From a candidate division WWE3 bacterium RAAC2_WWE3_1 (GTDB lineage: Bacteria > Patescibacteriota > WWE3 > UBA101185 > UBA10185): 64,000 nucleotides of DNA. Below, one piece after another: positions 1-64,000 of the stretch. Every line of letters begins with the position of its first letter. Position 1 is the first letter of the stretch. Made by a program: the position numbers and the translations under genes. Below the pieces are notes generated by a model that searched no databases, was not told where the DNA came from, and worked only from the letters and a program-made list of their open reading frames with translations. Where the stretch lies: contig CP006914.1 in the NCBI GenBank assembly GCA_000503835.1, positions 303,341 through 367,340 on the forward strand, given 5' to 3'.

Positions 1-109
1 AGAATCGGGCACACATTAATTTAACCAAATAATGTCGCAATTTCAAAGAGATTTGATAGAATAATGGACGGAAGGTTCTGCTACGCATTTTCCTTCTTCG
101 TGGATTTTA

Positions 110-173
110 GGGCTTGTAGCTCAGTTGCCTTTTGCGGAGCAAAACTTCGCCGCAGGCGAATTCAGAGCGTTCG
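110..173 (+). pseudogene. Degenerate 5' fragment of tRNA-Val interrupted by a ~35-nt hairpin-forming insert
   Basis: Positions 110-127 (GGGCTTGTAGCTCAGTTG) are identical to the 5' end of the intact tRNA-Val at 218. A 35-nt insert at 128-162 can form two small hairpins (TTTTGC/GCAAAA and TTCGCC/GGCGAA). Positions 163-173 (CAGAGCGTTCG) match the D-arm/anticodon-stem 5' side again. The sequence after that is not tRNA-like. Confidence 0.55.
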
Positions 174-217
174 CGATAGAGTTTCGTACGTAAGTGTTTA
201 GACCTGATAGACGTTTA

Positions 218-294
218 GGGCTTGTAGCTCAGTTGGTCAGAGCGTTCGGTTTACATCCGAAAGGTCCCTGGTTCGAGCCCAGGCAGGCCCACCA
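218..294 (+). tRNA. tRNA-Val (anticodon TAC), CCA encoded
   Basis: Cloverleaf by eye: acceptor GGGCTTG/CAGGCCC (one G-U pair), D-arm AGCTCAGTTGGTCAGAGC, anticodon stem TTCGG/CCGAA with loop TTTACAT (anticodon TAC), T-arm CCTGG-TTCGAGC-CCAGG, discriminator A, then CCA. Confidence 0.85.
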
Positions 295-315
295 TTTAAG
301 GATGCTGCGAAGCAG

Positions 316-357
316 ACATCCGAAAGGTCCGTGGTTCGAGCCCAGGCAGGTCCACCA
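316..357 (+). repeat. Partial 3' copy of tRNA-Val (anticodon loop through CCA, 42 nt, 3 substitutions), 21 nt downstream of the intact gene
   Basis: ACATCCGAAAGGTCCGTGGTTCGAGCCCAGGCAGGTCCACCA compared with tRNA positions 254-294. The arrangement looks like an att-type repeat left by integration or excision at a tRNA. Confidence 0.7.
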
Positions 358-420
358 ATTTCTAAAATCAGAGTTTTCTGCAATCACAGAGGGTTCCAAT
401 CTGGTAAAATAATATTTGTT

Positions 421-1242
421 ATGGCTGATACACTTACATTAAAACCGATGAGATTACTCAGGGAAAATATATCAAAGATTGAAGTAGCTAAATACTATCT
501 TGAAATTGAATTTTCCAAGCTTTTTGAGAATGTGGGTGTTAATTTGATTAATGAAACTATTGATAACCTTACAGAAAGTAAAATCTGGGCGTTGCTTGAA
601 GCAATGTCTTTTACATATCGTCTAAATGGCGTTTTCTTTAAACTTGCTAGAGAAGGATATACATGGAATGAAGAAATTTGGAATGTTGGGGATGTATTAC
701 TTACAGGGATGGATTCAAATGTTAACAAAGTTATTTTTTCGGAAGAAGTGAAAGGGGACGCACTAAAATTCAAGAATTATCTTTTGACTTACTTTGATAC
801 TAATAAAGAAAGCGACCCTCAAAAGCTATTTTCATATAAACCCACAAATAGAGAATTGAAATACACAAAACTTATTGCTACTAGAAAAGATAACAAGATT
901 GCAATGTTGGATGGGTCTCATAGGCTAACTGAAATGTTACTTAGCGATACAAAAGAGGTACATATTTTTGTAGGTCATCCGGTTGAAGGAATTCCTGAAG
1001 AAAGCAAGAAAACTTTAATTGGTAATAGCACTTTAATATTACTTACAATTTTATATAAACAGGGAAATGAAGAAGAAAAGAAGGCAGTTTTGACTGTTGT
1101 TAAGGAAATAATTGCTAAAACCTTAGATGGAAAAGATGCAACCCAAAAATATTGGGTTGATAACATTTACAATGATGAATTCAAGAAAGTTGGTGAAAAT
1201 CTCCTAAAGGAGTGTAGTAACTCTTATTTTAAATGCAACTAA
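421..1242 (+). CDS. Hypothetical protein with ParB/Srx-like 'LDGSHRL' (DGxHR) motif
   Basis: The ORF track shows 331-1242, but an ATG at 421 (MADTLTLKPM...) lies after the tRNA fragment and a TAAAAT box sits 9 nt upstream. The internal motif KIAMLDGSHRLTEM resembles the catalytic (I/L)xDGxHR motif of ParB-like nuclease / DndB / DUF262 domains. No other recognisable domain. Confidence 0.5.
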   Translation: MADTLTLKPMRLLRENISKIEVAKYYLEIEFSKLFENVGVNLINETIDNLTESKIWALLEAMSFTYRLNGVFFKLAREGYTWNEEIWNVGDVLLTGMDSNVNKVIFSEEVKGDALKFKNYLLTYFDTNKESDPQKLFSYKPTNRELKYTKLIATRKDNKIAMLDGSHRLTEMLLSDTKEVHIFVGHPVEGIPEESKKTLIGNSTLILLTILYKQGNEEEKKAVLTVVKEIIAKTLDGKDATQKYWVDNIYNDEFKKVGENLLKECSNSYFKCN

Positions 1243-1343
1243 GAATAAATTCTGCCGGGCGCCGCAATTAAACCGTAATTATATCCGTTTTACACCTGCC
1301 GATTTTTCTACTAAAATAGCCCAAAGCAGAAAAGGAGTAGAGA

Positions 1344-1580
1344 ATGACCGAAGTCAGAAACGAGTTGTCCGCAAAAGTGTTTGCAAAGAAGTATGCTGTT
1401 TCGGAGTTCTCAGTGCCTGAGTCAGCGATTGCGGTGACAGGTATAATGCTGGTAGCCGGCGCTAAACTGGCGAAAAACTCTTACAGCGTAATGCTTAATG
1501 TCACCCACAAAAACGGTACAATAAAGTCGCACCAACTGGCAGTAGATATTAAACTCGGGAGTGTTACTCTCATCTACTAG
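1344..1580 (+). CDS. Small hypothetical protein (78 aa)
   Basis: Good SD (AAAAGGAGtagagaATG). No recognisable motif. Confidence 0.45.
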   Translation: MTEVRNELSAKVFAKKYAVSEFSVPESAIAVTGIMLVAGAKLAKNSYSVMLNVTHKNGTIKSHQLAVDIKLGSVTLIY

Positions 1581-1665
1581 CCCATCCACGGTAACTGTAA
1601 CTTGACTTTTCAACATCCTATATATACTATAGGGCAAGACCAACAGAGACACGGGAGGAGGAGAC

Positions 1666-1896
1666 ATGAGATACAAATTTCATTGGGAAACCTGGGCGTC
1701 ATTTTTAATGGCTGCAGCCCTATACCCGCTGATATACATCCTGATAGCAGGGCGCGAACACGTTTTCGCAGTCGGGTTGTTCGGCTCTTTTCTTCTTATA
1801 TCCGGAGTTATATGGGCAATCAAGAAATATCCGTATCCCGCGATGTTTTGCTTTACGGGAGTACTTTTAGCAGCAGCCCTTTTGGTTTTTCCCTAA
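1666..1896 (+). CDS. Small membrane protein (76 aa, 2 predicted TM helices)
   Basis: Strong SD GGGAGGAGGAGacATG. Two hydrophobic helices. Confidence 0.5.
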   Translation: MRYKFHWETWASFLMAAALYPLIYILIAGREHVFAVGLFGSFLLISGVIWAIKKYPYPAMFCFTGVLLAAALLVFP

Positions 1897-1978
1897 CGCG
1901 TGTTGACCTGCGCCATCCCCCGATAAACTTTACTTTATGTGAAGCCAAGCGGGGGATTATGCTTCTTTTCCGCTCATT

Positions 1979-2710
1979 TTACAAATTCGGGTTAAAAGCC
2001 TCGGTGTAAATTGCGAAATCTTTTAAGCCCGCTTTATTTATGATATCAGAACAGTCGCGGATCATAGCGGTATTTCCGCACAAGTAAAAATCAGTACTAT
2101 CCGCAACAAAATCGGGCAGGCAAAATGTAACTCTGTTTGCAAAAAAGGGCGGTTTGAGTCCGTCGGTTACTCCCGACAGACATATAAAGTACTTAAATTT
2201 GGGCGACATTTCCAGGAACTTCTTGAATTTTTCTTCGAAAAAGACGTCTTCCATATCGCGTACGCCGAAAATGAGTACAACGGACTCTACAAAAGGATCT
2301 TCTAAAGCCGTGCCGAGCATAGGAATAAAAGGTGCAATGCCCGTAGAAGTAGCCACAAAGACCAGGTTTTTCCTGCCCTGTTTACGGTAAAAATACCGCC
2401 CGGAAGGGCCTATAAAGCCCGCAGACGCGCCTATTTTCAGGGAGTTGATAAAGTTAGCCCCAAGACCGGGTCGTCCCGTAATAGCCGCCAGTTCCACAAA
2501 AGGTTCGCCAACCGCGTCATTACAGATAGAGTAAGAACGGTAGGTGCCGTCAGCTACCTCAAGGTTAATAAATTGCCCGGGAATAAAAGAAAACTCCTTA
2601 ACGCCGTCAACCTTGAGCTTTAACCAGGTAACCAAAGGAGAAAGTACCTTTTTATCCACCGCAGTAGCGGTGTGCCTTGCGGGTAATACCATACCGGTAT
2701 ATGGTAACAT
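1979..2710 (-). CDS. FNR-like oxidoreductase (FAD-binding RxYS plus NAD(P)-binding module)
   Basis: Motifs RSYSICN (FAD), VFVATSTGIAPF (NAD(P) GxGxxP) and C-terminal FYLCGNTAMIRD, all typical of the ferredoxin-NADP reductase / PDR family. Paralogue of the C-terminal domain of the ACD fusion at 12650-13349. The true start may be the internal Met at 2692. Confidence 0.7.
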   Translation of the reverse strand: MLPYTGMVLPARHTATAVDKKVLSPLVTWLKLKVDGVKEFSFIPGQFINLEVADGTYRSYSICNDAVGEPFVELAAITGRPGLGANFINSLKIGASAGFIGPSGRYFYRKQGRKNLVFVATSTGIAPFIPMLGTALEDPFVESVVLIFGVRDMEDVFFEEKFKKFLEMSPKFKYFICLSGVTDGLKPPFFANRVTFCLPDFVADSTDFYLCGNTAMIRDCSDIINKAGLKDFAIYTEAFNPNL

Positions 2711-2716
2711 AGGTTC

Positions 2717-3166
2717 ATGACCTTCTCAGCAAAAAGAAAAATAGTCCTTATATTGTCGCTCATTTTCGCACTTGCCGCGGGTTTTATTCTTATGGTAAAA
2801 GTGTCTTCACCAAAGTTTAATTACGAAATTAAAACGTCCGTTATAGATAACGCCGAACAAATTCCCTTAAAAATCACGCCCCAAAAAGATTCCATTACAT
2901 TTGAAACAAAGTTTTACGACCTAAAGGGTAATTTTGAAACTGCGCAAATGAAGAGAAAATTAAAATTTCAACCGTCCTTTCCATTTTTAATTGTTGATCC
3001 TAACATCACAGTGGTTTTAAGAGACGCTGAGTTTACCGAAGAGGAAACTTATGTTTATTACGAAATTTTCGGAGCGATAAGCAATTTAAATCCTGGTGAG
3101 TACAAGTTAACAATGGTCGACGGGTTCGGAAATTTAATTGACGAAACTTTTGTTGAAATAAAATGA
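2717..3166 (+). CDS. Membrane-anchored hypothetical protein (149 aa)
   Basis: N-terminal signal-anchor (KRKIVLILSLIFALAAGFILMV). Overlaps the next gene by 4 nt (ATGA), suggesting an operon. Confidence 0.5.
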   Translation: MTFSAKRKIVLILSLIFALAAGFILMVKVSSPKFNYEIKTSVIDNAEQIPLKITPQKDSITFETKFYDLKGNFETAQMKRKLKFQPSFPFLIVDPNITVVLRDAEFTEEETYVYYEIFGAISNLNPGEYKLTMVDGFGNLIDETFVEIK

Positions 3167-3981
3167 GCGAACACGGTAAAAAGGTCGGTTTGGCTTTGGG
3201 CAGCGGAGGCTGGCGGGGTTTAGCCCACATCGGGGTCATTAAAGTCCTCGAAAAGAACGGAATTTCCATTGATTACATAACAGGTTCAAGTGTCGGAGCA
3301 TTGGTCGGCGGTTTGTATGCTTATTACGGAAATATCGTAGAACTTGAGAATATTGTTCAAAGTATCGGGTACCTCGACATGTTTCACGCCTTGTCGGATC
3401 CTAAGGCAGAGCTGGGACTTATAAAAGGAAACAAGTTCGTGGCTTTTCTGGAAGGTTATTTAAAGGGAGCAAAAATCGAAGACCTGAAAATACCTTTTAA
3501 AGCCGCGACAACAGATATTTTGACCGGAGAAACCGTATATCTTGATAAGGGCAATTTAGCTACGGCAATAAGAGCCAGCATTTCCGTACCGTTGGTTTTG
3601 GCACCGGTTGATATCGACGGAAAAAAGCTGGTGGACGGAGGAAACTCAACACCCGTACCTACGGAAGAAGTCAGAAGAATGGGAGCGGACGTTGTGATCG
3701 GAGTTAACCTGTACGGAAACATTTTTCCTCTGACTGCAGCTGTGGAAGGTGAGAAGAAATTGGGCGCACGCGAAGTATTTAGTCTCTCTTATCAAATACT
3801 GTTAAACCAAATGGCTAAAGGGAATTTGAAACACGCGGACATTGCTTTGAACCCCAAGATACCCGAGAGGAGCTTTAACCTCTTTAAGTTTGTAAAAGAA
3901 AAAGGCACGGTTTTGGTTGGGGAGGAAGCGATGGATGGGGAGATGGGGGTTTTGAGGGGGTTGTTGGACTCTCAAAGGTGA
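3163..3981 (+). CDS. Patatin-like phospholipase
   Basis: Oxyanion/Gly-rich GLALGSGGWRG, nucleophile elbow GSSVG (GxSxG), and the family's Asp-containing DGG motif (LVDGGNST). Confidence 0.8.
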   Translation: MSEHGKKVGLALGSGGWRGLAHIGVIKVLEKNGISIDYITGSSVGALVGGLYAYYGNIVELENIVQSIGYLDMFHALSDPKAELGLIKGNKFVAFLEGYLKGAKIEDLKIPFKAATTDILTGETVYLDKGNLATAIRASISVPLVLAPVDIDGKKLVDGGNSTPVPTEEVRRMGADVVIGVNLYGNIFPLTAAVEGEKKLGAREVFSLSYQILLNQMAKGNLKHADIALNPKIPERSFNLFKFVKEKGTVLVGEEAMDGEMGVLRGLLDSQR

Positions 3982-4032
3982 GCCGAAAAGGTAGGATAAG
4001 AAGCTTTAGGTGCTGGTTTGAGTACCGTCAAG

Positions 4033-4041
4033 TGCTATAAT
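4033..4041 (+). promoter_or_regulatory. Extended -10 promoter element (TGCTATAAT) upstream of tRNA-Gln
   Basis: Perfect TGnTATAAT 24 nt upstream of the tRNA 5' end. Conserved in the duplicated copy at 8321-8329. Confidence 0.5.
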
Positions 4042-4064
4042 TTCTTGTGTTTGAGCGCGACTAA

Positions 4065-4138
4065 TGGGGGATCGTCTAACGGTAGGACTGCGGGTTTTGG
4101 TCCCGCCTATTGGGGTTCGAATCCCTATCCCCCAGCCA
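4065..4138 (+). tRNA. tRNA-Gln (anticodon TTG), U1:A72, discriminator G, CCA encoded
   Basis: Acceptor TGGGGGA/TCCCCCA, anticodon stem GCGGG/CCCGC with loop TTTTGGT (anticodon TTG), T-arm TGGGG-TTCGAAT-CCCTA. Closely resembles bacterial tRNA-Gln. Confidence 0.8.
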
Positions 4139-4194
4139 GCGTTTTTGTTGTCATAGCGCCACTTACACAAGCAAATTATTTCGCAATTAAGATA

Positions 4195-5109
4195 ATGTAT
4201 AATTTTCGTATGGCTGATATAGGACAAACTAATGTCACGCTTGTTCAAACTGAAACTGCAGACAAACTTGTTCTAAACGGTATTTTGTCTATACCTAATA
4301 AGAATTCTAAGAACATAGTTCTTCATATACACGGCACTTCCGGAAGTTTTTATTGGAACAGTTTCTACAGCTATTTATCTAAAATGAGCGTTGACCTAGG
4401 ATTAACCTTTCTCGCAACAAACAATAGGGGATCCGGAGTTTATGAAGTAGAAAAAGGAACTGTTTATCATGGAGCTAGTTTGGAGAAATTTGAAGATTGC
4501 CTGTTAGACATAGACGCCTGGATTGAATTCTGCCTAAGCAAAGGGTACACAAATATTATTCTTGAGGGTCACAGTTTTGGTACTGAGAAAAGTGTTTATT
4601 ACCTCGTAAAAGGTAAGTACAAGGATAAGATTAAGGCAGTTATTCTTCTGGGATTTTCTGACACAGTTGGTACGCAACGAAGTTACGAAAAGAAAATTGG
4701 TAAAAATTATTTTGAGGAAGCTAATAAACTGGTAGGAGAAAACAGGGGTGAGTATTTACTCGCAGATTTAGGAGCATTGTGTGGGGAACTTCCCATAAGT
4801 GCACAAACTTATCTTAACTATTTTTCTGAAAACTCCGCGTGCTCTATGGCACTTCCATTAAGAAATGGGCGCGATTTAAAGTATTTTCAAAAGATAACAG
4901 TTCCAATTTTGGGGGTGATTGGTGATAAAGATGATGGGGAATACACAATAATCCCCATTAACGATGCTATCAAACTTCTTAATTCAGAAAATATACATGC
5001 GGAAGCGTATAAAATAAAGGACTGCAATCACGGTTTCGACGGTAAAGAGGTCGAATTAGCTAAAATTGTTGAAACATTCCTTACTCAAAAGATCTTAACA
5101 CTTGAATAA
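4195..5109 (+). CDS. Alpha/beta-hydrolase fold protein (GHSFG nucleophile elbow)
   Basis: The ORF-track start at 4018 runs through the tRNA. A realistic start is ATG 4195 or 4210 (MADIGQ...), with a GATAAT box immediately upstream suggesting a leaderless transcript. Motifs HGTSGSF and GHSFGT. Confidence 0.6.
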   Translation: MYNFRMADIGQTNVTLVQTETADKLVLNGILSIPNKNSKNIVLHIHGTSGSFYWNSFYSYLSKMSVDLGLTFLATNNRGSGVYEVEKGTVYHGASLEKFEDCLLDIDAWIEFCLSKGYTNIILEGHSFGTEKSVYYLVKGKYKDKIKAVILLGFSDTVGTQRSYEKKIGKNYFEEANKLVGENRGEYLLADLGALCGELPISAQTYLNYFSENSACSMALPLRNGRDLKYFQKITVPILGVIGDKDDGEYTIIPINDAIKLLNSENIHAEAYKIKDCNHGFDGKEVELAKIVETFLTQKILTLE

Positions 5110-5418
5110 AGAACATCTAACTAATTCCCATGCCCCCAGCCAATGATACGATATTCGAATCAGATCCTTTGTCATGTTATCATTTTATTAATAAGTCGAT
5201 TTTTGGAAGTGTTCGAGAAATTCCTTGAGTTTTGCCGCGGGTTGTCTGAGGAAAACCCCGCCTTTGTCCGTCATAACAACATCATTCCGGAGAATAATTT
5301 CGTCTATATCCAGATAGATCTTCACACCGTCATTATATACATGCAAAAAATTACAGGCTACTCAACAAACCCCACCACCCCTTCTGTACGATCTTACCAA
5401 TATTACCTTATTACAAAG

Positions 5419-5446
5419 TTGCGGGGTGCCAAATATCTGCTAGTAT
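5419..5446 (+). promoter_or_regulatory. Putative sigma70-like promoter (TTGCGG, 16 nt spacer, TAGTAT) upstream of the precursor-peptide ORF
   Basis: Hexamers with canonical spacing about 50 nt upstream of the ATG at 5498. Weak, by-eye call. Confidence 0.25.
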
Positions 5447-5497
5447 ATCGTCATAACCCTTACAGGGTACCCCCAATACATAGAAAGGAGACAGGTA

Positions 5498-5638
5498 ATG
5501 AAATCCAAGCGCAAGCCCGTAAAAGTAGTACCTTTTGGCGCCAAGTATTTGAAAAAAGTTGCGATGGCAAACAAACGCAGCTCTTCAAATACAAACACCG
5601 GAACCGGCACCTCTCAACCCGACGCCGACCACGATTAA
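5498..5638 (+). CDS. Candidate graspetide (microviridin-like RiPP) precursor peptide, 46 aa
   Basis: Not in the ORF track (too short). SD AAAGGAGA sits 7 nt before the ATG. Translation is MKSKRKPVKVVPFGAKYLKKVAMANKRSSSNTNTGTGTSQPDADHD. The leader carries PFGAKYL, matching the PFFARFL leader helix of microviridin precursors. The C-terminal core is rich in Thr/Ser and Asp (candidate omega-ester donors and acceptors). It lies 100 nt upstream of an ATP-grasp ligase. Confidence 0.6.
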   Translation: MKSKRKPVKVVPFGAKYLKKVAMANKRSSSNTNTGTGTSQPDADHD

Positions 5639-5739
5639 GTTTTAAGGTCTCGTCGTTTTATAGTCAGGTTGAGTATGACTAAGGTGATGGCTACTTAAAC
5701 AGAGCAGTCATCACCTTTTTACCTAAGGAGGCAGTTTCA

Positions 5740-6690
5740 ATGAAGGTTTTGGTAATTACTACGAAACCGGACGCTCATGTGAAAATGGTAGCAAGACACT
5801 TGCCAGAATGGGAATTCCTAATTTTTGATCCGTTTAAATTCCCGTACAGACAGGGTATTACCTACCTATTTGAGAACGGAAAGATGGAGATCACACTAGA
5901 CAAGAAGAACTTGTCAGACGCAGATGTAGTGTGGTTTAGAAAACCCAATTACATCAAGTCTACAAAATTTCCTGTCTGTGAGAATCTCCAGGAATTTGCT
6001 TGGAACAGCTACAAAAGGTCTATAACTTGGCTATATGACCTTCTGCCGAACAGCTTCTGGGTTTCCAGACCTAGCAATATTATCAAAGGTGGAAACAAGT
6101 TGTACCAGATGCAGTTAGCTACAAATCTCGGGTTCAACGTTCCGGACACTTTGGTAACAAACAGCACGGCTGAGGCTGAAAGATTTAGGTCCCGTCTCAG
6201 AGATATTGTTACCAAATCCTTGCACAACGAGTTTGTGGATGACGGTGGGGAACTTTACGCCGTGTACACAACTCGGTTACCTGCTGAGGAGAAGATTGAT
6301 TTTTCAGGACTAGCTATCTCACCTGCAATCTTCCAGCAGATGATAGTCGGGGCTGATATCAGAGTTACCGTTATCGGAAGCAAGATATTTGCCACAGAAA
6401 TAAGCAAAAAGGGCAGTTTGCAAGGTGAAATAGATTGGAGACTCGGGGTCGCCGATAGCAGGAAACTTAAGTATTTTCCGACAACCTTGCCGGAGAATCT
6501 TAATGAGTTGTGTCTTGCTCTAGTGAGACAAATGGGTCTCGAATACGGTGCAATAGACCTGATGAGAGATTACAAAGGTAAATATTGGTTTTTGGAAATC
6601 AATCCAAATGGTCAGTGGGGTTTTGTTGAATTACAAACAGGACAACAACTGTCTTTGGCCATAGCTGATTTATTCAGAAACCAAGTATAA
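5740..6690 (+). CDS. ATP-grasp ligase, microviridin MdnC/MvdD-like (graspetide maturase)
   Basis: Strong SD TAAGGAGG. N-terminal pre-ATP-grasp region (VLVITTKPDAHV...DADVVWFRKP) laid out as in MdnC. C-terminal ATP-grasp motifs (AIDLMRDYKGKYWFLEINPNGQW). Confidence 0.65.
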   Translation: MKVLVITTKPDAHVKMVARHLPEWEFLIFDPFKFPYRQGITYLFENGKMEITLDKKNLSDADVVWFRKPNYIKSTKFPVCENLQEFAWNSYKRSITWLYDLLPNSFWVSRPSNIIKGGNKLYQMQLATNLGFNVPDTLVTNSTAEAERFRSRLRDIVTKSLHNEFVDDGGELYAVYTTRLPAEEKIDFSGLAISPAIFQQMIVGADIRVTVIGSKIFATEISKKGSLQGEIDWRLGVADSRKLKYFPTTLPENLNELCLALVRQMGLEYGAIDLMRDYKGKYWFLEINPNGQWGFVELQTGQQLSLAIADLFRNQV

Positions 6691-6696
6691 AATAAA

Positions 6697-6726
6697 AGAG
6701 GTGACCCCCACCACCTCTTTTTAATT
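6697..6726 (+). terminator. Rho-independent terminator after the ATP-grasp gene
   Basis: AAAGAGGTG-ACCCCCAC-CACCTCTTT hairpin followed by TTTAATTT. Confidence 0.5.
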
Positions 6727-6730
6727 TATT

Positions 6731-7234
6731 ATGAAATATTCAAAAATAGCTAAACAAATAAACGAGTTTGCTAAAAACGATCAGTTACTGAGGAATAGGA
6801 TATTTTCTAAACCTAGTATTAGCGAAGAAGATAAAAAAGCACTTGAGGATTTTGACAAAAATTCATCAGATTTTATAAAAAGTATAGTAAGTGAAATCTG
6901 TCTTCCGACAATAACGAAAGTCGGCAAAAAGGCGTCCTATAACTCATGGCTTCTAGTTCAACACTCTCGAGATTTAAAGTTTCAAAAATCATACTTAGGA
7001 TTATTAAAACAAAATGAAAAAGATATTAATCCTGCAAATATCGCGTACCTGGAAGACCGGGTTCTAATGTACGGGGGTAAACCTCAAATTTATGGGACAC
7101 AGTTTGTTCTGAACAAAAAGACCGGAAAGATGGTGCCGTACACTATTTGGGATGCTGCTAACGTCAATGAAAGACGTTCTAAATATAATCTAGGAAAGCT
7201 GGAGGAGCACATAAAAACTTTTTATTCTAATTAA
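6731..7234 (+). CDS. Hypothetical protein (167 aa), island cargo
   Basis: No recognisable motifs. Lies between the ATP-grasp and methyltransferase genes. Confidence 0.45.
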   Translation: MKYSKIAKQINEFAKNDQLLRNRIFSKPSISEEDKKALEDFDKNSSDFIKSIVSEICLPTITKVGKKASYNSWLLVQHSRDLKFQKSYLGLLKQNEKDINPANIAYLEDRVLMYGGKPQIYGTQFVLNKKTGKMVPYTIWDAANVNERRSKYNLGKLEEHIKTFYSN

Positions 7235-7348
7235 CTCATTACCGTCTCAGTCACATTTCAGGGAACAAAATGGTTCTACACTCGTGTGCGCACATTACCC
7301 AAAAACTAATCTACCCAACAATACAACTACCAGTGTATTATTAAACTT

Positions 7349-8110
7349 ATGCATTCAAAAAACGTTGAGGACGCTGTAACCACAATTAGGTACGAGGAAA
7401 AAGGTTTGCCGCCGGAAGGAGAACCCTCCGTCCCCTGGATTTTAAAAGAACTAGATCCCGGCGCGATAGCAAGCAGGACACTGGTTAAATCCTTTAATTT
7501 AGCCAACGAAGATTTGATACACAATGTTCAAAGACACGAAGCGGAAAGAGGAAGATTATTTTCAGATATTTACGAGCAGATGTTAACGAAACACGGACTT
7601 TCACTCAAAGATTCAAAAGTTTTAGAAGTAGGGGCAGGCCCCGGAGCTGTGTGTTTAGGTTTTCAGGAAGTAGGCGCTAAAGTCGTTAGTTTAGACATTT
7701 GGGACGGTAGGGTTTTTTACAATGACGAGGTTCCTTTTGTAATCGGAGACGGTACCGCTTTACCATTTACCGACAATAGTTTTAATTACCTCTCTTTGAC
7801 TTCGGTGTTACACCACCTACCAATAGAGTATAGAAAAACAATGCTGGAAGAAGCACTAAGGGTTGCGGACACAGTACTTATTCAGGAAGATTGTCTCACA
7901 AGCCCTATTACCAATATTGCTATGAAATTAGTAGACGACGGGGTAAGCGGAGAAGTAGGTACGCATCAAGCTGAATCTCACATGACAAAGGAAGGCTGGC
8001 TTAAATATTTCGAAGATGCAGACTTAAAAGTGTTAGAGACCGTAGACTATCATCCCAAATGGTTGGGTGTGGGTATTGAAAAGGCATTTTTCGTAATATC
8101 CCGCTCTTGA
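7349..8110 (+). CDS. Class I SAM-dependent methyltransferase (Methyltransf_11-like)
   Basis: Motif I VLEVGAGPGAV, acidic-residue beta2 end (VVSLDIWD), motif II/III around VADTVLIQE. Confidence 0.65.
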   Translation: MHSKNVEDAVTTIRYEEKGLPPEGEPSVPWILKELDPGAIASRTLVKSFNLANEDLIHNVQRHEAERGRLFSDIYEQMLTKHGLSLKDSKVLEVGAGPGAVCLGFQEVGAKVVSLDIWDGRVFYNDEVPFVIGDGTALPFTDNSFNYLSLTSVLHHLPIEYRKTMLEEALRVADTVLIQEDCLTSPITNIAMKLVDDGVSGEVGTHQAESHMTKEGWLKYFEDADLKVLETVDYHPKWLGVGIEKAFFVISRS

Positions 8111-8267
8111 ATTCTCCGCAATGTTGCGCTTAATCCGAAAATACCGGAACGTAGCTTTAACCTCTTTAAGAATTTTGTAAAAGAAAAAGCACGATGTTGG
8201 TAGGGGAGGATGCGATGGAGGGGAAGGTGGGGGTTTTGAGGGGGTTGCTTACACCTGAAGGTTGAGT

Positions 8268-8282
8268 GGGGGGGGGGGGGGG
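8268..8282. repeat. Homopolymeric G15 tract
   Basis: 15 consecutive G inside the right-hand repeat copy. The left copy has GGTGAGCCGAAAAGG at the equivalent position. Confidence 0.9.
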
Positions 8283-8350
8283 AGTAGAGAGCGTTTAGTG
8301 CTGATTTGAGCTGCTTCAGGTGCTATAATTTCTTGTGTTTATCCGACTAG

Positions 8351-8425
8351 TGGGGGATTGTCTAAAGCGTTAGGGCTGCGGGTTTTGGTCCCGCCTATTG
8401 GGGTTCGAATCCCTATCCCTAGCCA
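8351..8425 (+). pseudogene. Pseudo-tRNA-Gln (TTG): altered D-arm and 1-nt deletion in the 3' acceptor strand
   Basis: TGGGGGATTGTCTAAAGCGTTAGGGCTGCGGGTTTTGGTCCCGCCTATTGGGGTTCGAATCCCTATCCCTAGCCA. Anticodon arm and T-arm are identical to the 4065 copy. The acceptor 3' strand TCCCTAG cannot fully pair with TGGGGGA. Confidence 0.6.
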
Positions 8426-8493
8426 TTTATCAATTTCCTTTAATAGGGCTTGTAATTTGCCGTTACTATATATATATTTCCTTATTGGTAAGT

Positions 8494-8967
8494 ATGCAAT
8501 CTCAAATTCTTGAAAAACTAAAAAAGGAGCTTGGTAAAGATATCGAAAACGAATCACAAGTGGTATATATCCTTTCGCTGATAAGAAAGCTTCTGGAGAT
8601 TGAAAAACTTAAATCTCGGTATCCTATTTTGAATTTCTATTGTAATTGGACGCTTCACTCTGAGATGACTGATACTGAAGGCAAGTTTGTAAATAATATG
8701 CTAAGAAAATTCATCGAAAAACCAGAAGAAAAGTATAAATTAAGTTTTCATCTTCAGTTCTTGGAACAATTCAAGACGTTCTTAACTAAGAAAAATATCA
8801 CTATACCCACAAAAGACAATTTAGAGAAGTTTAGATATCAGCTTCAAAAGATAATATCTAATACTCCGATATTTGTTAAGACGGGTACCAAATATAAAGT
8901 GGAATTTAATGAACCGCAAAATAAAGGTGAAAGCGGGTTATACATTACAACCATTATTGATCCTTAA
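8494..8967 (+). CDS. Hypothetical protein (157 aa)
   Basis: The ORF-track start at 8398 runs through the pseudo-tRNA. The first ATG after it is 8494 (MQSQILEKL...). No known motif. Confidence 0.45.
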   Translation: MQSQILEKLKKELGKDIENESQVVYILSLIRKLLEIEKLKSRYPILNFYCNWTLHSEMTDTEGKFVNNMLRKFIEKPEEKYKLSFHLQFLEQFKTFLTKKNITIPTKDNLEKFRYQLQKIISNTPIFVKTGTKYKVEFNEPQNKGESGLYITTIIDP

Positions 8968-9111
8968 CGGTGTTATAGGGATAAGAAGGCCCGTAATCGC
9001 ACGATGCATCACATAAAAATCACTGTCGGGATCGATCGCAGGAGAGGTGGGACCTATAATCAGTGCCCTCGCTAAATTGAACATCTTCCTCAACTCTGTT
9101 AAATTAAAGGT

Positions 9112-9660
9112 ATGAAAACACCAACCATGGATCTTATAGAAGAGCACGGCGGAATTATGCTGATGCTAAGTGTTATGAAAAAAGTGACTGATAAACTTAA
9201 GGCCGGGGAAGAGGTGAAAAAAGAACACCTCGACAAGATTCTCGAGTTTCTCACAAATTTTGCCGACAAATGTCACCACGGAAAAGAGGAGGACATGCTT
9301 TTCCCGGAGTTATTTAAGAATCCATCAAATCAAGGGTTGGTCGCCGAGCTTATAGACGAGCACACGACCGCTCGTGGTTACATAAAGAGCATAGCAAAGG
9401 CTATGGAAAACTACTCACCCGGAAACTCTGAGGCCTCAACTATCGCCGAAAATATGGAAAAATATATTCAGCTTTTAACCGAGCACATTGGAAAAGAAAA
9501 TAGTGATTTATTTCCCACTGCAAACAACGAGCTTTCTGAAGAAACGCAGGAACAAATGGAGGAACAGTTCGAAAAGTTTGAACACGATGTTATTGGCGAG
9601 GGAAAGCATGAAGAGTACCACGGATGGCTTGAGGAACTGAAAAAAGTGTATTTGAACTAA
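9112..9660 (+). CDS. Hemerythrin-like (HHE cation-binding) domain protein
   Basis: Repeated H...HxxxE motifs (EEHGG; CHHGKEED; DEHTT; EHIGKEN). Confidence 0.55.
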   Translation: MKTPTMDLIEEHGGIMLMLSVMKKVTDKLKAGEEVKKEHLDKILEFLTNFADKCHHGKEEDMLFPELFKNPSNQGLVAELIDEHTTARGYIKSIAKAMENYSPGNSEASTIAENMEKYIQLLTEHIGKENSDLFPTANNELSEETQEQMEEQFEKFEHDVIGEGKHEEYHGWLEELKKVYLN

Positions 9661-9671
9661 TAGAGACTAAA

Positions 9672-10430
9672 TTACCTACAGGTCCAACCACCGTCGACCG
9701 GTAATATTATCCCCGTAACATATTTAGCCGCGTCTGAAGCAAGATAAACCGCTGCACCTGCAATATCATCCGGCTCTCCTGCGTATCCTAATGGTGTGTT
9801 TGCCTTAACCATGGCGTTGAAACCTTCATCTTCCAAAACGTCTTTGGTCATATTTGTCTTGATAAAGCCCGGTGCTATTGCGTTAACTCTTATACTTAGT
9901 GAAGCTAAATCCTGTGCAGCAGCACGGGTCATGTTGGACACCCCACCTTTGGCAGAACTGTACGCAATAGTTCCAGATAACCCGACAATTCCCAGTATCG
10001 ACGTCATATTTATGATGGAGCCTTTGGTATTTGTGGCTTTCATCGCGTTTCCGGCGGCTCTAACCCCGTAAAACACTCCCGACAAGTTCACGGCGATAAC
10101 TTTAGCCCAGTCCGCGTCAGTACAATCCAGTGCACTGCCGAGAGCACCGATACCGGCGTTATTTACCATAATGTCTAGTTTTCCGTACTTTTCTACAACC
10201 GTCCCTACTAATTGATTTACTTCTTCTGATTTGGAAACATCACATTTTGTAAATGAGGCTTTATCACCTAATCCTTCGATAACTTTTGCTCCCGCATCGT
10301 TTATGTCTGAGAAAACTACTGTCGCGCCTTCCTGAAGATAAAGTTTAGCTATTGCCAAACCAATTCCGCTGGACGCACCTGTTACTATTGCGATTTTATT
10401 TTGAAGTTTCATAGATACAAATGATAACAC
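9672..10430 (-). CDS. Short-chain dehydrogenase/reductase (FabG-like)
   Basis: TGASSGIGLAIA Rossmann motif, NNAG, catalytic YSSAKGG (YxxxK). Confidence 0.85.
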   Translation of the reverse strand: MLSFVSMKLQNKIAIVTGASSGIGLAIAKLYLQEGATVVFSDINDAGAKVIEGLGDKASFTKCDVSKSEEVNQLVGTVVEKYGKLDIMVNNAGIGALGSALDCTDADWAKVIAVNLSGVFYGVRAAGNAMKATNTKGSIINMTSILGIVGLSGTIAYSSAKGGVSNMTRAAAQDLASLSIRVNAIAPGFIKTNMTKDVLEDEGFNAMVKANTPLGYAGEPDDIAGAAVYLASDAAKYVTGIILPVDGGWTCR

Positions 10431-10481
10431 ATAAAAATGAGCAGGATTGACGATTTCCCTAATAATGCCTAGACTAAACTA

Positions 10482-13349
10482 ATGCCCAAGAACCTCGTTG
10501 CCCTTTTTTCACCAAAATCAATCGTTGTCATTGGGGCTTCCACATCGCCCGAAAAGGTAGGCGCGGTAATTTTAAAAAACATTGTTGAATCGGAATATAA
10601 AGGCAAAGTTTTCGCGGTTAATCCCAACACAGACGCGATAGGCCAAATAAAATGCTATAAAACCGTTTTAGATCTCCCGGAAATTCCCGATTTAGCAATA
10701 ATTTCTATTCCCGCTGCTTTAGTTCTGCCCACAATACAACAAATCATTGAAAAGGGCATTAAGAACGTGGTGACGCTGACAGCCGGGTTTAAAGAAACCG
10801 GTCACGATGGAGCGGAGCTCGAAAAACAGCTGGAGGATTTATGCACGAAGAACGAAATTAATATGCTCGGACCTAACTGTCTGGGGTTTGTTAATAATCT
10901 AGTCTCTCTTAACGCTACGTTCGCAAAAGTTCCCGCGACCCCCGGTAAATTAAGATTTATTTCACAGTCGGGTGCCCTTGCCACAAGTCTTTTCGATTGG
11001 TTTTCTTTAGTTAACGTGGGGTTTTCCGAATTTATTACAATGGGAAACAAAACAGTAATAAATGAGAACGATGTTTTGGAATATTTTATAAGCAAAGACC
11101 AGGCTCCGATTTCAACTTTGGCCGACGACGTAACGGGAAAAATCGAACCGGTCGGAATGTATCTTGAATCTATTTCCGACGGCCGGCAATTTTTAAAATT
11201 AACAAAACAAATTGCCAAGAACGATCCTATTTTTATTATTAAACCCGGAAAAACTGCGGCGGCAAAAACTGCAATGCAGTCGCACACCGGAGCAATAGCA
11301 GGAGCCGACGATATTTTGGACGTCGCACTCAAACAGTCGGGAGTTTACAGATGTGCTTCTCTCGAAGAATTTTTCGACCTTTCTAAAGCATTTGCCTGGA
11401 ATGAAATTCCCAAAGGTCCTAGAGTTGCCATTATTTCTAACGCCGGAGGTCCGGGAGTAATAAGTGCGGATGCCGTAATAGAAGAAGGTTTGGAAATCGC
11501 TCAGTTCGACGACGAAACAAAAAAGAAATTATCAGAAGTATTACCGAGATCGGCAAGCTTTCTAGACCCGGTAGACGTTCTCGGAGACGCCCTCGCAGAC
11601 CGCTTTTCTGACGCTGCTGAAATTGTCCTTCAAACCGACAAATGTGACTCCCTGCTGGTTATTCTGACACCCCAAATGATGACCCAGATAGAAAAGACGG
11701 CCGAAGTAATTGGTGAGGTTTCAAAAAAGTACCATATCCCCGTCTTCTGTTCCTTCATAGGAGGAAGCGTGGTATCGGCAGGAGAAACAGCGCTTAACAA
11801 CCTCAAAGTGCCGTCCTACATGTTTCCTGAAAGAGCGATAGCGGTCATCGGAGCAATGTGGAAATTCAAGAGTCAGCAGGAAGAAATTTTGAGGGAAATT
11901 GTGGACAAAGGCGTCCTTAACAAACAAATACTCCCTGAGAAGTGCTCCAAAATTTTACAGAAGGCCGTAAGCGCGGGACAGAAAGCTTTAGACAATCTTG
12001 ATGCAGACAGCATAATTTCCCTTTCGGGAATACAAACTCCGGGAACAAAGATTGCGGTAAATCTCAAAGACGCGGCTAAATTTGCAAAAGATATCGGGTA
12101 CCCTGTTGTTTTAAAACTTTCATCGCCCGGGCTTTTACACAAAAAACATTTCGGCGGAGTTATTTTAGATATAAGAAACGAGGATCAACTTGAAAACGGT
12201 TGGAGCACTCTTGAAAGAAAATCCGAAAATCTCGACGCGGAGATAAAAGCGCACGTCAATTTTCAGATCCAAAAAGAAATTCCGAGCGGGGCAGAAGTTT
12301 TTGTGGGAATTAAAAGAGATCCCACATTCGGACCGGTATTATTGTTCGGCGCCGGAGGTTCGCTGGTAGAACTTATATCTGATAGAAACCTTCATCTTCT
12401 TCCTATGGACACGATAAGCATTCAGGAATTAGTTAAAGATTCCAAAATTTACTCTGTTCTTAAAGGTACAGAAAATGAGCCTCCTTACGCATTAGACAAG
12501 CTTTATAAACTGATATTCGACCTGCAAAAGCTATATGAAGCAGCACAGGAAATCCAGGAAATAGAAATAAATCCCGTGATAGTAACCACAAACGATGTCT
12601 GGGCGGTAGATACAAAAGTAATCTTAGAAGCAGGCAAAGCTAAACCCGCAGGCCCGAAGTTCAAAGTTGCTAAAACCTTGAAAACAGAGGTACTAGCTGG
12701 AAAGATTCACTATTTTGAATTCGAAGCGGACGAACCTCTGATATTAAAGCCCGGGCAGTATATAAGCGTAAAGGTGTCCTCAACGAGAATTAACTGTTAT
12801 TCTGTGGCCGGACAGACCGCTCCAAATAAATTTAATCTTCTTGTCGATTCATCCCCCGGAGGGCCCGGCTCAAAATTCTTCGAGGCTTTAAAAGAAGGGG
12901 ATGTGATTACATATCTCGGACCTTTCGGTACGTTCACATTAAAACCCGATGATGGAGCAGATTCAATATTATTTATGGCAACAGGTTCGGGTTTGGCTCC
13001 ACTAAAATTAATGTTTGAACATCTACTCAAAGTAGAAAAGACGAAAAAGAACATCGTGCTGTACCTGGGATTAAATAATTGCGAGGACGTGTTTATGGAA
13101 GAGTACTTTGAATCGCTATCCAAAGAATTTCCGAATTTTAAATATAATATCGCTGTGTGCAACAAGAGCACCAAATGGAAAGGCGCGACGGGATTTATTA
13201 CTCCTTTGGTGAAAAAAGACTTCCCCGATGCAGGCAAATGTTCCGCATATCTCTGCGGAAATAAGTTTATGATAAAAGATGTTGCAAAAGTTCTGACCGA
13301 TGCCGGGTGCCCGACTGACAGAATTTATTTCGAAAAATATGATGCCTAA
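10482..13349 (+). CDS. ADP-forming acetyl-CoA synthetase (alpha-beta fusion) with C-terminal FNR-like FAD/NAD(P) reductase domain
   Basis: N-terminal CoA-binding (SIVVIGAS), succinyl-CoA-ligase-like and ATP-grasp regions (GYPVVLKLSSPGLLHKKHFGGV). C-terminal ~250 aa carry RINCYSVAG (FAD RxYS), MATGSGLAPL (NAD(P)-binding) and YLCGNKFMIKD, an FNR-family module. Total length 955 aa. Confidence 0.75.
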   Translation: MPKNLVALFSPKSIVVIGASTSPEKVGAVILKNIVESEYKGKVFAVNPNTDAIGQIKCYKTVLDLPEIPDLAIISIPAALVLPTIQQIIEKGIKNVVTLTAGFKETGHDGAELEKQLEDLCTKNEINMLGPNCLGFVNNLVSLNATFAKVPATPGKLRFISQSGALATSLFDWFSLVNVGFSEFITMGNKTVINENDVLEYFISKDQAPISTLADDVTGKIEPVGMYLESISDGRQFLKLTKQIAKNDPIFIIKPGKTAAAKTAMQSHTGAIAGADDILDVALKQSGVYRCASLEEFFDLSKAFAWNEIPKGPRVAIISNAGGPGVISADAVIEEGLEIAQFDDETKKKLSEVLPRSASFLDPVDVLGDALADRFSDAAEIVLQTDKCDSLLVILTPQMMTQIEKTAEVIGEVSKKYHIPVFCSFIGGSVVSAGETALNNLKVPSYMFPERAIAVIGAMWKFKSQQEEILREIVDKGVLNKQILPEKCSKILQKAVSAGQKALDNLDADSIISLSGIQTPGTKIAVNLKDAAKFAKDIGYPVVLKLSSPGLLHKKHFGGVILDIRNEDQLENGWSTLERKSENLDAEIKAHVNFQIQKEIPSGAEVFVGIKRDPTFGPVLLFGAGGSLVELISDRNLHLLPMDTISIQELVKDSKIYSVLKGTENEPPYALDKLYKLIFDLQKLYEAAQEIQEIEINPVIVTTNDVWAVDTKVILEAGKAKPAGPKFKVAKTLKTEVLAGKIHYFEFEADEPLILKPGQYISVKVSSTRINCYSVAGQTAPNKFNLLVDSSPGGPGSKFFEALKEGDVITYLGPFGTFTLKPDDGADSILFMATGSGLAPLKLMFEHLLKVEKTKKNIVLYLGLNNCEDVFMEEYFESLSKEFPNFKYNIAVCNKSTKWKGATGFITPLVKKDFPDAGKCSAYLCGNKFMIKDVAKVLTDAGCPTDRIYFEKYDA

Positions 13350-15087
13350 AGTAGATAACAGACAGGAAATATTATCGGTAAAAATAGGCGCGGAGGCAGG
13401 GCAGGGCGTCAAATCGGCCGGTCTGATGCTCGCTAAACTCGCTATACGCTCGGGATACCATATCTATAGTCAAATTGAATACCCCTCACTTATAAAGGGA
13501 GGACACAATGTTATTCAGGTAAATATTTCCAAAAATGAAGTTACGGCACCAAGAAAAGTTAACGACATTCTCATAGCTCTTAATCAGGACACCATAAACA
13601 AGCACATTACGGAATTCTCGAAAGATTCAGGATTAATTTTTGATTCTGAAGTTAAGGTAGATACTTCGAAAGTTCCTTCAAACGTCGCTCTAATTGGGCT
13701 GCCCCTATCAAAAATCTCCAGGGAAACGGGGAACTCCGCTTTGTTAATTAACACCGTCGCTTTGGGAGCCGTCACCGCAGTTCTCGGCGGAAATATTGTT
13801 ATTTTGAACGAATTAATAGCGGAAGAATTCGGAAGTAAGGGCGAGGAAATAGTAAAAGTAAATGTGTCGGCGGCAGAGCAAGGGTTTAAACACATCACGG
13901 AAAATTACAAAAAGTATTTAAGGGCGTTTCTGAGTCCTTCTGATTCGGTCAGTAATTTTGTTCCTTACATGGCTGTCGACGGAAATGAAAGTGTCGCATT
14001 GGGAGCAATCTCAGCCGGGCTTCAGTTCGCGGCGATCTACCCAATGTCTCCTATTTCAAACATTTTGGCAGTACTTGCCGAAAACCAGGAAAAGTTCGGA
14101 TACATATATAAACAGCCCGAGGACGAAATTTCAGCAATAAACATGTCTATTGGGGCATCCTACGCCGGAGCAAGAGCTATGACAGCTACCTCAGGCGGTG
14201 GTTTCTCTCTAATGACCGAAGGTTACGGTCTGGCAGGAATGACCGAAACACCGCTGGTGATAGTAGAAGGCATGCGCCCGGGACCGGCCACCGGACTTCC
14301 GACCTGGAGCGACCAGGGTGACCTGCAGATGATCTTAAATGCCCACCAGGGCGATTTTCCAAGAATAATCCTCGCCGCAGGAGATGCGAAAGAGGCATTT
14401 GAACTTACCATGCAGGCCTTTAACCTGGCCGATAAATACCAGACACCCGTCGTCCTTATTATTGATAAAAACATCTGCGAAAACGCTCAAAGTTTCCCTT
14501 TGTACGATCTTGCCGGCTATAAGGTAGACCGCGGCAAATTCTCAACAAATAGAGTAGAGAATTACAAAAGATACGAACTTAACCCCGAAGGCATTTCGCA
14601 AAGAACTGTTCCGGGCGCCGGAAACTTTTTTGTCGCAAATTCCGACGAACACGACGAGGAAGGTTACTCGACGGAAGATGCAGAAATCAGAAGCAAAATG
14701 ATGGAAAAAAGAATGAACAAACTGAAAATCTGCAAAGAACAGGACATGCAAAAACCTCAAATGTTTGGTCCGGAAAATGCTGACGTAACCATTGTTTCGT
14801 GGGGAAGCAATAAAGGAACAATACTTCAGGCATTAAAAGAACTCGACAATGTTAACTACGTGCACATAAGCTGGCTCAGCCCATTCCCGTCAGAAACTTT
14901 ATCGGAAATGTTATCGAAATCTAAATATATTTTAAATGTTGAATGTAATTACACCGGGCAGATGGCAAAACTAATACGCGAAAATACTCAAATAAAAATT
15001 GACGAAAACTTTTTAAAGTACGACGGAAGACAAATTTACCCGGAAGAAATTATCGACGCCGTTAACAAGATAAGGAGTAAAAAATGA
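13339..15087 (+). CDS. 2-oxoacid:ferredoxin oxidoreductase alpha subunit (gamma-alpha fused type)
   Basis: ATGATG start overlaps the stop of the upstream gene. N-terminal gamma-like region (GQGVKSAGLMLAKLA), then a PorA-like core. The track start at 13300 lacks a start context. Confidence 0.8.
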   Translation: MMPKVDNRQEILSVKIGAEAGQGVKSAGLMLAKLAIRSGYHIYSQIEYPSLIKGGHNVIQVNISKNEVTAPRKVNDILIALNQDTINKHITEFSKDSGLIFDSEVKVDTSKVPSNVALIGLPLSKISRETGNSALLINTVALGAVTAVLGGNIVILNELIAEEFGSKGEEIVKVNVSAAEQGFKHITENYKKYLRAFLSPSDSVSNFVPYMAVDGNESVALGAISAGLQFAAIYPMSPISNILAVLAENQEKFGYIYKQPEDEISAINMSIGASYAGARAMTATSGGGFSLMTEGYGLAGMTETPLVIVEGMRPGPATGLPTWSDQGDLQMILNAHQGDFPRIILAAGDAKEAFELTMQAFNLADKYQTPVVLIIDKNICENAQSFPLYDLAGYKVDRGKFSTNRVENYKRYELNPEGISQRTVPGAGNFFVANSDEHDEEGYSTEDAEIRSKMMEKRMNKLKICKEQDMQKPQMFGPENADVTIVSWGSNKGTILQALKELDNVNYVHISWLSPFPSETLSEMLSKSKYILNVECNYTGQMAKLIRENTQIKIDENFLKYDGRQIYPEEIIDAVNKIRSKK

Positions 15088-15941
15088 CAAAAATGAGTGA
15101 TTTACAAACACTGCACTTTCCGAACTGGTGTCCCGGTTGCGGCGATCTGAATATTTGGGGTGCTTTCAAAAACGCGGCAGTTAAGGAAGGGTGGGACAGT
15201 TCCAATACCTCCATTGTTGCCGGAATCGGTTGTCACGGCCACATCGTTAACTTCGTTAAACTAAACTCATTTGAAGGCCTGCATGGAAGGGCTCTGCCCG
15301 TAGCGAGCGGAGTTAAAATGGTCAACAACCGTCTTAACACTTTTGTTTTTACAGGAGACGGGGATTGTTTCGGAGAGGGGGGAAATCATTTTATTCATAC
15401 CTGCAGAAGAAATCACGATCTTACGATTCTGATACACGACAACGCGTTATATTCTTTGACGACGGGGCAAACATCGCCTTTAACAGCTCACGGGTTTAAA
15501 ACAAAATCGACGCCGCAGGGAAATCCGGACGAGCCGTTCAACCCGTTAACATTGGCAATAATTTCAGGAGCTACGTTTGTGGCTCGCGCATATTCGGGGG
15601 ATATGCCGAAATTAGCAGAATTAATTATTGAGGCGAATAAACACAAGGGACTTGCGGTGATTGATATTCTTCAACCCTGCGTAACGTTCAATAAAGTTTG
15701 CACACACGGGTTCTATCAGGAAAACACGTACTACCTTGAAGAAAATTACGACCCTTCGGACAAAAATAAAGCTTTAGAGAGAGCCTCGGAGTTCGGTGAC
15801 AAAAAAATACCGCTCGGAATATTTTATAAAACGAACAGACCTTCTTATGAAGATCAAATCTTGCAAATCAAAGAAAAACCTCTGACAGAAATACCCGTGG
15901 AAAGATCCTCAGCGATAGAACTTTTCAAAAAATATACCTAA
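15084..15941 (+). CDS. 2-oxoacid:ferredoxin oxidoreductase beta subunit (TPP-binding)
   Basis: CPGCGD Cys motif, TPP-binding GDGD...N region. 4-nt overlap with the alpha subunit. Confidence 0.8.
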   Translation: MTKMSDLQTLHFPNWCPGCGDLNIWGAFKNAAVKEGWDSSNTSIVAGIGCHGHIVNFVKLNSFEGLHGRALPVASGVKMVNNRLNTFVFTGDGDCFGEGGNHFIHTCRRNHDLTILIHDNALYSLTTGQTSPLTAHGFKTKSTPQGNPDEPFNPLTLAIISGATFVARAYSGDMPKLAELIIEANKHKGLAVIDILQPCVTFNKVCTHGFYQENTYYLEENYDPSDKNKALERASEFGDKKIPLGIFYKTNRPSYEDQILQIKEKPLTEIPVERSSAIELFKKYT

Positions 15942-15979
15942 TAGTTGCCTAACCGCGAAAAATTCTTTACCATAATCTA

Positions 15980-16225
15980 ATGGAAGATAAAGAAATTCAA
16001 ATAGGAAAATATAAGGTAAAGGTAATAAGAAAGGACTGCATTGGCGCAGCCTCCTGTGTTGCGGTTTCTTCGTCTGTATTTAAGTTGGACGGAGAAAATA
16101 AAGCTGTATTTGTGGATGGGGCGGCTGACGATGCGGACAACATACTGATGGCTGCACAATCCTGCCCTACCAAAGCTATTGTCGTTACAGATACCGAAAG
16201 TGGTAAGCAGGTTTGGCCTGAATAA
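15980..16225 (+). CDS. Small single-cluster ferredoxin (Pyrococcus-type; Ala at the second ligand position suggests [3Fe-4S])
   Basis: 81 aa, CIGAASC ... SCP cysteine pattern. Confidence 0.6.
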   Translation: MEDKEIQIGKYKVKVIRKDCIGAASCVAVSSSVFKLDGENKAVFVDGAADDADNILMAAQSCPTKAIVVTDTESGKQVWPE

Positions 16226-17139
16226 TGTCTAATACAACTAAGGGTATTTACATTTCATTGACTACAGCAGTTATTTCAGGTGTCTCTATTTTTGTAAATA
16301 AATTTGCCGTCGACACCATTAAACCCGCGCTGTATTTTACTTCCGTTAAAAATGTTGCTGTGGCGCTTTTAATTATCGCCATAATATTGGCTACCGGAGA
16401 ATGGAAGAAAATCGTCACACTTACCAAAAAAGAGCTCAAATATTTGCTTTTGATCGGGTTAATCGGAGGTTCACTTCCTTTCTATCTTTATTTCACGGGT
16501 CTGTCACAAACACCTGCGGTTAATGCGGCAATCATTCACAAAACGCTGGTATTCTGGGTTATGCTTATGGCCATTCCTTTTTTAAAAGAAAAGGTTACCA
16601 AGTGGCAAATTTTGGGCGTTTTAATGTTGTTCGCCGGAAACGTGTTTGTCGGCGGCTTCAAAGGCTTTAAATTTTCCCAGGGAGAATTAATGCTTTTGAT
16701 TGCGACGGTTTTGTGGGCAGTTGAAAACATCATTGCTAAAAAAGTTTTAACCACGGTTTCACCCAATATCGTAGCCGCGTTCAGGATGGGGCTGGGCTCC
16801 GTTGTACTTATGTCTGCGACAGTATTAACGATTCCGCAGATATTACAAAAAAGCTTATCGTTAAATAGCGGGCAGTTTTTCTTTATCGGACTTACCGTAC
16901 TATTTTTACTTGCATACACAACAACATGGTATAGAGCACTTAAAAATGCTCCGGCTGTCGTTGTAACCTCTGTCCTGGTTTCTTCTACGTTAATTACGAA
17001 CGTGCTGTCGGCAGTGTTTGTTACACACAGCTGGAATGCGGTGCTGACGGTTCAGGCTGTGTTGATAGTTGCAGGACTAGTGCTATTTTCGAAAAGTACA
17101 ACAACCCGACCCAGTACCGTCACCCTCACTACACTATAG
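16225..17139 (+). CDS. DMT-superfamily (EamA-like) transporter, 10 TM
   Basis: Two-repeat hydrophobic architecture typical of EamA. Confidence 0.5.
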   Translation: MSNTTKGIYISLTTAVISGVSIFVNKFAVDTIKPALYFTSVKNVAVALLIIAIILATGEWKKIVTLTKKELKYLLLIGLIGGSLPFYLYFTGLSQTPAVNAAIIHKTLVFWVMLMAIPFLKEKVTKWQILGVLMLFAGNVFVGGFKGFKFSQGELMLLIATVLWAVENIIAKKVLTTVSPNIVAAFRMGLGSVVLMSATVLTIPQILQKSLSLNSGQFFFIGLTVLFLLAYTTTWYRALKNAPAVVVTSVLVSSTLITNVLSAVFVTHSWNAVLTVQAVLIVAGLVLFSKSTTTRPSTVTLTTL

Positions 17140-17230
17140 GTTGACGCACTAGACAGATAGTTTATAATTTACCGTATTCAATCTAAACAACTGCAATAAA
17201 TCAATTGCTGTTAACCAAGAAGGAGGAGAG

Positions 17231-17566
17231 ATGGCTGAGTACGAGACACTACTGGTAATGATCGATAAACGCGGTGGCAGCAGGTACAGGACATACAACG
17301 TAAGACAACGTATCTGCGACTCAGGTCTGGAGATCTTCGATTTTCCCTTGGACAGGGTCGCACTCAGGGATAGTCACCTCGGGTGTATTGGATACGACCT
17401 GATCAAAAAACTCAATGACATTGACGGCATCGAGGGGGTAGTTATTAGACCATACAGCCTGTGCGTTGAACGGAATATTGTTTATAGCTGGGCAGACATC
17501 GAAAATGATATTCTGTTTACAATTGAAGCAGCTGTAAAAAAACCGGTAGAAATAAAAAGGAGATGA
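17231..17566 (+). CDS. Hypothetical protein (111 aa)
   Basis: Strong SD AAGGAGGAGAG. No recognisable motif. Confidence 0.45.
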   Translation: MAEYETLLVMIDKRGGSRYRTYNVRQRICDSGLEIFDFPLDRVALRDSHLGCIGYDLIKKLNDIDGIEGVVIRPYSLCVERNIVYSWADIENDILFTIEAAVKKPVEIKRR

Positions 17567-17575
17567 GCACGTAAA

Positions 17576-17620
17576 AGGCCGGGATTTTTCAAAAAAAACC
17601 CGGCTTTTCTTTTCTTCCCT
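17576..17620. terminator. Bidirectional terminator hairpin between convergent genes
   Basis: GGCCGGG ... CCCGGCC stem with a T-rich tail on the plus strand and an A-rich tail on the other side. Confidence 0.4.
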
Positions 17621-18206
17621 AACTAACAGTTTTCAAAACTTCATTCGTCCAATAAGTTATCTTTTTTATTTCCTCTTCGTTTAGAATTTTCACAATCTGC
17701 TTCCAGTGAACCGCAACTGTGTCTCCAACTTCTATATCAGTAACAAACCCTTCAACAAAAGGAAACGTCTCTTTAATAAGAGTGCGTTTATACACACCTT
17801 TTACTTTTTTCAAAGAATTTAAACTTACCACCACCGTCTTTTTGTTTACTTTTTCAACTTTCCCCCAGCGGATCATGCAGTTGTTAATTGACTCCAGATT
17901 ATAAGGAACAGAGCCGCTTGCCCTTCCTACGCCGACGTGCAAAACCTGAAATAAGTGGGTGGGGATAAACTTTTTCGGCTTTTCGGTCTTAAGCTCGTCG
18001 ACGAACCATTCAGGAACACCCTGCTTTGTAAAAAAATTCAAGAGAACAGGATAATCTTTATTCTTGGCCTTTAACAGCGTATCGTTGCCCAGCCAGTAGC
18101 TCTCAACGACCCTATATGAAAATTTTTGCAATCCGGTGATTTTCGACAGCGTTCTCAAATACGGGTGCAAAACAATAAAATGCTTAAATTCTTCTTCGAC
18201 TCCCAC
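17619..18206 (-). CDS. Hypothetical protein (195 aa) adjacent to the hydrogenase genes
   Basis: ORF with no recognisable motif. Confidence 0.4.
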   Translation of the reverse strand: MGVEEEFKHFIVLHPYLRTLSKITGLQKFSYRVVESYWLGNDTLLKAKNKDYPVLLNFFTKQGVPEWFVDELKTEKPKKFIPTHLFQVLHVGVGRASGSVPYNLESINNCMIRWGKVEKVNKKTVVVSLNSLKKVKGVYKRTLIKETFPFVEGFVTDIEVGDTVAVHWKQIVKILNEEEIKKITYWTNEVLKTVS

Positions 18207-18363
18207 ACACTTTCCACTTATAACGCACGCCTTAAACTTCTCGGGCGCAGAATCCTTACCACAATAGCCTAATGAGTTCGGGGGAAGCGTAAATCTTGAG
18301 TTTAATTGAAGTGCCTTTTTGTCTATACAGGCATTTTAGAGCAAACCTGTTGTAAAATAAAGG

Positions 18364-18765
18364 TTGCCTATGAAAGTTTATGTATTCGGAAATAAAGATT
18401 TGGGGTTGGACAACAAAGCTTTTGCCGCGCAAAAAAAGTTGGGTACTATATTCCCTCAAATTGAATTCGTAGAGGTTAAGCTTAATGCGGACTTACCTTT
18501 CGAGCACGACGAACAGGTTTATATTATGGACACGGTCGAAGGAATTGAAGAGCCGGTTTTAATAGAGGATTTGGATAAACTTATTAACACAAATTCAGTT
18601 TCTGTACACGACTTTGACCTGGGGTTTCAACTGAAATATCTGAAGAAGCTGGGAAAGCTCGGTAATGTTACAATAATAGGACTGCCGATGGGAAAAAAGA
18701 CAGATTACTTGCGTATCCAGTCAATTTTCAAAAAGTTGGTAGCGCAGGACATGCAGGGATCGTAA
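18364..18765 (+). CDS. [NiFe]-hydrogenase maturation endopeptidase (HycI/HybD family)
   Basis: VYVFGNKDLGLD (compare VxGxGN..GDDG), IMDTV, H-D...L and IIGLPMG segments laid out as in HycI. The 3' end overlaps the convergent large-subunit gene by ~60 nt. Confidence 0.55.
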   Translation: MPMKVYVFGNKDLGLDNKAFAAQKKLGTIFPQIEFVEVKLNADLPFEHDEQVYIMDTVEGIEEPVLIEDLDKLINTNSVSVHDFDLGFQLKYLKKLGKLGNVTIIGLPMGKKTDYLRIQSIFKKLVAQDMQGS

Positions 18766-20006
18766 GCTCTGATTATTTTTTCAGCTTCAACCCTAAGAAC
18801 ATTTTCCGGCTTATCGAGGTTTGCACCAAAGTATTTTCTCAGGTCCTTTTCTATATTTATCTGGTTCTGTGAGGTAGGGACAATAACATCGTAATCCTCG
18901 ATCATACCTTTATCGTTTACCCTGGCCATGTGGTACAAAGTTCCTCTCGGAGCCTCTACGACTCCCACCCCCACACCTGCTTTTTTCGGCGTCTTGACGG
19001 GTTTTTCGTCGACTATCTTTATAGTTTTTAAAACGTCAAGGGCGTCGTCCACACATTGAAGAATTTCTATGGCCTGAGCCAAATTGTTGTGGTGAACGTT
19101 TTTGGACGGGAAAATGCTCAAGTATTGTTCGACATCAGCTTTTGTTCTCGGGTTAAGTAAGTCTTTATTAAAGTTCAATCTCGCCAATGCACCCACTAAA
19201 TAATTATCATGCTGGTCAGAAAAAACGTAACCCTCGGATTGGGAGTATGGTACGACAACGGATTTAAGAAAGTCGTGAAAATTACTTTCGGTAATTGCCT
19301 TACCGTCGGAATTTGTAATTTCACCTTCGATAAAATCAAAACTCTTGCCGTTTCTTAAACACAAAAAGTCGGCGTCACTAAACAACTCTTGTTTGTAATC
19401 AAAGAAAGTTTTAATTCCTCTCAGAACCTGGGGTCTTATTTTTTCCAATCTTTCTATTAGAGCCGGGAACTTTGCCGGATCCGGAGTTTTCAAAAATCCC
19501 CCGACGGTAGGGTAGGGAGCGTGAATAGCAGCCCCAATTATTACGTCGCTAATGTCGGTACCAAGCTTTTTGATATCAAACGAGTCGTGTAACAAAATAT
19601 GTCCGGAATCGTCATGGTCGTCGGGTATGTCCAGGATAGAATCAATTCCTAAAACATCGGGTAAAACAAAGAAATAAAGATGCAGAGCATGGTCGCGTAT
19701 CATAAGACCGTCGTAGGCGACCCTCCGTAACAAGCGTGTTTGTTCTGTCAAAACAATGTCCTGTGATTTTTCTATCGCCTCGAGAGACGCAAAAAGATGG
19801 GCGACCGAGCACGTTCCGCATATCCTCGATAAAAACGACGGTGACGCGACGTACGGCTTTCCGAGCACAGCCTCCGTATAAAACCTGCGGTAATCTTTGA
19901 TAATAAATTTAAGATTAGTTACTTTGTCATTTTCAACAGTAACTTCAACGCCGGCCGTCCCTTCTATTTTGGTAATATTTTCAATCGTTATGTTTCCGCT
20001 ATGCAT
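18705..20006 (-). CDS. [NiFe]-hydrogenase large subunit (group 3/4-like, 433 aa)
   Basis: N-terminal RICGTCSVAH (RxCGxCxxxH) and C-terminal DPCMSCATN (DPCxxCxx[H/R]) Ni-Fe ligand motifs. Confidence 0.8.
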   Translation of the reverse strand: MHSGNITIENITKIEGTAGVEVTVENDKVTNLKFIIKDYRRFYTEAVLGKPYVASPSFLSRICGTCSVAHLFASLEAIEKSQDIVLTEQTRLLRRVAYDGLMIRDHALHLYFFVLPDVLGIDSILDIPDDHDDSGHILLHDSFDIKKLGTDISDVIIGAAIHAPYPTVGGFLKTPDPAKFPALIERLEKIRPQVLRGIKTFFDYKQELFSDADFLCLRNGKSFDFIEGEITNSDGKAITESNFHDFLKSVVVPYSQSEGYVFSDQHDNYLVGALARLNFNKDLLNPRTKADVEQYLSIFPSKNVHHNNLAQAIEILQCVDDALDVLKTIKIVDEKPVKTPKKAGVGVGVVEAPRGTLYHMARVNDKGMIEDYDVIVPTSQNQINIEKDLRKYFGANLDKPENVLRVEAEKIIRAYDPCMSCATNFLKIDWIRK

Positions 20007-20523
20007 TTTCGATTATTTTAAATAATTTTAAGTACTTCCAGAGAGCGGTCTTGAAAGCTTCGGCGTTCATGGGACAGCCGTCAACTTTATCGTCAACCTT
20101 GATTACGTCCTCAAGTTTTTTAACTTTGGCTGCGTAATCAAAATGTTCCATGTACCATTTGGTTTTAAAACTCATATTTTCAGGGACAAACATGTTTCTG
20201 CTTGCCGAAGGAAGTCCGTTGCAGGCACACGCACCTATTGCCACCACATACTTTGAGTTGTTGCGGATTTTTGTAACTTCTGTGGCCTGTTTTTCTGAAG
20301 AAATTGCACCTTCGATAAAAGCTACGTCCAGATTTTCGATGGAATTGTTTGTTTTTAAGGCTTTTAAGTGCCTGAACTCAACAAGAGTTTTCCATTCGGC
20401 GAAGTGATCGTTCAAAAGCTCGGTAAACAAAATCGTGCTGTCTTCACTACAGGTAAAAGAAAACCAGCCTACAACAAGTTTCTTTATTTTGTCGGGTTGG
20501 GTAGAAACATAGGCAGTATCCAT
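19999..20523 (-). CDS. [NiFe]-hydrogenase small subunit (NuoB-like, proximal cluster only)
   Basis: 174 aa. Cys in TCSED, GACACNG and GCP motifs. 8-nt overlap with the large-subunit gene. Confidence 0.6.
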   Translation of the reverse strand: MDTAYVSTQPDKIKKLVVGWFSFTCSEDSTILFTELLNDHFAEWKTLVEFRHLKALKTNNSIENLDVAFIEGAISSEKQATEVTKIRNNSKYVVAIGACACNGLPSASRNMFVPENMSFKTKWYMEHFDYAAKVKKLEDVIKVDDKVDGCPMNAEAFKTALWKYLKLFKIIENA

Positions 20524-20544
20524 ATTATGTATAATAACAGATAG

Positions 20545-20745
20545 ATGTGTTTAGCAATACCGGGCATTGTAAAAGAAATACAAGGTGAAAAGCTGGTCAT
20601 CGAGTATCCTACCGAAACCAGGCAAGCTCTTGCCGGAGGTATGCCTCTAAAAGTAGGGGACTACGTGATGATACAAATGGGTATTGCCATAAAAATTGTT
20701 ACTAAAAAAGAGGCAGAGGTATCGTGGAAGGCGTGGAGGTCTTAA
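20545..20745 (+). CDS. hypC: Hydrogenase maturation factor HypC/HupF
   Basis: Canonical N-terminus MCLAIPGIV, 66 aa. Confidence 0.8.
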   Translation: MCLAIPGIVKEIQGEKLVIEYPTETRQALAGGMPLKVGDYVMIQMGIAIKIVTKKEAEVSWKAWRS

Positions 20746-20751
20746 TCCAAA

Positions 20752-21003
20752 ATGGATGAACTAGCCCGGCGGATAGAAAAAATAGAACAGAGGAACAAAT
20801 TAGTAGAAACCGACAAAGCTTGGGAAACAAGCAAAACAAGGCGGTTGTTAATTGCACTGTTTACGTATTTATCGATTTTTTTGTACTTTCTGGTCATTGG
20901 CGTTGATAAACCTTTTTTAAACGCAATTGTTCCTACGGTAGGCTTCCTACTTTCCACTATCTCATTACCTTTTGTAAGAAAGATTTGGGAAAAGTACAGG
21001 TAA
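20752..21003 (+). CDS. Small membrane protein (83 aa, 2 TM)
   Basis: ORF with hydrophobic helices. Follows hypC. Confidence 0.4.
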   Translation: MDELARRIEKIEQRNKLVETDKAWETSKTRRLLIALFTYLSIFLYFLVIGVDKPFLNAIVPTVGFLLSTISLPFVRKIWEKYR

Positions 21004-21073
21004 TCCGCAAACAATTAAGTTCAAATGTATCCCAAGAATGTTCTGACTTGCTATACTTAATCCAGTTTAAGCT

Positions 21074-23524
21074 ATGAAAAACTACCGATTCCTCACAGAA
21101 GAAAAAGGACTATCAAACGCAGAGGTAACTCAAAGACAAAAACAATACGGCCTTAACATACTTCCCGAAAAAGCTCCCCCGGGTAAGTTTTACCTGTTTT
21201 TAGCACAGCTTAAAAGCCCGTTGGTATACGTTTTGCTCGCGTCCTCACTGGTTACATTTGCGCTTGGTGAAATCGCGAACGCTTTTATAATTCTCCTCGC
21301 GGTCATTATTAATACGGTATTGGGATTTATACAGGAGTACAAAACATCGAACGCCCTGGCCGCTTTAAAAAAATTTATCTCCGACGAAACAACCGTAATC
21401 CGTGACGGAAACCGGGTACTAATCGATTCTTCTCAAATCGTACCTGGCGACATTATAGTTTTGAGCCAGGGAGATAAAATTCCGGCAGACGGAGAAATAC
21501 TATCCTCTAACCGGCTGCATGTTAATGAGTCTATATTAACGGGAGAGAGCGCCGCAGTTGAAAAAAGTAATGACGACGGGCTTTTTATGGGAACCACCGT
21601 AGTTTCAGGACAAGCCGCTATCCAGATAGAAGCCACAGGCACTGCAACGAAGATGGGAAAAATCGCCGAGAAAATACAGGAAGAAAAAGAGGTTACTCCA
21701 CTTCAAAAACAATTAAAATCATTCAGCACCCAGCTTTTGTACGTAATAGGACTTCTCGTCGTTGTCGTATTTGTTGTCGGACTTATACATAAATTCAGCC
21801 TCGTAGAAATATTTACAACTTCAGTGGCCTTAGCCGTTTCAAGTATTCCCGAAGGCCTTTTAGTTTCATTAACAGTTGTACTTGCTGTAGGAATGCAAAA
21901 GATTTTAAAACGAAAAGGCCTGGTAAGAAAATTGGCGGCGGCCGAAACTTTGGGCGGTGTCACGGTTATTTGTGTGGATAAAACAGGGACTTTAACCGAG
22001 GGACATATGGAAGTCGTTGATTTCATAGGAAACGAGAAAGAATTAGCAGTTCAGTCTTTACTGGCAAACGATTTAGACGACCCGATTGTGATATCGGCAT
22101 ACGAATGGGGAAAGAAAATAATGGGAGATCCCGCACCGGGTCTTCCGAGAATTGACAGCATACCATTCTCATCCGAGGACCGCTTTTCTCTTTGTCTGAA
22201 TAAATGGAACGCTGAAAAAAACATAATATTTGTGAACGGCGCCCCTGAAATACTCCTTCGATGGACAACCTTATCCGATAAAGAAAAAGAAGAAATAGTC
22301 TTGTCCATAGATAATTTTACAAAACAAGGAAAACGGGTAATAGGATTTGCCAGAAAAGAAGTACCTATAGAAAAGGTTGCTTTAGACGCTTCGGACGCAA
22401 TGAGTGACTTATCCTGGGCAGGCTTGCTGGTGTTTTCCGACCCCGTGAGAATGGGAGTTAAGGAAGCCCTGGAACAAGCCAGAATTGCCGGAATAAAAAT
22501 AATGGTTATAACGGGAGATTACGCAAATACATCTGAGTTTGTTCTATCGGAACTGGAAGTAGCGGTATCAAAAGACGAGATAATGACCGGGGACCGACTT
22601 GCTGTACTTTCAGCTGAAGAATTGTCACACCGGGTAAAAAATATAAGACTATTCGCAAGAACAACACCGGATCAAAAACTTTTAATAGTGGGGGCTCTCA
22701 AAAACAACGGAGAAATCGTGGCTATGATAGGGGACGGTGTTAACGACGCACCGGCTTTGCACAAATCAGATATCGGAGTTGTTGTCGGAGAGGCTTCAGA
22801 CGTTGCAAAAGAATCTGCTGATCTCGTCTTACTCGATTCTAATTTTTCAACTATTATTGCCGCGGTAGAAGAGGGCAGAGTTATGTTTGAAAACATAAGG
22901 AAAATTATCCTTTATCTGTTATGCGATGCCTTCGGTGAAATAATCGTAGTCCTCGGTGGAATAATGCTGGGCGTCCCTTTGCCTCTTACAGCCGTTCAGA
23001 TACTTTGGATCAATCTGGTTTCCGACGGATTCCCCAATCTTGCACTGACAGTAGACCCGAAAAGAAAAGACATTATGTATGAAGTTCCGCGTCCGGCTAA
23101 GGAACTCCTCGTCAATACTAAAATGGTTATATTGATTTCATTTGTGAGCCTACTCGTGGGTCTTATAGCACTTGGTTCCTTCGTATACATCTATAATTCG
23201 ACGGGTGACGTAGTTTTAGCAAGATCATTTACATTTATAACGATCGGTCTGAACTCCCTGATTTATGTCTTTGCCGTAAGAGAACCCAAAAAACCCTTTT
23301 GGAACAATCACATGTTCAACAATAAGTACTTGGTTGCTGCTGTGATTGGAGGATTAGCACTTCAATTCCTTCCCTTTTCTACGGGCGCATCAAGACAGTT
23401 TTTCGGGTTGAGTGAACTCGGAATAAAACACTGGGTGCTCGCCCTGAATTTCTCACTTATAATGTTCTTCGTTATCGAAGTATTTAAGAAGGTGACCAAC
23501 CGCGGGGGTTTCAGCCGGTTATAA
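21074..23524 (+). CDS. P-type ATPase, P2-type cation (Ca2+/Mg2+-like) transporter
   Basis: PEGLLVSL (TM4 PEGL), ICVDKTGTLT phosphorylation motif, GDGVNDAPAL hinge. Confidence 0.85.
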   Translation: MKNYRFLTEEKGLSNAEVTQRQKQYGLNILPEKAPPGKFYLFLAQLKSPLVYVLLASSLVTFALGEIANAFIILLAVIINTVLGFIQEYKTSNALAALKKFISDETTVIRDGNRVLIDSSQIVPGDIIVLSQGDKIPADGEILSSNRLHVNESILTGESAAVEKSNDDGLFMGTTVVSGQAAIQIEATGTATKMGKIAEKIQEEKEVTPLQKQLKSFSTQLLYVIGLLVVVVFVVGLIHKFSLVEIFTTSVALAVSSIPEGLLVSLTVVLAVGMQKILKRKGLVRKLAAAETLGGVTVICVDKTGTLTEGHMEVVDFIGNEKELAVQSLLANDLDDPIVISAYEWGKKIMGDPAPGLPRIDSIPFSSEDRFSLCLNKWNAEKNIIFVNGAPEILLRWTTLSDKEKEEIVLSIDNFTKQGKRVIGFARKEVPIEKVALDASDAMSDLSWAGLLVFSDPVRMGVKEALEQARIAGIKIMVITGDYANTSEFVLSELEVAVSKDEIMTGDRLAVLSAEELSHRVKNIRLFARTTPDQKLLIVGALKNNGEIVAMIGDGVNDAPALHKSDIGVVVGEASDVAKESADLVLLDSNFSTIIAAVEEGRVMFENIRKIILYLLCDAFGEIIVVLGGIMLGVPLPLTAVQILWINLVSDGFPNLALTVDPKRKDIMYEVPRPAKELLVNTKMVILISFVSLLVGLIALGSFVYIYNSTGDVVLARSFTFITIGLNSLIYVFAVREPKKPFWNNHMFNNKYLVAAVIGGLALQFLPFSTGASRQFFGLSELGIKHWVLALNFSLIMFFVIEVFKKVTNRGGFSRL

Positions 23525-23530
23525 AACACA

Positions 23531-24388
23531 ATGCTTACACCAATTCTTGCTACAATATCCTCCTTCGTAGATCAGCTTGGCTCGGCGGTAATTAAGAAAA
23601 CCGAAAATGATGTTTACTATCCCGCATCAATATGGGGAGCGGCACTTGTCTCAACGGCAAGCGGCTCGGTGATAATATTCGCCTATGTTCTGTTAAAAAG
23701 TAATTTATATCTGGACCCGGCTAAAATATGGTTGTTTTTTCCCAGAATAGGCCTTGAGATCTTTCAAATCTACGTAACATTTACAGCCCTAAAGATATCC
23801 GATTTAAGCAGTTACAATTTCCTGAGAGTGTTTTCAATAATATTCGTTATTATTTTCGAATTCCTTTTTCTGAATACATTACTGACTCCCCTAAAATACC
23901 TGGGAATATTGACCGTGTTCCTTTCAATTCTTATCGTTTTCCGACACGGGGTAAAAAATATTGCGGGGTGGGGGTTTTTGCTGGCATCTGCGGTTAACGG
24001 TGGTTTGCTGATGGCCTTGACTAAATATCAGTTCTCTTTCAACGATGCCTATTTAAATGAAGCGATAGTCCGTATATTTCTCATTGTGCTGCTTGCCGGT
24101 TTCGTTCTGTTTAATTTTAAAGGGACGCCCGTCAATCCTGCTCCCCCGTTCCTAAAACATAATAAAACTCTTTGGTTGCTTATTCCGATTAGAGCGGTGG
24201 TAGGAATTTTAAACCTGGTAGCTTTAAACTTGGGGGCTGCAGCCGTCTACACCACGGCCGACAGAGCAGGCTCTGTTTTATCCGGAGTGGCGCTGGGACA
24301 TTCGATGTTCAATGAAAAGTCTTTAGTGGAAAAATTGTTTATAGCCTCAGGGATTACCACCGGGCTGGTACTTCTTATTTTAGGCTAA
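23531..24388 (+). CDS. Polytopic membrane protein (DMT-like)
   Basis: ~9-10 hydrophobic helices. No catalytic motif. Confidence 0.4.
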   Translation: MLTPILATISSFVDQLGSAVIKKTENDVYYPASIWGAALVSTASGSVIIFAYVLLKSNLYLDPAKIWLFFPRIGLEIFQIYVTFTALKISDLSSYNFLRVFSIIFVIIFEFLFLNTLLTPLKYLGILTVFLSILIVFRHGVKNIAGWGFLLASAVNGGLLMALTKYQFSFNDAYLNEAIVRIFLIVLLAGFVLFNFKGTPVNPAPPFLKHNKTLWLLIPIRAVVGILNLVALNLGAAAVYTTADRAGSVLSGVALGHSMFNEKSLVEKLFIASGITTGLVLLILG

Positions 24389-24432
24389 AAAGACAACTTA
24401 AGCCGCATCACAATGCTTTTCCATCAACTGTT

Positions 24433-26661
24433 TCAGACCGATAAAAGCTCTTTCTCGGACCTTTTCAGCAGTACAGCATTTGTAGCAACAATTATAGAAG
24501 AAGCTGACATCAGCAGCGCAGAAAATTCCGGACGTAAAGTAATTCCATAGCTGGTATATAGAACACCTGCAGCGACAGGGATTGCCAATACATTGTATAC
24601 GCTGGCCCAGACCAGATTTTGCTTCATTTTTCTGACCGTAGCTTTGCTGAGTCTGATCGCATTTAATATATCCCACGGGTCCGACCTCATCAGAACGATG
24701 TCGGCGGTTTCAATAGCTACGTCTGTTCCGGCACCGATGGCAATACCTATGTCGGCCTGAGCTAAAGCGGGAGCATCGTTTACACCGTCGCCCACCATTG
24801 CCACAAACTTTCCTTCGCTTTGCAATTGTTTTACATATTTAGCTTTATCTTCGGGCAGTACCTCCGAAAAAACCCGGTCAATTCCGAGGTTTTTGCCGAT
24901 AGTTTCGGCAGTTTTTTTGTTATCCCCCGTTATCATGGCTACTTCCAGTCCCAAGTCTTTCATACTTTTTATAGCTCTCCCGGCTGTCGGTTTTACGGTA
25001 TCCGCTGCCGCGGCTATCCCCGCCACGTTACCGTCTATCGCGAGTATCATCAGTGTCTTACCTTCGTTCAAAAGTCTGTTTATATCCGCCTCAAGAGGAG
25101 AAATATCGACATTTCTGTCGCGCATTAACTTTATAGTCCCGACAAGTATACTTTTACCTTCCACTACAGCCTCTACGCCGTGACCGGAAATATTATTAAA
25201 GTTTCGGATATCTTCAGGAATAGCAATGCTTCTTTTTTTCACCTCTTCCAGTACGGCGAGGCTTAAAGGATGGCCTGATTTCGCTTCGGCGGCACTTGTC
25301 AGTCTCAGTACTTCGTTTTCCTCGTTGCCTTTATTGGCAACAACGTCCGTAATTACCGGTTTTCCTTCCGTGAGCGTACCTGTTTTATCCAGTACAACCA
25401 CCTGAATTTTCGAGGCTTGTTCCAGGGTAGTTGCGTTCTTGATAAGAATATTGTGCTTGGCTCCGATACCGGTTCCGACGGCGACTGCTGTCGGTGTCGC
25501 AAGCCCCAATGCATCGGGGCAGGCTATTACTATAGCGGACACGGCAAAGGTTAATGCAAAAAGCAGAGTCTGTCCTGCCGCAAAATACCAATAACCGAAG
25601 GTCACAACTCCTGCTCCTACAGCTAACAGCACTAAATATTGGGCGGCCTTGTCGGCTATTCTCTGACCGGGAGCCTTCGAATTTTGCGCGACCTCGACCA
25701 GTTTTACTATCTGAGCAAGAGCCGTGTCACTTCCTACTTTGGTGGCTTTAAATTGAAGGGAGCCCGATTGGTTGATTGAACCTCCTATTACGGTGTCACC
25801 GATCTTTTTTGACACCGGAATCGACTCTCCCGTGACGAGAGATTCGTCGATCGCTGTCTCGCCCTGTATAACTTCACCATCGACAGGCACCTTGTCCCCG
25901 GGTTTAAGGATAATTACGTCCCCGACGGTTACTTCTGCTGTCGGCACCAATATCTCTTTTCCGTCCCTTATGACCCTCGCCTGCGGGGGAACCAAATCAA
26001 ATAAAGCCCGTAATGCCTCCGAGGTGCCTCTTCGGGATTTCATTTCCATCCAGTGACCAAAAAGCACAAAAGTGACCAAAAGAGCCGCGGCTTCAAAGAA
26101 AGTCTCTCCGCCGACAAACAGGGTAATAACAACACTAAAGAGGTAAGCGGCAAAAACACCGGTGGCGATCAGAACCATCATGTTAAGGGTTTTGCTTTTT
26201 AAAGCTTGGTAGGCACCGATTGGAAAAATAGAACCAAACTTAAACACCACGGGGGTTGTTAAAAGAAATAATAACCAGTTGTGGGGTATAGGAGTCGGCA
26301 ATCTTATTCCTAAAAAGTCAGTAAAAACCGGGGAATAAAGGAAAATGGGAATAGAAAAAATCAGTGACCACAGGAAACGGTTACGCATGTCTTTTTCCAT
26401 AAAGGCCGCCATACTAGGATCGGTCATTGCTTTTTCGTGGTCTTCGTGGCTCATTTTGCTCATGTCGTGCCCGTTGTTGCCCGCGCCGCCCGTGTCATGC
26501 TTCCCATGGCTATTGTTCATGTCATGGCCGTTATGTTCCATACCGGCCATCCCGCGACCATCTTGTTTCTGCATGTTGCTGTGGTCGTGCCCTGCCCCCA
26601 AATGCTCCGCCTCCGAATGCTCTGTCCCTGAATGCTTCATTTTAGAATGATCCATGTTCAT
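24433..26661 (-). CDS. P1B-type heavy-metal ATPase with His/Met-rich N-terminal extension and atypical CPD transmembrane motif
   Basis: DKTGTLT, GDGVNDAPAL and a ~90-aa N-terminus rich in His/Met (HSEAEH, GHDMNNSHGKHD). The TM6 motif reads IACPDALG; codons TGC CCC GAT were verified on the DNA. Confidence 0.8.
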   Translation of the reverse strand: MNMDHSKMKHSGTEHSEAEHLGAGHDHSNMQKQDGRGMAGMEHNGHDMNNSHGKHDTGGAGNNGHDMSKMSHEDHEKAMTDPSMAAFMEKDMRNRFLWSLIFSIPIFLYSPVFTDFLGIRLPTPIPHNWLLFLLTTPVVFKFGSIFPIGAYQALKSKTLNMMVLIATGVFAAYLFSVVITLFVGGETFFEAAALLVTFVLFGHWMEMKSRRGTSEALRALFDLVPPQARVIRDGKEILVPTAEVTVGDVIILKPGDKVPVDGEVIQGETAIDESLVTGESIPVSKKIGDTVIGGSINQSGSLQFKATKVGSDTALAQIVKLVEVAQNSKAPGQRIADKAAQYLVLLAVGAGVVTFGYWYFAAGQTLLFALTFAVSAIVIACPDALGLATPTAVAVGTGIGAKHNILIKNATTLEQASKIQVVVLDKTGTLTEGKPVITDVVANKGNEENEVLRLTSAAEAKSGHPLSLAVLEEVKKRSIAIPEDIRNFNNISGHGVEAVVEGKSILVGTIKLMRDRNVDISPLEADINRLLNEGKTLMILAIDGNVAGIAAAADTVKPTAGRAIKSMKDLGLEVAMITGDNKKTAETIGKNLGIDRVFSEVLPEDKAKYVKQLQSEGKFVAMVGDGVNDAPALAQADIGIAIGAGTDVAIETADIVLMRSDPWDILNAIRLSKATVRKMKQNLVWASVYNVLAIPVAAGVLYTSYGITLRPEFSALLMSASSIIVATNAVLLKRSEKELLSV

Positions 26662-26688
26662 TTAGTCTCCTTATGATAGAAATAAACC

Positions 26689-26701
26689 TAATATTGTATA
26701 T
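26689..26701. promoter_or_regulatory. Inverted repeat TGTATATAATACA overlapping a TATAAT box in the divergent intergenic region of the metal genes
   Basis: 5-bp arms TGTAT/ATACA around a central ATA. Lies between divergently transcribed metal-resistance genes and is a candidate operator/-10. Confidence 0.3.
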
Positions 26702-26810
26702 AATACATTGATAGCAACAAATATGATACACTTAACGGTCGTGATCCGTGTATTATTTACTGCCTAACCCATCCGAAGATGTCACAGGCACTTTAAGTAT
26801 AAGGTAGATA

Positions 26811-28253
26811 ATGTCTAAAAAAATCAGAACAATCGAACATTCCGCCCGTAAAAGCGTACACAAAAGTAAAATAGTGCCCATCAAAGGCATGCATTGCCGT
26901 TCCTGTGAAATCTTAATCGAAGATGAACTCCTAAAGGTACCCGGGGTTCATAAAGTTAACGTGAGCGAGAAAAAAGGAACCGCACACATATTCTATGACG
27001 GGGAAGTGGCCGACGAACATATTGAAAAAGCTGTGTACGACTGCGGTTATAGTATAGGTAAGGACTCTAAAAGCTGGGTCTCAAAAAACCCCGTAGATTA
27101 CGAGGATTTGATCAAAGCCGGTATTGCTCTGGCTTTTGTCTACTTTATTGCAAAAGGATTAGGATTTTTTAATATTTCTTTTGGCTCGACGAACGATCTT
27201 ACGAGTCTTTCCGTTGTCTTTTTGGTGGGACTCACCGCGGGTCTTTCTACATGCATGGCCTTGGTGGGAGGATTGGTTCTGGGAGTTTCCGCAAGATTCT
27301 CGGAGAAACACCCTTACGCAAATTCATTGCAAAAGTTTAAACCTCATCTTGTATTCAACGCGGGAAGAATCTTTTTCTTTGTGGTACTCGGGGGTTTAAT
27401 CGGATATTTCGGCTCTTTTTTACAGCTGGGACCTTCTTCAGTGGGTTTTTTAACTATTCTCGTAGGAATTGTGATGTTGCTGCTTGGCCTGCAAACAATC
27501 GGGATATTTCCATGGTTCGAAAGAATAAAGTTTACTTTGCCGAAAGGTCTTTATAAGCTGGCCGGGATCAATACTCAGAAAAAGGAAAAATACAGTAACG
27601 GGAGCTCTTTTGTTCTCGGCGGTCTGACTTTCTTTCTACCCTGCGGATTTACGCAGGCTATGCAACTTTACGCAATCTCCAGCGGCAGTATACTAACAGG
27701 AGCTTTAACGATGGGCGTTTTTGCGTTGGGTACAGCTCCCGGGCTTTTGAGCGTCGGCGGACTGACCGCCTTGATAAAAGGCGCGTTCGCCAAACCGTTC
27801 TTCAAGTTTGTCGGTCTGATGGTTATGGGCTTGTCCGTATTTAATATTTCAAACGGACTAAATCTTGCGGGAGTGACTCTTCCTGTATTTGGCGCCGTAA
27901 AAACTGTTTCCGCCACTCCGACGCCTGCCATATACGATCCTAACGTAACGCTGGAAAACGGTGTGCAGGTCGTGAGGATGGCACAAAATTACAACGGATA
28001 CTCACCACGGGCGTTTACCATACAAAAAGGAGTGCCTGTAAAATGGGTTATAACGTCCACAAATTCAAACTCTTGTGCGGCAAGTATTTTTTCTGCACAG
28101 CTTGGAATTAGACAATATCTGAAGCTAGGTGAAAATATTATTGAATTTACACCCACGGATACAGGAAGTATTAAATTTTCCTGCAGTATGGGAATGTACG
28201 TCGGCTCGTTTAACGTGGTTGACGCATCGGTCGCCGGTTCAAAGAACCGCTAG
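26811..28253 (+). CDS. HMA-domain membrane protein (DsbD_2/TauE-like core) with C-terminal cupredoxin-like periplasmic domain
   Basis: N-terminal GMHCRSCE heavy-metal-associated motif, ~8 TM helices, then a C-terminal ~120-aa soluble domain ending FSCSMGMYVGSF (Cys/Met metal site). Confidence 0.55.
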   Translation: MSKKIRTIEHSARKSVHKSKIVPIKGMHCRSCEILIEDELLKVPGVHKVNVSEKKGTAHIFYDGEVADEHIEKAVYDCGYSIGKDSKSWVSKNPVDYEDLIKAGIALAFVYFIAKGLGFFNISFGSTNDLTSLSVVFLVGLTAGLSTCMALVGGLVLGVSARFSEKHPYANSLQKFKPHLVFNAGRIFFFVVLGGLIGYFGSFLQLGPSSVGFLTILVGIVMLLLGLQTIGIFPWFERIKFTLPKGLYKLAGINTQKKEKYSNGSSFVLGGLTFFLPCGFTQAMQLYAISSGSILTGALTMGVFALGTAPGLLSVGGLTALIKGAFAKPFFKFVGLMVMGLSVFNISNGLNLAGVTLPVFGAVKTVSATPTPAIYDPNVTLENGVQVVRMAQNYNGYSPRAFTIQKGVPVKWVITSTNSNSCAASIFSAQLGIRQYLKLGENIIEFTPTDTGSIKFSCSMGMYVGSFNVVDASVAGSKNR

Positions 28254-28275
28254 TGCCGGAGATGGAAAAATAATT

Positions 28276-28491
28276 ATGAACTATAAAATACAGCTGGAAA
28301 ATTTGCACTGCAATTCCTGCAAGAAAATTGCAGAAAAAAGACTCGGAAAAATAGAAGGAGTTACGTCCGTTGAAGTAACTATGGAAGATCAGACTGCGCT
28401 TGTACATACCGAACAACCTTTAAGTCTGTTGCAGACAGAGGACGCTCTGAAGGATACCGACTATAAAGTTACGGCTTTTACCGAGATCTAA
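28276..28491 (+). CDS. copZ: Copper chaperone CopZ-like (single HMA domain)
   Basis: Start at ATG 28276 ([17 protein letters not shown]), giving 71 aa. The ORF-track start at 28129 includes untranslatable upstream sequence. Confidence 0.7.
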
Positions 28492-28492
28492 T

Positions 28493-31231
28493 ATGCAAAA
28501 GTTATTAAAACTAAAAATTGAAGGAATGCATTGCGCTTCCTGCGAAACTCTAATAAGGGATGAGCTGAGTGAACTCAAAGGCGTAAGCGACATAAAAGTT
28601 GACGCAAACCTGGGGGAGGGAAGTGTGTTGCTTGAGACCGACACCAATAGCATAGCTGACGTTTTGTCTGCGGTAGAAAAAGCCGGTTACAAAGCTGTGG
28701 CGGATGAGTCCGCCCGGGAAGCTGTGAAAAGTGATTCCGCTGTAATAGAACCGTCCGGCATACAACCCGCAACCGCTGCCACCAACCTGACATCAACTGC
28801 GGAACGTCCGAAAGGAATAAACAGAATTTCACTGGACATAGAAGGCATGCACTGTTCCTCATGCGCCGCGATAATCGAGAAATCCTTAAGCAAGGTCGAT
28901 GGAGTTAAAGATGCTAATGTGAATTTTGCCGCCGAGAAAGCAAGCGTGGTGATGGACGAATCGGTGGCTGATAAAAATTTACTATTAAAAGCCGTAGAAA
29001 AAGCCGGTTATAAGGCTTCAGTGTCCCAACAAAACCAGTCGGACAGTGATAAAGAAAAACAACAAAATCATATAAAAGTTATGTTCGACAAATTTCTGAT
29101 TAGCCTTGCTCTGAGTATCCCCATGATCTATTTCATGATGTTCGATTTTTTTGTAAATTTTCCCGGACGTGCGATGTTGTTGCCTTATGTTGGAATAATA
29201 TCTTTCATACTTACAACCCCGGTTCAGTTCATCATAGGAAAAGGTTTCTATAAAGGAATGTTCTCAGCCCTCAGAATGAAGACTTTTAACATGGACAGTT
29301 TGATAGCTATCGGTACGTCGGTCGCATATTTTTATAGTGTCATTAACTTCACAGCTTACTATCTGGCGACAAAATCCATAATAGGTGTGGGTGGAGTAAA
29401 GATTCCCGAACTATACTTTGAAACCGCTGCCTTTTTGATAACGTTTGTTATCTTAGGTAAATGGCTTGAGGCAAAAGCTAAAGGAAGGACGTCGGACGCC
29501 ATAAAAAAACTTATGGGTCTGCAGGCCAAAACGGCCAGAGTTGTCCGAAACGGGTTCACGGAGGATATTCCTACGGGTCAAGTCGTGGTTGGTGATATTG
29601 TTGTGGTCAGGCCGGGAGAAAAAGTCCCTGTTGACGGTGAAGTGGTAAAAGGCTCGTCTGCCGTCGATGAATCGATGATTACGGGAGAAAGCCTGCCCGT
29701 CGAAAAACGTGAGGGTGATACGGTCGTAGGAGGAACAATAAATAAAACGGGGAGTTTTGAATTTAAGGCTACGCGTGTCGGTTCCGAAACTACACTTTCT
29801 CAAATAATACGTTTAGTTGAGGATGCGCAGGGGTCGAAAGCACCAATTCAGGCAGTAGCCGATAAAATTTCGGCCGTTTTCGTTCCGACGGTTCTTATAC
29901 TGGCCGTTGTAACATTTGTAGTCTGGTACTTCATGCTCGATGCGACCTTATCTTTTTCCCTAATGGCGTTCACATCAGTAATTGTTATCGCGTGTCCGTG
30001 CGCACTGGGACTCGCCACACCTACATCAATTATGGTCGGAACAGGCAAGGGGGCTGAGAACGGCATACTCGTTAAGGGAGGGGAGCCTCTGGAATCTGCC
30101 GTTAAGATAAAAATTATTGTTTTCGATAAGACCGGAACGATCACAAAAGGTAAACCCGAGGTAACCGACACAATAAGTTTTGATTCACTAAATGAAAGGG
30201 ACCTCTTACAAATCGCCGCAAGTCTGGAAAAACAATCGGAACATCCTCTAGCCGAGGCTATATATACCCACGCACAGGATGAAGGCCTAAGCTTTAGCGA
30301 GGTTTCAGCTTTTAAAGCTATTCCGGGGCACGGCGTTGAAGGAACGATAGCCGGCACGACCTACTATTTCGGCAACAGAAAACTAATTAATGACGTACTA
30401 AACCTCCCCACATCTCTGATAGAACCGCAACTTTCCGGGCTGGAAGAACAGGGCAAGACTGCGATGATTCTTGCCACAAAAGGCTCGGTTCTCGGAACAG
30501 TGGCGGTGGCCGATACTGTTAAAGACACATCAAAAGAAGCTGTGGACAGATTAAAAAAGCTCGGTATCGAGGTTTACATGATAACCGGCGATAACGAACG
30601 AACCGCCAGGGCAATTGCGGCACAGGTAGGAATCATAAATGTTCTCGCTGAAGTTTTGCCCGAAGATAAAGCGAATGAAGTTAAAAAACTACAGATGACC
30701 GGGAAAAAAGTAGCGATGGTAGGTGATGGAATTAACGACGCCCCGGCACTTGCCCAGGCAAATTTAGGAATAGCCATGGGTTCAGGTACGGACGTTGCCA
30801 TGGAAGCTGGGGGAATAGTAATAATAAGAAACGATCTGAGGGATGTTGTTAATGCGATCGACCTGTCTAAAGCAACCGTAGGTAAAATTAAACAGAACAT
30901 GTTCTTTGCCCTGTTCTACAATGTGATAGGAATTCCGATAGCCGCACGTGTATTTATCAGCCTAGGATTAGTTCTAAAACCCGAGCTTGCGGGTCTTGCA
31001 ATGGCATTAAGTTCCATCTCGGTCGTTACTAACTCATTGACCCTGCGCGGATACAAACCCGGAAAACGAAACTGGATCTCGACACTAGCTCCGATAATAA
31101 TGATTGCCCTATTTACGGGGCTATTCTTTGAATTTGCAAAGTTCAGTTCTTCTATGGCGAAACCCGCCGAGGGCGCGAACGGCATGAAGCAGTTAGACGT
31201 ACCGTCCGCCGAAATGCAGAGCGGCCGCTAG
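28493..31231 (+). CDS. copA: Cu(I)-translocating P1B-1 ATPase CopA with two N-terminal HMA domains
   Basis: GMHCASCE and [13 protein letters not shown] motif ([12 protein letters not shown]), [17 protein letters not shown]. Confidence 0.9.
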
Positions 31232-31276
31232 CTTTTGCAGAGTCAGGCGGGGTGGGTATGGTGATACAATAAAGAC

Positions 31277-31594
31277 ATGCTAAACAAGTTCTCAGCACCG
31301 TTTCTGGCTTTTTTACAGGCAAGTGCTTTGGTGACCTACCTAATTCTAATTTCCTTCTTTTTTAACTTCGTAACCCCGTTGTTTAATAACAAAACCGGCG
31401 AATTTTATGCGCCGATAATAATGCTTCTTCTATTCGTATTCTCCGCGCTTATTTCCGGAATGATGATACTCGGAAGGGCAGGAGTACTTTTTTGGGAAAA
31501 GAAATACAAAGAATCTTTCACATTATTAGGGTGGACAACTGTCTGGGGATTTTTTTACTTTGTTATGATGTTGTACCTTCTGCAATTTAAGTAA
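31277..31594 (+). CDS. Small membrane protein (105 aa)
   Basis: 3 hydrophobic helices. Confidence 0.4.
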   Translation: MLNKFSAPFLAFLQASALVTYLILISFFFNFVTPLFNNKTGEFYAPIIMLLLFVFSALISGMMILGRAGVLFWEKKYKESFTLLGWTTVWGFFYFVMMLYLLQFK

Positions 31595-31697
31595 ACCGGA
31601 TAAAAAACAATCCGCGTTGCTTTACTTTTCCGGAAATTTTTATAATACTATAAGTATAGTGAATATAAATATTCATGAAGTTTAGTTAGTAGTATTG

Positions 31698-31725
31698 AAT
31701 CCGCTTTAATGCGGATTTTTTTTAT
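31698..31725 (+). terminator. Rho-independent terminator
   Basis: AATCCGC-TTTAAT-GCGGATT followed by TTTTTTT. Confidence 0.6.
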
Positions 31726-31755
31726 TTATTTCTTGGATTGGGAGGTGAATAGGTT

Positions 31756-32775
31756 ATGAAGAAATTATTGTTTTTTGTAGTTACATTTATCGCCGTTTTC
31801 GCTGTGAGCGTACACCCAGCAGTAGCAGCGAAGCCTTTAGATAACTGCCATTACGTGGTAGACGGTAATATACCTTATCCCGCAGGACACACCCTAGCCG
31901 ACGATTACATAACAACCGGATACGATATTTTTGGGTACAACTACCAAGCTCATGTATTCAACGGTACTTACGCGAATGCGTATCTTGGTAGATCTGGTTT
32001 TCCTCCTTATACAGGAGAAGATGAATCTTATCTTCTTGCGAATCCTACAGCAAAAACCACGTGGATGTGGCCCTTCAGAAATGTGAACCTGCAAATGAAA
32101 TGGAACGACGCTTGGCTAGCTAACAAGGACTGTGGACCCGACGGTACACTTGATCGACCCGACCCAGTGTTAGGTTCCGGTGCTTGGTTAACTAATCACG
32201 CAACGGGTACTTATACCAGCTCAACAGACTATAGATGGGATATTTCTGGTACCTGGCTACTTGATTTTGCCGGAGGTACTGATAACAGAGAATTCCGTAG
32301 CTTAGTTCAAGATGTTGATGGTAATGTAACAGGAGAATTTTGGTGGCTAAATGGAGCCAACTTTGAGTATGGCGGAACGTTGGAAGGTACTTTAGTGGAT
32401 GATACTTTAACCCTACATTACGTAAGACCTGCTCCTTATACGTATTTTGGAGATTTTGTGGGTACTGTAGGTGTTGATGAAATAACCGCTGGCTCCTTTA
32501 GTGATAGTGATGGTAATGACTTACTTTGGACAGCAACCGGAGCATCGCAGCAAGTCTATGATACCTGTACAGTCAGCGATTTTGTGAAAATAATCGCTCC
32601 TCCATTAGATGCTAAAGTATTTGGTAGTAAGTGGTACACAGTTGACAATGCTGAGATCGGCCCTGTTATTTGGGGTGATTTTGCTATTATTCAGGAAATA
32701 GCGAGCGATCCTTGTGGAGAGTATGGGGTTATTGACTATATGAGCCCTTTAAGAAAAGGTCTTGGTAATTGGTAA
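31756..32775 (+). CDS. Secreted hypothetical protein (339 aa, Sec signal peptide, Trp/Gly/Tyr-rich)
   Basis: SD GGGAGGTGA. Signal peptide MKKLLFFVVTFIAVFAVSVHPAVAA. Confidence 0.55.
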   Translation: MKKLLFFVVTFIAVFAVSVHPAVAAKPLDNCHYVVDGNIPYPAGHTLADDYITTGYDIFGYNYQAHVFNGTYANAYLGRSGFPPYTGEDESYLLANPTAKTTWMWPFRNVNLQMKWNDAWLANKDCGPDGTLDRPDPVLGSGAWLTNHATGTYTSSTDYRWDISGTWLLDFAGGTDNREFRSLVQDVDGNVTGEFWWLNGANFEYGGTLEGTLVDDTLTLHYVRPAPYTYFGDFVGTVGVDEITAGSFSDSDGNDLLWTATGASQQVYDTCTVSDFVKIIAPPLDAKVFGSKWYTVDNAEIGPVIWGDFAIIQEIASDPCGEYGVIDYMSPLRKGLGNW

Positions 32776-32927
32776 TAGTTTTTAGGAAACAAGTGATAAC
32801 AGCAACCCATCGGAAACGGTGGGTTGTTTGTATTATTTTATTAACAAGCGTTAAATAAGTTCCCACTAGTCACCGTACTGCTGCTAAGTAATCTACGCCA
32901 CTTGACGTTATATGTACATTTTTGTAG

Positions 32928-33449
32928 TTGTTAAATTTGAAAAAGAATGTTTCTGGAAAAGATATTGTTATTGAAACGATGCCCTTTCCAAACGAACTTA
33001 AGGCATGGTGTTATGCACACACTGAATTTTTGGCGGTTTTAAAAAATGTATATTTAGCAAAATTCATCTCTCTTAATGCAATCGCGACCTCGTACCCAAC
33101 ACAATCCCCACAGGACCAGGTTATCGGTGTTTATACACACGACTGTATTAGAAAAAACCCTATATTTAAACAAGACTTTATCGTAAATAAGGAATTTACC
33201 CTATATACTATAAATAAAAACGGAAATAACAGTAAATATGTCAAAGATATTAGTAGGTTTTATCAAAAAAATGGTACCACCGGTGATTGTGTAAATAGCC
33301 ACCATTTAACACTAGATCAATTACCGGAAGAATTAAGACCTAGGGGAATACATGCGATTGATCTGGCAAATAAAATAGTCGCAAAAGGCACTGTAAGAAA
33401 AACCTCAAAGAAATTAATAGAGATAAAAAAGAATCCCACAACGATGTAA
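32928..33449 (+). CDS. Hypothetical protein (173 aa)
   Basis: ORF only. The start is uncertain. Confidence 0.35.
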   Translation: MLNLKKNVSGKDIVIETMPFPNELKAWCYAHTEFLAVLKNVYLAKFISLNAIATSYPTQSPQDQVIGVYTHDCIRKNPIFKQDFIVNKEFTLYTINKNGNNSKYVKDISRFYQKNGTTGDCVNSHHLTLDQLPEELRPRGIHAIDLANKIVAKGTVRKTSKKLIEIKKNPTTM

Positions 33450-33520
33450 TAGAATTAAAATAATGTTTTAGAAAGACAACTACCAATAACAAGCCTATAA
33501 TTAATACAACAGAGAAGGGA

Positions 33521-33742
33521 GTGAACATGCTCACGTTACAATGGCGGATAGTTTACGAGAAAGAGTGCGGGGATATGGGAGAAGACTGTTTAGAAGTGAC
33601 GGATCGTGATTTCAACATGGTTTTCTCTGCATACTCGCAGAAGTTGAAAGAACTTTCCGCTAAAACAATCGTTGTAAGTGAATTTTTGGGAGCAAAAGAA
33701 ACAGAGAGCGCTGTTGCTAATGAGCCGGTTTACAGCACATAG
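33521..33742 (+). CDS. Small hypothetical protein (~72 aa)
   Basis: SD GAGAAGGGAG upstream. Confidence 0.4.
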   Translation: MNMLTLQWRIVYEKECGDMGEDCLEVTDRDFNMVFSAYSQKLKELSAKTIVVSEFLGAKETESAVANEPVYST

Positions 33743-33744
33743 CA

Positions 33745-33785
33745 CGAAAAACCACCTTTAATTAAGTCAAAAGGTGGTTTTTTCT
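33745..33785. terminator. Bidirectional terminator hairpin
   Basis: AAAACCACCTTT ... AAAGGTGGTTTT stem (12 bp) between convergent genes. Confidence 0.55.
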
Positions 33786-33797
33786 TTATATACTCGC

Positions 33798-34046
33798 TTA
33801 ACCGCGAATGAGTCGTCCTAAGGCAATTAGGACAACTGCTCCGATTATGGCAACGAAGAAGCTATAGAGATTAAATCCCGTAACTCCTGACTGTCCGAGC
33901 ATGTTCATGAGGTAACCTCCGACGACAGCCCCGACTACTCCCAAAAGTATGTCTAGCAACGTCCCCTGATTACGGTCTGTTTTCATCAGAATAGACGCGA
34001 TCCATCCCGCTAAACCTCCGAAAATTATCCAAAGTAAAATACCCAT
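33798..34046 (-). CDS. GlsB/YeaQ/YmgE-family small membrane protein (transglycosylase-associated)
   Basis: MGILLWIIFGGLAGWIASILM..., typical of the family, 82 aa. Confidence 0.6.
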   Translation of the reverse strand: MGILLWIIFGGLAGWIASILMKTDRNQGTLLDILLGVVGAVVGGYLMNMLGQSGVTGFNLYSFFVAIIGAVVLIALGRLIRG

Positions 34047-34124
34047 ATTCTTTCACCACCTTAGATTTACAAATTTATATATGTTACGTCTGATTGTTTT
34101 TCTTCAAGTCAGACCGATGCTTTA

Positions 34125-34373
34125 TTATTGCGCCGGTGTTGTGGGTGTCGTTTCTACCTTTATAGTGTCGGGTAGAACTACCTGAGGTGCTGGAACGTTC
34201 ACTTGAAGCGGTCCCATATTTTTAATGGCCGGAATTCCAAAATACAAAACTATTCCCAGAAATACCACAATTATTACTGCGCCAAGAAAAAATCCTGTAC
34301 CGCTGCTGTCTTCTCTTTCTATAACCGGAACTGTAGCTCCCTGCGGAGCCTGATTATTTACTACTGTCGTCAT
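34125..34373 (-). CDS. Small membrane protein (82 aa)
   Basis: One TM helix, proline-rich C-terminus. Confidence 0.4.
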   Translation of the reverse strand: MTTVVNNQAPQGATVPVIEREDSSGTGFFLGAVIIVVFLGIVLYFGIPAIKNMGPLQVNVPAPQVVLPDTIKVETTPTTPAQ

Positions 34374-34443
34374 ATGTCTTTCACCTCATTCTTACTTACA
34401 AATTGTTACCACTCGTCCCGTATACCCTGACTATGTGTTTTAG

Positions 34444-34629
34444 TTAATGATTAAAATCTACTTCGATATCGGCCTTTTTGATTATAGTTTCTTTGGGAAG
34501 ATAGTTGATCAGGGCTTTCTCAACAAGCGTGGTCAAAGTCAAATCTTCTAAGATAGCCTGGGCTCTTGCAAATTTAACTAGCGAGGGTCTGATAAAAAGT
34601 GTGATTCGTTGTAGATCTTTAGTTGTCAT
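34444..34629 (-). CDS. Ribbon-helix-helix (CopG/antitoxin-like) DNA-binding protein, 61 aa
   Basis: N-terminal beta-strand RITLFIRPSL followed by two predicted helices. No adjacent toxin partner. Confidence 0.4.
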   Translation of the reverse strand: MTTKDLQRITLFIRPSLVKFARAQAILEDLTLTTLVEKALINYLPKETIIKKADIEVDFNH

Positions 34630-34760
34630 ACTTCATACACTACACCTAGTTGTATTGGTTGTCAATGTTTTATTTGATAATTACGCCAAAAATACCAATT
34701 ATTAAGAAGCCTTAGTTTGAAAGATAAAAAAACTTCTAAAGATTAACCAGTTGCCGAATC

Positions 34761-35090
34761 TTATCTTAAAAACGAATTATCCTGTATAAACTTTTCCTGA
34801 CATCCGCGTGCACACAAATCGTTTTCCTTGCTAGTGCTACACGCACTAATACAGTTATTTAACGGTCTGAGCTTATCATCAAGGGTAGGGTCGACAAACA
34901 CAGCTATTACCGAAAAGTAAATAATTCCCAGTAATATGGGCAGGGCGGTGAGCGCCAGTTTTACCCGAAGTTTCCATTTAGGCCAGAACCACATGACTAT
35001 TATTCCAAGCGGGTAGAAAAATAGAAGAAGAAAAACTGTTACTTTATGAGCCTGTGTCGTTTCTTTTTTCTGAGTCGGTTTTGGTTCCAT
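34761..35090 (-). CDS. Membrane protein with Cys-rich C-terminal tail (109 aa)
   Basis: Two TM helices, CISACS...CARGCQEKF. Confidence 0.4.
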   Translation of the reverse strand: MEPKPTQKKETTQAHKVTVFLLLFFYPLGIIVMWFWPKWKLRVKLALTALPILLGIIYFSVIAVFVDPTLDDKLRPLNNCISACSTSKENDLCARGCQEKFIQDNSFLR

Positions 35091-35169
35091 GTTTAAAGTA
35101 TACTCACAAATAGTCTAATAAACTTACCCGATCCGAATGTACCACGCCGACAAAAAATATTAAACAAAC

Positions 35170-35415
35170 TCACTCCATCAAATCCTTTTTCTTCTCCTCG
35201 AACTCATTCTTGTCGATCTCGCCCTTTGCGTATCTTTCTTTGAGTATCTCGAGGGGTGTTTTACTTTTTGGACCGTCGTTTCGGTTATCCCTCTCAGACC
35301 TAAAAATAACCCGCACAACCTCAATGCCTCCGATGATCAGAAGGATCCAAAAAAGCAACATAAAGACCCACCCGAAAATGCCCCAATCCATCATGTTATA
35401 AAATCCGTACATCAT
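35170..35415 (-). CDS. SHOCT-domain membrane protein
   Basis: C-terminal LEILKERYAKGEIDKNEFEEKKKDL matches the SHOCT short C-terminal domain. N-terminal TM helix. Confidence 0.55.
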   Translation of the reverse strand: MMYGFYNMMDWGIFGWVFMLLFWILLIIGGIEVVRVIFRSERDNRNDGPKSKTPLEILKERYAKGEIDKNEFEEKKKDLME

Positions 35416-35495
35416 TCAGCTCACCTCCTTAAACTAATTTAAATTTAATACAAAACGTTCCAAACAACAACCGGTCTGAAACCGTTTCATAAATC

Positions 35496-36593
35496 TCAAA
35501 GTTTCTCCTTGTAAAACTCGACTGTCCTTTGCATCGCAATATCGTAGTAAGGAAATACAATGTTGTGTCCCCCGCCTTCGTATTCATAAACAGAATAATC
35601 TTTGCCTGCATTTTTTAGAACCTCTTCAAGATCTCTGGTGTAACCGATGTTTACAACGTTGTCATCGATGGCGTGGTGGATTTGCAATGCTCCGGATAAA
35701 TATTTTATGTTTTTTGTCAAAGATATAGCCGACCAAAAATCGTTTGAAAAATCAATCTTATCCGGCTCCGTTTTTATCTTTTGCACCTCGGCGGAAATTT
35801 CTCTGTTCTGCTCCTGTCTTCCTTCCCGCGTTTCGTAAGGTTTATGAACATAACTATTATCGCTTATTCCGTATTTTGCGAAATCTGCATAACTATAAAC
35901 TGCCCCTGCCCAAATTACTCCGGCCTTTATACCCTCAGAGACCAGCATTGACCTTAATACAACATTTCCACCCATGCTATGACCCCACATCCCTATCTTC
36001 TCAGCATTTATTACATCATATTTTTGCAGACTTTTTACCGCACTAACAGCGTCAATGGTGTAAGCCGAAGAAAAATACGAACCCGACGGATCGCCCTCCG
36101 ACCTCCCGTTCCCGCGAAAATCTATTTTAAACACCACGAACCCGTTTTTTGCCAGATAATCAACATAAGAAGCGTAGTTCTGTGTAGTGACATATTGGGT
36201 CGGGGGAATATACCCGTGATTAAAAACTATCGCGGGAAAGCCTTTATCCGGTGGGGTTTCTTTAGGAACTGTCAGCAAACCATAAACCTTATTTCCTTCA
36301 CTAGCGTAACTGGCTATGTATCTTTTGTAATTTGAACCGTCAGTCAGTTCTTCTTCTATAACAGGGGCGTCCGACTCTATTTTCTGAAATCTGAGATATC
36401 CGATACCGATGGGGGAGGGGTATATTTTATTTTCTTCAAAGCTTTTTGCGGCATTGATAAATGAAGGGACGGTGCCGGCCGCCTCCCGGTGAATATTCCT
36501 GAACCATAAAAAATACATAAGAAATATGGCGGCGGAGAATAAAAAGAGAAGGGCAATAATTTTTTTCATGTTCCGGAGCAAACATGCTAACAT
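35496..36593 (-). CDS. Secreted/anchored alpha/beta hydrolase (S9/dienelactone-hydrolase-like)
   Basis: Nucleophile elbow GHSMGG, N-terminal signal anchor. Confidence 0.6.
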   Translation of the reverse strand: MLACLLRNMKKIIALLFLFSAAIFLMYFLWFRNIHREAAGTVPSFINAAKSFEENKIYPSPIGIGYLRFQKIESDAPVIEEELTDGSNYKRYIASYASEGNKVYGLLTVPKETPPDKGFPAIVFNHGYIPPTQYVTTQNYASYVDYLAKNGFVVFKIDFRGNGRSEGDPSGSYFSSAYTIDAVSAVKSLQKYDVINAEKIGMWGHSMGGNVVLRSMLVSEGIKAGVIWAGAVYSYADFAKYGISDNSYVHKPYETREGRQEQNREISAEVQKIKTEPDKIDFSNDFWSAISLTKNIKYLSGALQIHHAIDDNVVNIGYTRDLEEVLKNAGKDYSVYEYEGGGHNIVFPYYDIAMQRTVEFYKEKL

Positions 36594-36661
36594 AATTTTT
36601 TGAAAAAGAAAAAGCTCCGGTTATGGACATGAACACCGGAGCTTCTAAAACACTTTCCTTT

Positions 36662-37369
36662 TCATTGACTTAGCTTTGCTTCAAGAGCGGGCAAAAAATA
36701 TTGCTCGAAGTAGAGATTACCGGGGTCAGTTTTACCTGAACCTTCCACCTCGTAGTGCCCAATGACGTTCTCGATCGGAATATCATACGTTTCCATGAGG
36801 GAAACTACCAGATCGATTGTCTGAGCCGTAATAATTTCGATGGACCGGACCATTTCGGGACCCGCATTACCGGTTATCATGTAGTTGTACGTCCGGCCGG
36901 CCATTTCGATTTGAATCGAGTGCTTGTCGTAGTCATACCCGGCACCCCTGCACTGGATTACTCCGGTGCGGTACATGGGCAAAAACTGACCAACGCCGTC
37001 CAAACCTACCCCGAAATGAGTTGAACGCCCGCCACTATTCCGTCCCGCCAGCCCGTTCCACGTGGTTGTTGAAACCCATCTTTCAGGTGTATTCCCGGAC
37101 TGATCGTCCGTATGGATAACAATGGTATCCGGAACAACCACCTTGTTTACATACGCAGTCTTGGGTAAAACTTTGTAGTAATCCCCGAAACAGATTTCCT
37201 CCGAGCCGGTTCGGCAGGGCTCCGGGGCGTAAACGGGAGCAGAGGTAGGTAAGCGGACTGCGGTAAAACCCCGCTCCTGTTCATACCCGTCAAACTGCGC
37301 TACTACGCCGCTACTCGACGCCATAACCGTTAAAAGAACAACTAACGAAACGATCAGTGTCTTGAACAT
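36662..37369 (-). CDS. N-acetylmuramoyl-L-alanine amidase, Amidase_2/PGRP family, secreted
   Basis: Signal peptide. C-terminal IGHYEVEGSGKTDPG block typical of zinc Amidase_2. Confidence 0.55.
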   Translation of the reverse strand: MFKTLIVSLVVLLTVMASSSGVVAQFDGYEQERGFTAVRLPTSAPVYAPEPCRTGSEEICFGDYYKVLPKTAYVNKVVVPDTIVIHTDDQSGNTPERWVSTTTWNGLAGRNSGGRSTHFGVGLDGVGQFLPMYRTGVIQCRGAGYDYDKHSIQIEMAGRTYNYMITGNAGPEMVRSIEIITAQTIDLVVSLMETYDIPIENVIGHYEVEGSGKTDPGNLYFEQYFLPALEAKLSQ

Positions 37370-37510
37370 ATCTTCCTCCCCATTCTCCGATTCAAGATTT
37401 TTAGTATCTCATAGTATATCAATAATACTAATGCGGGCAAGGGTTTTCTAAATCATAGTTTCGGGGTGACACCACGTAAAATACAAAACTTTTTCATGTA
37501 TAATCTAAGT

Positions 37511-38179
37511 ATGAAAATAGTAAAAATTCTTATAATAGTTTTCCTGGCAATTTCACTTCCCATAGGTGCATATTTCGGGTATAAGACCCTGAAAAAAACC
37601 ACCGTACCTTCGGATGGCGGCGCAAATCTCACGGAAGTAACCGAAAAAAAAGCACAGGATGAAGAAAGTATTTTCTCCGGCAAAATTGCCGACCTAATCG
37701 GCTTAGGAAAATCGCTAAAATGTACTTACACTATGAACGAACAGGAAGGAACCGCAGGTACCGGTACTATCTATGTTTCAGGAACTAAAATGAGAGGCGA
37801 CACTACTATCACTATGGAAAACAGTGCAAATATAGACAGCCATTTCATCTCTGCTAATAATGTAATGTATACATGGACCTCGGCTTCGCCTCAGGGGTAT
37901 AAGATTGCAGTAGACCAGGAAACAATCAACGATACCTCTCCTTCCGAGATACCCGATGAGGCTAAAGCCCTTCAGGAAAAGCTGGATTATAAATGTCTTC
38001 CCTGGCTCCCCGATCAATCACTATTTGAACTTCCCGCAAACGTAGAATTTGTCGATTTCTCTGAATTAACCAAAAACTCCGGAGAACCCGGAGATTCGGG
38101 TAACATGTGCGCATTATGCGGTATGATGCAGACCGAAGAAGAGAAGACCAAATGTCTGTCCAACTTCAACTGCGAATAG
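37511..38179 (+). CDS. Secreted hypothetical protein with C-terminal Cys cluster
   Basis: Signal peptide MKIVKILIIVFLAISLPIGA. An upstream in-frame ATG at 37496 sits inside a TGTATAAT -10-like box, so the second ATG is preferred. Confidence 0.45.
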   Translation: MKIVKILIIVFLAISLPIGAYFGYKTLKKTTVPSDGGANLTEVTEKKAQDEESIFSGKIADLIGLGKSLKCTYTMNEQEGTAGTGTIYVSGTKMRGDTTITMENSANIDSHFISANNVMYTWTSASPQGYKIAVDQETINDTSPSEIPDEAKALQEKLDYKCLPWLPDQSLFELPANVEFVDFSELTKNSGEPGDSGNMCALCGMMQTEEEKTKCLSNFNCE

Positions 38180-38193
38180 TCCTGTAAACAATA

Positions 38194-39801
38194 ATGAAAT
38201 TATTGAAAAGATCCGGGGCGTTCATAAAAAAGCACGTTTGTATTGTTGCCTTTTCGGTAGTTTACCTCGCACTCTCTTTCCTTCTTTATAAAGACTTCGG
38301 TGCAACGTACGACGAAAAGGTCGAGTACGATGCAGGAAAATATTTTTCAGCCTACCTGTCTACTCCCACGACCCTAGAGAACACCGACAAACTTATTAAC
38401 AATAGATCCGAGAACATCAAATACTATCATCAGCTACCCCTGTTCAGCACTTATTCCAGGGTCTATCCCGCCCTCCTGAACATTCTGAACCCATCATTTT
38501 ACTTCGAGTGGTTCCATCTGCAAAATCTTATCCTAGGACTTTTTCTTTTCATTTTTTCCTACGCGATACTTTATTTAATATATGGGGACGGTTCGAGGGC
38601 AGTGGTAGGGCCGATCCTTCTGTTTCTCACCCCCGTTGTTACCGGCCACATACCGGCAAACCCGAAGGATATTCCATTCGCGACTATTTTTCTTTTCGGC
38701 ATATTTCTTATTTCATATTTCCTAAAAAACCCTAAGAGCAAGTCCGTCGAAATTCTTATGCTTGGCGTAGTTTTCGGTATCGCCCAAAGTACAAGAGTGG
38801 TAGGATTTTCCCTTTTTGCTACGTACTTTCTGCTAAGCCTGTTTCAGACTGTATCCAAAAAGGAGAGGGTAGCGGAAACTCTTTTAAATTCCACGATCAT
38901 ATTGATGCTCTCGTTTTTTATCTGGGTGCTGAGCGTACCTTTTCTGGGTGCTAATTTTTTAGCTAATCTTATATATATAGTCACGGAGACGGCGGGGTTT
39001 CAAACATGGAATCACGAGATACTTTATATGGGTAAATTCCTTTCAAAGGAAGAAAGGCCCTGGCATTATCTTCCCGTTCTTCTTTCGATACAAATTCCCT
39101 TAACCATTCTATTTTCCCTCGCTTCCGGCGTATTTCTCGTGATCAGAAAAAAGCTCCGATATAACATTTCACACCCGGTCTTTGTGATAACAACAATTGT
39201 CCTTATCAATTTTATTATTTATTTTGCTCTCCGGCCGGTAATCTACAACGGCATCAGACATTTTCTGTACCTTGCGGTTTCTTTGGTAGTTCTTGCGTCT
39301 TTCTTTTTAATTGATCTATACGACAGCCTAAAGAGAGAACATAAATTTATTTTATGGGGCGCCGTTTCAGCGTATTTATTATTTACGCTAATAAGAATGC
39401 TCCGCCTCCATCCCTACGAATACGTTTACTATAACGAATTTATAGGAGGGTTAAGGGGAGCCAACAAAAAATTTGAACTGGACTATTGGGGAGCGGCCTA
39501 CAAAGAATCGGCACTGCGTGTACTTGGTGTTGTTAAGCAGAACAGCATTAAAGATCTGAAAGTTTACGCTTGCGATAATCAATTCGCGGTAGTTTATTAC
39601 TCCCAGTTCCAATATGAACTTGTCGGAAGGTCGCGCGATGCCGACATAATAATCTGCGACACATTCAAAGAACAGCTAAGAGAAAAAACCGAGGACGCCG
39701 CTTACCAAACCACATTCCCCGTAGTGTTCGAAATAAAGAGAGAGGGAACTCCTATTCACGTCGTACGCGCAAGGCAGAGATTTAGCGTCTTATTCGACTA
39801 A
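38194..39801 (+). CDS. Polytopic membrane protein, probable GT-C-fold glycosyltransferase (535 aa)
   Basis: ~12 TM helices with a long loop, similar in architecture to the GT-C array at 55.7-63.5 kb. Confidence 0.35.
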   Translation: MKLLKRSGAFIKKHVCIVAFSVVYLALSFLLYKDFGATYDEKVEYDAGKYFSAYLSTPTTLENTDKLINNRSENIKYYHQLPLFSTYSRVYPALLNILNPSFYFEWFHLQNLILGLFLFIFSYAILYLIYGDGSRAVVGPILLFLTPVVTGHIPANPKDIPFATIFLFGIFLISYFLKNPKSKSVEILMLGVVFGIAQSTRVVGFSLFATYFLLSLFQTVSKKERVAETLLNSTIILMLSFFIWVLSVPFLGANFLANLIYIVTETAGFQTWNHEILYMGKFLSKEERPWHYLPVLLSIQIPLTILFSLASGVFLVIRKKLRYNISHPVFVITTIVLINFIIYFALRPVIYNGIRHFLYLAVSLVVLASFFLIDLYDSLKREHKFILWGAVSAYLLFTLIRMLRLHPYEYVYYNEFIGGLRGANKKFELDYWGAAYKESALRVLGVVKQNSIKDLKVYACDNQFAVVYYSQFQYELVGRSRDADIIICDTFKEQLREKTEDAAYQTTFPVVFEIKREGTPIHVVRARQRFSVLFD

Positions 39802-39802
39802 A

Positions 39803-40645
39803 TTACTCGATTATTATTTGCGTACCAGCCGCAGATTCAGGGGCCTGTCCTTCGATAGACCCGGGTTCCGTTGTTCCTGTTCCTGTCGTGTCCGTCGAAG
39901 ACGGTGAAGTGTCGCCCGTTCCTTCAGCCCCGCCCACCGGTGCCGATTCTCCTGTTCCTTCGGTTCCGTCGTCAACAGGAACGGATGTGTATCCGGCCAG
40001 CAGTTTTGAAACCCAGCCCAATAAGCTGAATTGACTTTCACTTGCCTTTATCACGGAGATTATCTTTTCTCTCTCAGCGTTCAGAAGATCTAAATTGGCC
40101 TGTATTGTTTCGTCCCCGCCTTCTGAAGTAAGTTTTTCAACCGTACTGGTCAGTTTCCTTATCGTATTGGTGTTCTTAGCCAACGTACTTCTCAGCTGAC
40201 CGAGGTTTTTATAATCGGTGCCGATAAGAAAGATCTTCCATTTAGGCTCGTTGACAACTTCTTCGATGGCTTCTGCCGTCTCGTCAGTCGTCTCTTCCTG
40301 CTCCTCGGCTATCGAGGTAAGTTCTTCGCCGACTTCGTCATTGCCTCCGGCTTCCTCGGTCTCGGCGACTCTTTTGATTTCTTTCACAACTTTTCCGACC
40401 ACCTTTTTATGTTCAACTGCCGCAGTTTCCGCAAAAACATCAATGTCATTTTTCACTGATCTTGAGTTTTTTACGGCTCCGGTGTTCTTTTCGGTCTTCT
40501 TACCCTGTACCTGAGGCGTTTCACCCGTACCGGCCGGTCTGTTGGTTATTAGATAAGAACCTCCTGCTATTAAAGCAAAAATGGCTATCAAAATAGGTAG
40601 ATGGATAGAATAAAGCGTATGAGTCTTTTTGAAATTATTAGGCAT
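39803..40645 (-). CDS. Membrane-anchored protein with acidic coiled region and Thr/Gly/Glu-rich low-complexity C-terminus
   Basis: Start taken at Met 40645 (MPNNFKKTHTLYSIHLPILIAIFALIAGG). The longer ORF to 40753 lacks an SD. The C-terminus has TEGTGESAPVGGAEGTGDTSPSSTDTTGTGTTEP repeats. Confidence 0.45.
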   Translation of the reverse strand: MPNNFKKTHTLYSIHLPILIAIFALIAGGSYLITNRPAGTGETPQVQGKKTEKNTGAVKNSRSVKNDIDVFAETAAVEHKKVVGKVVKEIKRVAETEEAGGNDEVGEELTSIAEEQEETTDETAEAIEEVVNEPKWKIFLIGTDYKNLGQLRSTLAKNTNTIRKLTSTVEKLTSEGGDETIQANLDLLNAEREKIISVIKASESQFSLLGWVSKLLAGYTSVPVDDGTEGTGESAPVGGAEGTGDTSPSSTDTTGTGTTEPGSIEGQAPESAAGTQIIIE

Positions 40646-40817
40646 GGATAAATTGTACATCGAAAAGTCCGCAAGGTTCAATGGCGGAAAATGCCCTGCC
40701 GGCATAAAAAGGGAAAGCAGCCCGTGGATATAACGGGCTGCTCGTCTGAACAAGTAAGACCGGATAACCGGAAATTACCTGAGGCCTTCAAAACAAACCG
40801 CTTTAGTCACATGGAAA

Positions 40818-41438
40818 TTAGTTCTGATAGAACCTGAACTGGGCTAATTTCATGCCGTTGTTATCGTAGCTCCAGAAATAATCCTGAAGTGCGGGATCAA
40901 ACAACGGATACCTTTCTTCAACCCCATCTCCATCGAGATCTACATACACATACAGAAGTTGTGAGGTTACGTTAGTAAAAGAGCTTTTGCCCTTTTCTCT
41001 AACCATTACAACATTCGATGTCGAGCAGTACTCAACATTGTCTATATATGCGCACGGGGTCGTGGTGGATGTACCACCCGGTTTACCTAAAGCTCTCGCC
41101 CAAACAGTGTAAGCAGTCACACCGTCATTATCAGGGTCCGGATTAGGTAAGCTGAACACAGCTCCATTACCGTCGGTACCGTTCGCGTCTAAAACCGCAA
41201 AATCGGTTCCGGGCAAAAGGTTCACCTTTATCTTCCCATACAACGGAACAAATATCCTGTGTCCGCTGCCGGAATCCATAAATGCGGTTTTGTCCTTGGA
41301 AACACCGATAATGTTTAGGTTATAATGAGCACCGCTGGGTGCGCCATTACCGGTAATTGCCGAGGTTTTGGCCCTTACTGTAAACAGTAAGCCAATAACC
41401 ACAGTCGTTAAAACCATTGATATTATGGCTTTCTTCAT
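40818..41438 (-). CDS. Secreted hypothetical protein
   Basis: Start at Met 41438 preceded by GGGGTGAG SD. Signal peptide MKKAIISMVLTTVVIGLLFTVRA. Confidence 0.5.
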   Translation of the reverse strand: MKKAIISMVLTTVVIGLLFTVRAKTSAITGNGAPSGAHYNLNIIGVSKDKTAFMDSGSGHRIFVPLYGKIKVNLLPGTDFAVLDANGTDGNGAVFSLPNPDPDNDGVTAYTVWARALGKPGGTSTTTPCAYIDNVEYCSTSNVVMVREKGKSSFTNVTSQLLYVYVDLDGDGVEERYPLFDPALQDYFWSYDNNGMKLAQFRFYQN

Positions 41439-41685
41439 GTTACTCACCCCCTTCTTACTTTTTAAGTTGCTACATCTCGCAGCAAGTAGTTGGTAAGATA
41501 GGGAAGGCTTCACTTAAATTAATATTTAAGCTCCCATTTAAGCCTTTTCGGCAGGATTCGTCGAAACACTAGATAGTACAATATAGGGTGGTTTTAGTCA
41601 AACCGATCGAGTCGTATTGCATAAATAAAAATTCGGCGTATTATATTGATAATTATCTATTTATTTAATTCGGATAAGGATATTT

Positions 41686-42162
41686 ATGGAACCCCAAAAA
41701 CCAAAAAATCAAGGATTTCCGTATTTACCACTCTTATTAATTTTAGGTGGAGTAGGGATTTATTTCCTGCTTAACAGACCCTCAACGAAAAATCCTGTAA
41801 CAGAAAACACATCTACTTCGCAGGTCAGACCGGTAATCGAAGAAGAAGAACCCGAACCAAGTGCAAACCAAGTGAACCCGGTGCAGAACGAAGTAAGAGC
41901 AACAGTTGAAGGCAGTCCATTTAAATTCTCGCCAAACACAATATCTGCGAAAGTCGGCGACAAAATTATAGTTACGTTCAAAAACATGGAAGGAACCCAT
42001 GATTTCGTCATCGACGAATTTAACGTTGCAACAAAAATGACCAAGACAGGAGAAACCGACACAGTCGAATTCATCGCGGACAAAGCAGGGGTGTTCGAGT
42101 ATTACTGCTCGGTAGGCGAACACAGAAAAATGGGAATGGTCGGCACACTAACTGTAGAATAA
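41686..42162 (+). CDS. Membrane-anchored cupredoxin (type-1 copper protein, plastocyanin/azurin-like)
   Basis: N-terminal TM helix. Copper ligand pattern GTHDF ... YCSVGEHRKMGM (His, Cys, His, Met). Confidence 0.65.
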   Translation: MEPQKPKNQGFPYLPLLLILGGVGIYFLLNRPSTKNPVTENTSTSQVRPVIEEEEPEPSANQVNPVQNEVRATVEGSPFKFSPNTISAKVGDKIIVTFKNMEGTHDFVIDEFNVATKMTKTGETDTVEFIADKAGVFEYYCSVGEHRKMGMVGTLTVE

Positions 42163-42169
42163 TGTACAG

Positions 42170-42838
42170 ATGAACAAAGAGGTCAGAAGGTTCGTATATC
42201 TTGAGGCTATGTTGCTCTGGGCGTATGCATACCTGGGGCTTTGGCCGTTCGACTCTCTTCCTCAGCCGTCGAGATATGCCTTCCTGGCCGTAATATTTCT
42301 ATATTCCACCCTTATGGTCAGTCCCCTCACCATAGTTTTTCCTAACATACCCTATAAATTGACGTTTTTAAGAGCCAGAAAGGCCTTGGGCATCTCCTCG
42401 TTCTTTTTCGCTCTTACCCATGCCCTGACAGCGTTTAGGGATAGCCTGGGAGGTTTCCAGGGAATTGTCTTGTTTAGCTTAAGAGAGCTCCTGCCATATA
42501 TTATAGGAGCTTCCGCACTTCTGATTTTGACCGCGATGGCAGCAACCTCTCCGCCTTCTATGGTGAATCGGCTGGGAAGATACTGGAAGCGACTTCATAG
42601 ATTTGTGTACCTTGCCGGCGTATTGATACTGGTCCACGTAGCTATGGTTCCTAAGTCTATAAAACTACCGATTGTTTTAAATTATCTTATTTTTGCAATG
42701 GTGGGATTTCTAATCGTGTTAGAACTTATAAGATTCAACAGATTTCTAAGCATAAAATATAAGTTTCTTGAAAATAAACGGTTTTGGCCTCTGCTCTCAT
42801 TCGCAATCCTTTACCTAATTTATATTTTGTCGTATTAA
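42170..42838 (+). CDS. Ferric-reductase-like / YedZ (MsrQ)-like di-heme-b transmembrane protein
   Basis: 6 TM helices with His pairs in the helices (FFFALTHALTAF, LILVHVAMV). Confidence 0.45.
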   Translation: MNKEVRRFVYLEAMLLWAYAYLGLWPFDSLPQPSRYAFLAVIFLYSTLMVSPLTIVFPNIPYKLTFLRARKALGISSFFFALTHALTAFRDSLGGFQGIVLFSLRELLPYIIGASALLILTAMAATSPPSMVNRLGRYWKRLHRFVYLAGVLILVHVAMVPKSIKLPIVLNYLIFAMVGFLIVLELIRFNRFLSIKYKFLENKRFWPLLSFAILYLIYILSY

Positions 42839-42867
42839 CATTACCGAGCCTGCCTTATACTGAAAGT

Positions 42868-43419
42868 GTGAAAAAGTTAAAAAGATTCAAATTTAAAAAA
42901 CTTTCGTATCTTCTCTTTTATGTTTTTCTGGTTTCCGGTTTAGGCATTGTGCTGAATCAAAGTCTTAAACAACTTCCCGGGATCCTTTCCTCCACAAGCA
43001 ACGACCTGTCCGGGAATAACGAAGAACGGATAATACTATCAGAAGTCATGGACGGGGACACTATCAAAGTAATTATCGGAAATACCCGGCAAAACGTCCG
43101 CTTAATAGGCCTCAATGCTCCGGAAACAAAAGACTGCATGGGAGATTGGAGCAGGATAGAGCTGGAAAAATTGCTTGAAGGACAGACAATTTTATTAGAA
43201 AACGATTCAACACAAGGTGACGTGGATAAATACGGTAGGTTTTTGCGTTACGTCCGCACGGCCGGCGGGATAAACATCAACGAAAAACTCATACGAATAG
43301 GCGCAGCAAAAGAATATACATACGACAAAGATTACAAATATAAAGAGCTGTTCGTTGACGCACAAAACACCGCAAAAAAGGATAAGCTCGGGGTTTGGGG
43401 GGCTCCCTGCAACCGGTAA
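42868..43419 (+). CDS. Secreted thermonuclease (SNase-like)
   Basis: GTG start assumed (VKKLKRFKFKKLSYLLFYVFLVSGLG signal anchor). SNase motifs DGDTIKV, VRLIGLNAPE, RFLRYV. Confidence 0.6.
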   Translation: MKKLKRFKFKKLSYLLFYVFLVSGLGIVLNQSLKQLPGILSSTSNDLSGNNEERIILSEVMDGDTIKVIIGNTRQNVRLIGLNAPETKDCMGDWSRIELEKLLEGQTILLENDSTQGDVDKYGRFLRYVRTAGGININEKLIRIGAAKEYTYDKDYKYKELFVDAQNTAKKDKLGVWGAPCNR

Positions 43420-43422
43420 AAA

Positions 43423-44841
43423 TCAGTTTACGTTAAAAATATACAACGAGTTAGTGTTTCCCGGATCCTGCCACCTTTTACCGTGCACTACTATGATGTT
43501 CTCGCCCTTGGAAAGGATTCCTCTCTTTAGCAGAATGTGGGCGATCTCGGTAACATCCACCAACCCGTGTTCCGGAAAATCAATCATGTTGGGAAGGACA
43601 CCGTACGATAGCCCCAATTTTTTCAGAGTGTCCAGATTTTGAGTTAAAGCAATTATCGGTATCTCAGGTCGGAAGGAAGAAAATATACGCGCGGTTTTTC
43701 CGGTCTCGGTGGCTACCAGTATTTTTGAAAGGGAACGTCCGTTGTCGGATTTAATAATATCTACGGCCGCCTTTACTATACTGAAAGTGCGGTCTTCCGA
43801 AAATTCCAAGGCAGCCGGTACGCGTAATGCTTTTTCGTTGAAACTCACGATCTTGTGCATAAACCGCACGGATTCAACGGGATATTTTCCTATAGCCGTT
43901 TCTCCCGATAACATCACGGCGTCCGTCCCGTCACGCACCGCGTTCGAGATATCCGAAACTTCAGCTCGGGTAGGGGAGGGGTTCGTCGTCATAGACTCGA
44001 GCATTTGTGTTGCTACAATAACGGGTTTGGCCGAAGCCCGGCATTTTTCTATAATCCTTTTCTGATAGTAAGTGATTTTTTCAAGAGATACCTCCACTCC
44101 GAGGTCGCCGCGCGCCACCATAATCCCGTCACTTTTCCCGACAATAAGGTCGAGGTCATCTATGCCTTCCTGAGTTTCAATTTTGGAAATAATACCCGCC
44201 TTCGACCCGTTATCCAGCAAAAATTCCGACAAATTTTCAACATCTTTGTGGTTCCTGACAAAAGACAGAGCAAAAAAATCCGGAGACATTTTTATGAGCT
44301 CTTTAATAACTTCTTTCTCCTGAGGATTTATAGTTGGAACCGATATTTTTTTATTTGTAAAAGAAACGCCTTTTCCGGTTTTTAGTACCCCCGTCTCTGC
44401 GGCCTTCAGAAAGAGTCCTTTTTCGGACCTTTCTGCCCTAAGTTCAATCTTTCCGTCGTCCACGACCAAAACATCTCCGTCATCTATAAGACCGGGTATT
44501 TCGTCAGGGCTTAAAAGGATATCTTTTTCGCCGCTGCACTCCGAATTGACGACACAAACCCTCAACAAATCATTTTTTTTCAGCTTTATCTCGCTTGCGG
44601 ACGGAATAGATACGACACACTCAGGTCCCCGGATATCGATTATTATTCCGGTGCTTATACCGAGCTTCTCACTTACCTCCCGTACCTTTTTTATATGCCT
44701 GACGTGCCAGGCCATATCTGCGTGCTTAAGGTTGAAACGGAACAAGTTGACACCGGAGGTAATAAGCTCCTTTATAACTTTTTCGTCACTACTTGAAGGC
44801 CCGAGGGTGGCAATGATTTTTGTAAATTTTCCTGAGTGCAT
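43423..44841 (-). CDS. pyk: Pyruvate kinase
   Basis: KIIATLGPSS, NLKHADMAWH, MLSGETAIGKYPVESV. Confidence 0.9.
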   Translation of the reverse strand: MHSGKFTKIIATLGPSSSDEKVIKELITSGVNLFRFNLKHADMAWHVRHIKKVREVSEKLGISTGIIIDIRGPECVVSIPSASEIKLKKNDLLRVCVVNSECSGEKDILLSPDEIPGLIDDGDVLVVDDGKIELRAERSEKGLFLKAAETGVLKTGKGVSFTNKKISVPTINPQEKEVIKELIKMSPDFFALSFVRNHKDVENLSEFLLDNGSKAGIISKIETQEGIDDLDLIVGKSDGIMVARGDLGVEVSLEKITYYQKRIIEKCRASAKPVIVATQMLESMTTNPSPTRAEVSDISNAVRDGTDAVMLSGETAIGKYPVESVRFMHKIVSFNEKALRVPAALEFSEDRTFSIVKAAVDIIKSDNGRSLSKILVATETGKTARIFSSFRPEIPIIALTQNLDTLKKLGLSYGVLPNMIDFPEHGLVDVTEIAHILLKRGILSKGENIIVVHGKRWQDPGNTNSLYIFNVN

Positions 44842-44850
44842 CCGGGCAGT

Positions 44851-45186
44851 TTAATCGACAACTCTATTGAGAAAGGAATTTATCAGGGAGACGACAATGC
44901 TGAATAAGATGGCCGTCCAGATGCTGGCAATCTGAAACCCCGGAACGATCGTCGCGGTCAGAATAACGATAAAGGCACTTATGAAAAAAGTAAAAATACC
45001 GAAGGTCAGGACATTTATAGGAAGGGTCAAAAGTATAAGTATCGGTTTTACGAAAAGGTTCAGGGTGCCCAGCACAATAGCAACAATGACAGCCGTAACC
45101 ATATCTTCCACTACGACGCCGGGAATAATGCGGGAGGCAATGAATATCGCTAACGTGGCTATAGCAAGTTTAAGCAGTAGTTTCAT
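44851..45186 (-). CDS. YvlD/DUF360 (phage-holin-4 superfamily) small membrane protein
   Basis: 4 TM helices, 111 aa, N-terminal MKLLLKLAIATLAIFIA. Confidence 0.5.
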   Translation of the reverse strand: MKLLLKLAIATLAIFIASRIIPGVVVEDMVTAVIVAIVLGTLNLFVKPILILLTLPINVLTFGIFTFFISAFIVILTATIVPGFQIASIWTAILFSIVVSLINSFLNRVVD

Positions 45187-45261
45187 ATCTTTAATTATAC
45201 TTACTTAATAGGTGTTGTAAAACGTCTTCCTCCGTCCGCCATGCGCCTGTATACTATAAGC

Positions 45262-46437
45262 ATGGAATTTCCGAAAGATTTTATATGGGGCACAGCAATG
45301 TCCGCTCATCAAACCGAAGGTAACAACACAAACAGTGACTGGTGGAAATGGGAAGTAGAAAAAGACGGAAGAAGAGATCTACCCCTGGAGGCTTCGGGAC
45401 CGGCCTGCGATTCATACAACAGATACGCCGAAGATTTTGAGCTGTGCAAACAATTAAACTCCAACGCGGTACGACTAAGCATTGAGTGGGCGCGGATAGA
45501 ACCCAGAAAGGGCATGTACGACAATAAAGCACTGGAACACTATAAAAAGGTATTAAAGACCGCGAAAGAAAAGGGTTTAAAAACTTTTGTAACTTTCCAT
45601 CACTTTACAAATCCTATCTGGTTATCCGAAATGGGCGGTTGGCTTAACTTTAAGACGCCCGAATTATTTTCCGATTTCGCGGAAAAGAGCGCCGAATACC
45701 TCGGGGAATTCTGCGACGCAATTATTACCATTAACGAACCTCAGGTGTATGCCTCAATGTCTTACATTGTCGGAACGTGGCCTCCGAATAAAAAAAGTTT
45801 ACTTATGTCAGGAATAGTTCAAATAAATATGATGCGTGCTCACAACAGAGCTTACAAAAAAATAAAAGAGGTATATAAAAAACCCGTCGGCATAGTTAAA
45901 AATATTTCCTGGTGTGAGTATTCGTCTTACACGGTGTTCGACAAACTATTAGCGAAAATATTGTTCTTTTTCAACAGCGATTTCTTTTTAAAACCGGTCT
46001 CAAAGAATTCGGATTTTATAGGACTCAATTATTATTTTACCAACAGGGTCGTAAAACTCAGAATCCGCAATCCCGATAATCCCGTGAACGATCTGGGTTG
46101 GTGGATAAATTACGACGGTCTTTATAAAGTCTTGATGAGTCTGAAAAAATACAACCTTCCCATTTATATAACTGAGAACGGATTGGCGGACAGCCACGAC
46201 AGGCAAAGAACTGATTTTATCAAAAAAATGCTGACTCAGGTGCACACCGCACTTTCCCGCGGCGTAAAAATTAAAGGTTACTTTTACTGGTCTCTGCTGG
46301 ACAATTATGAATGGCACCATGGTTTTTGGCCCAGATTCGGACTGGTTGAGATAGACCGCACAAATGGACTGAAACGTATGCCCAGAAAATCCTTTTATGA
46401 TTACGCCGAAATATGTAAGAATGGAATAGTGAAGTAA
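45262..46437 (+). CDS. GH1 beta-glucosidase
   Basis: FPKDFIWGTA N-terminus (start taken at MEFPKDF), acid/base ITINEPQ, nucleophile YITENG. Confidence 0.85.
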   Translation: MEFPKDFIWGTAMSAHQTEGNNTNSDWWKWEVEKDGRRDLPLEASGPACDSYNRYAEDFELCKQLNSNAVRLSIEWARIEPRKGMYDNKALEHYKKVLKTAKEKGLKTFVTFHHFTNPIWLSEMGGWLNFKTPELFSDFAEKSAEYLGEFCDAIITINEPQVYASMSYIVGTWPPNKKSLLMSGIVQINMMRAHNRAYKKIKEVYKKPVGIVKNISWCEYSSYTVFDKLLAKILFFFNSDFFLKPVSKNSDFIGLNYYFTNRVVKLRIRNPDNPVNDLGWWINYDGLYKVLMSLKKYNLPIYITENGLADSHDRQRTDFIKKMLTQVHTALSRGVKIKGYFYWSLLDNYEWHHGFWPRFGLVEIDRTNGLKRMPRKSFYDYAEICKNGIVK

Positions 46438-46441
46438 GAAT

Positions 46442-47524
46442 ATGTTCCGCAGACAAACTGCCCTTCAAAAACAGGCGTCAAAAGCTTGGGAATACATAAG
46501 AAAACTTTTCGGATTAACTTTAACCCGCATCGTTCTGGTAATACTTATAGTATTGATAGCGTTTCCATTCGTACTTTTTTATTTTCTTAAACCGGAGTCG
46601 GAAAACGACAATCGATATGGTGTTACTTTTTCAAACAAATACGCGTCTCAAATAGGACTTGACTGGAAGGACGCCTATATAAAAGTACTTGATGACCTGG
46701 GCGCCAGAAACTTAAGATTAGTTGCTTACTGGGACGACATAGAAGTCACGCCTCAAAACTATAATTATAAAGATATAAAATGGCAGTTGGAACAGGCCGA
46801 AAAAAGAAATGCCAATGTGATTCTGGCGGTCGGCAGAAAAGTTCCGAGGTACCCGGAGTGCTTTGAACCAAGCTGGTGGAGAGGAATGAGCAGTGAAGAT
46901 GAAAGAAACAAAGAACTTTTTGAGTACGTGATCAGAACGGTCATGGAACTTCAAAGCTATAATTCCGTGAAAATGTGGCAGGTCGAAAACGAGCCTTTTT
47001 TTCCCTTCGGAGAATGTCTCCCCGTGAAAAAAGCTACCGTGGAGCAGGAAGTACAGTTGGTGCGTGCGCTCGACGAAAGACCCATCCTCATCCAGGATAG
47101 CGGTGAGGGCGGTTTTTGGTTTCCCAGCTACCAGATGGCCGATTACCTTGGAATATCAATGTACAGAAAAATCTGGTACGATTTTTGGGGCACTCTGACA
47201 AAAAGCGCCTTCTATTTTCAGTACCCCCTGTCCCATTGGTCGTACGGAGTTCGCGCCCGAATGACGGGTGTCCCAATTGAAAGGATAATTGTCACCGAGC
47301 TTCAGGCTGAACCCTGGGGACCGGCAATAAATTCCAAACTTTCCAATGAAGAAAAAAATCAGACCATGTCCGTCACCGACTTTTTATCCACTATTACGTA
47401 TGCCCAGAAAAGCGGTTTTCGCGATCTTTACTTTTGGGGAGCAGAGTGGTGGCTTTGGGAAAAAGAACAGAACGCGACACCTACTTACTGGGATATGGCA
47501 AAAGCCCTTTTTAGACAAAAATAG
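46442..47524 (+). CDS. Membrane-anchored GH-A clan (GH5-like) glycoside hydrolase
   Basis: N-terminal TM. WQVENEPFF (NEP acid/base) and IVTELQAEPWG (nucleophile Glu) in TIM-barrel spacing. Confidence 0.55.
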   Translation: MFRRQTALQKQASKAWEYIRKLFGLTLTRIVLVILIVLIAFPFVLFYFLKPESENDNRYGVTFSNKYASQIGLDWKDAYIKVLDDLGARNLRLVAYWDDIEVTPQNYNYKDIKWQLEQAEKRNANVILAVGRKVPRYPECFEPSWWRGMSSEDERNKELFEYVIRTVMELQSYNSVKMWQVENEPFFPFGECLPVKKATVEQEVQLVRALDERPILIQDSGEGGFWFPSYQMADYLGISMYRKIWYDFWGTLTKSAFYFQYPLSHWSYGVRARMTGVPIERIIVTELQAEPWGPAINSKLSNEEKNQTMSVTDFLSTITYAQKSGFRDLYFWGAEWWLWEKEQNATPTYWDMAKALFRQK

Positions 47525-47528
47525 TAGG

Positions 47529-48344
47529 TTACACGGAGGTCAAAATCTGCTTTGTGAGTACGAATCCTCCGTAAACACCGGCGTCATCCAATGTTAACGA
47601 TCTCGCTATAGATACGGGAGCTTTAAGAAATTCGGAGAAAAGCTCGTATTCGAGCGCCATACTTCCTCCGATAATAAAAATGTCGCACTTCCATGTCATG
47701 TGTATTTTACTTAGTCCGAGGTTTATATATTCGGCATATTTTGACCATACGGTTTTATCTGAGCAGTTCTGGGGTTTTATGTTGAATAGAGCCTCGAAGG
47801 AATGACCTGACGTATATGCTTCGAAACAACCGGCATGTTTGCACCCCGGCGATACGCGTCCCCCTTCTACTATTATTGTGTGCCCCGGCTCATCGCTTAT
47901 ATATTGGAACGATCCCGAACCGTTTTTTATTACCAAGGCGCCGCCTGTACCGGTACCGAACGTCAGATATCCTACACGCTGAAAACCCTTACCTGCGCCC
48001 AAAACAGCTTCCCCGATAGCACCCAAAGTAGCATCATTCTCAACAAAAGAGTTAGTTAAGAACCTCTCATCCAGCAGAACGGAGAATGGTTTTCCATTCG
48101 CATCCTTGTAGTTGGGGAGAGTAACAAAACTTCCCGTCTGCCTGTCAACGATACCGGGAACGCCAAAACAAACGAAAGCCGGTTCCTTTTCCGCTGTAAG
48201 CTCTTTAATTCCGGAGGATATTATTTGCTTTTGAGTAACAGGGTTTTTGTTGGTGTAAAACCTTTTTACTTTCAAAAGGGTACTCAGATCTTCGGAAGAG
48301 GCTATTCGGGTTTTTGTGCCACCCATGTCTACAGATATATACAT
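47529..48344 (-). CDS. ROK-family glucokinase
   Basis: ISVDMGGTKTRIA, GAIGEAVLGAGKG, zinc motif GCKHAGCFE. Confidence 0.85.
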   Translation of the reverse strand: MYISVDMGGTKTRIASSEDLSTLLKVKRFYTNKNPVTQKQIISSGIKELTAEKEPAFVCFGVPGIVDRQTGSFVTLPNYKDANGKPFSVLLDERFLTNSFVENDATLGAIGEAVLGAGKGFQRVGYLTFGTGTGGALVIKNGSGSFQYISDEPGHTIIVEGGRVSPGCKHAGCFEAYTSGHSFEALFNIKPQNCSDKTVWSKYAEYINLGLSKIHMTWKCDIFIIGGSMALEYELFSEFLKAPVSIARSLTLDDAGVYGGFVLTKQILTSV

Positions 48345-48869
48345 TTACTTATACCAGTCTTGAGGGTCTACGTTAGCCGTGACCTCACCCTGCCTGACTG
48401 TGACCTTAACAGGCTCGTGATTGGAACACGAAACATCCATTCCGCACGTAACAAACTCAGAATAGTAAGCTTTGTAGATCTGACCGGTCGCATCGGGTTG
48501 ATTGGGCACGTAGGCGTAAACATAATACTCACCCGCAGGCAGAGTCAGTCTATAACCCACTCCGTATGTAAAAGCTTTATCTTTTAGATGGTTATTACTG
48601 CAGTGAGCTCCCTGTCCCTGAACCTCGACCGCGCATACTTCCATATTTTCAGGTATAAATTCGCTGGGGTAACCCAAAGAACCGGTTATTACACCGTCGC
48701 CCCTCTCTTTTTCTATCTCTGTTATTTCCAGGGAGGTTTGTTCCTGAGGTGCTTTTTTAAATTTCACATCTTTCAGCAAAAATATAATTGCGCTCAGAAA
48801 TACCGCTATAACAACAAATACTACGAATATGCCGGTTAAAGGAAGTTTTTTTGCAGGCATATTTTCCAT
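48345..48869 (-). CDS. Membrane-anchored secreted hypothetical protein (174 aa)
   Basis: N-terminal TM. No motif recognised. Confidence 0.4.
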   Translation of the reverse strand: MENMPAKKLPLTGIFVVFVVIAVFLSAIIFLLKDVKFKKAPQEQTSLEITEIEKERGDGVITGSLGYPSEFIPENMEVCAVEVQGQGAHCSNNHLKDKAFTYGVGYRLTLPAGEYYVYAYVPNQPDATGQIYKAYYSEFVTCGMDVSCSNHEPVKVTVRQGEVTANVDPQDWYK

Positions 48870-48876
48870 GATTTTA

Positions 48877-50217
48877 TTATACTAGCAAAGATACCCTAGA
48901 CCAAAAAAGGGCGACTCCGTCGGATCTTGTTTCGGAATCCCGGTTGGCAGCTTTTTTAGAATAATTACGAATGATGCTTTCAAACACCCTGTTGTTCATA
49001 CACCACCATATAAAATTAGCCGCGCGTTGGGAGCCGAACGGAAGCTGAACACATCTTATAGGCCTATCCCCCGGAATTAACCTGTCTTTCAGAGCCCCGC
49101 TCAAAGTTTTCCCTGCATCCGCATAGTCCCAAAGCTGTTGTGTAATTTTTTGATTGAATATCAAACCGTGTCTCTGTAAAAAATCCAAATTGTCCCTTTC
49201 CTGTCTGCCCACCGGATTAGAAAACAAAAGAAGTGAGCCTCCGGTCATGTCGAAATCGTATAGTGCCTTAAATGATTGTTCACTCGGTTTTGTGACTTCA
49301 AATGAAATAACATTTTCTTCATAAATCTTTTCATACACGTCCACTATTTCCCGGTCGTGTTTCGAGGTGTGCAGTTCCACGTTGGGGAAAGACCTTACAT
49401 TCTGCGAAAATTGACGGGTGAACGGCGCCTCTTTACAAATAACGTGGAACCGAAAGTTAGAATATTTTGACTGAAGCTGGGGGATTAGATGGTGCAGAAA
49501 ATCCATTCCTACTGCGGCTCCCGGAACGGGCAGGCAAAAATCAATAACTTCGCGCGCATCAGCCGACATCTGCGTTTCCCGCCTCTCAAAGTCTTTACTA
49601 TTTAGTTTTTTACTTAGAGACGGGTTTATCGGATAGGGTAGCACTTCTATTTTCACTTTTTCTAAATTACTTTTTAATGCATACTCCTTTAACTCGAGCA
49701 TTGTTTTTCTGCTGGGCACAAATATCGTGTCGGCCCCGGGTACGTACCAAATATATTGGGGCGTGTCATCGGTAACCTGAACTACCAGTATTATTTTCGC
49801 GCCGGTCTTTTCTTCAATTTCTCTTTTTACTGCAGCTATCTTATGAGCTAATCCAAAATGTGTAGCGACAATTACCAGTGTTTTCGGAACATCTATCTGC
49901 TGCTCAAATATTTCTTCTATCTTCCTTCTCATTTCGTCGGAACCGGATCTTAAATACTTCCTGTAGAAAAAGGTGAATATTTTTTGAGGTCGTCCGCGTT
50001 GAAACCACTCCATCAGCCAACGTGTGACAACGTGAATACTTATAAATTTATGGATTGCTTCTATTCCTTTATCCGAAGAGCCTAAAAGTACCGTCTTTAC
50101 ACCTTTGGGGAGTCCTGCGGACAGTGAGTTGGTAACACGCAGGTGTCCCAATCCTGCAGGCGCGTACGTAAAAACCACTAAAGTTCCGGGATCGGTTAAA
50201 AAGTGTCTTGGGCTCAC
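48877..50217 (-). CDS. Putative glycosyltransferase (MGDG-synthase/UgtP-like N-terminal region)
   Basis: The N-terminal FTYAPAGLGHLRV resembles the GxGH motif of MGDG synthase/UgtP. Weak, by-eye call. Confidence 0.3.
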   Translation of the reverse strand: MSPRHFLTDPGTLVVFTYAPAGLGHLRVTNSLSAGLPKGVKTVLLGSSDKGIEAIHKFISIHVVTRWLMEWFQRGRPQKIFTFFYRKYLRSGSDEMRRKIEEIFEQQIDVPKTLVIVATHFGLAHKIAAVKREIEEKTGAKIILVVQVTDDTPQYIWYVPGADTIFVPSRKTMLELKEYALKSNLEKVKIEVLPYPINPSLSKKLNSKDFERRETQMSADAREVIDFCLPVPGAAVGMDFLHHLIPQLQSKYSNFRFHVICKEAPFTRQFSQNVRSFPNVELHTSKHDREIVDVYEKIYEENVISFEVTKPSEQSFKALYDFDMTGGSLLLFSNPVGRQERDNLDFLQRHGLIFNQKITQQLWDYADAGKTLSGALKDRLIPGDRPIRCVQLPFGSQRAANFIWWCMNNRVFESIIRNYSKKAANRDSETRSDGVALFWSRVSLLV

Positions 50218-50262
50218 ACTTAAAGTTTATTCGATTTTTAATATATTTTGTATACTTAGTTT

Positions 50263-50517
50263 ATGAAAAAGTATTGGTTCCGACCCAGAAGGCTCGGTTA
50301 CGGTTTTGCACCTATTTCGTGGGAAGGGTGGCTGGCTACCCTTGTTTTAATTATTTTGTTATTATTGTCGGCATATACAAACGGTATATGGGAAGAAGGT
50401 GTCTCATCGAAAGGCGGGATTAGATTTCTTCTGGACGTAGTAATTTTTACTTGTCTTTTTACTGCTCTGTATAAAGATAAGGTTGACGGCAGTTTGAGGT
50501 GGAGATTCTGGAAGTAA
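50263..50517 (+). CDS. Small membrane protein (84 aa)
   Basis: 2 TM helices. Confidence 0.35.
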   Translation: MKKYWFRPRRLGYGFAPISWEGWLATLVLIILLLLSAYTNGIWEEGVSSKGGIRFLLDVVIFTCLFTALYKDKVDGSLRWRFWK

Positions 50518-50547
50518 TCATCCGAACATCTCCCGAACTTTTAGGGT

Positions 50548-51258
50548 ATGAACAATAAAGCAGTATATATAGCATTACTTGTGCCTATTCTTCTTTTAGT
50601 GGGACTGGCGGTTTTCGGTTCCAAAATTCCCGAAGGACAGGTAAAAGAAGAGAAAAAGACAGAGAATGTTTTACAAAAGTTGGACACGGCGGAATCAAGC
50701 CCGTCGGGAAAAGAAAATTATCAAATTAATCCTACGGGAAACATTCAGAAGGAGCCGCCGAAAATGATTATAGATTCAACCAAAAAATATTCCGCAGTAA
50801 TGGCAACTACGGAGGGTGTTATTAAAATTGATCTTTACGCAGATAAGACCCCGATAACTGTAAATAATTTCGTCAGTCTTTCAAAAGACAGCTTCTATAA
50901 CAATGTGATATTTCACAGGGTTTTGAAAGGATTTATGATTCAGGGAGGAGACCCTGAAGGTACGGGATCGGGCGGCCCCGGCTATAGTTTCGCTGACGAA
51001 CCATTTGATGGAGAGTACACAAGAGGCACAATTGCGATGGCCAACGCCGGACCCAATACTAACGGAAGCCAGTTCTTCATAATGCATAAAGATTACCCGT
51101 TGCAAAAAAATTACGTTATTTTCGGTAAAGTAAGCGAAGGTCTGGAGGTGGTCGATAAAATAGCCGAAGCCGACGTTACGGTAAGTTCAAGCGGAGAGGC
51201 TTCAAAACCCGTGAAACCTGTTAAGATATTAAGTATAGAGATAATTGAATCGAACTAG
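50548..51258 (+). CDS. Cyclophilin-type peptidyl-prolyl cis-trans isomerase, membrane-anchored/secreted
   Basis: FHRVLKGFMIQGGDP, ANAGPNTNGSQFFI. Confidence 0.9.
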   Translation: MNNKAVYIALLVPILLLVGLAVFGSKIPEGQVKEEKKTENVLQKLDTAESSPSGKENYQINPTGNIQKEPPKMIIDSTKKYSAVMATTEGVIKIDLYADKTPITVNNFVSLSKDSFYNNVIFHRVLKGFMIQGGDPEGTGSGGPGYSFADEPFDGEYTRGTIAMANAGPNTNGSQFFIMHKDYPLQKNYVIFGKVSEGLEVVDKIAEADVTVSSSGEASKPVKPVKILSIEIIESN

Positions 51259-51270
51259 GGAGGTGATATT

Positions 51271-51648
51271 GTGGACGAAAATCAAGTCATAGAACCGACA
51301 AATAACGGTGCTCAGCCGGAAAATACAACTGCGCCGGAAGGTACGCCGGCCGATAACTCAAAAATAATGGCTATAGTGGCCTATTTTATATTTTTCCTTC
51401 CTCTCCTTACCGAATATAAAGACAACGACTTTGTTAAATATCATGTTAAGCAATCGATTATGATCCTGTTAGTGGGAGTAGGAATAGGAGTGATATCATC
51501 TATACCCTTCATAGGGTGGATAGTAGGAATGCTGGCATGGATGGCTCTCGTGGTCCTGTGGGTCATGGGAATACTTAACGCTGCTTCCGAAAAGAAACAA
51601 CCCCTGCCTTTAATAGGCAAGTATGCGGAAGAGCTTCTAAAGTTTTAA
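51271..51648 (+). CDS. DUF4870-family membrane protein
   Basis: GTG start after GGGAGGTGA. IVAYFIFFLPLL...KYHVKQSI pattern typical of DUF4870. Confidence 0.45.
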   Translation: MDENQVIEPTNNGAQPENTTAPEGTPADNSKIMAIVAYFIFFLPLLTEYKDNDFVKYHVKQSIMILLVGVGIGVISSIPFIGWIVGMLAWMALVVLWVMGILNAASEKKQPLPLIGKYAEELLKF

Positions 51649-53376
51649 ATGCTGGTATAAGGCTCCCTGTGTGAAGCCGATAGCCTCGTAGTATCCGCGC
51701 GTTCCTATTGAGGAAATTACTGAAAGCCTCTTAAAACCTGCCCCGCGGGATATATCTGAGGCTTTCTTTATTAATTCTTTTCCCAAACCTACGTGCTGGG
51801 CCCTGCCTTCTTCTCCCGTGCCTACCACAACACTCCCTCCGTAAACATGTATTTCCCTTATCACTGCAGAACCCGATATCTCCTCTACCTTCGTAGGTCT
51901 TTCGGGCAAAGAAAGTCTGAGAAAAGCGGCAAGCTCATCATCCTTCGTCACGAATTCCAGGAAATATTCCTTAGTACCGGCAGTCAGATAAGTCGTTTCT
52001 TTATAAATCAGATCTTCCCTGTCGATCTTTTTGTCTCTAATCTCCCTGGAACGTATCTCCTTTAATTTTGTCCTGTTCTTCTCGAGTTCGGCCTCAGCTA
52101 TTTGCCTGAAATTGGTTTTTTTGTTTCCGGCTACAATGTCCAACCCCGAAATATCGCGCACAACACGGGTAACGCGGCAATATCGGGGAACCGTCGGAAG
52201 AATGGTCTTAAAAATGTGCAAAAGTTCGTTCTCCGTGTAAGGTTTCCAACTGCCTGTTCCGTAGTGCTCCATAAGTTCAGTGCCCTCTACCAAAGAGCAA
52301 GGGTAGATCTTCAGCTCGTCAGGTCTGAATTTTCTATCACCGAATAATTTTGTGAAATCCCTTATGTCAGACGCCGGATCGGAACCGTACAAGTTAGGCA
52401 TCCAATGCGCGTGTATCTTGAAACCGGCTTCTCTTAATAACGAAAAGGCTTCTGCGGTTCTTGCCGCGGTATGTCCTCTCTTGTTTAGCTTCAGCACCCT
52501 GTCGTTCAGACTCTGAACACCTATCTGTACTTTTGTGGCACCCAGACGCCTCATTCTCACTATCTCGTCTTTTGTTATCTCGTCGGGCCGTGTCTCGATC
52601 ACTAATCCAGTACATTTACATAAGGCGGCAACGTTCTTTGCGTGGGAGGCGAACAGTTCTTCCCACGTGGAATCTTCACCGGCCAATTTTTTGTCATTCC
52701 TGGCCAGACCTACAACAGCATTGTACGTCCCGGTTAGGTTCACAAGCTTCTTCTCGTCATACGGAAGCTCGGTCTTAACAGTTAAGTAGGAAGAACCGGT
52801 TCCGGGCTTGAAGTTGTTCAACGCGTCAAAACATCTTTTGATAAACCACAGCTGATAAGCCTCGGGGTAAGAGGTCCATGTCCCTCCCAAAACAATTAGC
52901 TCTATTTTGCTGACCGGATGCCCTGTTTTTTCGTACGCAACAAGTCTGTTATACGTTTGGTAATACGGGTCAAATTTATTATCGTGTGCCCTCTGCGCTC
53001 CCGGCTCACTCGATAAATAACTTTTCGGCATACGTACATCACTCGGGCAAAAAATACATTTGCCGGGACACGGATACGGCTTAGTAAGAACAGTTATGGG
53101 TGTTACCCCGGACATTGTTCTTATCTTTTTCGTTTTTATATTGTCCAGGAACCGGTCCTCTTCTTTACCCGTCAGAACAAGCTTCCCGCTTCCTTTCAAT
53201 CTCTTATATTCTTCCAAAAGGGTCGTTTTAGAGTATGTATCGTCCAGACCGCGTGAATTACTAAACAGGACCTTTAGCACTTCCTTTTCATCAGCGGCTT
53301 TGGAAATATCCCTTATCATTGGTATCATCTTAGAGCTGTCGGTTTTATTTATTTGCATATTATGAATCAGGCTCAA
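51637..53376 (-). CDS. elp3: Elp3-family radical-SAM / GNAT tRNA uridine(34) modification enzyme
   Basis: Radical-SAM CPGKCIFCPSD (Cx3Cx2C), Elp3 core and C-terminal GNAT (QHVGLGKELIKKA). 579 aa. The true start may be the internal Met at 53328. Confidence 0.8.
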   Translation of the reverse strand: MSLIHNMQINKTDSSKMIPMIRDISKAADEKEVLKVLFSNSRGLDDTYSKTTLLEEYKRLKGSGKLVLTGKEEDRFLDNIKTKKIRTMSGVTPITVLTKPYPCPGKCIFCPSDVRMPKSYLSSEPGAQRAHDNKFDPYYQTYNRLVAYEKTGHPVSKIELIVLGGTWTSYPEAYQLWFIKRCFDALNNFKPGTGSSYLTVKTELPYDEKKLVNLTGTYNAVVGLARNDKKLAGEDSTWEELFASHAKNVAALCKCTGLVIETRPDEITKDEIVRMRRLGATKVQIGVQSLNDRVLKLNKRGHTAARTAEAFSLLREAGFKIHAHWMPNLYGSDPASDIRDFTKLFGDRKFRPDELKIYPCSLVEGTELMEHYGTGSWKPYTENELLHIFKTILPTVPRYCRVTRVVRDISGLDIVAGNKKTNFRQIAEAELEKNRTKLKEIRSREIRDKKIDREDLIYKETTYLTAGTKEYFLEFVTKDDELAAFLRLSLPERPTKVEEISGSAVIREIHVYGGSVVVGTGEEGRAQHVGLGKELIKKASDISRGAGFKRLSVISSIGTRGYYEAIGFTQGALYQHLKL

Positions 53377-54045
53377 ATTAATGAGATTTTAAAACTCAAC
53401 GAAGCTTTCTACGAAAAAGCCCCGTTTTCGAATACCCGCCGAAGTTACTGGAAAGGATGGGGTAGGGCGGTTGAAGTTATATCCTTCAACGATCATTCTA
53501 CCATTAACGTGCTAGATGTAGGCTGCGGTAACGGCAGGTTTCTCAGATTTCTGAAAGAACGTCTGCCCGCGTCGGGTATAAAGTATACCGGGCTTGATAA
53601 TAACGGGGGGATGCTGAAGGAAGCGCGGAGTAATTACCCCGACGGAGACTTCTTAACTGCCGACATTCTTGAAAAAATTCCGGAGGGGAAGTTCGACCTG
53701 TCCGTGTGTTTTGGCGTTACTCATCATATACCCGGGAGAGAACTCAGAGATAGGTTTTTCCACAACATTGCCGAAACGGTTAAACCCGAAGGATATCTTA
53801 TAATAACCTTCTGGAATTTCGATACAAAAAAAGCTGTGGAAAAACTGGACGGCGCTAACGATTTTCTGCTGGGCTGGGACAATACGCCGGACCTCAAAAG
53901 ATACTGCCACCTATACAGCGACGAAGAAATGACCGATATAAAAAAGGGGTTGGCGGGAAAGGGATTTAGTTTGATATCTTCGTTTACGGAAGATGCTTCC
54001 AACATTTACTTTGTTTTTCGAAAAGTTGATACAATAAGGTCATGA
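53353..54045 (+). CDS. Trm9/ALKBH8-like class I SAM methyltransferase (candidate tRNA mcm5U methyltransferase)
   Basis: YEKAPFSNTRRSYWKGW resembles the Trm9 HFSxTRxKPWP block. Motif I VLDVGCGNGRFL. Divergent from elp3. Confidence 0.5.
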   Translation: MHIMNQAQINEILKLNEAFYEKAPFSNTRRSYWKGWGRAVEVISFNDHSTINVLDVGCGNGRFLRFLKERLPASGIKYTGLDNNGGMLKEARSNYPDGDFLTADILEKIPEGKFDLSVCFGVTHHIPGRELRDRFFHNIAETVKPEGYLIITFWNFDTKKAVEKLDGANDFLLGWDNTPDLKRYCHLYSDEEMTDIKKGLAGKGFSLISSFTEDASNIYFVFRKVDTIRS

Positions 54046-54452
54046 AAGATTGCATATTTTGCAAGATTGCAAAACGTGAGATTCCTTCCGGGATAATCTA
54101 CGAAGACGAAACTCATATTTCATTTTTAGATATAAACCCCACGACCGAGGGAATGACGGTCGTCATAACAAAAAAACATCATGACAGCGATCTTTATTCC
54201 AACGACACTGCGGTTATTTGCGCGATAATGAGTGCGGCCAAAAATACCGCCGGACTTTTAAAGGAAAGGCTCGGGTGTGAAAGAGTTTTGACCGCGGTAG
54301 AAGGACTGGAAATAGACCACCTTCACGTGAAACTTTATCCCTACTACGGGAATAGGTCGGCCGCAGACACTCTTACAGAACATATAGGTCAAAAGCCCAC
54401 AAAAGAATATTTGAAAAACTTAGCAGATAGGATAGGATTTTTGAAAATTTAA
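54042..54452 (+). CDS. HIT-family hydrolase
   Basis: N-terminal CIFCKI and DHLHVKL histidine-triad-like region. Confidence 0.5.
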   Translation: MKDCIFCKIAKREIPSGIIYEDETHISFLDINPTTEGMTVVITKKHHDSDLYSNDTAVICAIMSAAKNTAGLLKERLGCERVLTAVEGLEIDHLHVKLYPYYGNRSAADTLTEHIGQKPTKEYLKNLADRIGFLKI

Positions 54453-54465
54453 CCGCCAAAATATC

Positions 54466-55098
54466 ATGACCAAACACGAACTTATAAATAAACTAAAATC
54501 CGCAGGAGTACTTAGATCTTTCACCATTGAGCAGGCCTTGTTGGAAATAGACAGATCGGACTTTGTTCTCCCCGAAGACCGCGGCGACCCCTACGCGGAC
54601 GCGGCATTATCAATAGGGTACGGTCAGACAATTTCACAGCCTTTCACCGTGGTATTCATGCTGGAACTGCTCGATGTTAATCAGGGACATAAAATTCTTG
54701 ATATCGGCACCGGCTCAGGATGGCAGGCTTCGCTCCTTGCCTTTATGTCCGGAGAAAACGGACACGTCTACACTGTAGAAATAATTCCCCGGCTAAGTGA
54801 TTATGCTAAAGAAAACGTGAGCAAGTATCCTTTGATAAGCGGCAATCTTTCTTTTTATCAGGGAAATGCCAGGGCAGGTCTTCCGGAGGTATCAAAAGAG
54901 ATAGGCGGGTTCGACAAGATAGTCGCAGCAGCCGAGGTCAGAGAGGTACCGGAAGCGTGGAAGGAACAACTAAAGATCGGGGGGATAATGGTTTTTCCTA
55001 AAGATAACGGATTATATAAAATGACCAGAAATTCAGAAACAGACTTCGACACATTATTCTTTCCGGGATTTGCGTTCGTGCCTTTCGTGGAAGATTAA
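54466..55098 (+). CDS. pcm: Protein-L-isoaspartate O-methyltransferase
   Basis: GYGQTISQP, ILDIGTGSGWQAS. Confidence 0.8.
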   Translation: MTKHELINKLKSAGVLRSFTIEQALLEIDRSDFVLPEDRGDPYADAALSIGYGQTISQPFTVVFMLELLDVNQGHKILDIGTGSGWQASLLAFMSGENGHVYTVEIIPRLSDYAKENVSKYPLISGNLSFYQGNARAGLPEVSKEIGGFDKIVAAAEVREVPEAWKEQLKIGGIMVFPKDNGLYKMTRNSETDFDTLFFPGFAFVPFVED

Positions 55099-55622
55099 TC
55101 TTCCCGTATCATTCTCGCTTCAAAAACAGTTTTCTTTTTCGAGTCACCCCAAAAGTAGAAGTATGACGCCAAAAGAACTATTCCCACACCGAGACTTATG
55201 GCAATGATTTGGTTATATCCGGTTTCAGGTACTCCTTCGGACTGAGGAGACGAGCCGGCAGTCACATTATTCGGAAGTGTCTGACCCAAATGCAAAACGA
55301 ATGAAATTTTTTCGCTACCCTGAGAAATTTCTATATTGTAATCTTTGTTTTCACCCGTAAAATCGTAAGACCATGCTCCGGATGTTACATTCACCGCGTT
55401 CGTAGTTTCTCCTACCTTTACCGAGACCTGTGAACCATCAGCTGCCGTACCCGATAATGTAGCATTAGTTGGTGTGTACCACCACTCAGAATAATTTTTA
55501 CCCGCCGTATCCAATGACCCTATTTTCGTTAAGGAAAGAGATGCTGAAAAAACGAACGTAGAAAAAGAAACGGATAAAATAGTGACGAGTAAAGTACCTT
55601 TTATTTTACCGAAGTTCCGCAT
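55095..55622 (-). CDS. Secreted protein with C-terminal TM anchor (175 aa)
   Basis: Signal peptide plus C-terminal hydrophobic helix. Confidence 0.4.
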   Translation of the reverse strand: MRNFGKIKGTLLVTILSVSFSTFVFSASLSLTKIGSLDTAGKNYSEWWYTPTNATLSGTAADGSQVSVKVGETTNAVNVTSGAWSYDFTGENKDYNIEISQGSEKISFVLHLGQTLPNNVTAGSSPQSEGVPETGYNQIIAISLGVGIVLLASYFYFWGDSKKKTVFEARMIRED

Positions 55623-55692
55623 GTCTGACCTAAAGACTAGTAGCTTTGTTTTGGAGTGTCAAGAGATTCACCGCATTAATAAACACTAGTTC

Positions 55693-57177
55693 TCAAATTC
55701 CGGCTCTCTTACACGCATATACTGCCATCGGTCTGTATAACCGGTTGCCGAAATAGTGTTCTATCTCACACCTGTCGATCTCCGGAAAAATTTTTCTGTC
55801 AAAGTCCAGGCCATAGACCACGTAATCGGCGTCTTCCACGTTCAGAGTTAATTTTCCTTTGTAATATGGTTTAAACGACTCGATATTGTTGGGTACATGT
55901 GTGGAAATGTTCCGGCCTTTTTCGTTCAGATACATCGCGGCGTTTGAGTAATATTCGCCGGAGTTCTCATAAAACCCGGCCTTCAGTACAAAAGCCTGCC
56001 CGAAAAGAGGGTTTAAGTACGCTGAGTAAACGGGGTAAAAAATTCCGGTTGCCCATATAAAAGTAACTGTTTGCAGTAACATCAATACACCTAGCCAAAC
56101 CCATCTTAATTTTGAAAAGGCGACCGACACCAAGAGTATCAGGGAAGGGAATAGGGCGACAGAATATCTATCTATCTTCTGGTCGGTCAACGTTAAAAAT
56201 AATATAAGAAATACAAAGTATATAGCTATGACTAACGTGTCCCTGTTTTTTTCTTTAAACGTTTTTAATAACGAGTAGATGCCGGCAAAAATCATAACCG
56301 GTGACAACTTAAACGCCAGTATAATAGGGTAATAAAATATTTTCTGGGGTAACGTAAATATTTCTCCTCTTATATCGGAAAATACCGCGTTAAAAATGGC
56401 GTTGTACATACTTGTAAAAACAGAAAGAGGGTCTACCCAAAGAGCAGGAAAGAACAAAAAAAATGTTACGGCAACAGATATTACATATACAAAAAAGGTT
56501 TTAAACCCACTTCTCTTTACATAAATATTGTAAATAATTAACAGAATAGAGAACGCAACACTTATAAAAACCGTCATTTTTGTTAGAAGACCCAGTCCGG
56601 CAAAAAATCCCGAAAGTAGAAGATAGTAAAGTTTCTTCTTCCTTAGAAAAAGCAGTAATAACAGTAGAGAAGTTATAGAGAAAAAGGCTTCCATAGATGA
56701 TAAGTGAAACCACCTATTTATTCCTATGAAATACGGTTCCAAAGATATTAAGAAACCAAAGGCCACAGCAGTTTTCCAACCGAAAAGCTCTCTGATAAGA
56801 TAAAGTTGCAGCACAAAGGTAAAGGCCAGGACAAGGACTAAAAACAGCTTCGACAGCCCGTGAAGACGGGGGAAGAAACCCGTGTTCTCAAGCGTCCCGA
56901 CTTCCTCTCCTTTTATTTGCTGATATTCAGACAATGCCAGTTCAGACGTTGCCCCGACCCACATTACCGTCACGCCGGGATGATATCTTTGGTAGGTCTG
57001 CTCAAAATTCTCTTCCTTTAACGCCGACAGAAAATTACCGGCTCTGCGATGCCATCTAAGCGCGTCCGAATTAGAAATGTCGTTACCCAAGCTAAAAACT
57101 CGCGGGAGCAAAAAAAGTAATAACAGGAACACCACAATAAATACAAACCTCGTCATTACCTTAGTTGACTTGTTCAA
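55693..57177 (-). CDS. GT-C-fold membrane glycosyltransferase (ArnT/PMT_2-like)
   Basis: ~12 TM helices, 494 aa. One of a paralogous array. Confidence 0.45.
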   Translation of the reverse strand: MNKSTKVMTRFVFIVVFLLLLFLLPRVFSLGNDISNSDALRWHRRAGNFLSALKEENFEQTYQRYHPGVTVMWVGATSELALSEYQQIKGEEVGTLENTGFFPRLHGLSKLFLVLVLAFTFVLQLYLIRELFGWKTAVAFGFLISLEPYFIGINRWFHLSSMEAFFSITSLLLLLLFLRKKKLYYLLLSGFFAGLGLLTKMTVFISVAFSILLIIYNIYVKRSGFKTFFVYVISVAVTFFLFFPALWVDPLSVFTSMYNAIFNAVFSDIRGEIFTLPQKIFYYPIILAFKLSPVMIFAGIYSLLKTFKEKNRDTLVIAIYFVFLILFLTLTDQKIDRYSVALFPSLILLVSVAFSKLRWVWLGVLMLLQTVTFIWATGIFYPVYSAYLNPLFGQAFVLKAGFYENSGEYYSNAAMYLNEKGRNISTHVPNNIESFKPYYKGKLTLNVEDADYVVYGLDFDRKIFPEIDRCEIEHYFGNRLYRPMAVYACKRAGI

Positions 57178-57241
57178 AAAAGTATTATCTATAGATAAAG
57201 GATATCAGACCGATTGTTAGTCCGGCAAACGGGATAAAAAA

Positions 57242-58792
57242 TTAATCGATCTTTTGATACAAATAAATATACGGTTTTACCCACAGACTTCCGGGAAACT
57301 CTATTTTCTTTACCTCTTCCGTCAAATACAGGTCACGATAAGGCTTGTTCACATCCGCGCTGTCGTATGTAAAGTCGAATACGTAGTTCCTCCTAAGATT
57401 GAGGTATTTTAATTTCCACGCGTTCGTTCCCTGTATCCTTCTCGGCTCTTTGTCGTAAGTGATGACCAACTCCTCGGACTTGTTCCAGATATACTTATTT
57501 ACCAAAATAAAATCCATCGACAACTGGTAGTTGTAGAAAACGAGGAACGCCAAAAACGGGACGATTAAAATCTTATTTACAACCTTTAAACCGCTTACAC
57601 CTAAAATAAGAAAGATGGACGCCGGAACAAGAATCACCAGATATCTGTCGTAAAAGGTCTCTGTTACGGTCATTACTCCAAGGTAGGTGATTATAAAGAC
57701 CGCCCACAACCCGCTTATTTTTTTAATCTTCAAGAGCGCGTAGGAAATAAAAACGCTTAATATTATCTTTGCCGCGGAATCCCAATGTCGGTAAAGATCA
57801 AACATGTACCTGAAATAATATTTGGTTCCGAGCACCCCGCGCGGATAAAATCCTTTTCGCTCAAATGTGTTTTCGAAATAGGGAAATTCTCCCCACGATA
57901 CTTTTGACGGTTGAAAATAATGATTTAATAAAAAATATGCGCCCGCGGCAATACCCAAAAAAATGACCCATTTTAATTTATTTTTCTCCTTAAACCCGGG
58001 CACGAGCAAAGGAAGGAGAAGGGCAGACATCAGTATAAATGAACCGTAAATCAGTGAGTAAACATAAGGTGTGTCCTTAAGATGATGAAACTGCAAACCT
58101 TTCTCCAGCATCTCCGGAGTTGCCGGAAAAACAAGCGCATAATAAATACCCAGACCTGCCAGAATTATCAAATTTAATAGAACCTGTTTCCTATCCAGTT
58201 TGAAAAAAGAGTATATAAGGGCGGAAAGGGGTAACACCAAAGCAACCTGCCGTATATTTAACGCCAGAAAAATAAATACAACGTATAACACCGTGCTTTT
58301 TCTGCTTCCCGACCCCACTGTATCTAAATAAAACAGGATCGATAAAAGCATAAAAAGAAGAAAGTAATTCTCCGTCATAAAGCCCCACACCGAATAAATA
58401 AAAAGTGGATTAAAAAACATTACGAGCGACACCGGCACAGACCAAAACCGTCCCAAATTAAAATGTTTGAGCAAAATGACAAAAAGAAAGAAAAAACACA
58501 GGACAGAAACAATAAGAGTGAGGACGGGCAGCCTTTCCAACCCAAAAACCCGTGCAAAAAGAAGCCCCATTACACCCTGAGTATAAAAGGTGGGTGCCGA
58601 CAACGGATCCAGTCTAAAGTCCAGTTTCATGAAATTTTCGACCATGCCGTAATAAACCCAATCATCGTTCTGCATGAAATCTATTTTCAAGGAAAGCGGG
58701 AGCAACAGGAAAAAAAGTGCGATAGCGGCTGCCGCGCCGAAGAAATAATTGCTATTAACAATTTTGTTCAGTAATTCTTTCTTTACATGCAT
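57242..58792 (-). CDS. GT-C-fold membrane glycosyltransferase paralogue
   Basis: Polytopic. Start trimmed to an internal Met (58792) to avoid overlap with the gene at 58806-59894; the ORF track extends it to 58939. Confidence 0.4.
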   Translation of the reverse strand: MHVKKELLNKIVNSNYFFGAAAAIALFFLLLPLSLKIDFMQNDDWVYYGMVENFMKLDFRLDPLSAPTFYTQGVMGLLFARVFGLERLPVLTLIVSVLCFFFLFVILLKHFNLGRFWSVPVSLVMFFNPLFIYSVWGFMTENYFLLFMLLSILFYLDTVGSGSRKSTVLYVVFIFLALNIRQVALVLPLSALIYSFFKLDRKQVLLNLIILAGLGIYYALVFPATPEMLEKGLQFHHLKDTPYVYSLIYGSFILMSALLLPLLVPGFKEKNKLKWVIFLGIAAGAYFLLNHYFQPSKVSWGEFPYFENTFERKGFYPRGVLGTKYYFRYMFDLYRHWDSAAKIILSVFISYALLKIKKISGLWAVFIITYLGVMTVTETFYDRYLVILVPASIFLILGVSGLKVVNKILIVPFLAFLVFYNYQLSMDFILVNKYIWNKSEELVITYDKEPRRIQGTNAWKLKYLNLRRNYVFDFTYDSADVNKPYRDLYLTEEVKKIEFPGSLWVKPYIYLYQKID

Positions 58793-58805
58793 ATGAACGC
58801 AGGTT

Positions 58806-59894
58806 TCAAAGTGGACGCCAGATGTGAAAACCTTCCTTCCAATAATATATATAGACGTAATAAAAAACCCAGTAAGAAAGAAGGGATAAATAATACAGCA
58901 GGAGTTTTCTGCCCAGCACGCCATACATTGTGATTGCATAAACAGGCATTATCCAAAGCATGTACGTGCGATTAAGTACCGGGGTGAAAAAATAAAACAA
59001 CGCCAAACACACTGCAGCCAGCAAATATTTTTCTTTTATTTTAAAGAAAAAATGCGCGATACTTGTAAAGAGCCAGGCCGACAATATAGAAGCGTACACG
59101 TAAAATTTGACGGGAATTATCCGCACAAGCTCCACTTTACCGTAATAACTTATAAACCATAAAAAGGGACGTCCCTGAACAAACCGCTCCTCATGTACAA
59201 AGACTGCTCCGTTAAGGTAAGTCATAAAATCATCCCATGATCCAAGGAAAGGAATACTTAACGCGAAACCGATCAGAGCGGAGGAGATTATGATTTTTAT
59301 CGGTTTTTGGGATCTCAAAAGAAAGAGCGGCAGTAAAACGATAGAGTAGGGCTTGGCCGCAACCGCCAGGGCAAGAAATACTCCCGCAAGAACATCGTCT
59401 TTGTCCAGATAGTAAAGAGCAAGCAACGATAAAAATACCGGCAGAGGGTCCGTATAAACATAATTATTTTTCATGTAGAAATAAGGGTTCCAGAACCAAA
59501 AGAGAAGGGCGCCCAAAAGGGCAGCATAATTTTTACGGTAAAGATATTTAACAAGTAATATGCCGACACCCACATCGGCTAACAATATGGGTATCTTGCT
59601 CAAAACATAAAAGGATACTCCGCTAAGTTTTGAGATGATATAAAAGAACGAATTTAAGTAAAGAAGCAGGGGCAGGTAAGCATACCCGTGGTTTCCCGGG
59701 TCGTCCGGATTGGAATATGATTCTACGGTCCATTTATAAGGATTCACCCCCGTTAAAATATCTTCCACAGATTTCTCGTACGCGTAGATGTCTTTTCCGA
59801 ACCCGCCGAAAAATTCAATACGCATAAACACGGCCGCCAAAAACATCGCGGCGACCACAGCTATTTTAATGAATTTTGTGAATTTATTTTTCAT
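58806..59894 (-). CDS. Polytopic membrane protein, GT-C/DUF2029-like paralogue
   Basis: 362 aa, ~9 TM. Confidence 0.4.
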   Translation of the reverse strand: MKNKFTKFIKIAVVAAMFLAAVFMRIEFFGGFGKDIYAYEKSVEDILTGVNPYKWTVESYSNPDDPGNHGYAYLPLLLYLNSFFYIISKLSGVSFYVLSKIPILLADVGVGILLVKYLYRKNYAALLGALLFWFWNPYFYMKNNYVYTDPLPVFLSLLALYYLDKDDVLAGVFLALAVAAKPYSIVLLPLFLLRSQKPIKIIISSALIGFALSIPFLGSWDDFMTYLNGAVFVHEERFVQGRPFLWFISYYGKVELVRIIPVKFYVYASILSAWLFTSIAHFFFKIKEKYLLAAVCLALFYFFTPVLNRTYMLWIMPVYAITMYGVLGRKLLLYYLSLLSYWVFYYVYIYYWKEGFHIWRPL

Positions 59895-61383
59895 CTATGC
59901 TCACTTTATATATCCTCATCGTATTTTCGCCCCGAACTTCTATTCTCTTCACCGTCTTTTTATTTTTTATCGAAGGAAAAGTGTAATCATTGACGAACGA
60001 CAGCGGTCGTTTAACACCTATGGCATAATATTCGGCTTCTTTACCGTACCTGAGAGGAAGATAAAATCCTCCTATGCTGGATTCTTCGTTCGTAACGTAA
60101 GGAATATCCGAACCGTTCCGGGAGTTCTCGCCTACAAGAAATTCGGCAGCTTCTTTCCAGCCCCGGTAGATAGGGAAGCCGATTATGTTGTTGGGAAGGC
60201 TTCTCTGAGAGTAGGGTCTGGTCTTGTAGCCCAAAATATCTTCCTGCGCCCACGGGTAATCCACCCGCGTATCTGCGAACAATAAATAATCCTGATACGC
60301 GAAAAAGGAGAAAAGGACTATTAACAAAATAACAACAGCCTTAGACAACAATCCTTTAAAAAGCTGATAAAAATACTGAGCGCCCAACGCGGCAAGCACT
60401 GCCAAAGGATAAAAAATGTTGTAAACATGAGTACCGGGTTTTATAACGAGGAATAAAAAAGCTGCTAACGACATCAAGAACCAGTAAAAATACGGGAACG
60501 CCCTTTTGGATCCGATAAGTCCCGCAAAGGCCAACGCCCCCAGCGCATAAAGGTAAATAAACGGGTTATAAAGTTCAATTTTCCCGATGTACTCTTTAAG
60601 GTTAGCCATGACGCCCTCAAAAGAAATATCGGTATATCCGACCCTTGATTTAAAATAATTAATGTTTACGGCATCAGACAAAGCTACGCTCGAGTAATTT
60701 ATAAAAAAGGGTAAAAAGACCAATAGAACGGGCAGGGACATGGCGCCTATAATAGATCTTTTTTGTTTTCCTCTCAGCGGTGCAAACAGAACATACCTAC
60801 AGAACAAAAATAATGCCGGGGGCAGAACAAAGAGCATATCCCAGTGGGACATCGCGGATAGGCTCAAAAATAAAGAGCTTAAAATAGAATTTATTATTCT
60901 GTGCTTCTCGTTTTTTAATAATGAAAGAAAATATAATCCTGAGAATGAGAAAAGCAGGTTGAGACTTTGGTATTGAACGACCCTCCCGAAAGCTACCAAC
61001 ATCCCGTTCAGACCCAGAAATAATGTCGCCACTACAGCCACAAACTGCCCTTCTAAATTTTCTATGAATTTATAGAAAAAGAACAATCCCAGAACCGAAG
61101 CCAGAAAAAAAGGAAATCGGTAGGAAAACTCGTCGAACACGTTCACGCCGAAAACACTGACCGCCTGAGCAGTCAAAAACTGCATCGGACCTTTTCTCTG
61201 AGCAAATAAAAAGTCGGCGTTTATTTCGGAGTCTTTAACAGGGGTCATGACCGTAGTTTCATCAGGAATATACTCAGAAAACCCGAGATTAATCAGACGC
61301 AAAAGTGTGAACGAAAGGAATACCGCAGTCAGCACCACAATGTTAGCGTATTTAACTATTACGGCTATATTCTTCTCAAGCAT
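59884..61383 (-). CDS. GT-C-fold glycosyltransferase (GT39/ArnT-like)
   Basis: Shares the QRKGPMQF and RFPFFLASVLG (ArnT RLPSAL-like) blocks with the paralogue at 62063-63499. Confidence 0.55.
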   Translation of the reverse strand: MLEKNIAVIVKYANIVVLTAVFLSFTLLRLINLGFSEYIPDETTVMTPVKDSEINADFLFAQRKGPMQFLTAQAVSVFGVNVFDEFSYRFPFFLASVLGLFFFYKFIENLEGQFVAVVATLFLGLNGMLVAFGRVVQYQSLNLLFSFSGLYFLSLLKNEKHRIINSILSSLFLSLSAMSHWDMLFVLPPALFLFCRYVLFAPLRGKQKRSIIGAMSLPVLLVFLPFFINYSSVALSDAVNINYFKSRVGYTDISFEGVMANLKEYIGKIELYNPFIYLYALGALAFAGLIGSKRAFPYFYWFLMSLAAFLFLVIKPGTHVYNIFYPLAVLAALGAQYFYQLFKGLLSKAVVILLIVLFSFFAYQDYLLFADTRVDYPWAQEDILGYKTRPYSQRSLPNNIIGFPIYRGWKEAAEFLVGENSRNGSDIPYVTNEESSIGGFYLPLRYGKEAEYYAIGVKRPLSFVNDYTFPSIKNKKTVKRIEVRGENTMRIYKVSIDEK

Positions 61384-61460
61384 TTATAACTAAATTCTAG
61401 CAAAAAAGAGAATTTATGATATTATATAGATACACGTAAATATATTGAAAGGAGCGCTTC

Positions 61461-62060
61461 ATGCTAAAAGATCTTCCGGAATTAAATTACACGTTCGATG
61501 CTTTGGAACCGTACATAGACGCGCAAACAATGGAGATTCATTACACAAAACACCACAAAACGTACTTAGATAAATTAATTATGGCAGTTTCCGGTACGTC
61601 ATTGGAAAACATGGAGCTGGAAGATATATTAATGTCGCCCGGCGCTATAGATGAAACCATAAAAACAGCCGTGTTGAACAACGGCGGCGGAGTATTTAAC
61701 CACAACTTTTTCTGGAAAATTATGGGGCCGCCGAATAGTAATGCTCCCGAAGGCGGGATATTAGAAAAAATCAACGAGACATTCGGTTCTTTTCAGGCTT
61801 TTAAAGAGGAGTTCAACAAAAGCGCTTTGTCACTTTTCGGAAGCGGCTGGACGTGGCTGGTGCAAGGAAAAGACGGGAAGGTCATGATAATGAACACTCA
61901 AAACCAGGTTACGCCTATATCTGAGGGTTACAGACCTATACTGGCCCTGGATATATGGGAGCACGCCTACTATCTCAAATATCAGAACAGGCGCGCAGAC
62001 TACATCTCTAACTGGTGGAACGTGGTCAATTGGAAAAATGTCAGCCAAATGCTGGCCTAA
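61461..62060 (+). CDS. sod: Fe/Mn superoxide dismutase
   Basis: HYTKHHKTY and DIWEHAYY metal-ligand motifs. SD AAAGGAGC. Confidence 0.9.
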   Translation: MLKDLPELNYTFDALEPYIDAQTMEIHYTKHHKTYLDKLIMAVSGTSLENMELEDILMSPGAIDETIKTAVLNNGGGVFNHNFFWKIMGPPNSNAPEGGILEKINETFGSFQAFKEEFNKSALSLFGSGWTWLVQGKDGKVMIMNTQNQVTPISEGYRPILALDIWEHAYYLKYQNRRADYISNWWNVVNWKNVSQMLA

Positions 62061-62062
62061 AA

Positions 62063-63499
62063 TCACTTAATAAGCTTGTAGACACGTGAAACAGGTTCGG
62101 TGCCGTTAAAGAACTCAGCTTTAAGGTTATACCTGCCGGCATTTTCCGAAAGGAAATGTTCCTTAGGATTATCAATCTCCTGGCTATCGATTACATGCAC
62201 GTAGTATTGGGGTAAAAAATTGGGACCGGGCCGCGTATAAGCAAACCCCCTCAGATAATAATCGGCGTACGAATCATTATCATTTGTAAAAACTCCGTTT
62301 ACGTCTTTCTTTTCCTCAAAATACATTCTTATCCGTTCCCACCCCCTGTTATACGGAAAACCGTATAAAAAAAGCTGATATTTTTTCTCTATTTTATTTA
62401 CGCGCAAGCCAAGAAAACTTGATTGTTTCCACGGATAACCTGTATTTAAAGAAGGAACGAAGGTAAAAAAGGAAATACCCACGTACATACAAAGTAGGGC
62501 GGTGGCCGTATAGCGCATATACTTTCCCGCTTTTGAGAGCATAACTCCGCTTAAAATTATTAAAGGGAGCAGATAGTTTTGAATATGAGTCCCCGGGTTC
62601 TTAATAATTACTTCGTAGAAAGCTAATGCCGCGATGAACCATACCTGAACTATACTTAATTTACGATCCCCCTTTGTAAAAAAGGAGAAAAGCCCGGGAA
62701 GCATAAAAATAAAGAAAACGTATAAAGGGTTGTAGACGCCGGTCGTATATAGCGAACTATTAGGTAAATATCCGCTTCCCGACATACGTCTTGATACATA
62801 ATTTAGTGTGTTGGAAGCTAAGTATCCCTTAATTATGTACGGAAGGTAGAACGGCAGTAAAAACAATACCGAAGGTAATAAAAAATATTTAATAAAAGGT
62901 ACGGCATCCTTTTTATTTCCGATATAGATTAAAATGATCGGGATCAGAAAAAATATACCGTCGTAGTGGCTGTAAACTGAAAACGACCAGAACAGTGCAG
63001 AAATAAGAAGATATATTTTCTTTTGATTTTGTTTAGATAAAAGGGTAAATAATAAAGACAGAAGCCCGAACAACATTAAAAACGACTGGTATTGAGCGGT
63101 CCGCCCGAAAGCTACGCTGAATCCGGAGAAAGCGTAGATGGTTGTCGAAAAGTATGCCGCGGTATTGCCGAATAGCTTTTTGACGACAAAATAAAAAACT
63201 ACCACCGACAGAACAGAGGCTAAAGAGAAAGGCAGACGTATCCAGGCTTCGTTGTAGCCTCCTGATATCTTTTCCATTACCCAGGTTGCAACGAACTGTA
63301 CAGGTCCCTTTCTTTGATCCAGTAAAAACTCGAAAGCCGCGACCGTCTTATCCAGATATAAGGTTTTTATTTCGTCTCCGTAATAATGAGAATACCCCAA
63401 ACCCGAAACGCGTACAGAAAAACTGGCGATAACTAAAAGAAGAAGAAATGTTTGTTCAAAGCTTAGCTTTTTAAGTAATACCCCGGGTCTAGTAAGCAT
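62063..63499 (-). CDS. GT-C-fold glycosyltransferase (GT39/ArnT-like)
   Basis: QRKGPVQF and RLPFSLASVLS blocks. 478 aa. Confidence 0.55.
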   Translation of the reverse strand: MLTRPGVLLKKLSFEQTFLLLLVIASFSVRVSGLGYSHYYGDEIKTLYLDKTVAAFEFLLDQRKGPVQFVATWVMEKISGGYNEAWIRLPFSLASVLSVVVFYFVVKKLFGNTAAYFSTTIYAFSGFSVAFGRTAQYQSFLMLFGLLSLLFTLLSKQNQKKIYLLISALFWSFSVYSHYDGIFFLIPIILIYIGNKKDAVPFIKYFLLPSVLFLLPFYLPYIIKGYLASNTLNYVSRRMSGSGYLPNSSLYTTGVYNPLYVFFIFMLPGLFSFFTKGDRKLSIVQVWFIAALAFYEVIIKNPGTHIQNYLLPLIILSGVMLSKAGKYMRYTATALLCMYVGISFFTFVPSLNTGYPWKQSSFLGLRVNKIEKKYQLFLYGFPYNRGWERIRMYFEEKKDVNGVFTNDNDSYADYYLRGFAYTRPGPNFLPQYYVHVIDSQEIDNPKEHFLSENAGRYNLKAEFFNGTEPVSRVYKLIK

Positions 63500-64000
63500 C
63501 TGATTTTACCTGAACACCCCGTTCTGCGAGAAGTCTGACGGCGTCAAGAGCGGCCATACAGCCTATCCCCGAAGCTGTTATCGCCTGTCTGTAATGATGG
63601 TCGGCAACGTCTCCCGCTGCAAAAACACCTTCTTTGGAGGTTTTTGTGTTCGAATTCACAACTATGTAGCCTTTTTCGTCTAACTCGATAAATCCCTTTA
63701 GAAATGATGTGTTGGGTTCGTGCCCTATTGCTACGAACAAACCTTTAACGTCGCTCATTTCTTTTTCCTCGCCTGTCTTATTGTTAAAGACACGCAGTCC
63801 CTCCACATTACGTTCTCCCAGCACCTCTCTAACCTCGGTGTTAAACACAAATTCTATTTTTGGATTATCTTCGGAACGTTTTTGCATTATCCTGCTGGCT
63901 TTCATATGTTCTTTGTCACCTCTTACCAAAACGTAGACCATGGAAGCAAACTTAGTTAAAAACAGACTTTCTTCCATCGCGGCGTCTCCTCCGCCCACTA
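63489..64000 (-). CDS. trxB: Thioredoxin reductase (C-terminal part; gene continues beyond the window end)
   Basis: LFVAIGHEPNT, AAGDVADHHYRQAITASGIGCMAALDA. Confidence 0.75.
   Translation of the reverse strand, partial: VGGGDAAMEESLFLTKFASMVYVLVRGDKEHMKASRIMQKRSEDNPKIEFVFNTEVREVLGERNVEGLRVFNNKTGEEKEMSDVKGLFVAIGHEPNTSFLKGFIELDEKGYIVVNSNTKTSKEGVFAAGDVADHHYRQAITASGIGCMAALDAVRLLAERGVQVKSDAY

Follow-up and report, generated by a model that had tools for sequence, protein, structure and literature searches.

Elp3 and a Trm9-like methyltransferase encoded head to head in a WWE3 bacterium: a predicted two-gene module for wobble-uridine modification

The locus lies within a 64-kb window (the whole stretch of DNA that was analysed) from a groundwater bacterium of candidate division WWE3 (CPR/Patescibacteria) whose genome is ∼878 kb in size; a contig of 878,109 bp encodes the identical methyltransferase. 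The first-pass annotation had described a head-to-head pair of Elp3 and methyltransferase ORFs, and two divergent ORFs were indeed found, the longest versions of which extend over positions 51637–53376 on the minus strand (579 aa, from a TTG at 53376) and 53353–54045 on the plus strand (230 aa). The peptides quoted at that stage were likewise recovered by translation, namely CPGKCIFC (53047–53070, minus strand), FYEKAPFSNTRRSYWKGW (53407–53460, plus strand) and VLDVGCGNGRF (53509–53541, plus strand). Public gene calls for identical proteins begin at ATG 53358 for Elp3 and at ATG 53362 for the methyltransferase; these are likely to be the true starts and would yield products of 573 aa (51637–53358) and 227 aa (53362–54045), respectively. 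With these starts, the two genes diverge from a spacer of 3 bp (53359–53361, CAT ATT ATG), as read from the sequence and from the gene calls in loci L091 and L092, and the median spacing of 41 adjacent Elp3/methyltransferase pairs in other genomes is 33 bp. Start codons placed almost back to back suggest one compact bidirectional control region and joint expression of both genes.

On the other side of the methyltransferase gene, the ATG of a HIT-family gene (54042–54452, plus strand; identified from the ORF list and a match to Pfam HIT) overlaps the methyltransferase stop codon (ATGA), and the two genes are probably co-transcribed. The HIT-family gene adjoins the pair in only eight loci, all of WWE3/Saccharibacteria type, and is context outside the conserved core. 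A terminator-like hairpin was located 16 bp past the elp3 stop codon (51603–51621, minus strand) by consensus scan only. As the number of sites returned by the promoter and terminator scan of positions 51400–54600 did not exceed that expected from shuffled sequence, no promoter is claimed.

Judged by its sequence, the minus-strand gene is an elp3, and cm5U34 formation is predicted for its product. The 579-aa ORF had been read as having the radical-SAM plus GNAT architecture of Elp3, and this reading was upheld by a score of 458.2 bits against the whole-protein model TIGR01211 (cut-off 350) and by the Pfam domains Radical_SAM (PF04055), Radical_SAM_C (PF16199) and Acetyltransf_1 (PF00583), the last of which was matched with 22 bits, barely over its cut-off. 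The closest solved relative is the Elp3 of Dehalococcoides mccartyi (DmcElp3, 5L7J, E = 7e-94); it and the Elp3 of Methanocaldococcus infernus (6IA8, E = 1.7e-92) have the same domains and motifs, and the solved Elp3 structures together span E-values from 7e-94 to 1e-73. The Fe-S cluster motif CPGKCIFC of the radical-SAM domain aligns with PCPGKCIYCP of DmcElp3. The GNAT/KAT domain (51655–51990, minus strand; residues 463–568 by Acetyltransf_1) aligns to the KAT domain of DmcElp3 and contains the acetyl-CoA motif QHVGLGK, which was located by translation within EGRAQHVGLGK (51778–51810, minus strand). Among 25 CPR Elp3 sequences, Cys103, Cys107 and Cys110 of the cluster motif (579-aa numbering) as well as Q527, H528, G530, L531 and G532 of the acetyl-CoA motif are invariant.

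The window Elp3 differs from DmcElp3 in ∼76 extra N-terminal residues (counted from ATG 53358) and in an insertion of 54 aa within the radical-SAM domain (52636–52797, minus strand; aa 194–247), against 7 aa in the equivalent gap of DmcElp3; the insertion breaks the alignment to 5L7J into two parts (83–193 and 248–574). Insertions of differing length at this place, sharing a conserved (T)YN(Q)VV motif, also occur in 17 more bacterial Elp3 proteins from four phyla. In the clade of window-type Elp3 the insertion measures 30–130 aa, and it occurs in no solved Elp3.

The plus-strand gene encodes a class I SAM methyltransferase. Pfam and NCBIfam, neither of which holds a curated Trm9 model, returned generic models only (the best NCBIfam matches being of the trans-aconitate, UbiG and BioC types, far under their cut-offs), so that a resemblance to Trm9 needed its own test. 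When the single sequence was searched against the PDB, Trm9 scored 51.7 bits and the runner-up 46 bits. Two family profiles, A1 and A3, both ranked Yarrowia Trm9 (5cm2_Z) first among solved structures by a margin of 11–20 bits, with 72.4 bits against 52.2 for the next methyltransferase in the case of A1 and 63.9 against 52.4 in the case of A3. Alignment by hhalign of 52 bacterial members with 25 fungal Trm9 sequences gave a probability of 99.7% and an E-value of 1.6e-26 over 202 columns, almost the full length. In the reverse direction, the fungal Trm9 profile matched all 64 of the 64 family ORFs, the best non-family ORF reaching 22.6 bits, and the other two class I methyltransferases of the 64-kb window showed no match to it. 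Foldseek comparison of an AF2 model (pLDDT 89) with the PDB also placed Trm9 first (E = 9e-15), by a small margin over other Rossmann-fold methyltransferases (METTL6, E = 8e-13). A second bacterial clade of methyltransferases, also encoded beside Elp3, bridges the gap between the window-type proteins and fungal Trm9: it reached ∼150 bits against the bacterial profile and 80–110 bits against that of fungal Trm9. The proposal that this enzyme stands nearer to Trm9 than to unrelated class I methyltransferases was therefore sustained by the profile scores in both directions, by hhalign, by the first rank in Foldseek and by the residues considered below, and by these comparisons the window methyltransferase is specifically Trm9-like.

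In S. cerevisiae Trm9 (ScTrm9), residues R29, D72, H116, W145, W168, R241, Y243 and N271 are essential (PMC4678810), and these map onto R26, D79, H122, W151, W172, R180, C182 and N214 of the window protein, respectively. Seven of the eight are thus conserved, the exception being Tyr243, which is replaced by Cys182. All seven are invariant in an alignment, A6, of the window protein with four members of the second clade and three fungal Trm9 sequences, and they are invariant or nearly so in the 52-member A3, but W172 is retained there in less than 90%. In the N-terminal Trm9-type motif, Tyr17, Arg26 and Trp30 correspond to ScTrm9 Y18, R29 and W33, and an R29A exchange costs the yeast enzyme ∼95% of its activity (PMC4678810). 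SAM-binding motif I (VLDVGCGNGRF) is invariant in both A3 and A6, as is Asp79 (53596–53598, plus strand), the acidic SAM ligand by alignment with ScTrm9 D72, whose replacement by alanine abolishes SAM binding (PMC4678810). The His121-His122 dyad (53722–53727, plus strand; ScTrm9 H115 and H116) does not vary among the 52 bacterial sequences or in fungal Trm9, and Trp151 (53812–53814) and Trp172 (53875–53877, both plus strand) share alignment columns with ScTrm9 W145 and W168; the yeast variants H116A, W145A and W168A are inactive (PMC4678810).

The hairpin motif that reads RYYH in ScTrm9 is RYCH in the window protein (53899–53910, plus strand), with Arg180 in the place of R241 and Cys182 in that of Y243. 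At the latter position, Cys or Val predominates in the clade of the window protein, whereas the second-clade members retain Tyr or Phe (RYYH or RYFH); in yeast, Y243A leaves ∼10% of activity (PMC4678810). In the C-terminal D..N motif (53992–54003, plus strand), Asp211 and Asn214 were equated by hhalign with ScTrm9 D270 and N271. The bacterial family has a short insertion of 5–7 residues before Asn214, which is itself invariant; N271 is the proposed uracil-recognising residue of ScTrm9, and N271A is strongly impaired (PMC4678810). Both the N- and the C-terminal Trm9-specific motifs fall outside the generic Rossmann core.

Taken together, the window methyltransferase resembles Trm9 (S. cerevisiae; Y. 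lipolytica Trm9-Trm112, 5CM2) and the methyltransferase domain of ALKBH8 in its class I SAM fold, its similar size and its tie to Elp3, and shares with them the elements Y...FSxTR...W, LDxGCGNG, the HH dyad, two tryptophans, an R-Y-x-H hairpin and a C-terminal D/N. It differs in that identity is only ∼23–27%, KPWP is replaced by xxWxGW and Tyr243 by Cys, the Asn follows a short insertion, a long loop found in ScTrm9 is missing, no Trm112 was found nearby, and the protein is bacterial and encoded head to head with Elp3. To our knowledge, all characterised Trm9 enzymes require Trm112. In E. coli, a bacterial SAM methyltransferase that esterifies the side-chain carboxyl of U34 is known in CmoM, which converts cmo5U to the methyl ester mcmo5U. 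It has a different upstream pathway (CmoA/CmoB) and a different side chain, and is an analogue rather than a member of the same family; CmoM was not among the top solved relatives of the window methyltransferase in the PDB searches.

The pair proved to be syntenic in other Elp3-containing bacteria, as would be expected had the linkage first noted in the window been more than local. Of 75 informative bacterial Elp3 loci, drawn from Patescibacteria, Chloroflexota, Acidobacteriota, Myxococcota and Spirochaetaceae, 54 have the methyltransferase gene upstream in divergent orientation, and 21 lack this neighbour; conversely, Elp3 adjoins 57 of 63 informative methyltransferase loci and is absent from six. 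The pair is no peculiarity of reduced genomes: it is equally common on chromosome-scale contigs (2–5 Mb) of Chloroflexota, Acidobacteriota and Myxococcota. Clustering of the neighbouring ORFs, filtered because unfiltered clustering was swamped by shadow ORFs in GC-rich loci, revealed no third conserved partner, no other family being common to more than nine loci. A jackhmmer search of limited sensitivity, seeded with the single E. coli YcaR sequence, found no Trm112/YcaR-like ORF (≥35 aa) in the 64-kb window or in 89 loci. The module appears self-contained, with no further Elongator subunit, Trm112 or third gene conserved beside the pair. Likewise, phmmer searches with E. coli MnmG, MnmE and MnmA detected no mnmE, mnmG or mnmA in the window, which covers 64 kb of the ∼878-kb genome, or in loci L001–L089. 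A dependence of the methyltransferase on the Elp3 product is indicated solely by the linkage of the two genes. Distances among the Elp3 proteins correlate with those among the methyltransferases (Mantel r = 0.84), but this carries no weight, since any pair of genes with a common species tree is expected to behave in this way. One ORF, in locus L037, joins the methyltransferase to a TrmB domain. Such a fusion might have pointed to a tRNA substrate, but it was dropped because the methyltransferase loses its C-terminal motif at the junction, and a frameshift artefact is equally likely.

Cm5U34-forming activity has been demonstrated for archaeal Elp3 and eukaryotic Elongator. We consider it probable that the locus is a two-gene tRNA wobble-uridine module in which cm5U34 produced by Elp3 is converted by the methyltransferase to its methyl ester, mcm5U34. 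In the first step, as its family membership suggests, the radical-SAM domain of Elp3 and acetyl-CoA bound by the GNAT domain would place a carboxymethyl group on C5 of U34. In the second step, the Trm9-type enzyme would use SAM to methylate the cm5U34 carboxylate, a prediction based on homology, on the linkage of the two genes and on the retained active-site residues. If these residues work as they do in Trm9, the carboxyl group would be held in place by Arg26 and His122, and the uracil would be read by Asn214 and His121 and stacked upon by Trp151. The gene structures, homology and linkage of the pair being observed directly, we infer the enzyme activities of both proteins, their tRNA substrates and independence from Trm112. 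Several points count against the mcm5U34 reading: the replacement of Tyr243 by Cys together with the ∼10% activity of yeast Y243A, the need of characterised Trm9 enzymes for Trm112 when none was found nearby, the 21 of 75 Elp3 loci and six of 63 methyltransferase loci in which the partner is missing, the small Foldseek margin of Trm9 over METTL6, the very weak activity of DmcElp3, the sole bacterial Elp3 studied in vitro (PMC7663514), and the restriction of cm5U and mcm5U to archaea and eukaryotes in reviews (PMC7694415).

Some of these features would also fit a methyltransferase that takes the Elp3 product as its substrate and turns it into something other than mcm5U, by modifying a different atom of an xcm5U derivative, by acting only after 2-thiolation or by using a different Elp3-dependent side chain, the result being an uncatalogued wobble modification. 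The Cys in place of Tyr243 with the 5–7-residue insertion ahead of the uracil-reading Asn, the 30–130-aa radical-SAM insertion of window-type Elp3 that no solved Elp3 possesses, and unidentified cm5U-related species in Haloferax (PMC6144793) are in keeping with such a product. However, the proposed carboxylate and uracil holders R26, H121, H122, R180, N214 and W151 show no change all the way to fungal Trm9, and the second bacterial clade retains the Tyr and is yet linked to Elp3, so we regard this explanation as unlikely. It is distinctly improbable that both proteins have been repurposed and act on a protein, on a different RNA or at a tRNA position other than 34: direct evidence of xcm5U34 is lacking for any bacterium (PMC7663514), DmcElp3 is hardly active and the Elp3 insertion is clade-specific, but the window Elp3 is ∼50% identical to the Elp3 of archaea and Dehalococcoides and keeps every catalytic motif, and the uracil-reading residue of the Trm9 model is conserved in its partner. 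A generic small-molecule or protein methyltransferase placed beside Elp3 by shared regulation or chance, as the exclusively generic Pfam and NCBIfam matches and the absence of a nearby Elp3 from P0013 and six metagenome loci might indicate, was already disfavoured and is very improbable in view of the two-way linkage over several phyla while every other neighbour changes, the Trm9-specific motifs outside the Rossmann core and the top rank of Trm9 among solved relatives by sequence and by fold.

The proposed mcm5U34 module has a described counterpart in archaea, where Trm9-Trm112 makes mcm5U in Haloferax as it does in yeast, mcm5U having been demonstrated in Haloferax, and where elp3 and trm9 lie clustered in Sulfolobus (PMC6144793). 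By their published description, these systems (Haloferax HVO_1032 with Trm112; the Sulfolobus cluster) likewise combine a prokaryotic Elp3 devoid of other Elongator subunits with a Trm9 homologue; archaeal Trm9 has been reported only in Sulfolobales and Halobacteriales and is Trm112-dependent (PMC6144793, PMC5372719). Reviews place bacterial Elp3 in Dehalococcoides alone (PMC7663514), state that bacteria have no gene similar to the Trm112-dependent methyltransferases, of which Trm9 is one (PMC5372719), and assign cm5U and mcm5U to archaea and eukaryotes only (PMC7694415). Contrary to the first two statements, our results show that Elp3 is commonly found in Patescibacteria, Chloroflexota, Acidobacteriota, Myxococcota and further groups, and that bacterial Elp3 usually travels with a Trm9-type methyltransferase. 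The literature searched contained nothing on Elp3 in CPR or other bacterial phyla or on a bacterial Trm9.

Much more tentatively, and with the balance of our judgement tilted against it, a self-sufficient, Trm112-independent pair may install mcm5U-type wobble modifications in at least four to five bacterial phyla and replace MnmE/MnmG in streamlined CPR genomes. If the proposed pathway is correct, many bacteria would decode split codon boxes by Elongator-type wobble chemistry, the role of bacterial Elp3 would become directly testable, and a minimal Elp3 plus Trm9 system, free of Elongator subunits and perhaps of Trm112, would be available for mechanistic work. A specific name could then also be given to the partner now annotated as 'class I SAM-dependent methyltransferase', whose family numbers 2,114 clusters when grouped at 50% identity (E up to 1e-30).

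ORF finding recovered both reading frames of the divergent pair proposed in the first-pass annotation, an Elp3 and a Trm9-like methyltransferase, at the positions assigned to them; the host belongs to candidate division WWE3 (CPR/Patescibacteria), and an identical methyltransferase is encoded on an 878,109-bp contig. The minus-strand ORF (51637..53376) carries Radical_SAM, Radical_SAM_C and GNAT domains in Pfam, scores 458 bits against NCBIfam TIGR01211 (cut-off 350) and has as its closest solved relative the Dehalococcoides Elp3 (DmcElp3, 5L7J; E 7e-94), and its identification as Elp3 thus holds. Further best solved relatives were the Methanocaldococcus infernus (MinElp3), yeast and mouse Elp3 proteins. 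In public gene calls, the identical proteins start at ATG 53358 (Elp3, 573 aa) and ATG 53362 (methyltransferase, 227 aa), which leaves 3 bp between the divergent start codons. In other loci, the median predicted distance between the two starts is 33 bp (n = 41 adjacent pairs). Such proximity (window 53356-53364 and the 41 other loci) implies promoters inside the coding sequence of the partner gene, or leaderless transcripts; a promoter scan around the pair (51400-54600) revealed no excess of sites over shuffled sequence. Beyond the methyltransferase, the start of a HIT-family gene overlaps the methyltransferase stop codon (ATGA) and is followed by a protein-L-isoaspartate O-methyltransferase gene (54042-55098).

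The window Elp3 contains an insertion in its radical-SAM domain (52636-52797, minus strand; aa 194-247), located between RCFDALNDF and ATWxEL..NE. An insertion of variable length (30-130 aa) with a conserved (T)YN(Q)VV motif is common to the bacterial Elp3 clade of the window, including the Elp3 genes of the compared loci L011-L088. No solved Elp3 structure has it, as seen residue by residue in DmcElp3 and, for the remaining structures, as judged from match coordinates.

The plus-strand ORF encodes a class I SAM methyltransferase for which Pfam and NCBIfam gave generic matches only. When searched as a single sequence against solved structures, it matched Yarrowia Trm9 (5cm2_Z) best, with 51.7 bits as compared with 46 bits for the next structure, and the alignment extended into the C-terminal region beyond the Rossmann core. 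Trm9 again ranked first with profiles built from 15 close homologues (72.4 bits, next 52.2 bits) and from 52 Elp3-linked bacterial members (63.9 bits, next 52.4 bits). A fungal Trm9 set was gathered using the Yarrowia fragment printed in the structure alignments, and 25 sequences were aligned; hhalign comparison of this alignment with that of the 52 bacterial members gave a probability of 99.7% and an E-value of 1.6e-26 over 202 columns, nearly the full length of both. Conversely, the fungal profile matched all 64 family ORFs in the loci (window member, 49.8 bits), the top non-family ORF reaching 22.6 bits, and missed both remaining class I methyltransferases in the window (7349-8110 and 54466-55098). 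Foldseek comparison of an AlphaFold2 model (pLDDT 89.2, pTM 0.88) with the PDB placed Trm9 first (E 9e-15, 23% identity), with a small margin over METTL6 (8e-13), as expected among Rossmann-fold methyltransferases. The family profiles, hhalign, the reverse profile and Foldseek thus agree with the earlier proposal that the enzyme is Trm9-like and not merely generic.

Eight mutations of S. cerevisiae Trm9 (R29A, D72A, H116A, W145A, W168A, R241A, Y243A and N271A) abolish or strongly reduce activity, and it has been proposed that R29 and H116 hold the cm5U carboxylate, that N271 and H115 read the uracil and that W145 stacks on it (Letoquart et al., PMC4678810). The corresponding columns are occupied in the window protein by R26, D79, H122, W151, W172, R180, C182 and N214, and H121 and Y17 were further aligned residues. 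All these columns except 182 are invariant in an alignment of the window protein, a second bacterial clade and fungal Trm9, and the same residues are invariant or nearly so among the 52 bacterial members, with the exception of W172 (<90%). The only defining Trm9 feature in which the window methyltransferase departs from characterised Trm9 is Tyr243, which is replaced by Cys.

The second clade, a further type of Elp3-methyltransferase pair, was found at locus L153 (metagenome contig Ga0265297_10004035, 3337-5624), which is bacterial by gene context (RuvA, MurE, bacterial IF-2 and RbfA), and at L138, L152, L159, L169 and L175. Its Elp3 is archaeal-like (∼510-590 aa) and also lacks the radical-SAM insertion, that of L153 matching MinElp3 with 501 bits in one uninterrupted stretch. 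The methyltransferases reach ∼150 bits against the bacterial profile and 80-110 bits against that of fungal Trm9, and many of them retain RYYH. This clade bridges the window-type methyltransferases to eukaryotic Trm9, its own methyltransferases being much closer to eukaryotic Trm9 than that of the window.

One genome per species was scanned for relatives of the CPR Elp3, and the best 80 of >600 matching stretches were analysed. All 80 derived from bacterial MAGs, comprising Patescibacteria (WWE3, Saccharibacteria, Pace- and Woesebacteria), Chloroflexota, Acidobacteriota (including Ca. Multivorans), Myxococcota or ‘Deltaproteobacteria’, Spirochaetaceae and others. A strong member of the methyltransferase family (79-376 bits) was located upstream of Elp3 on the opposite strand in 54 of these 80 loci and, as five of the 26 negative loci lacked upstream DNA, the linkage amounts to 54/75; all Patescibacteria loci with upstream DNA were positive (13/13). 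The methyltransferase profile in turn retrieved 80 metagenome loci; of the 63 informative ones, 57 contained Elp3, adjacent and divergent in 52 of the 57. The pair is thus syntenic in other Elp3-containing bacteria, and the interpretation of the first-pass annotation is supported on this point too. Besides the pair, no neighbouring family was common to more than nine loci; HIT, cyclophilin and a DUF4870 protein occur alongside it in only eight WWE3/Saccharibacteria-type loci. At L001, whose methyltransferase is 37% identical to that of the window, a 237-aa ORF (5295-6008, plus strand) with no significant family match lies between the two genes on the methyltransferase strand. In an Aggregatilineales MAG (L037, 4791-6512, minus strand), the Trm9-like ORF continues into a TrmB domain (tRNA m7G46 methyltransferase, PF02390), either as a true fusion or through a frameshift joining neighbouring genes, and at L017 (999-1994, minus strand) a TrmB-like gene is located ∼0.9 kb downstream of the methyltransferase.

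The best-supported reading of the pair, and in our view quite a probable one, is a two-step mcm5U model. In the WWE3 bacterium, Elp3 would form cm5U34, as established for archaeal Elp3 and Elongator, and the neighbouring methyltransferase would then methylate its carboxylate to yield mcm5U34, as established for Trm9-Trm112 in yeast and Haloferax (PMC6144793). A search for Trm112-like ORFs in the window and 89 loci detected none, and the methyltransferase may therefore act alone. Neither mnmE, mnmG nor mnmA was present in the 64-kb window (∼7% of the genome) or near the other Elp3 loci.

The Elp3-Trm9 pathway itself is already known, and a cluster of the two genes was previously noted for Sulfolobus (PMC6144793). 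The window pair differs from the characterised systems in its bacterial host, its tight head-to-head arrangement, the lack of Trm112 in the neighbourhood and the clade-specific Elp3 insertion. The cm5U/mcm5U family has been assigned to archaea and eukaryotes only (PMC7694415), and our literature search retrieved no paper that connects Elp3 to CPR or to the other phyla and none describing a bacterial Trm9; for bacteria, the searched literature thus states the opposite of what these loci show. Automated annotation already names the Elp3 proteins correctly and does not specifically name the linked methyltransferase, whose family comprises 2,114 clusters at 50% identity (E up to 1e-30).

Elsewhere in the window, a 955-aa fusion of an ADP-forming acetyl-CoA synthetase (CoA_binding, Succ_CoA_lig and ATP-grasp_5) with an FAD/NAD-binding reductase module is directly followed by 2-oxoacid:ferredoxin oxidoreductase subunits (10482-15941); acetyl-CoA is also the co-substrate of Elp3. 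The gene for tRNA-Gln(UUG) lies within a direct repeat of ∼300 bp (3842-4142 and 8124-8428; 78-96% identity); its second copy (8351-8424) is damaged on the acceptor 3' side and scores only 31 bits in Rfam. The intervening 4.28-kb segment resembles an island that has integrated at tRNA-Gln, and its genes encode an alpha/beta hydrolase, a DUF6624 protein and a Methyltransf_11 protein, alongside unknown ORFs. Three clustered P-type ATPases, one with HMA domains, are accompanied by an HMA-DsbD_2-cupredoxin fusion and a plastocyanin-like protein (21074-31231 and 41686-42838), and this cluster may represent an acquired island for copper or metal handling; the GC content is 0.45-0.47 at 24-28 kb as compared with about 0.40-0.43 elsewhere in the window.
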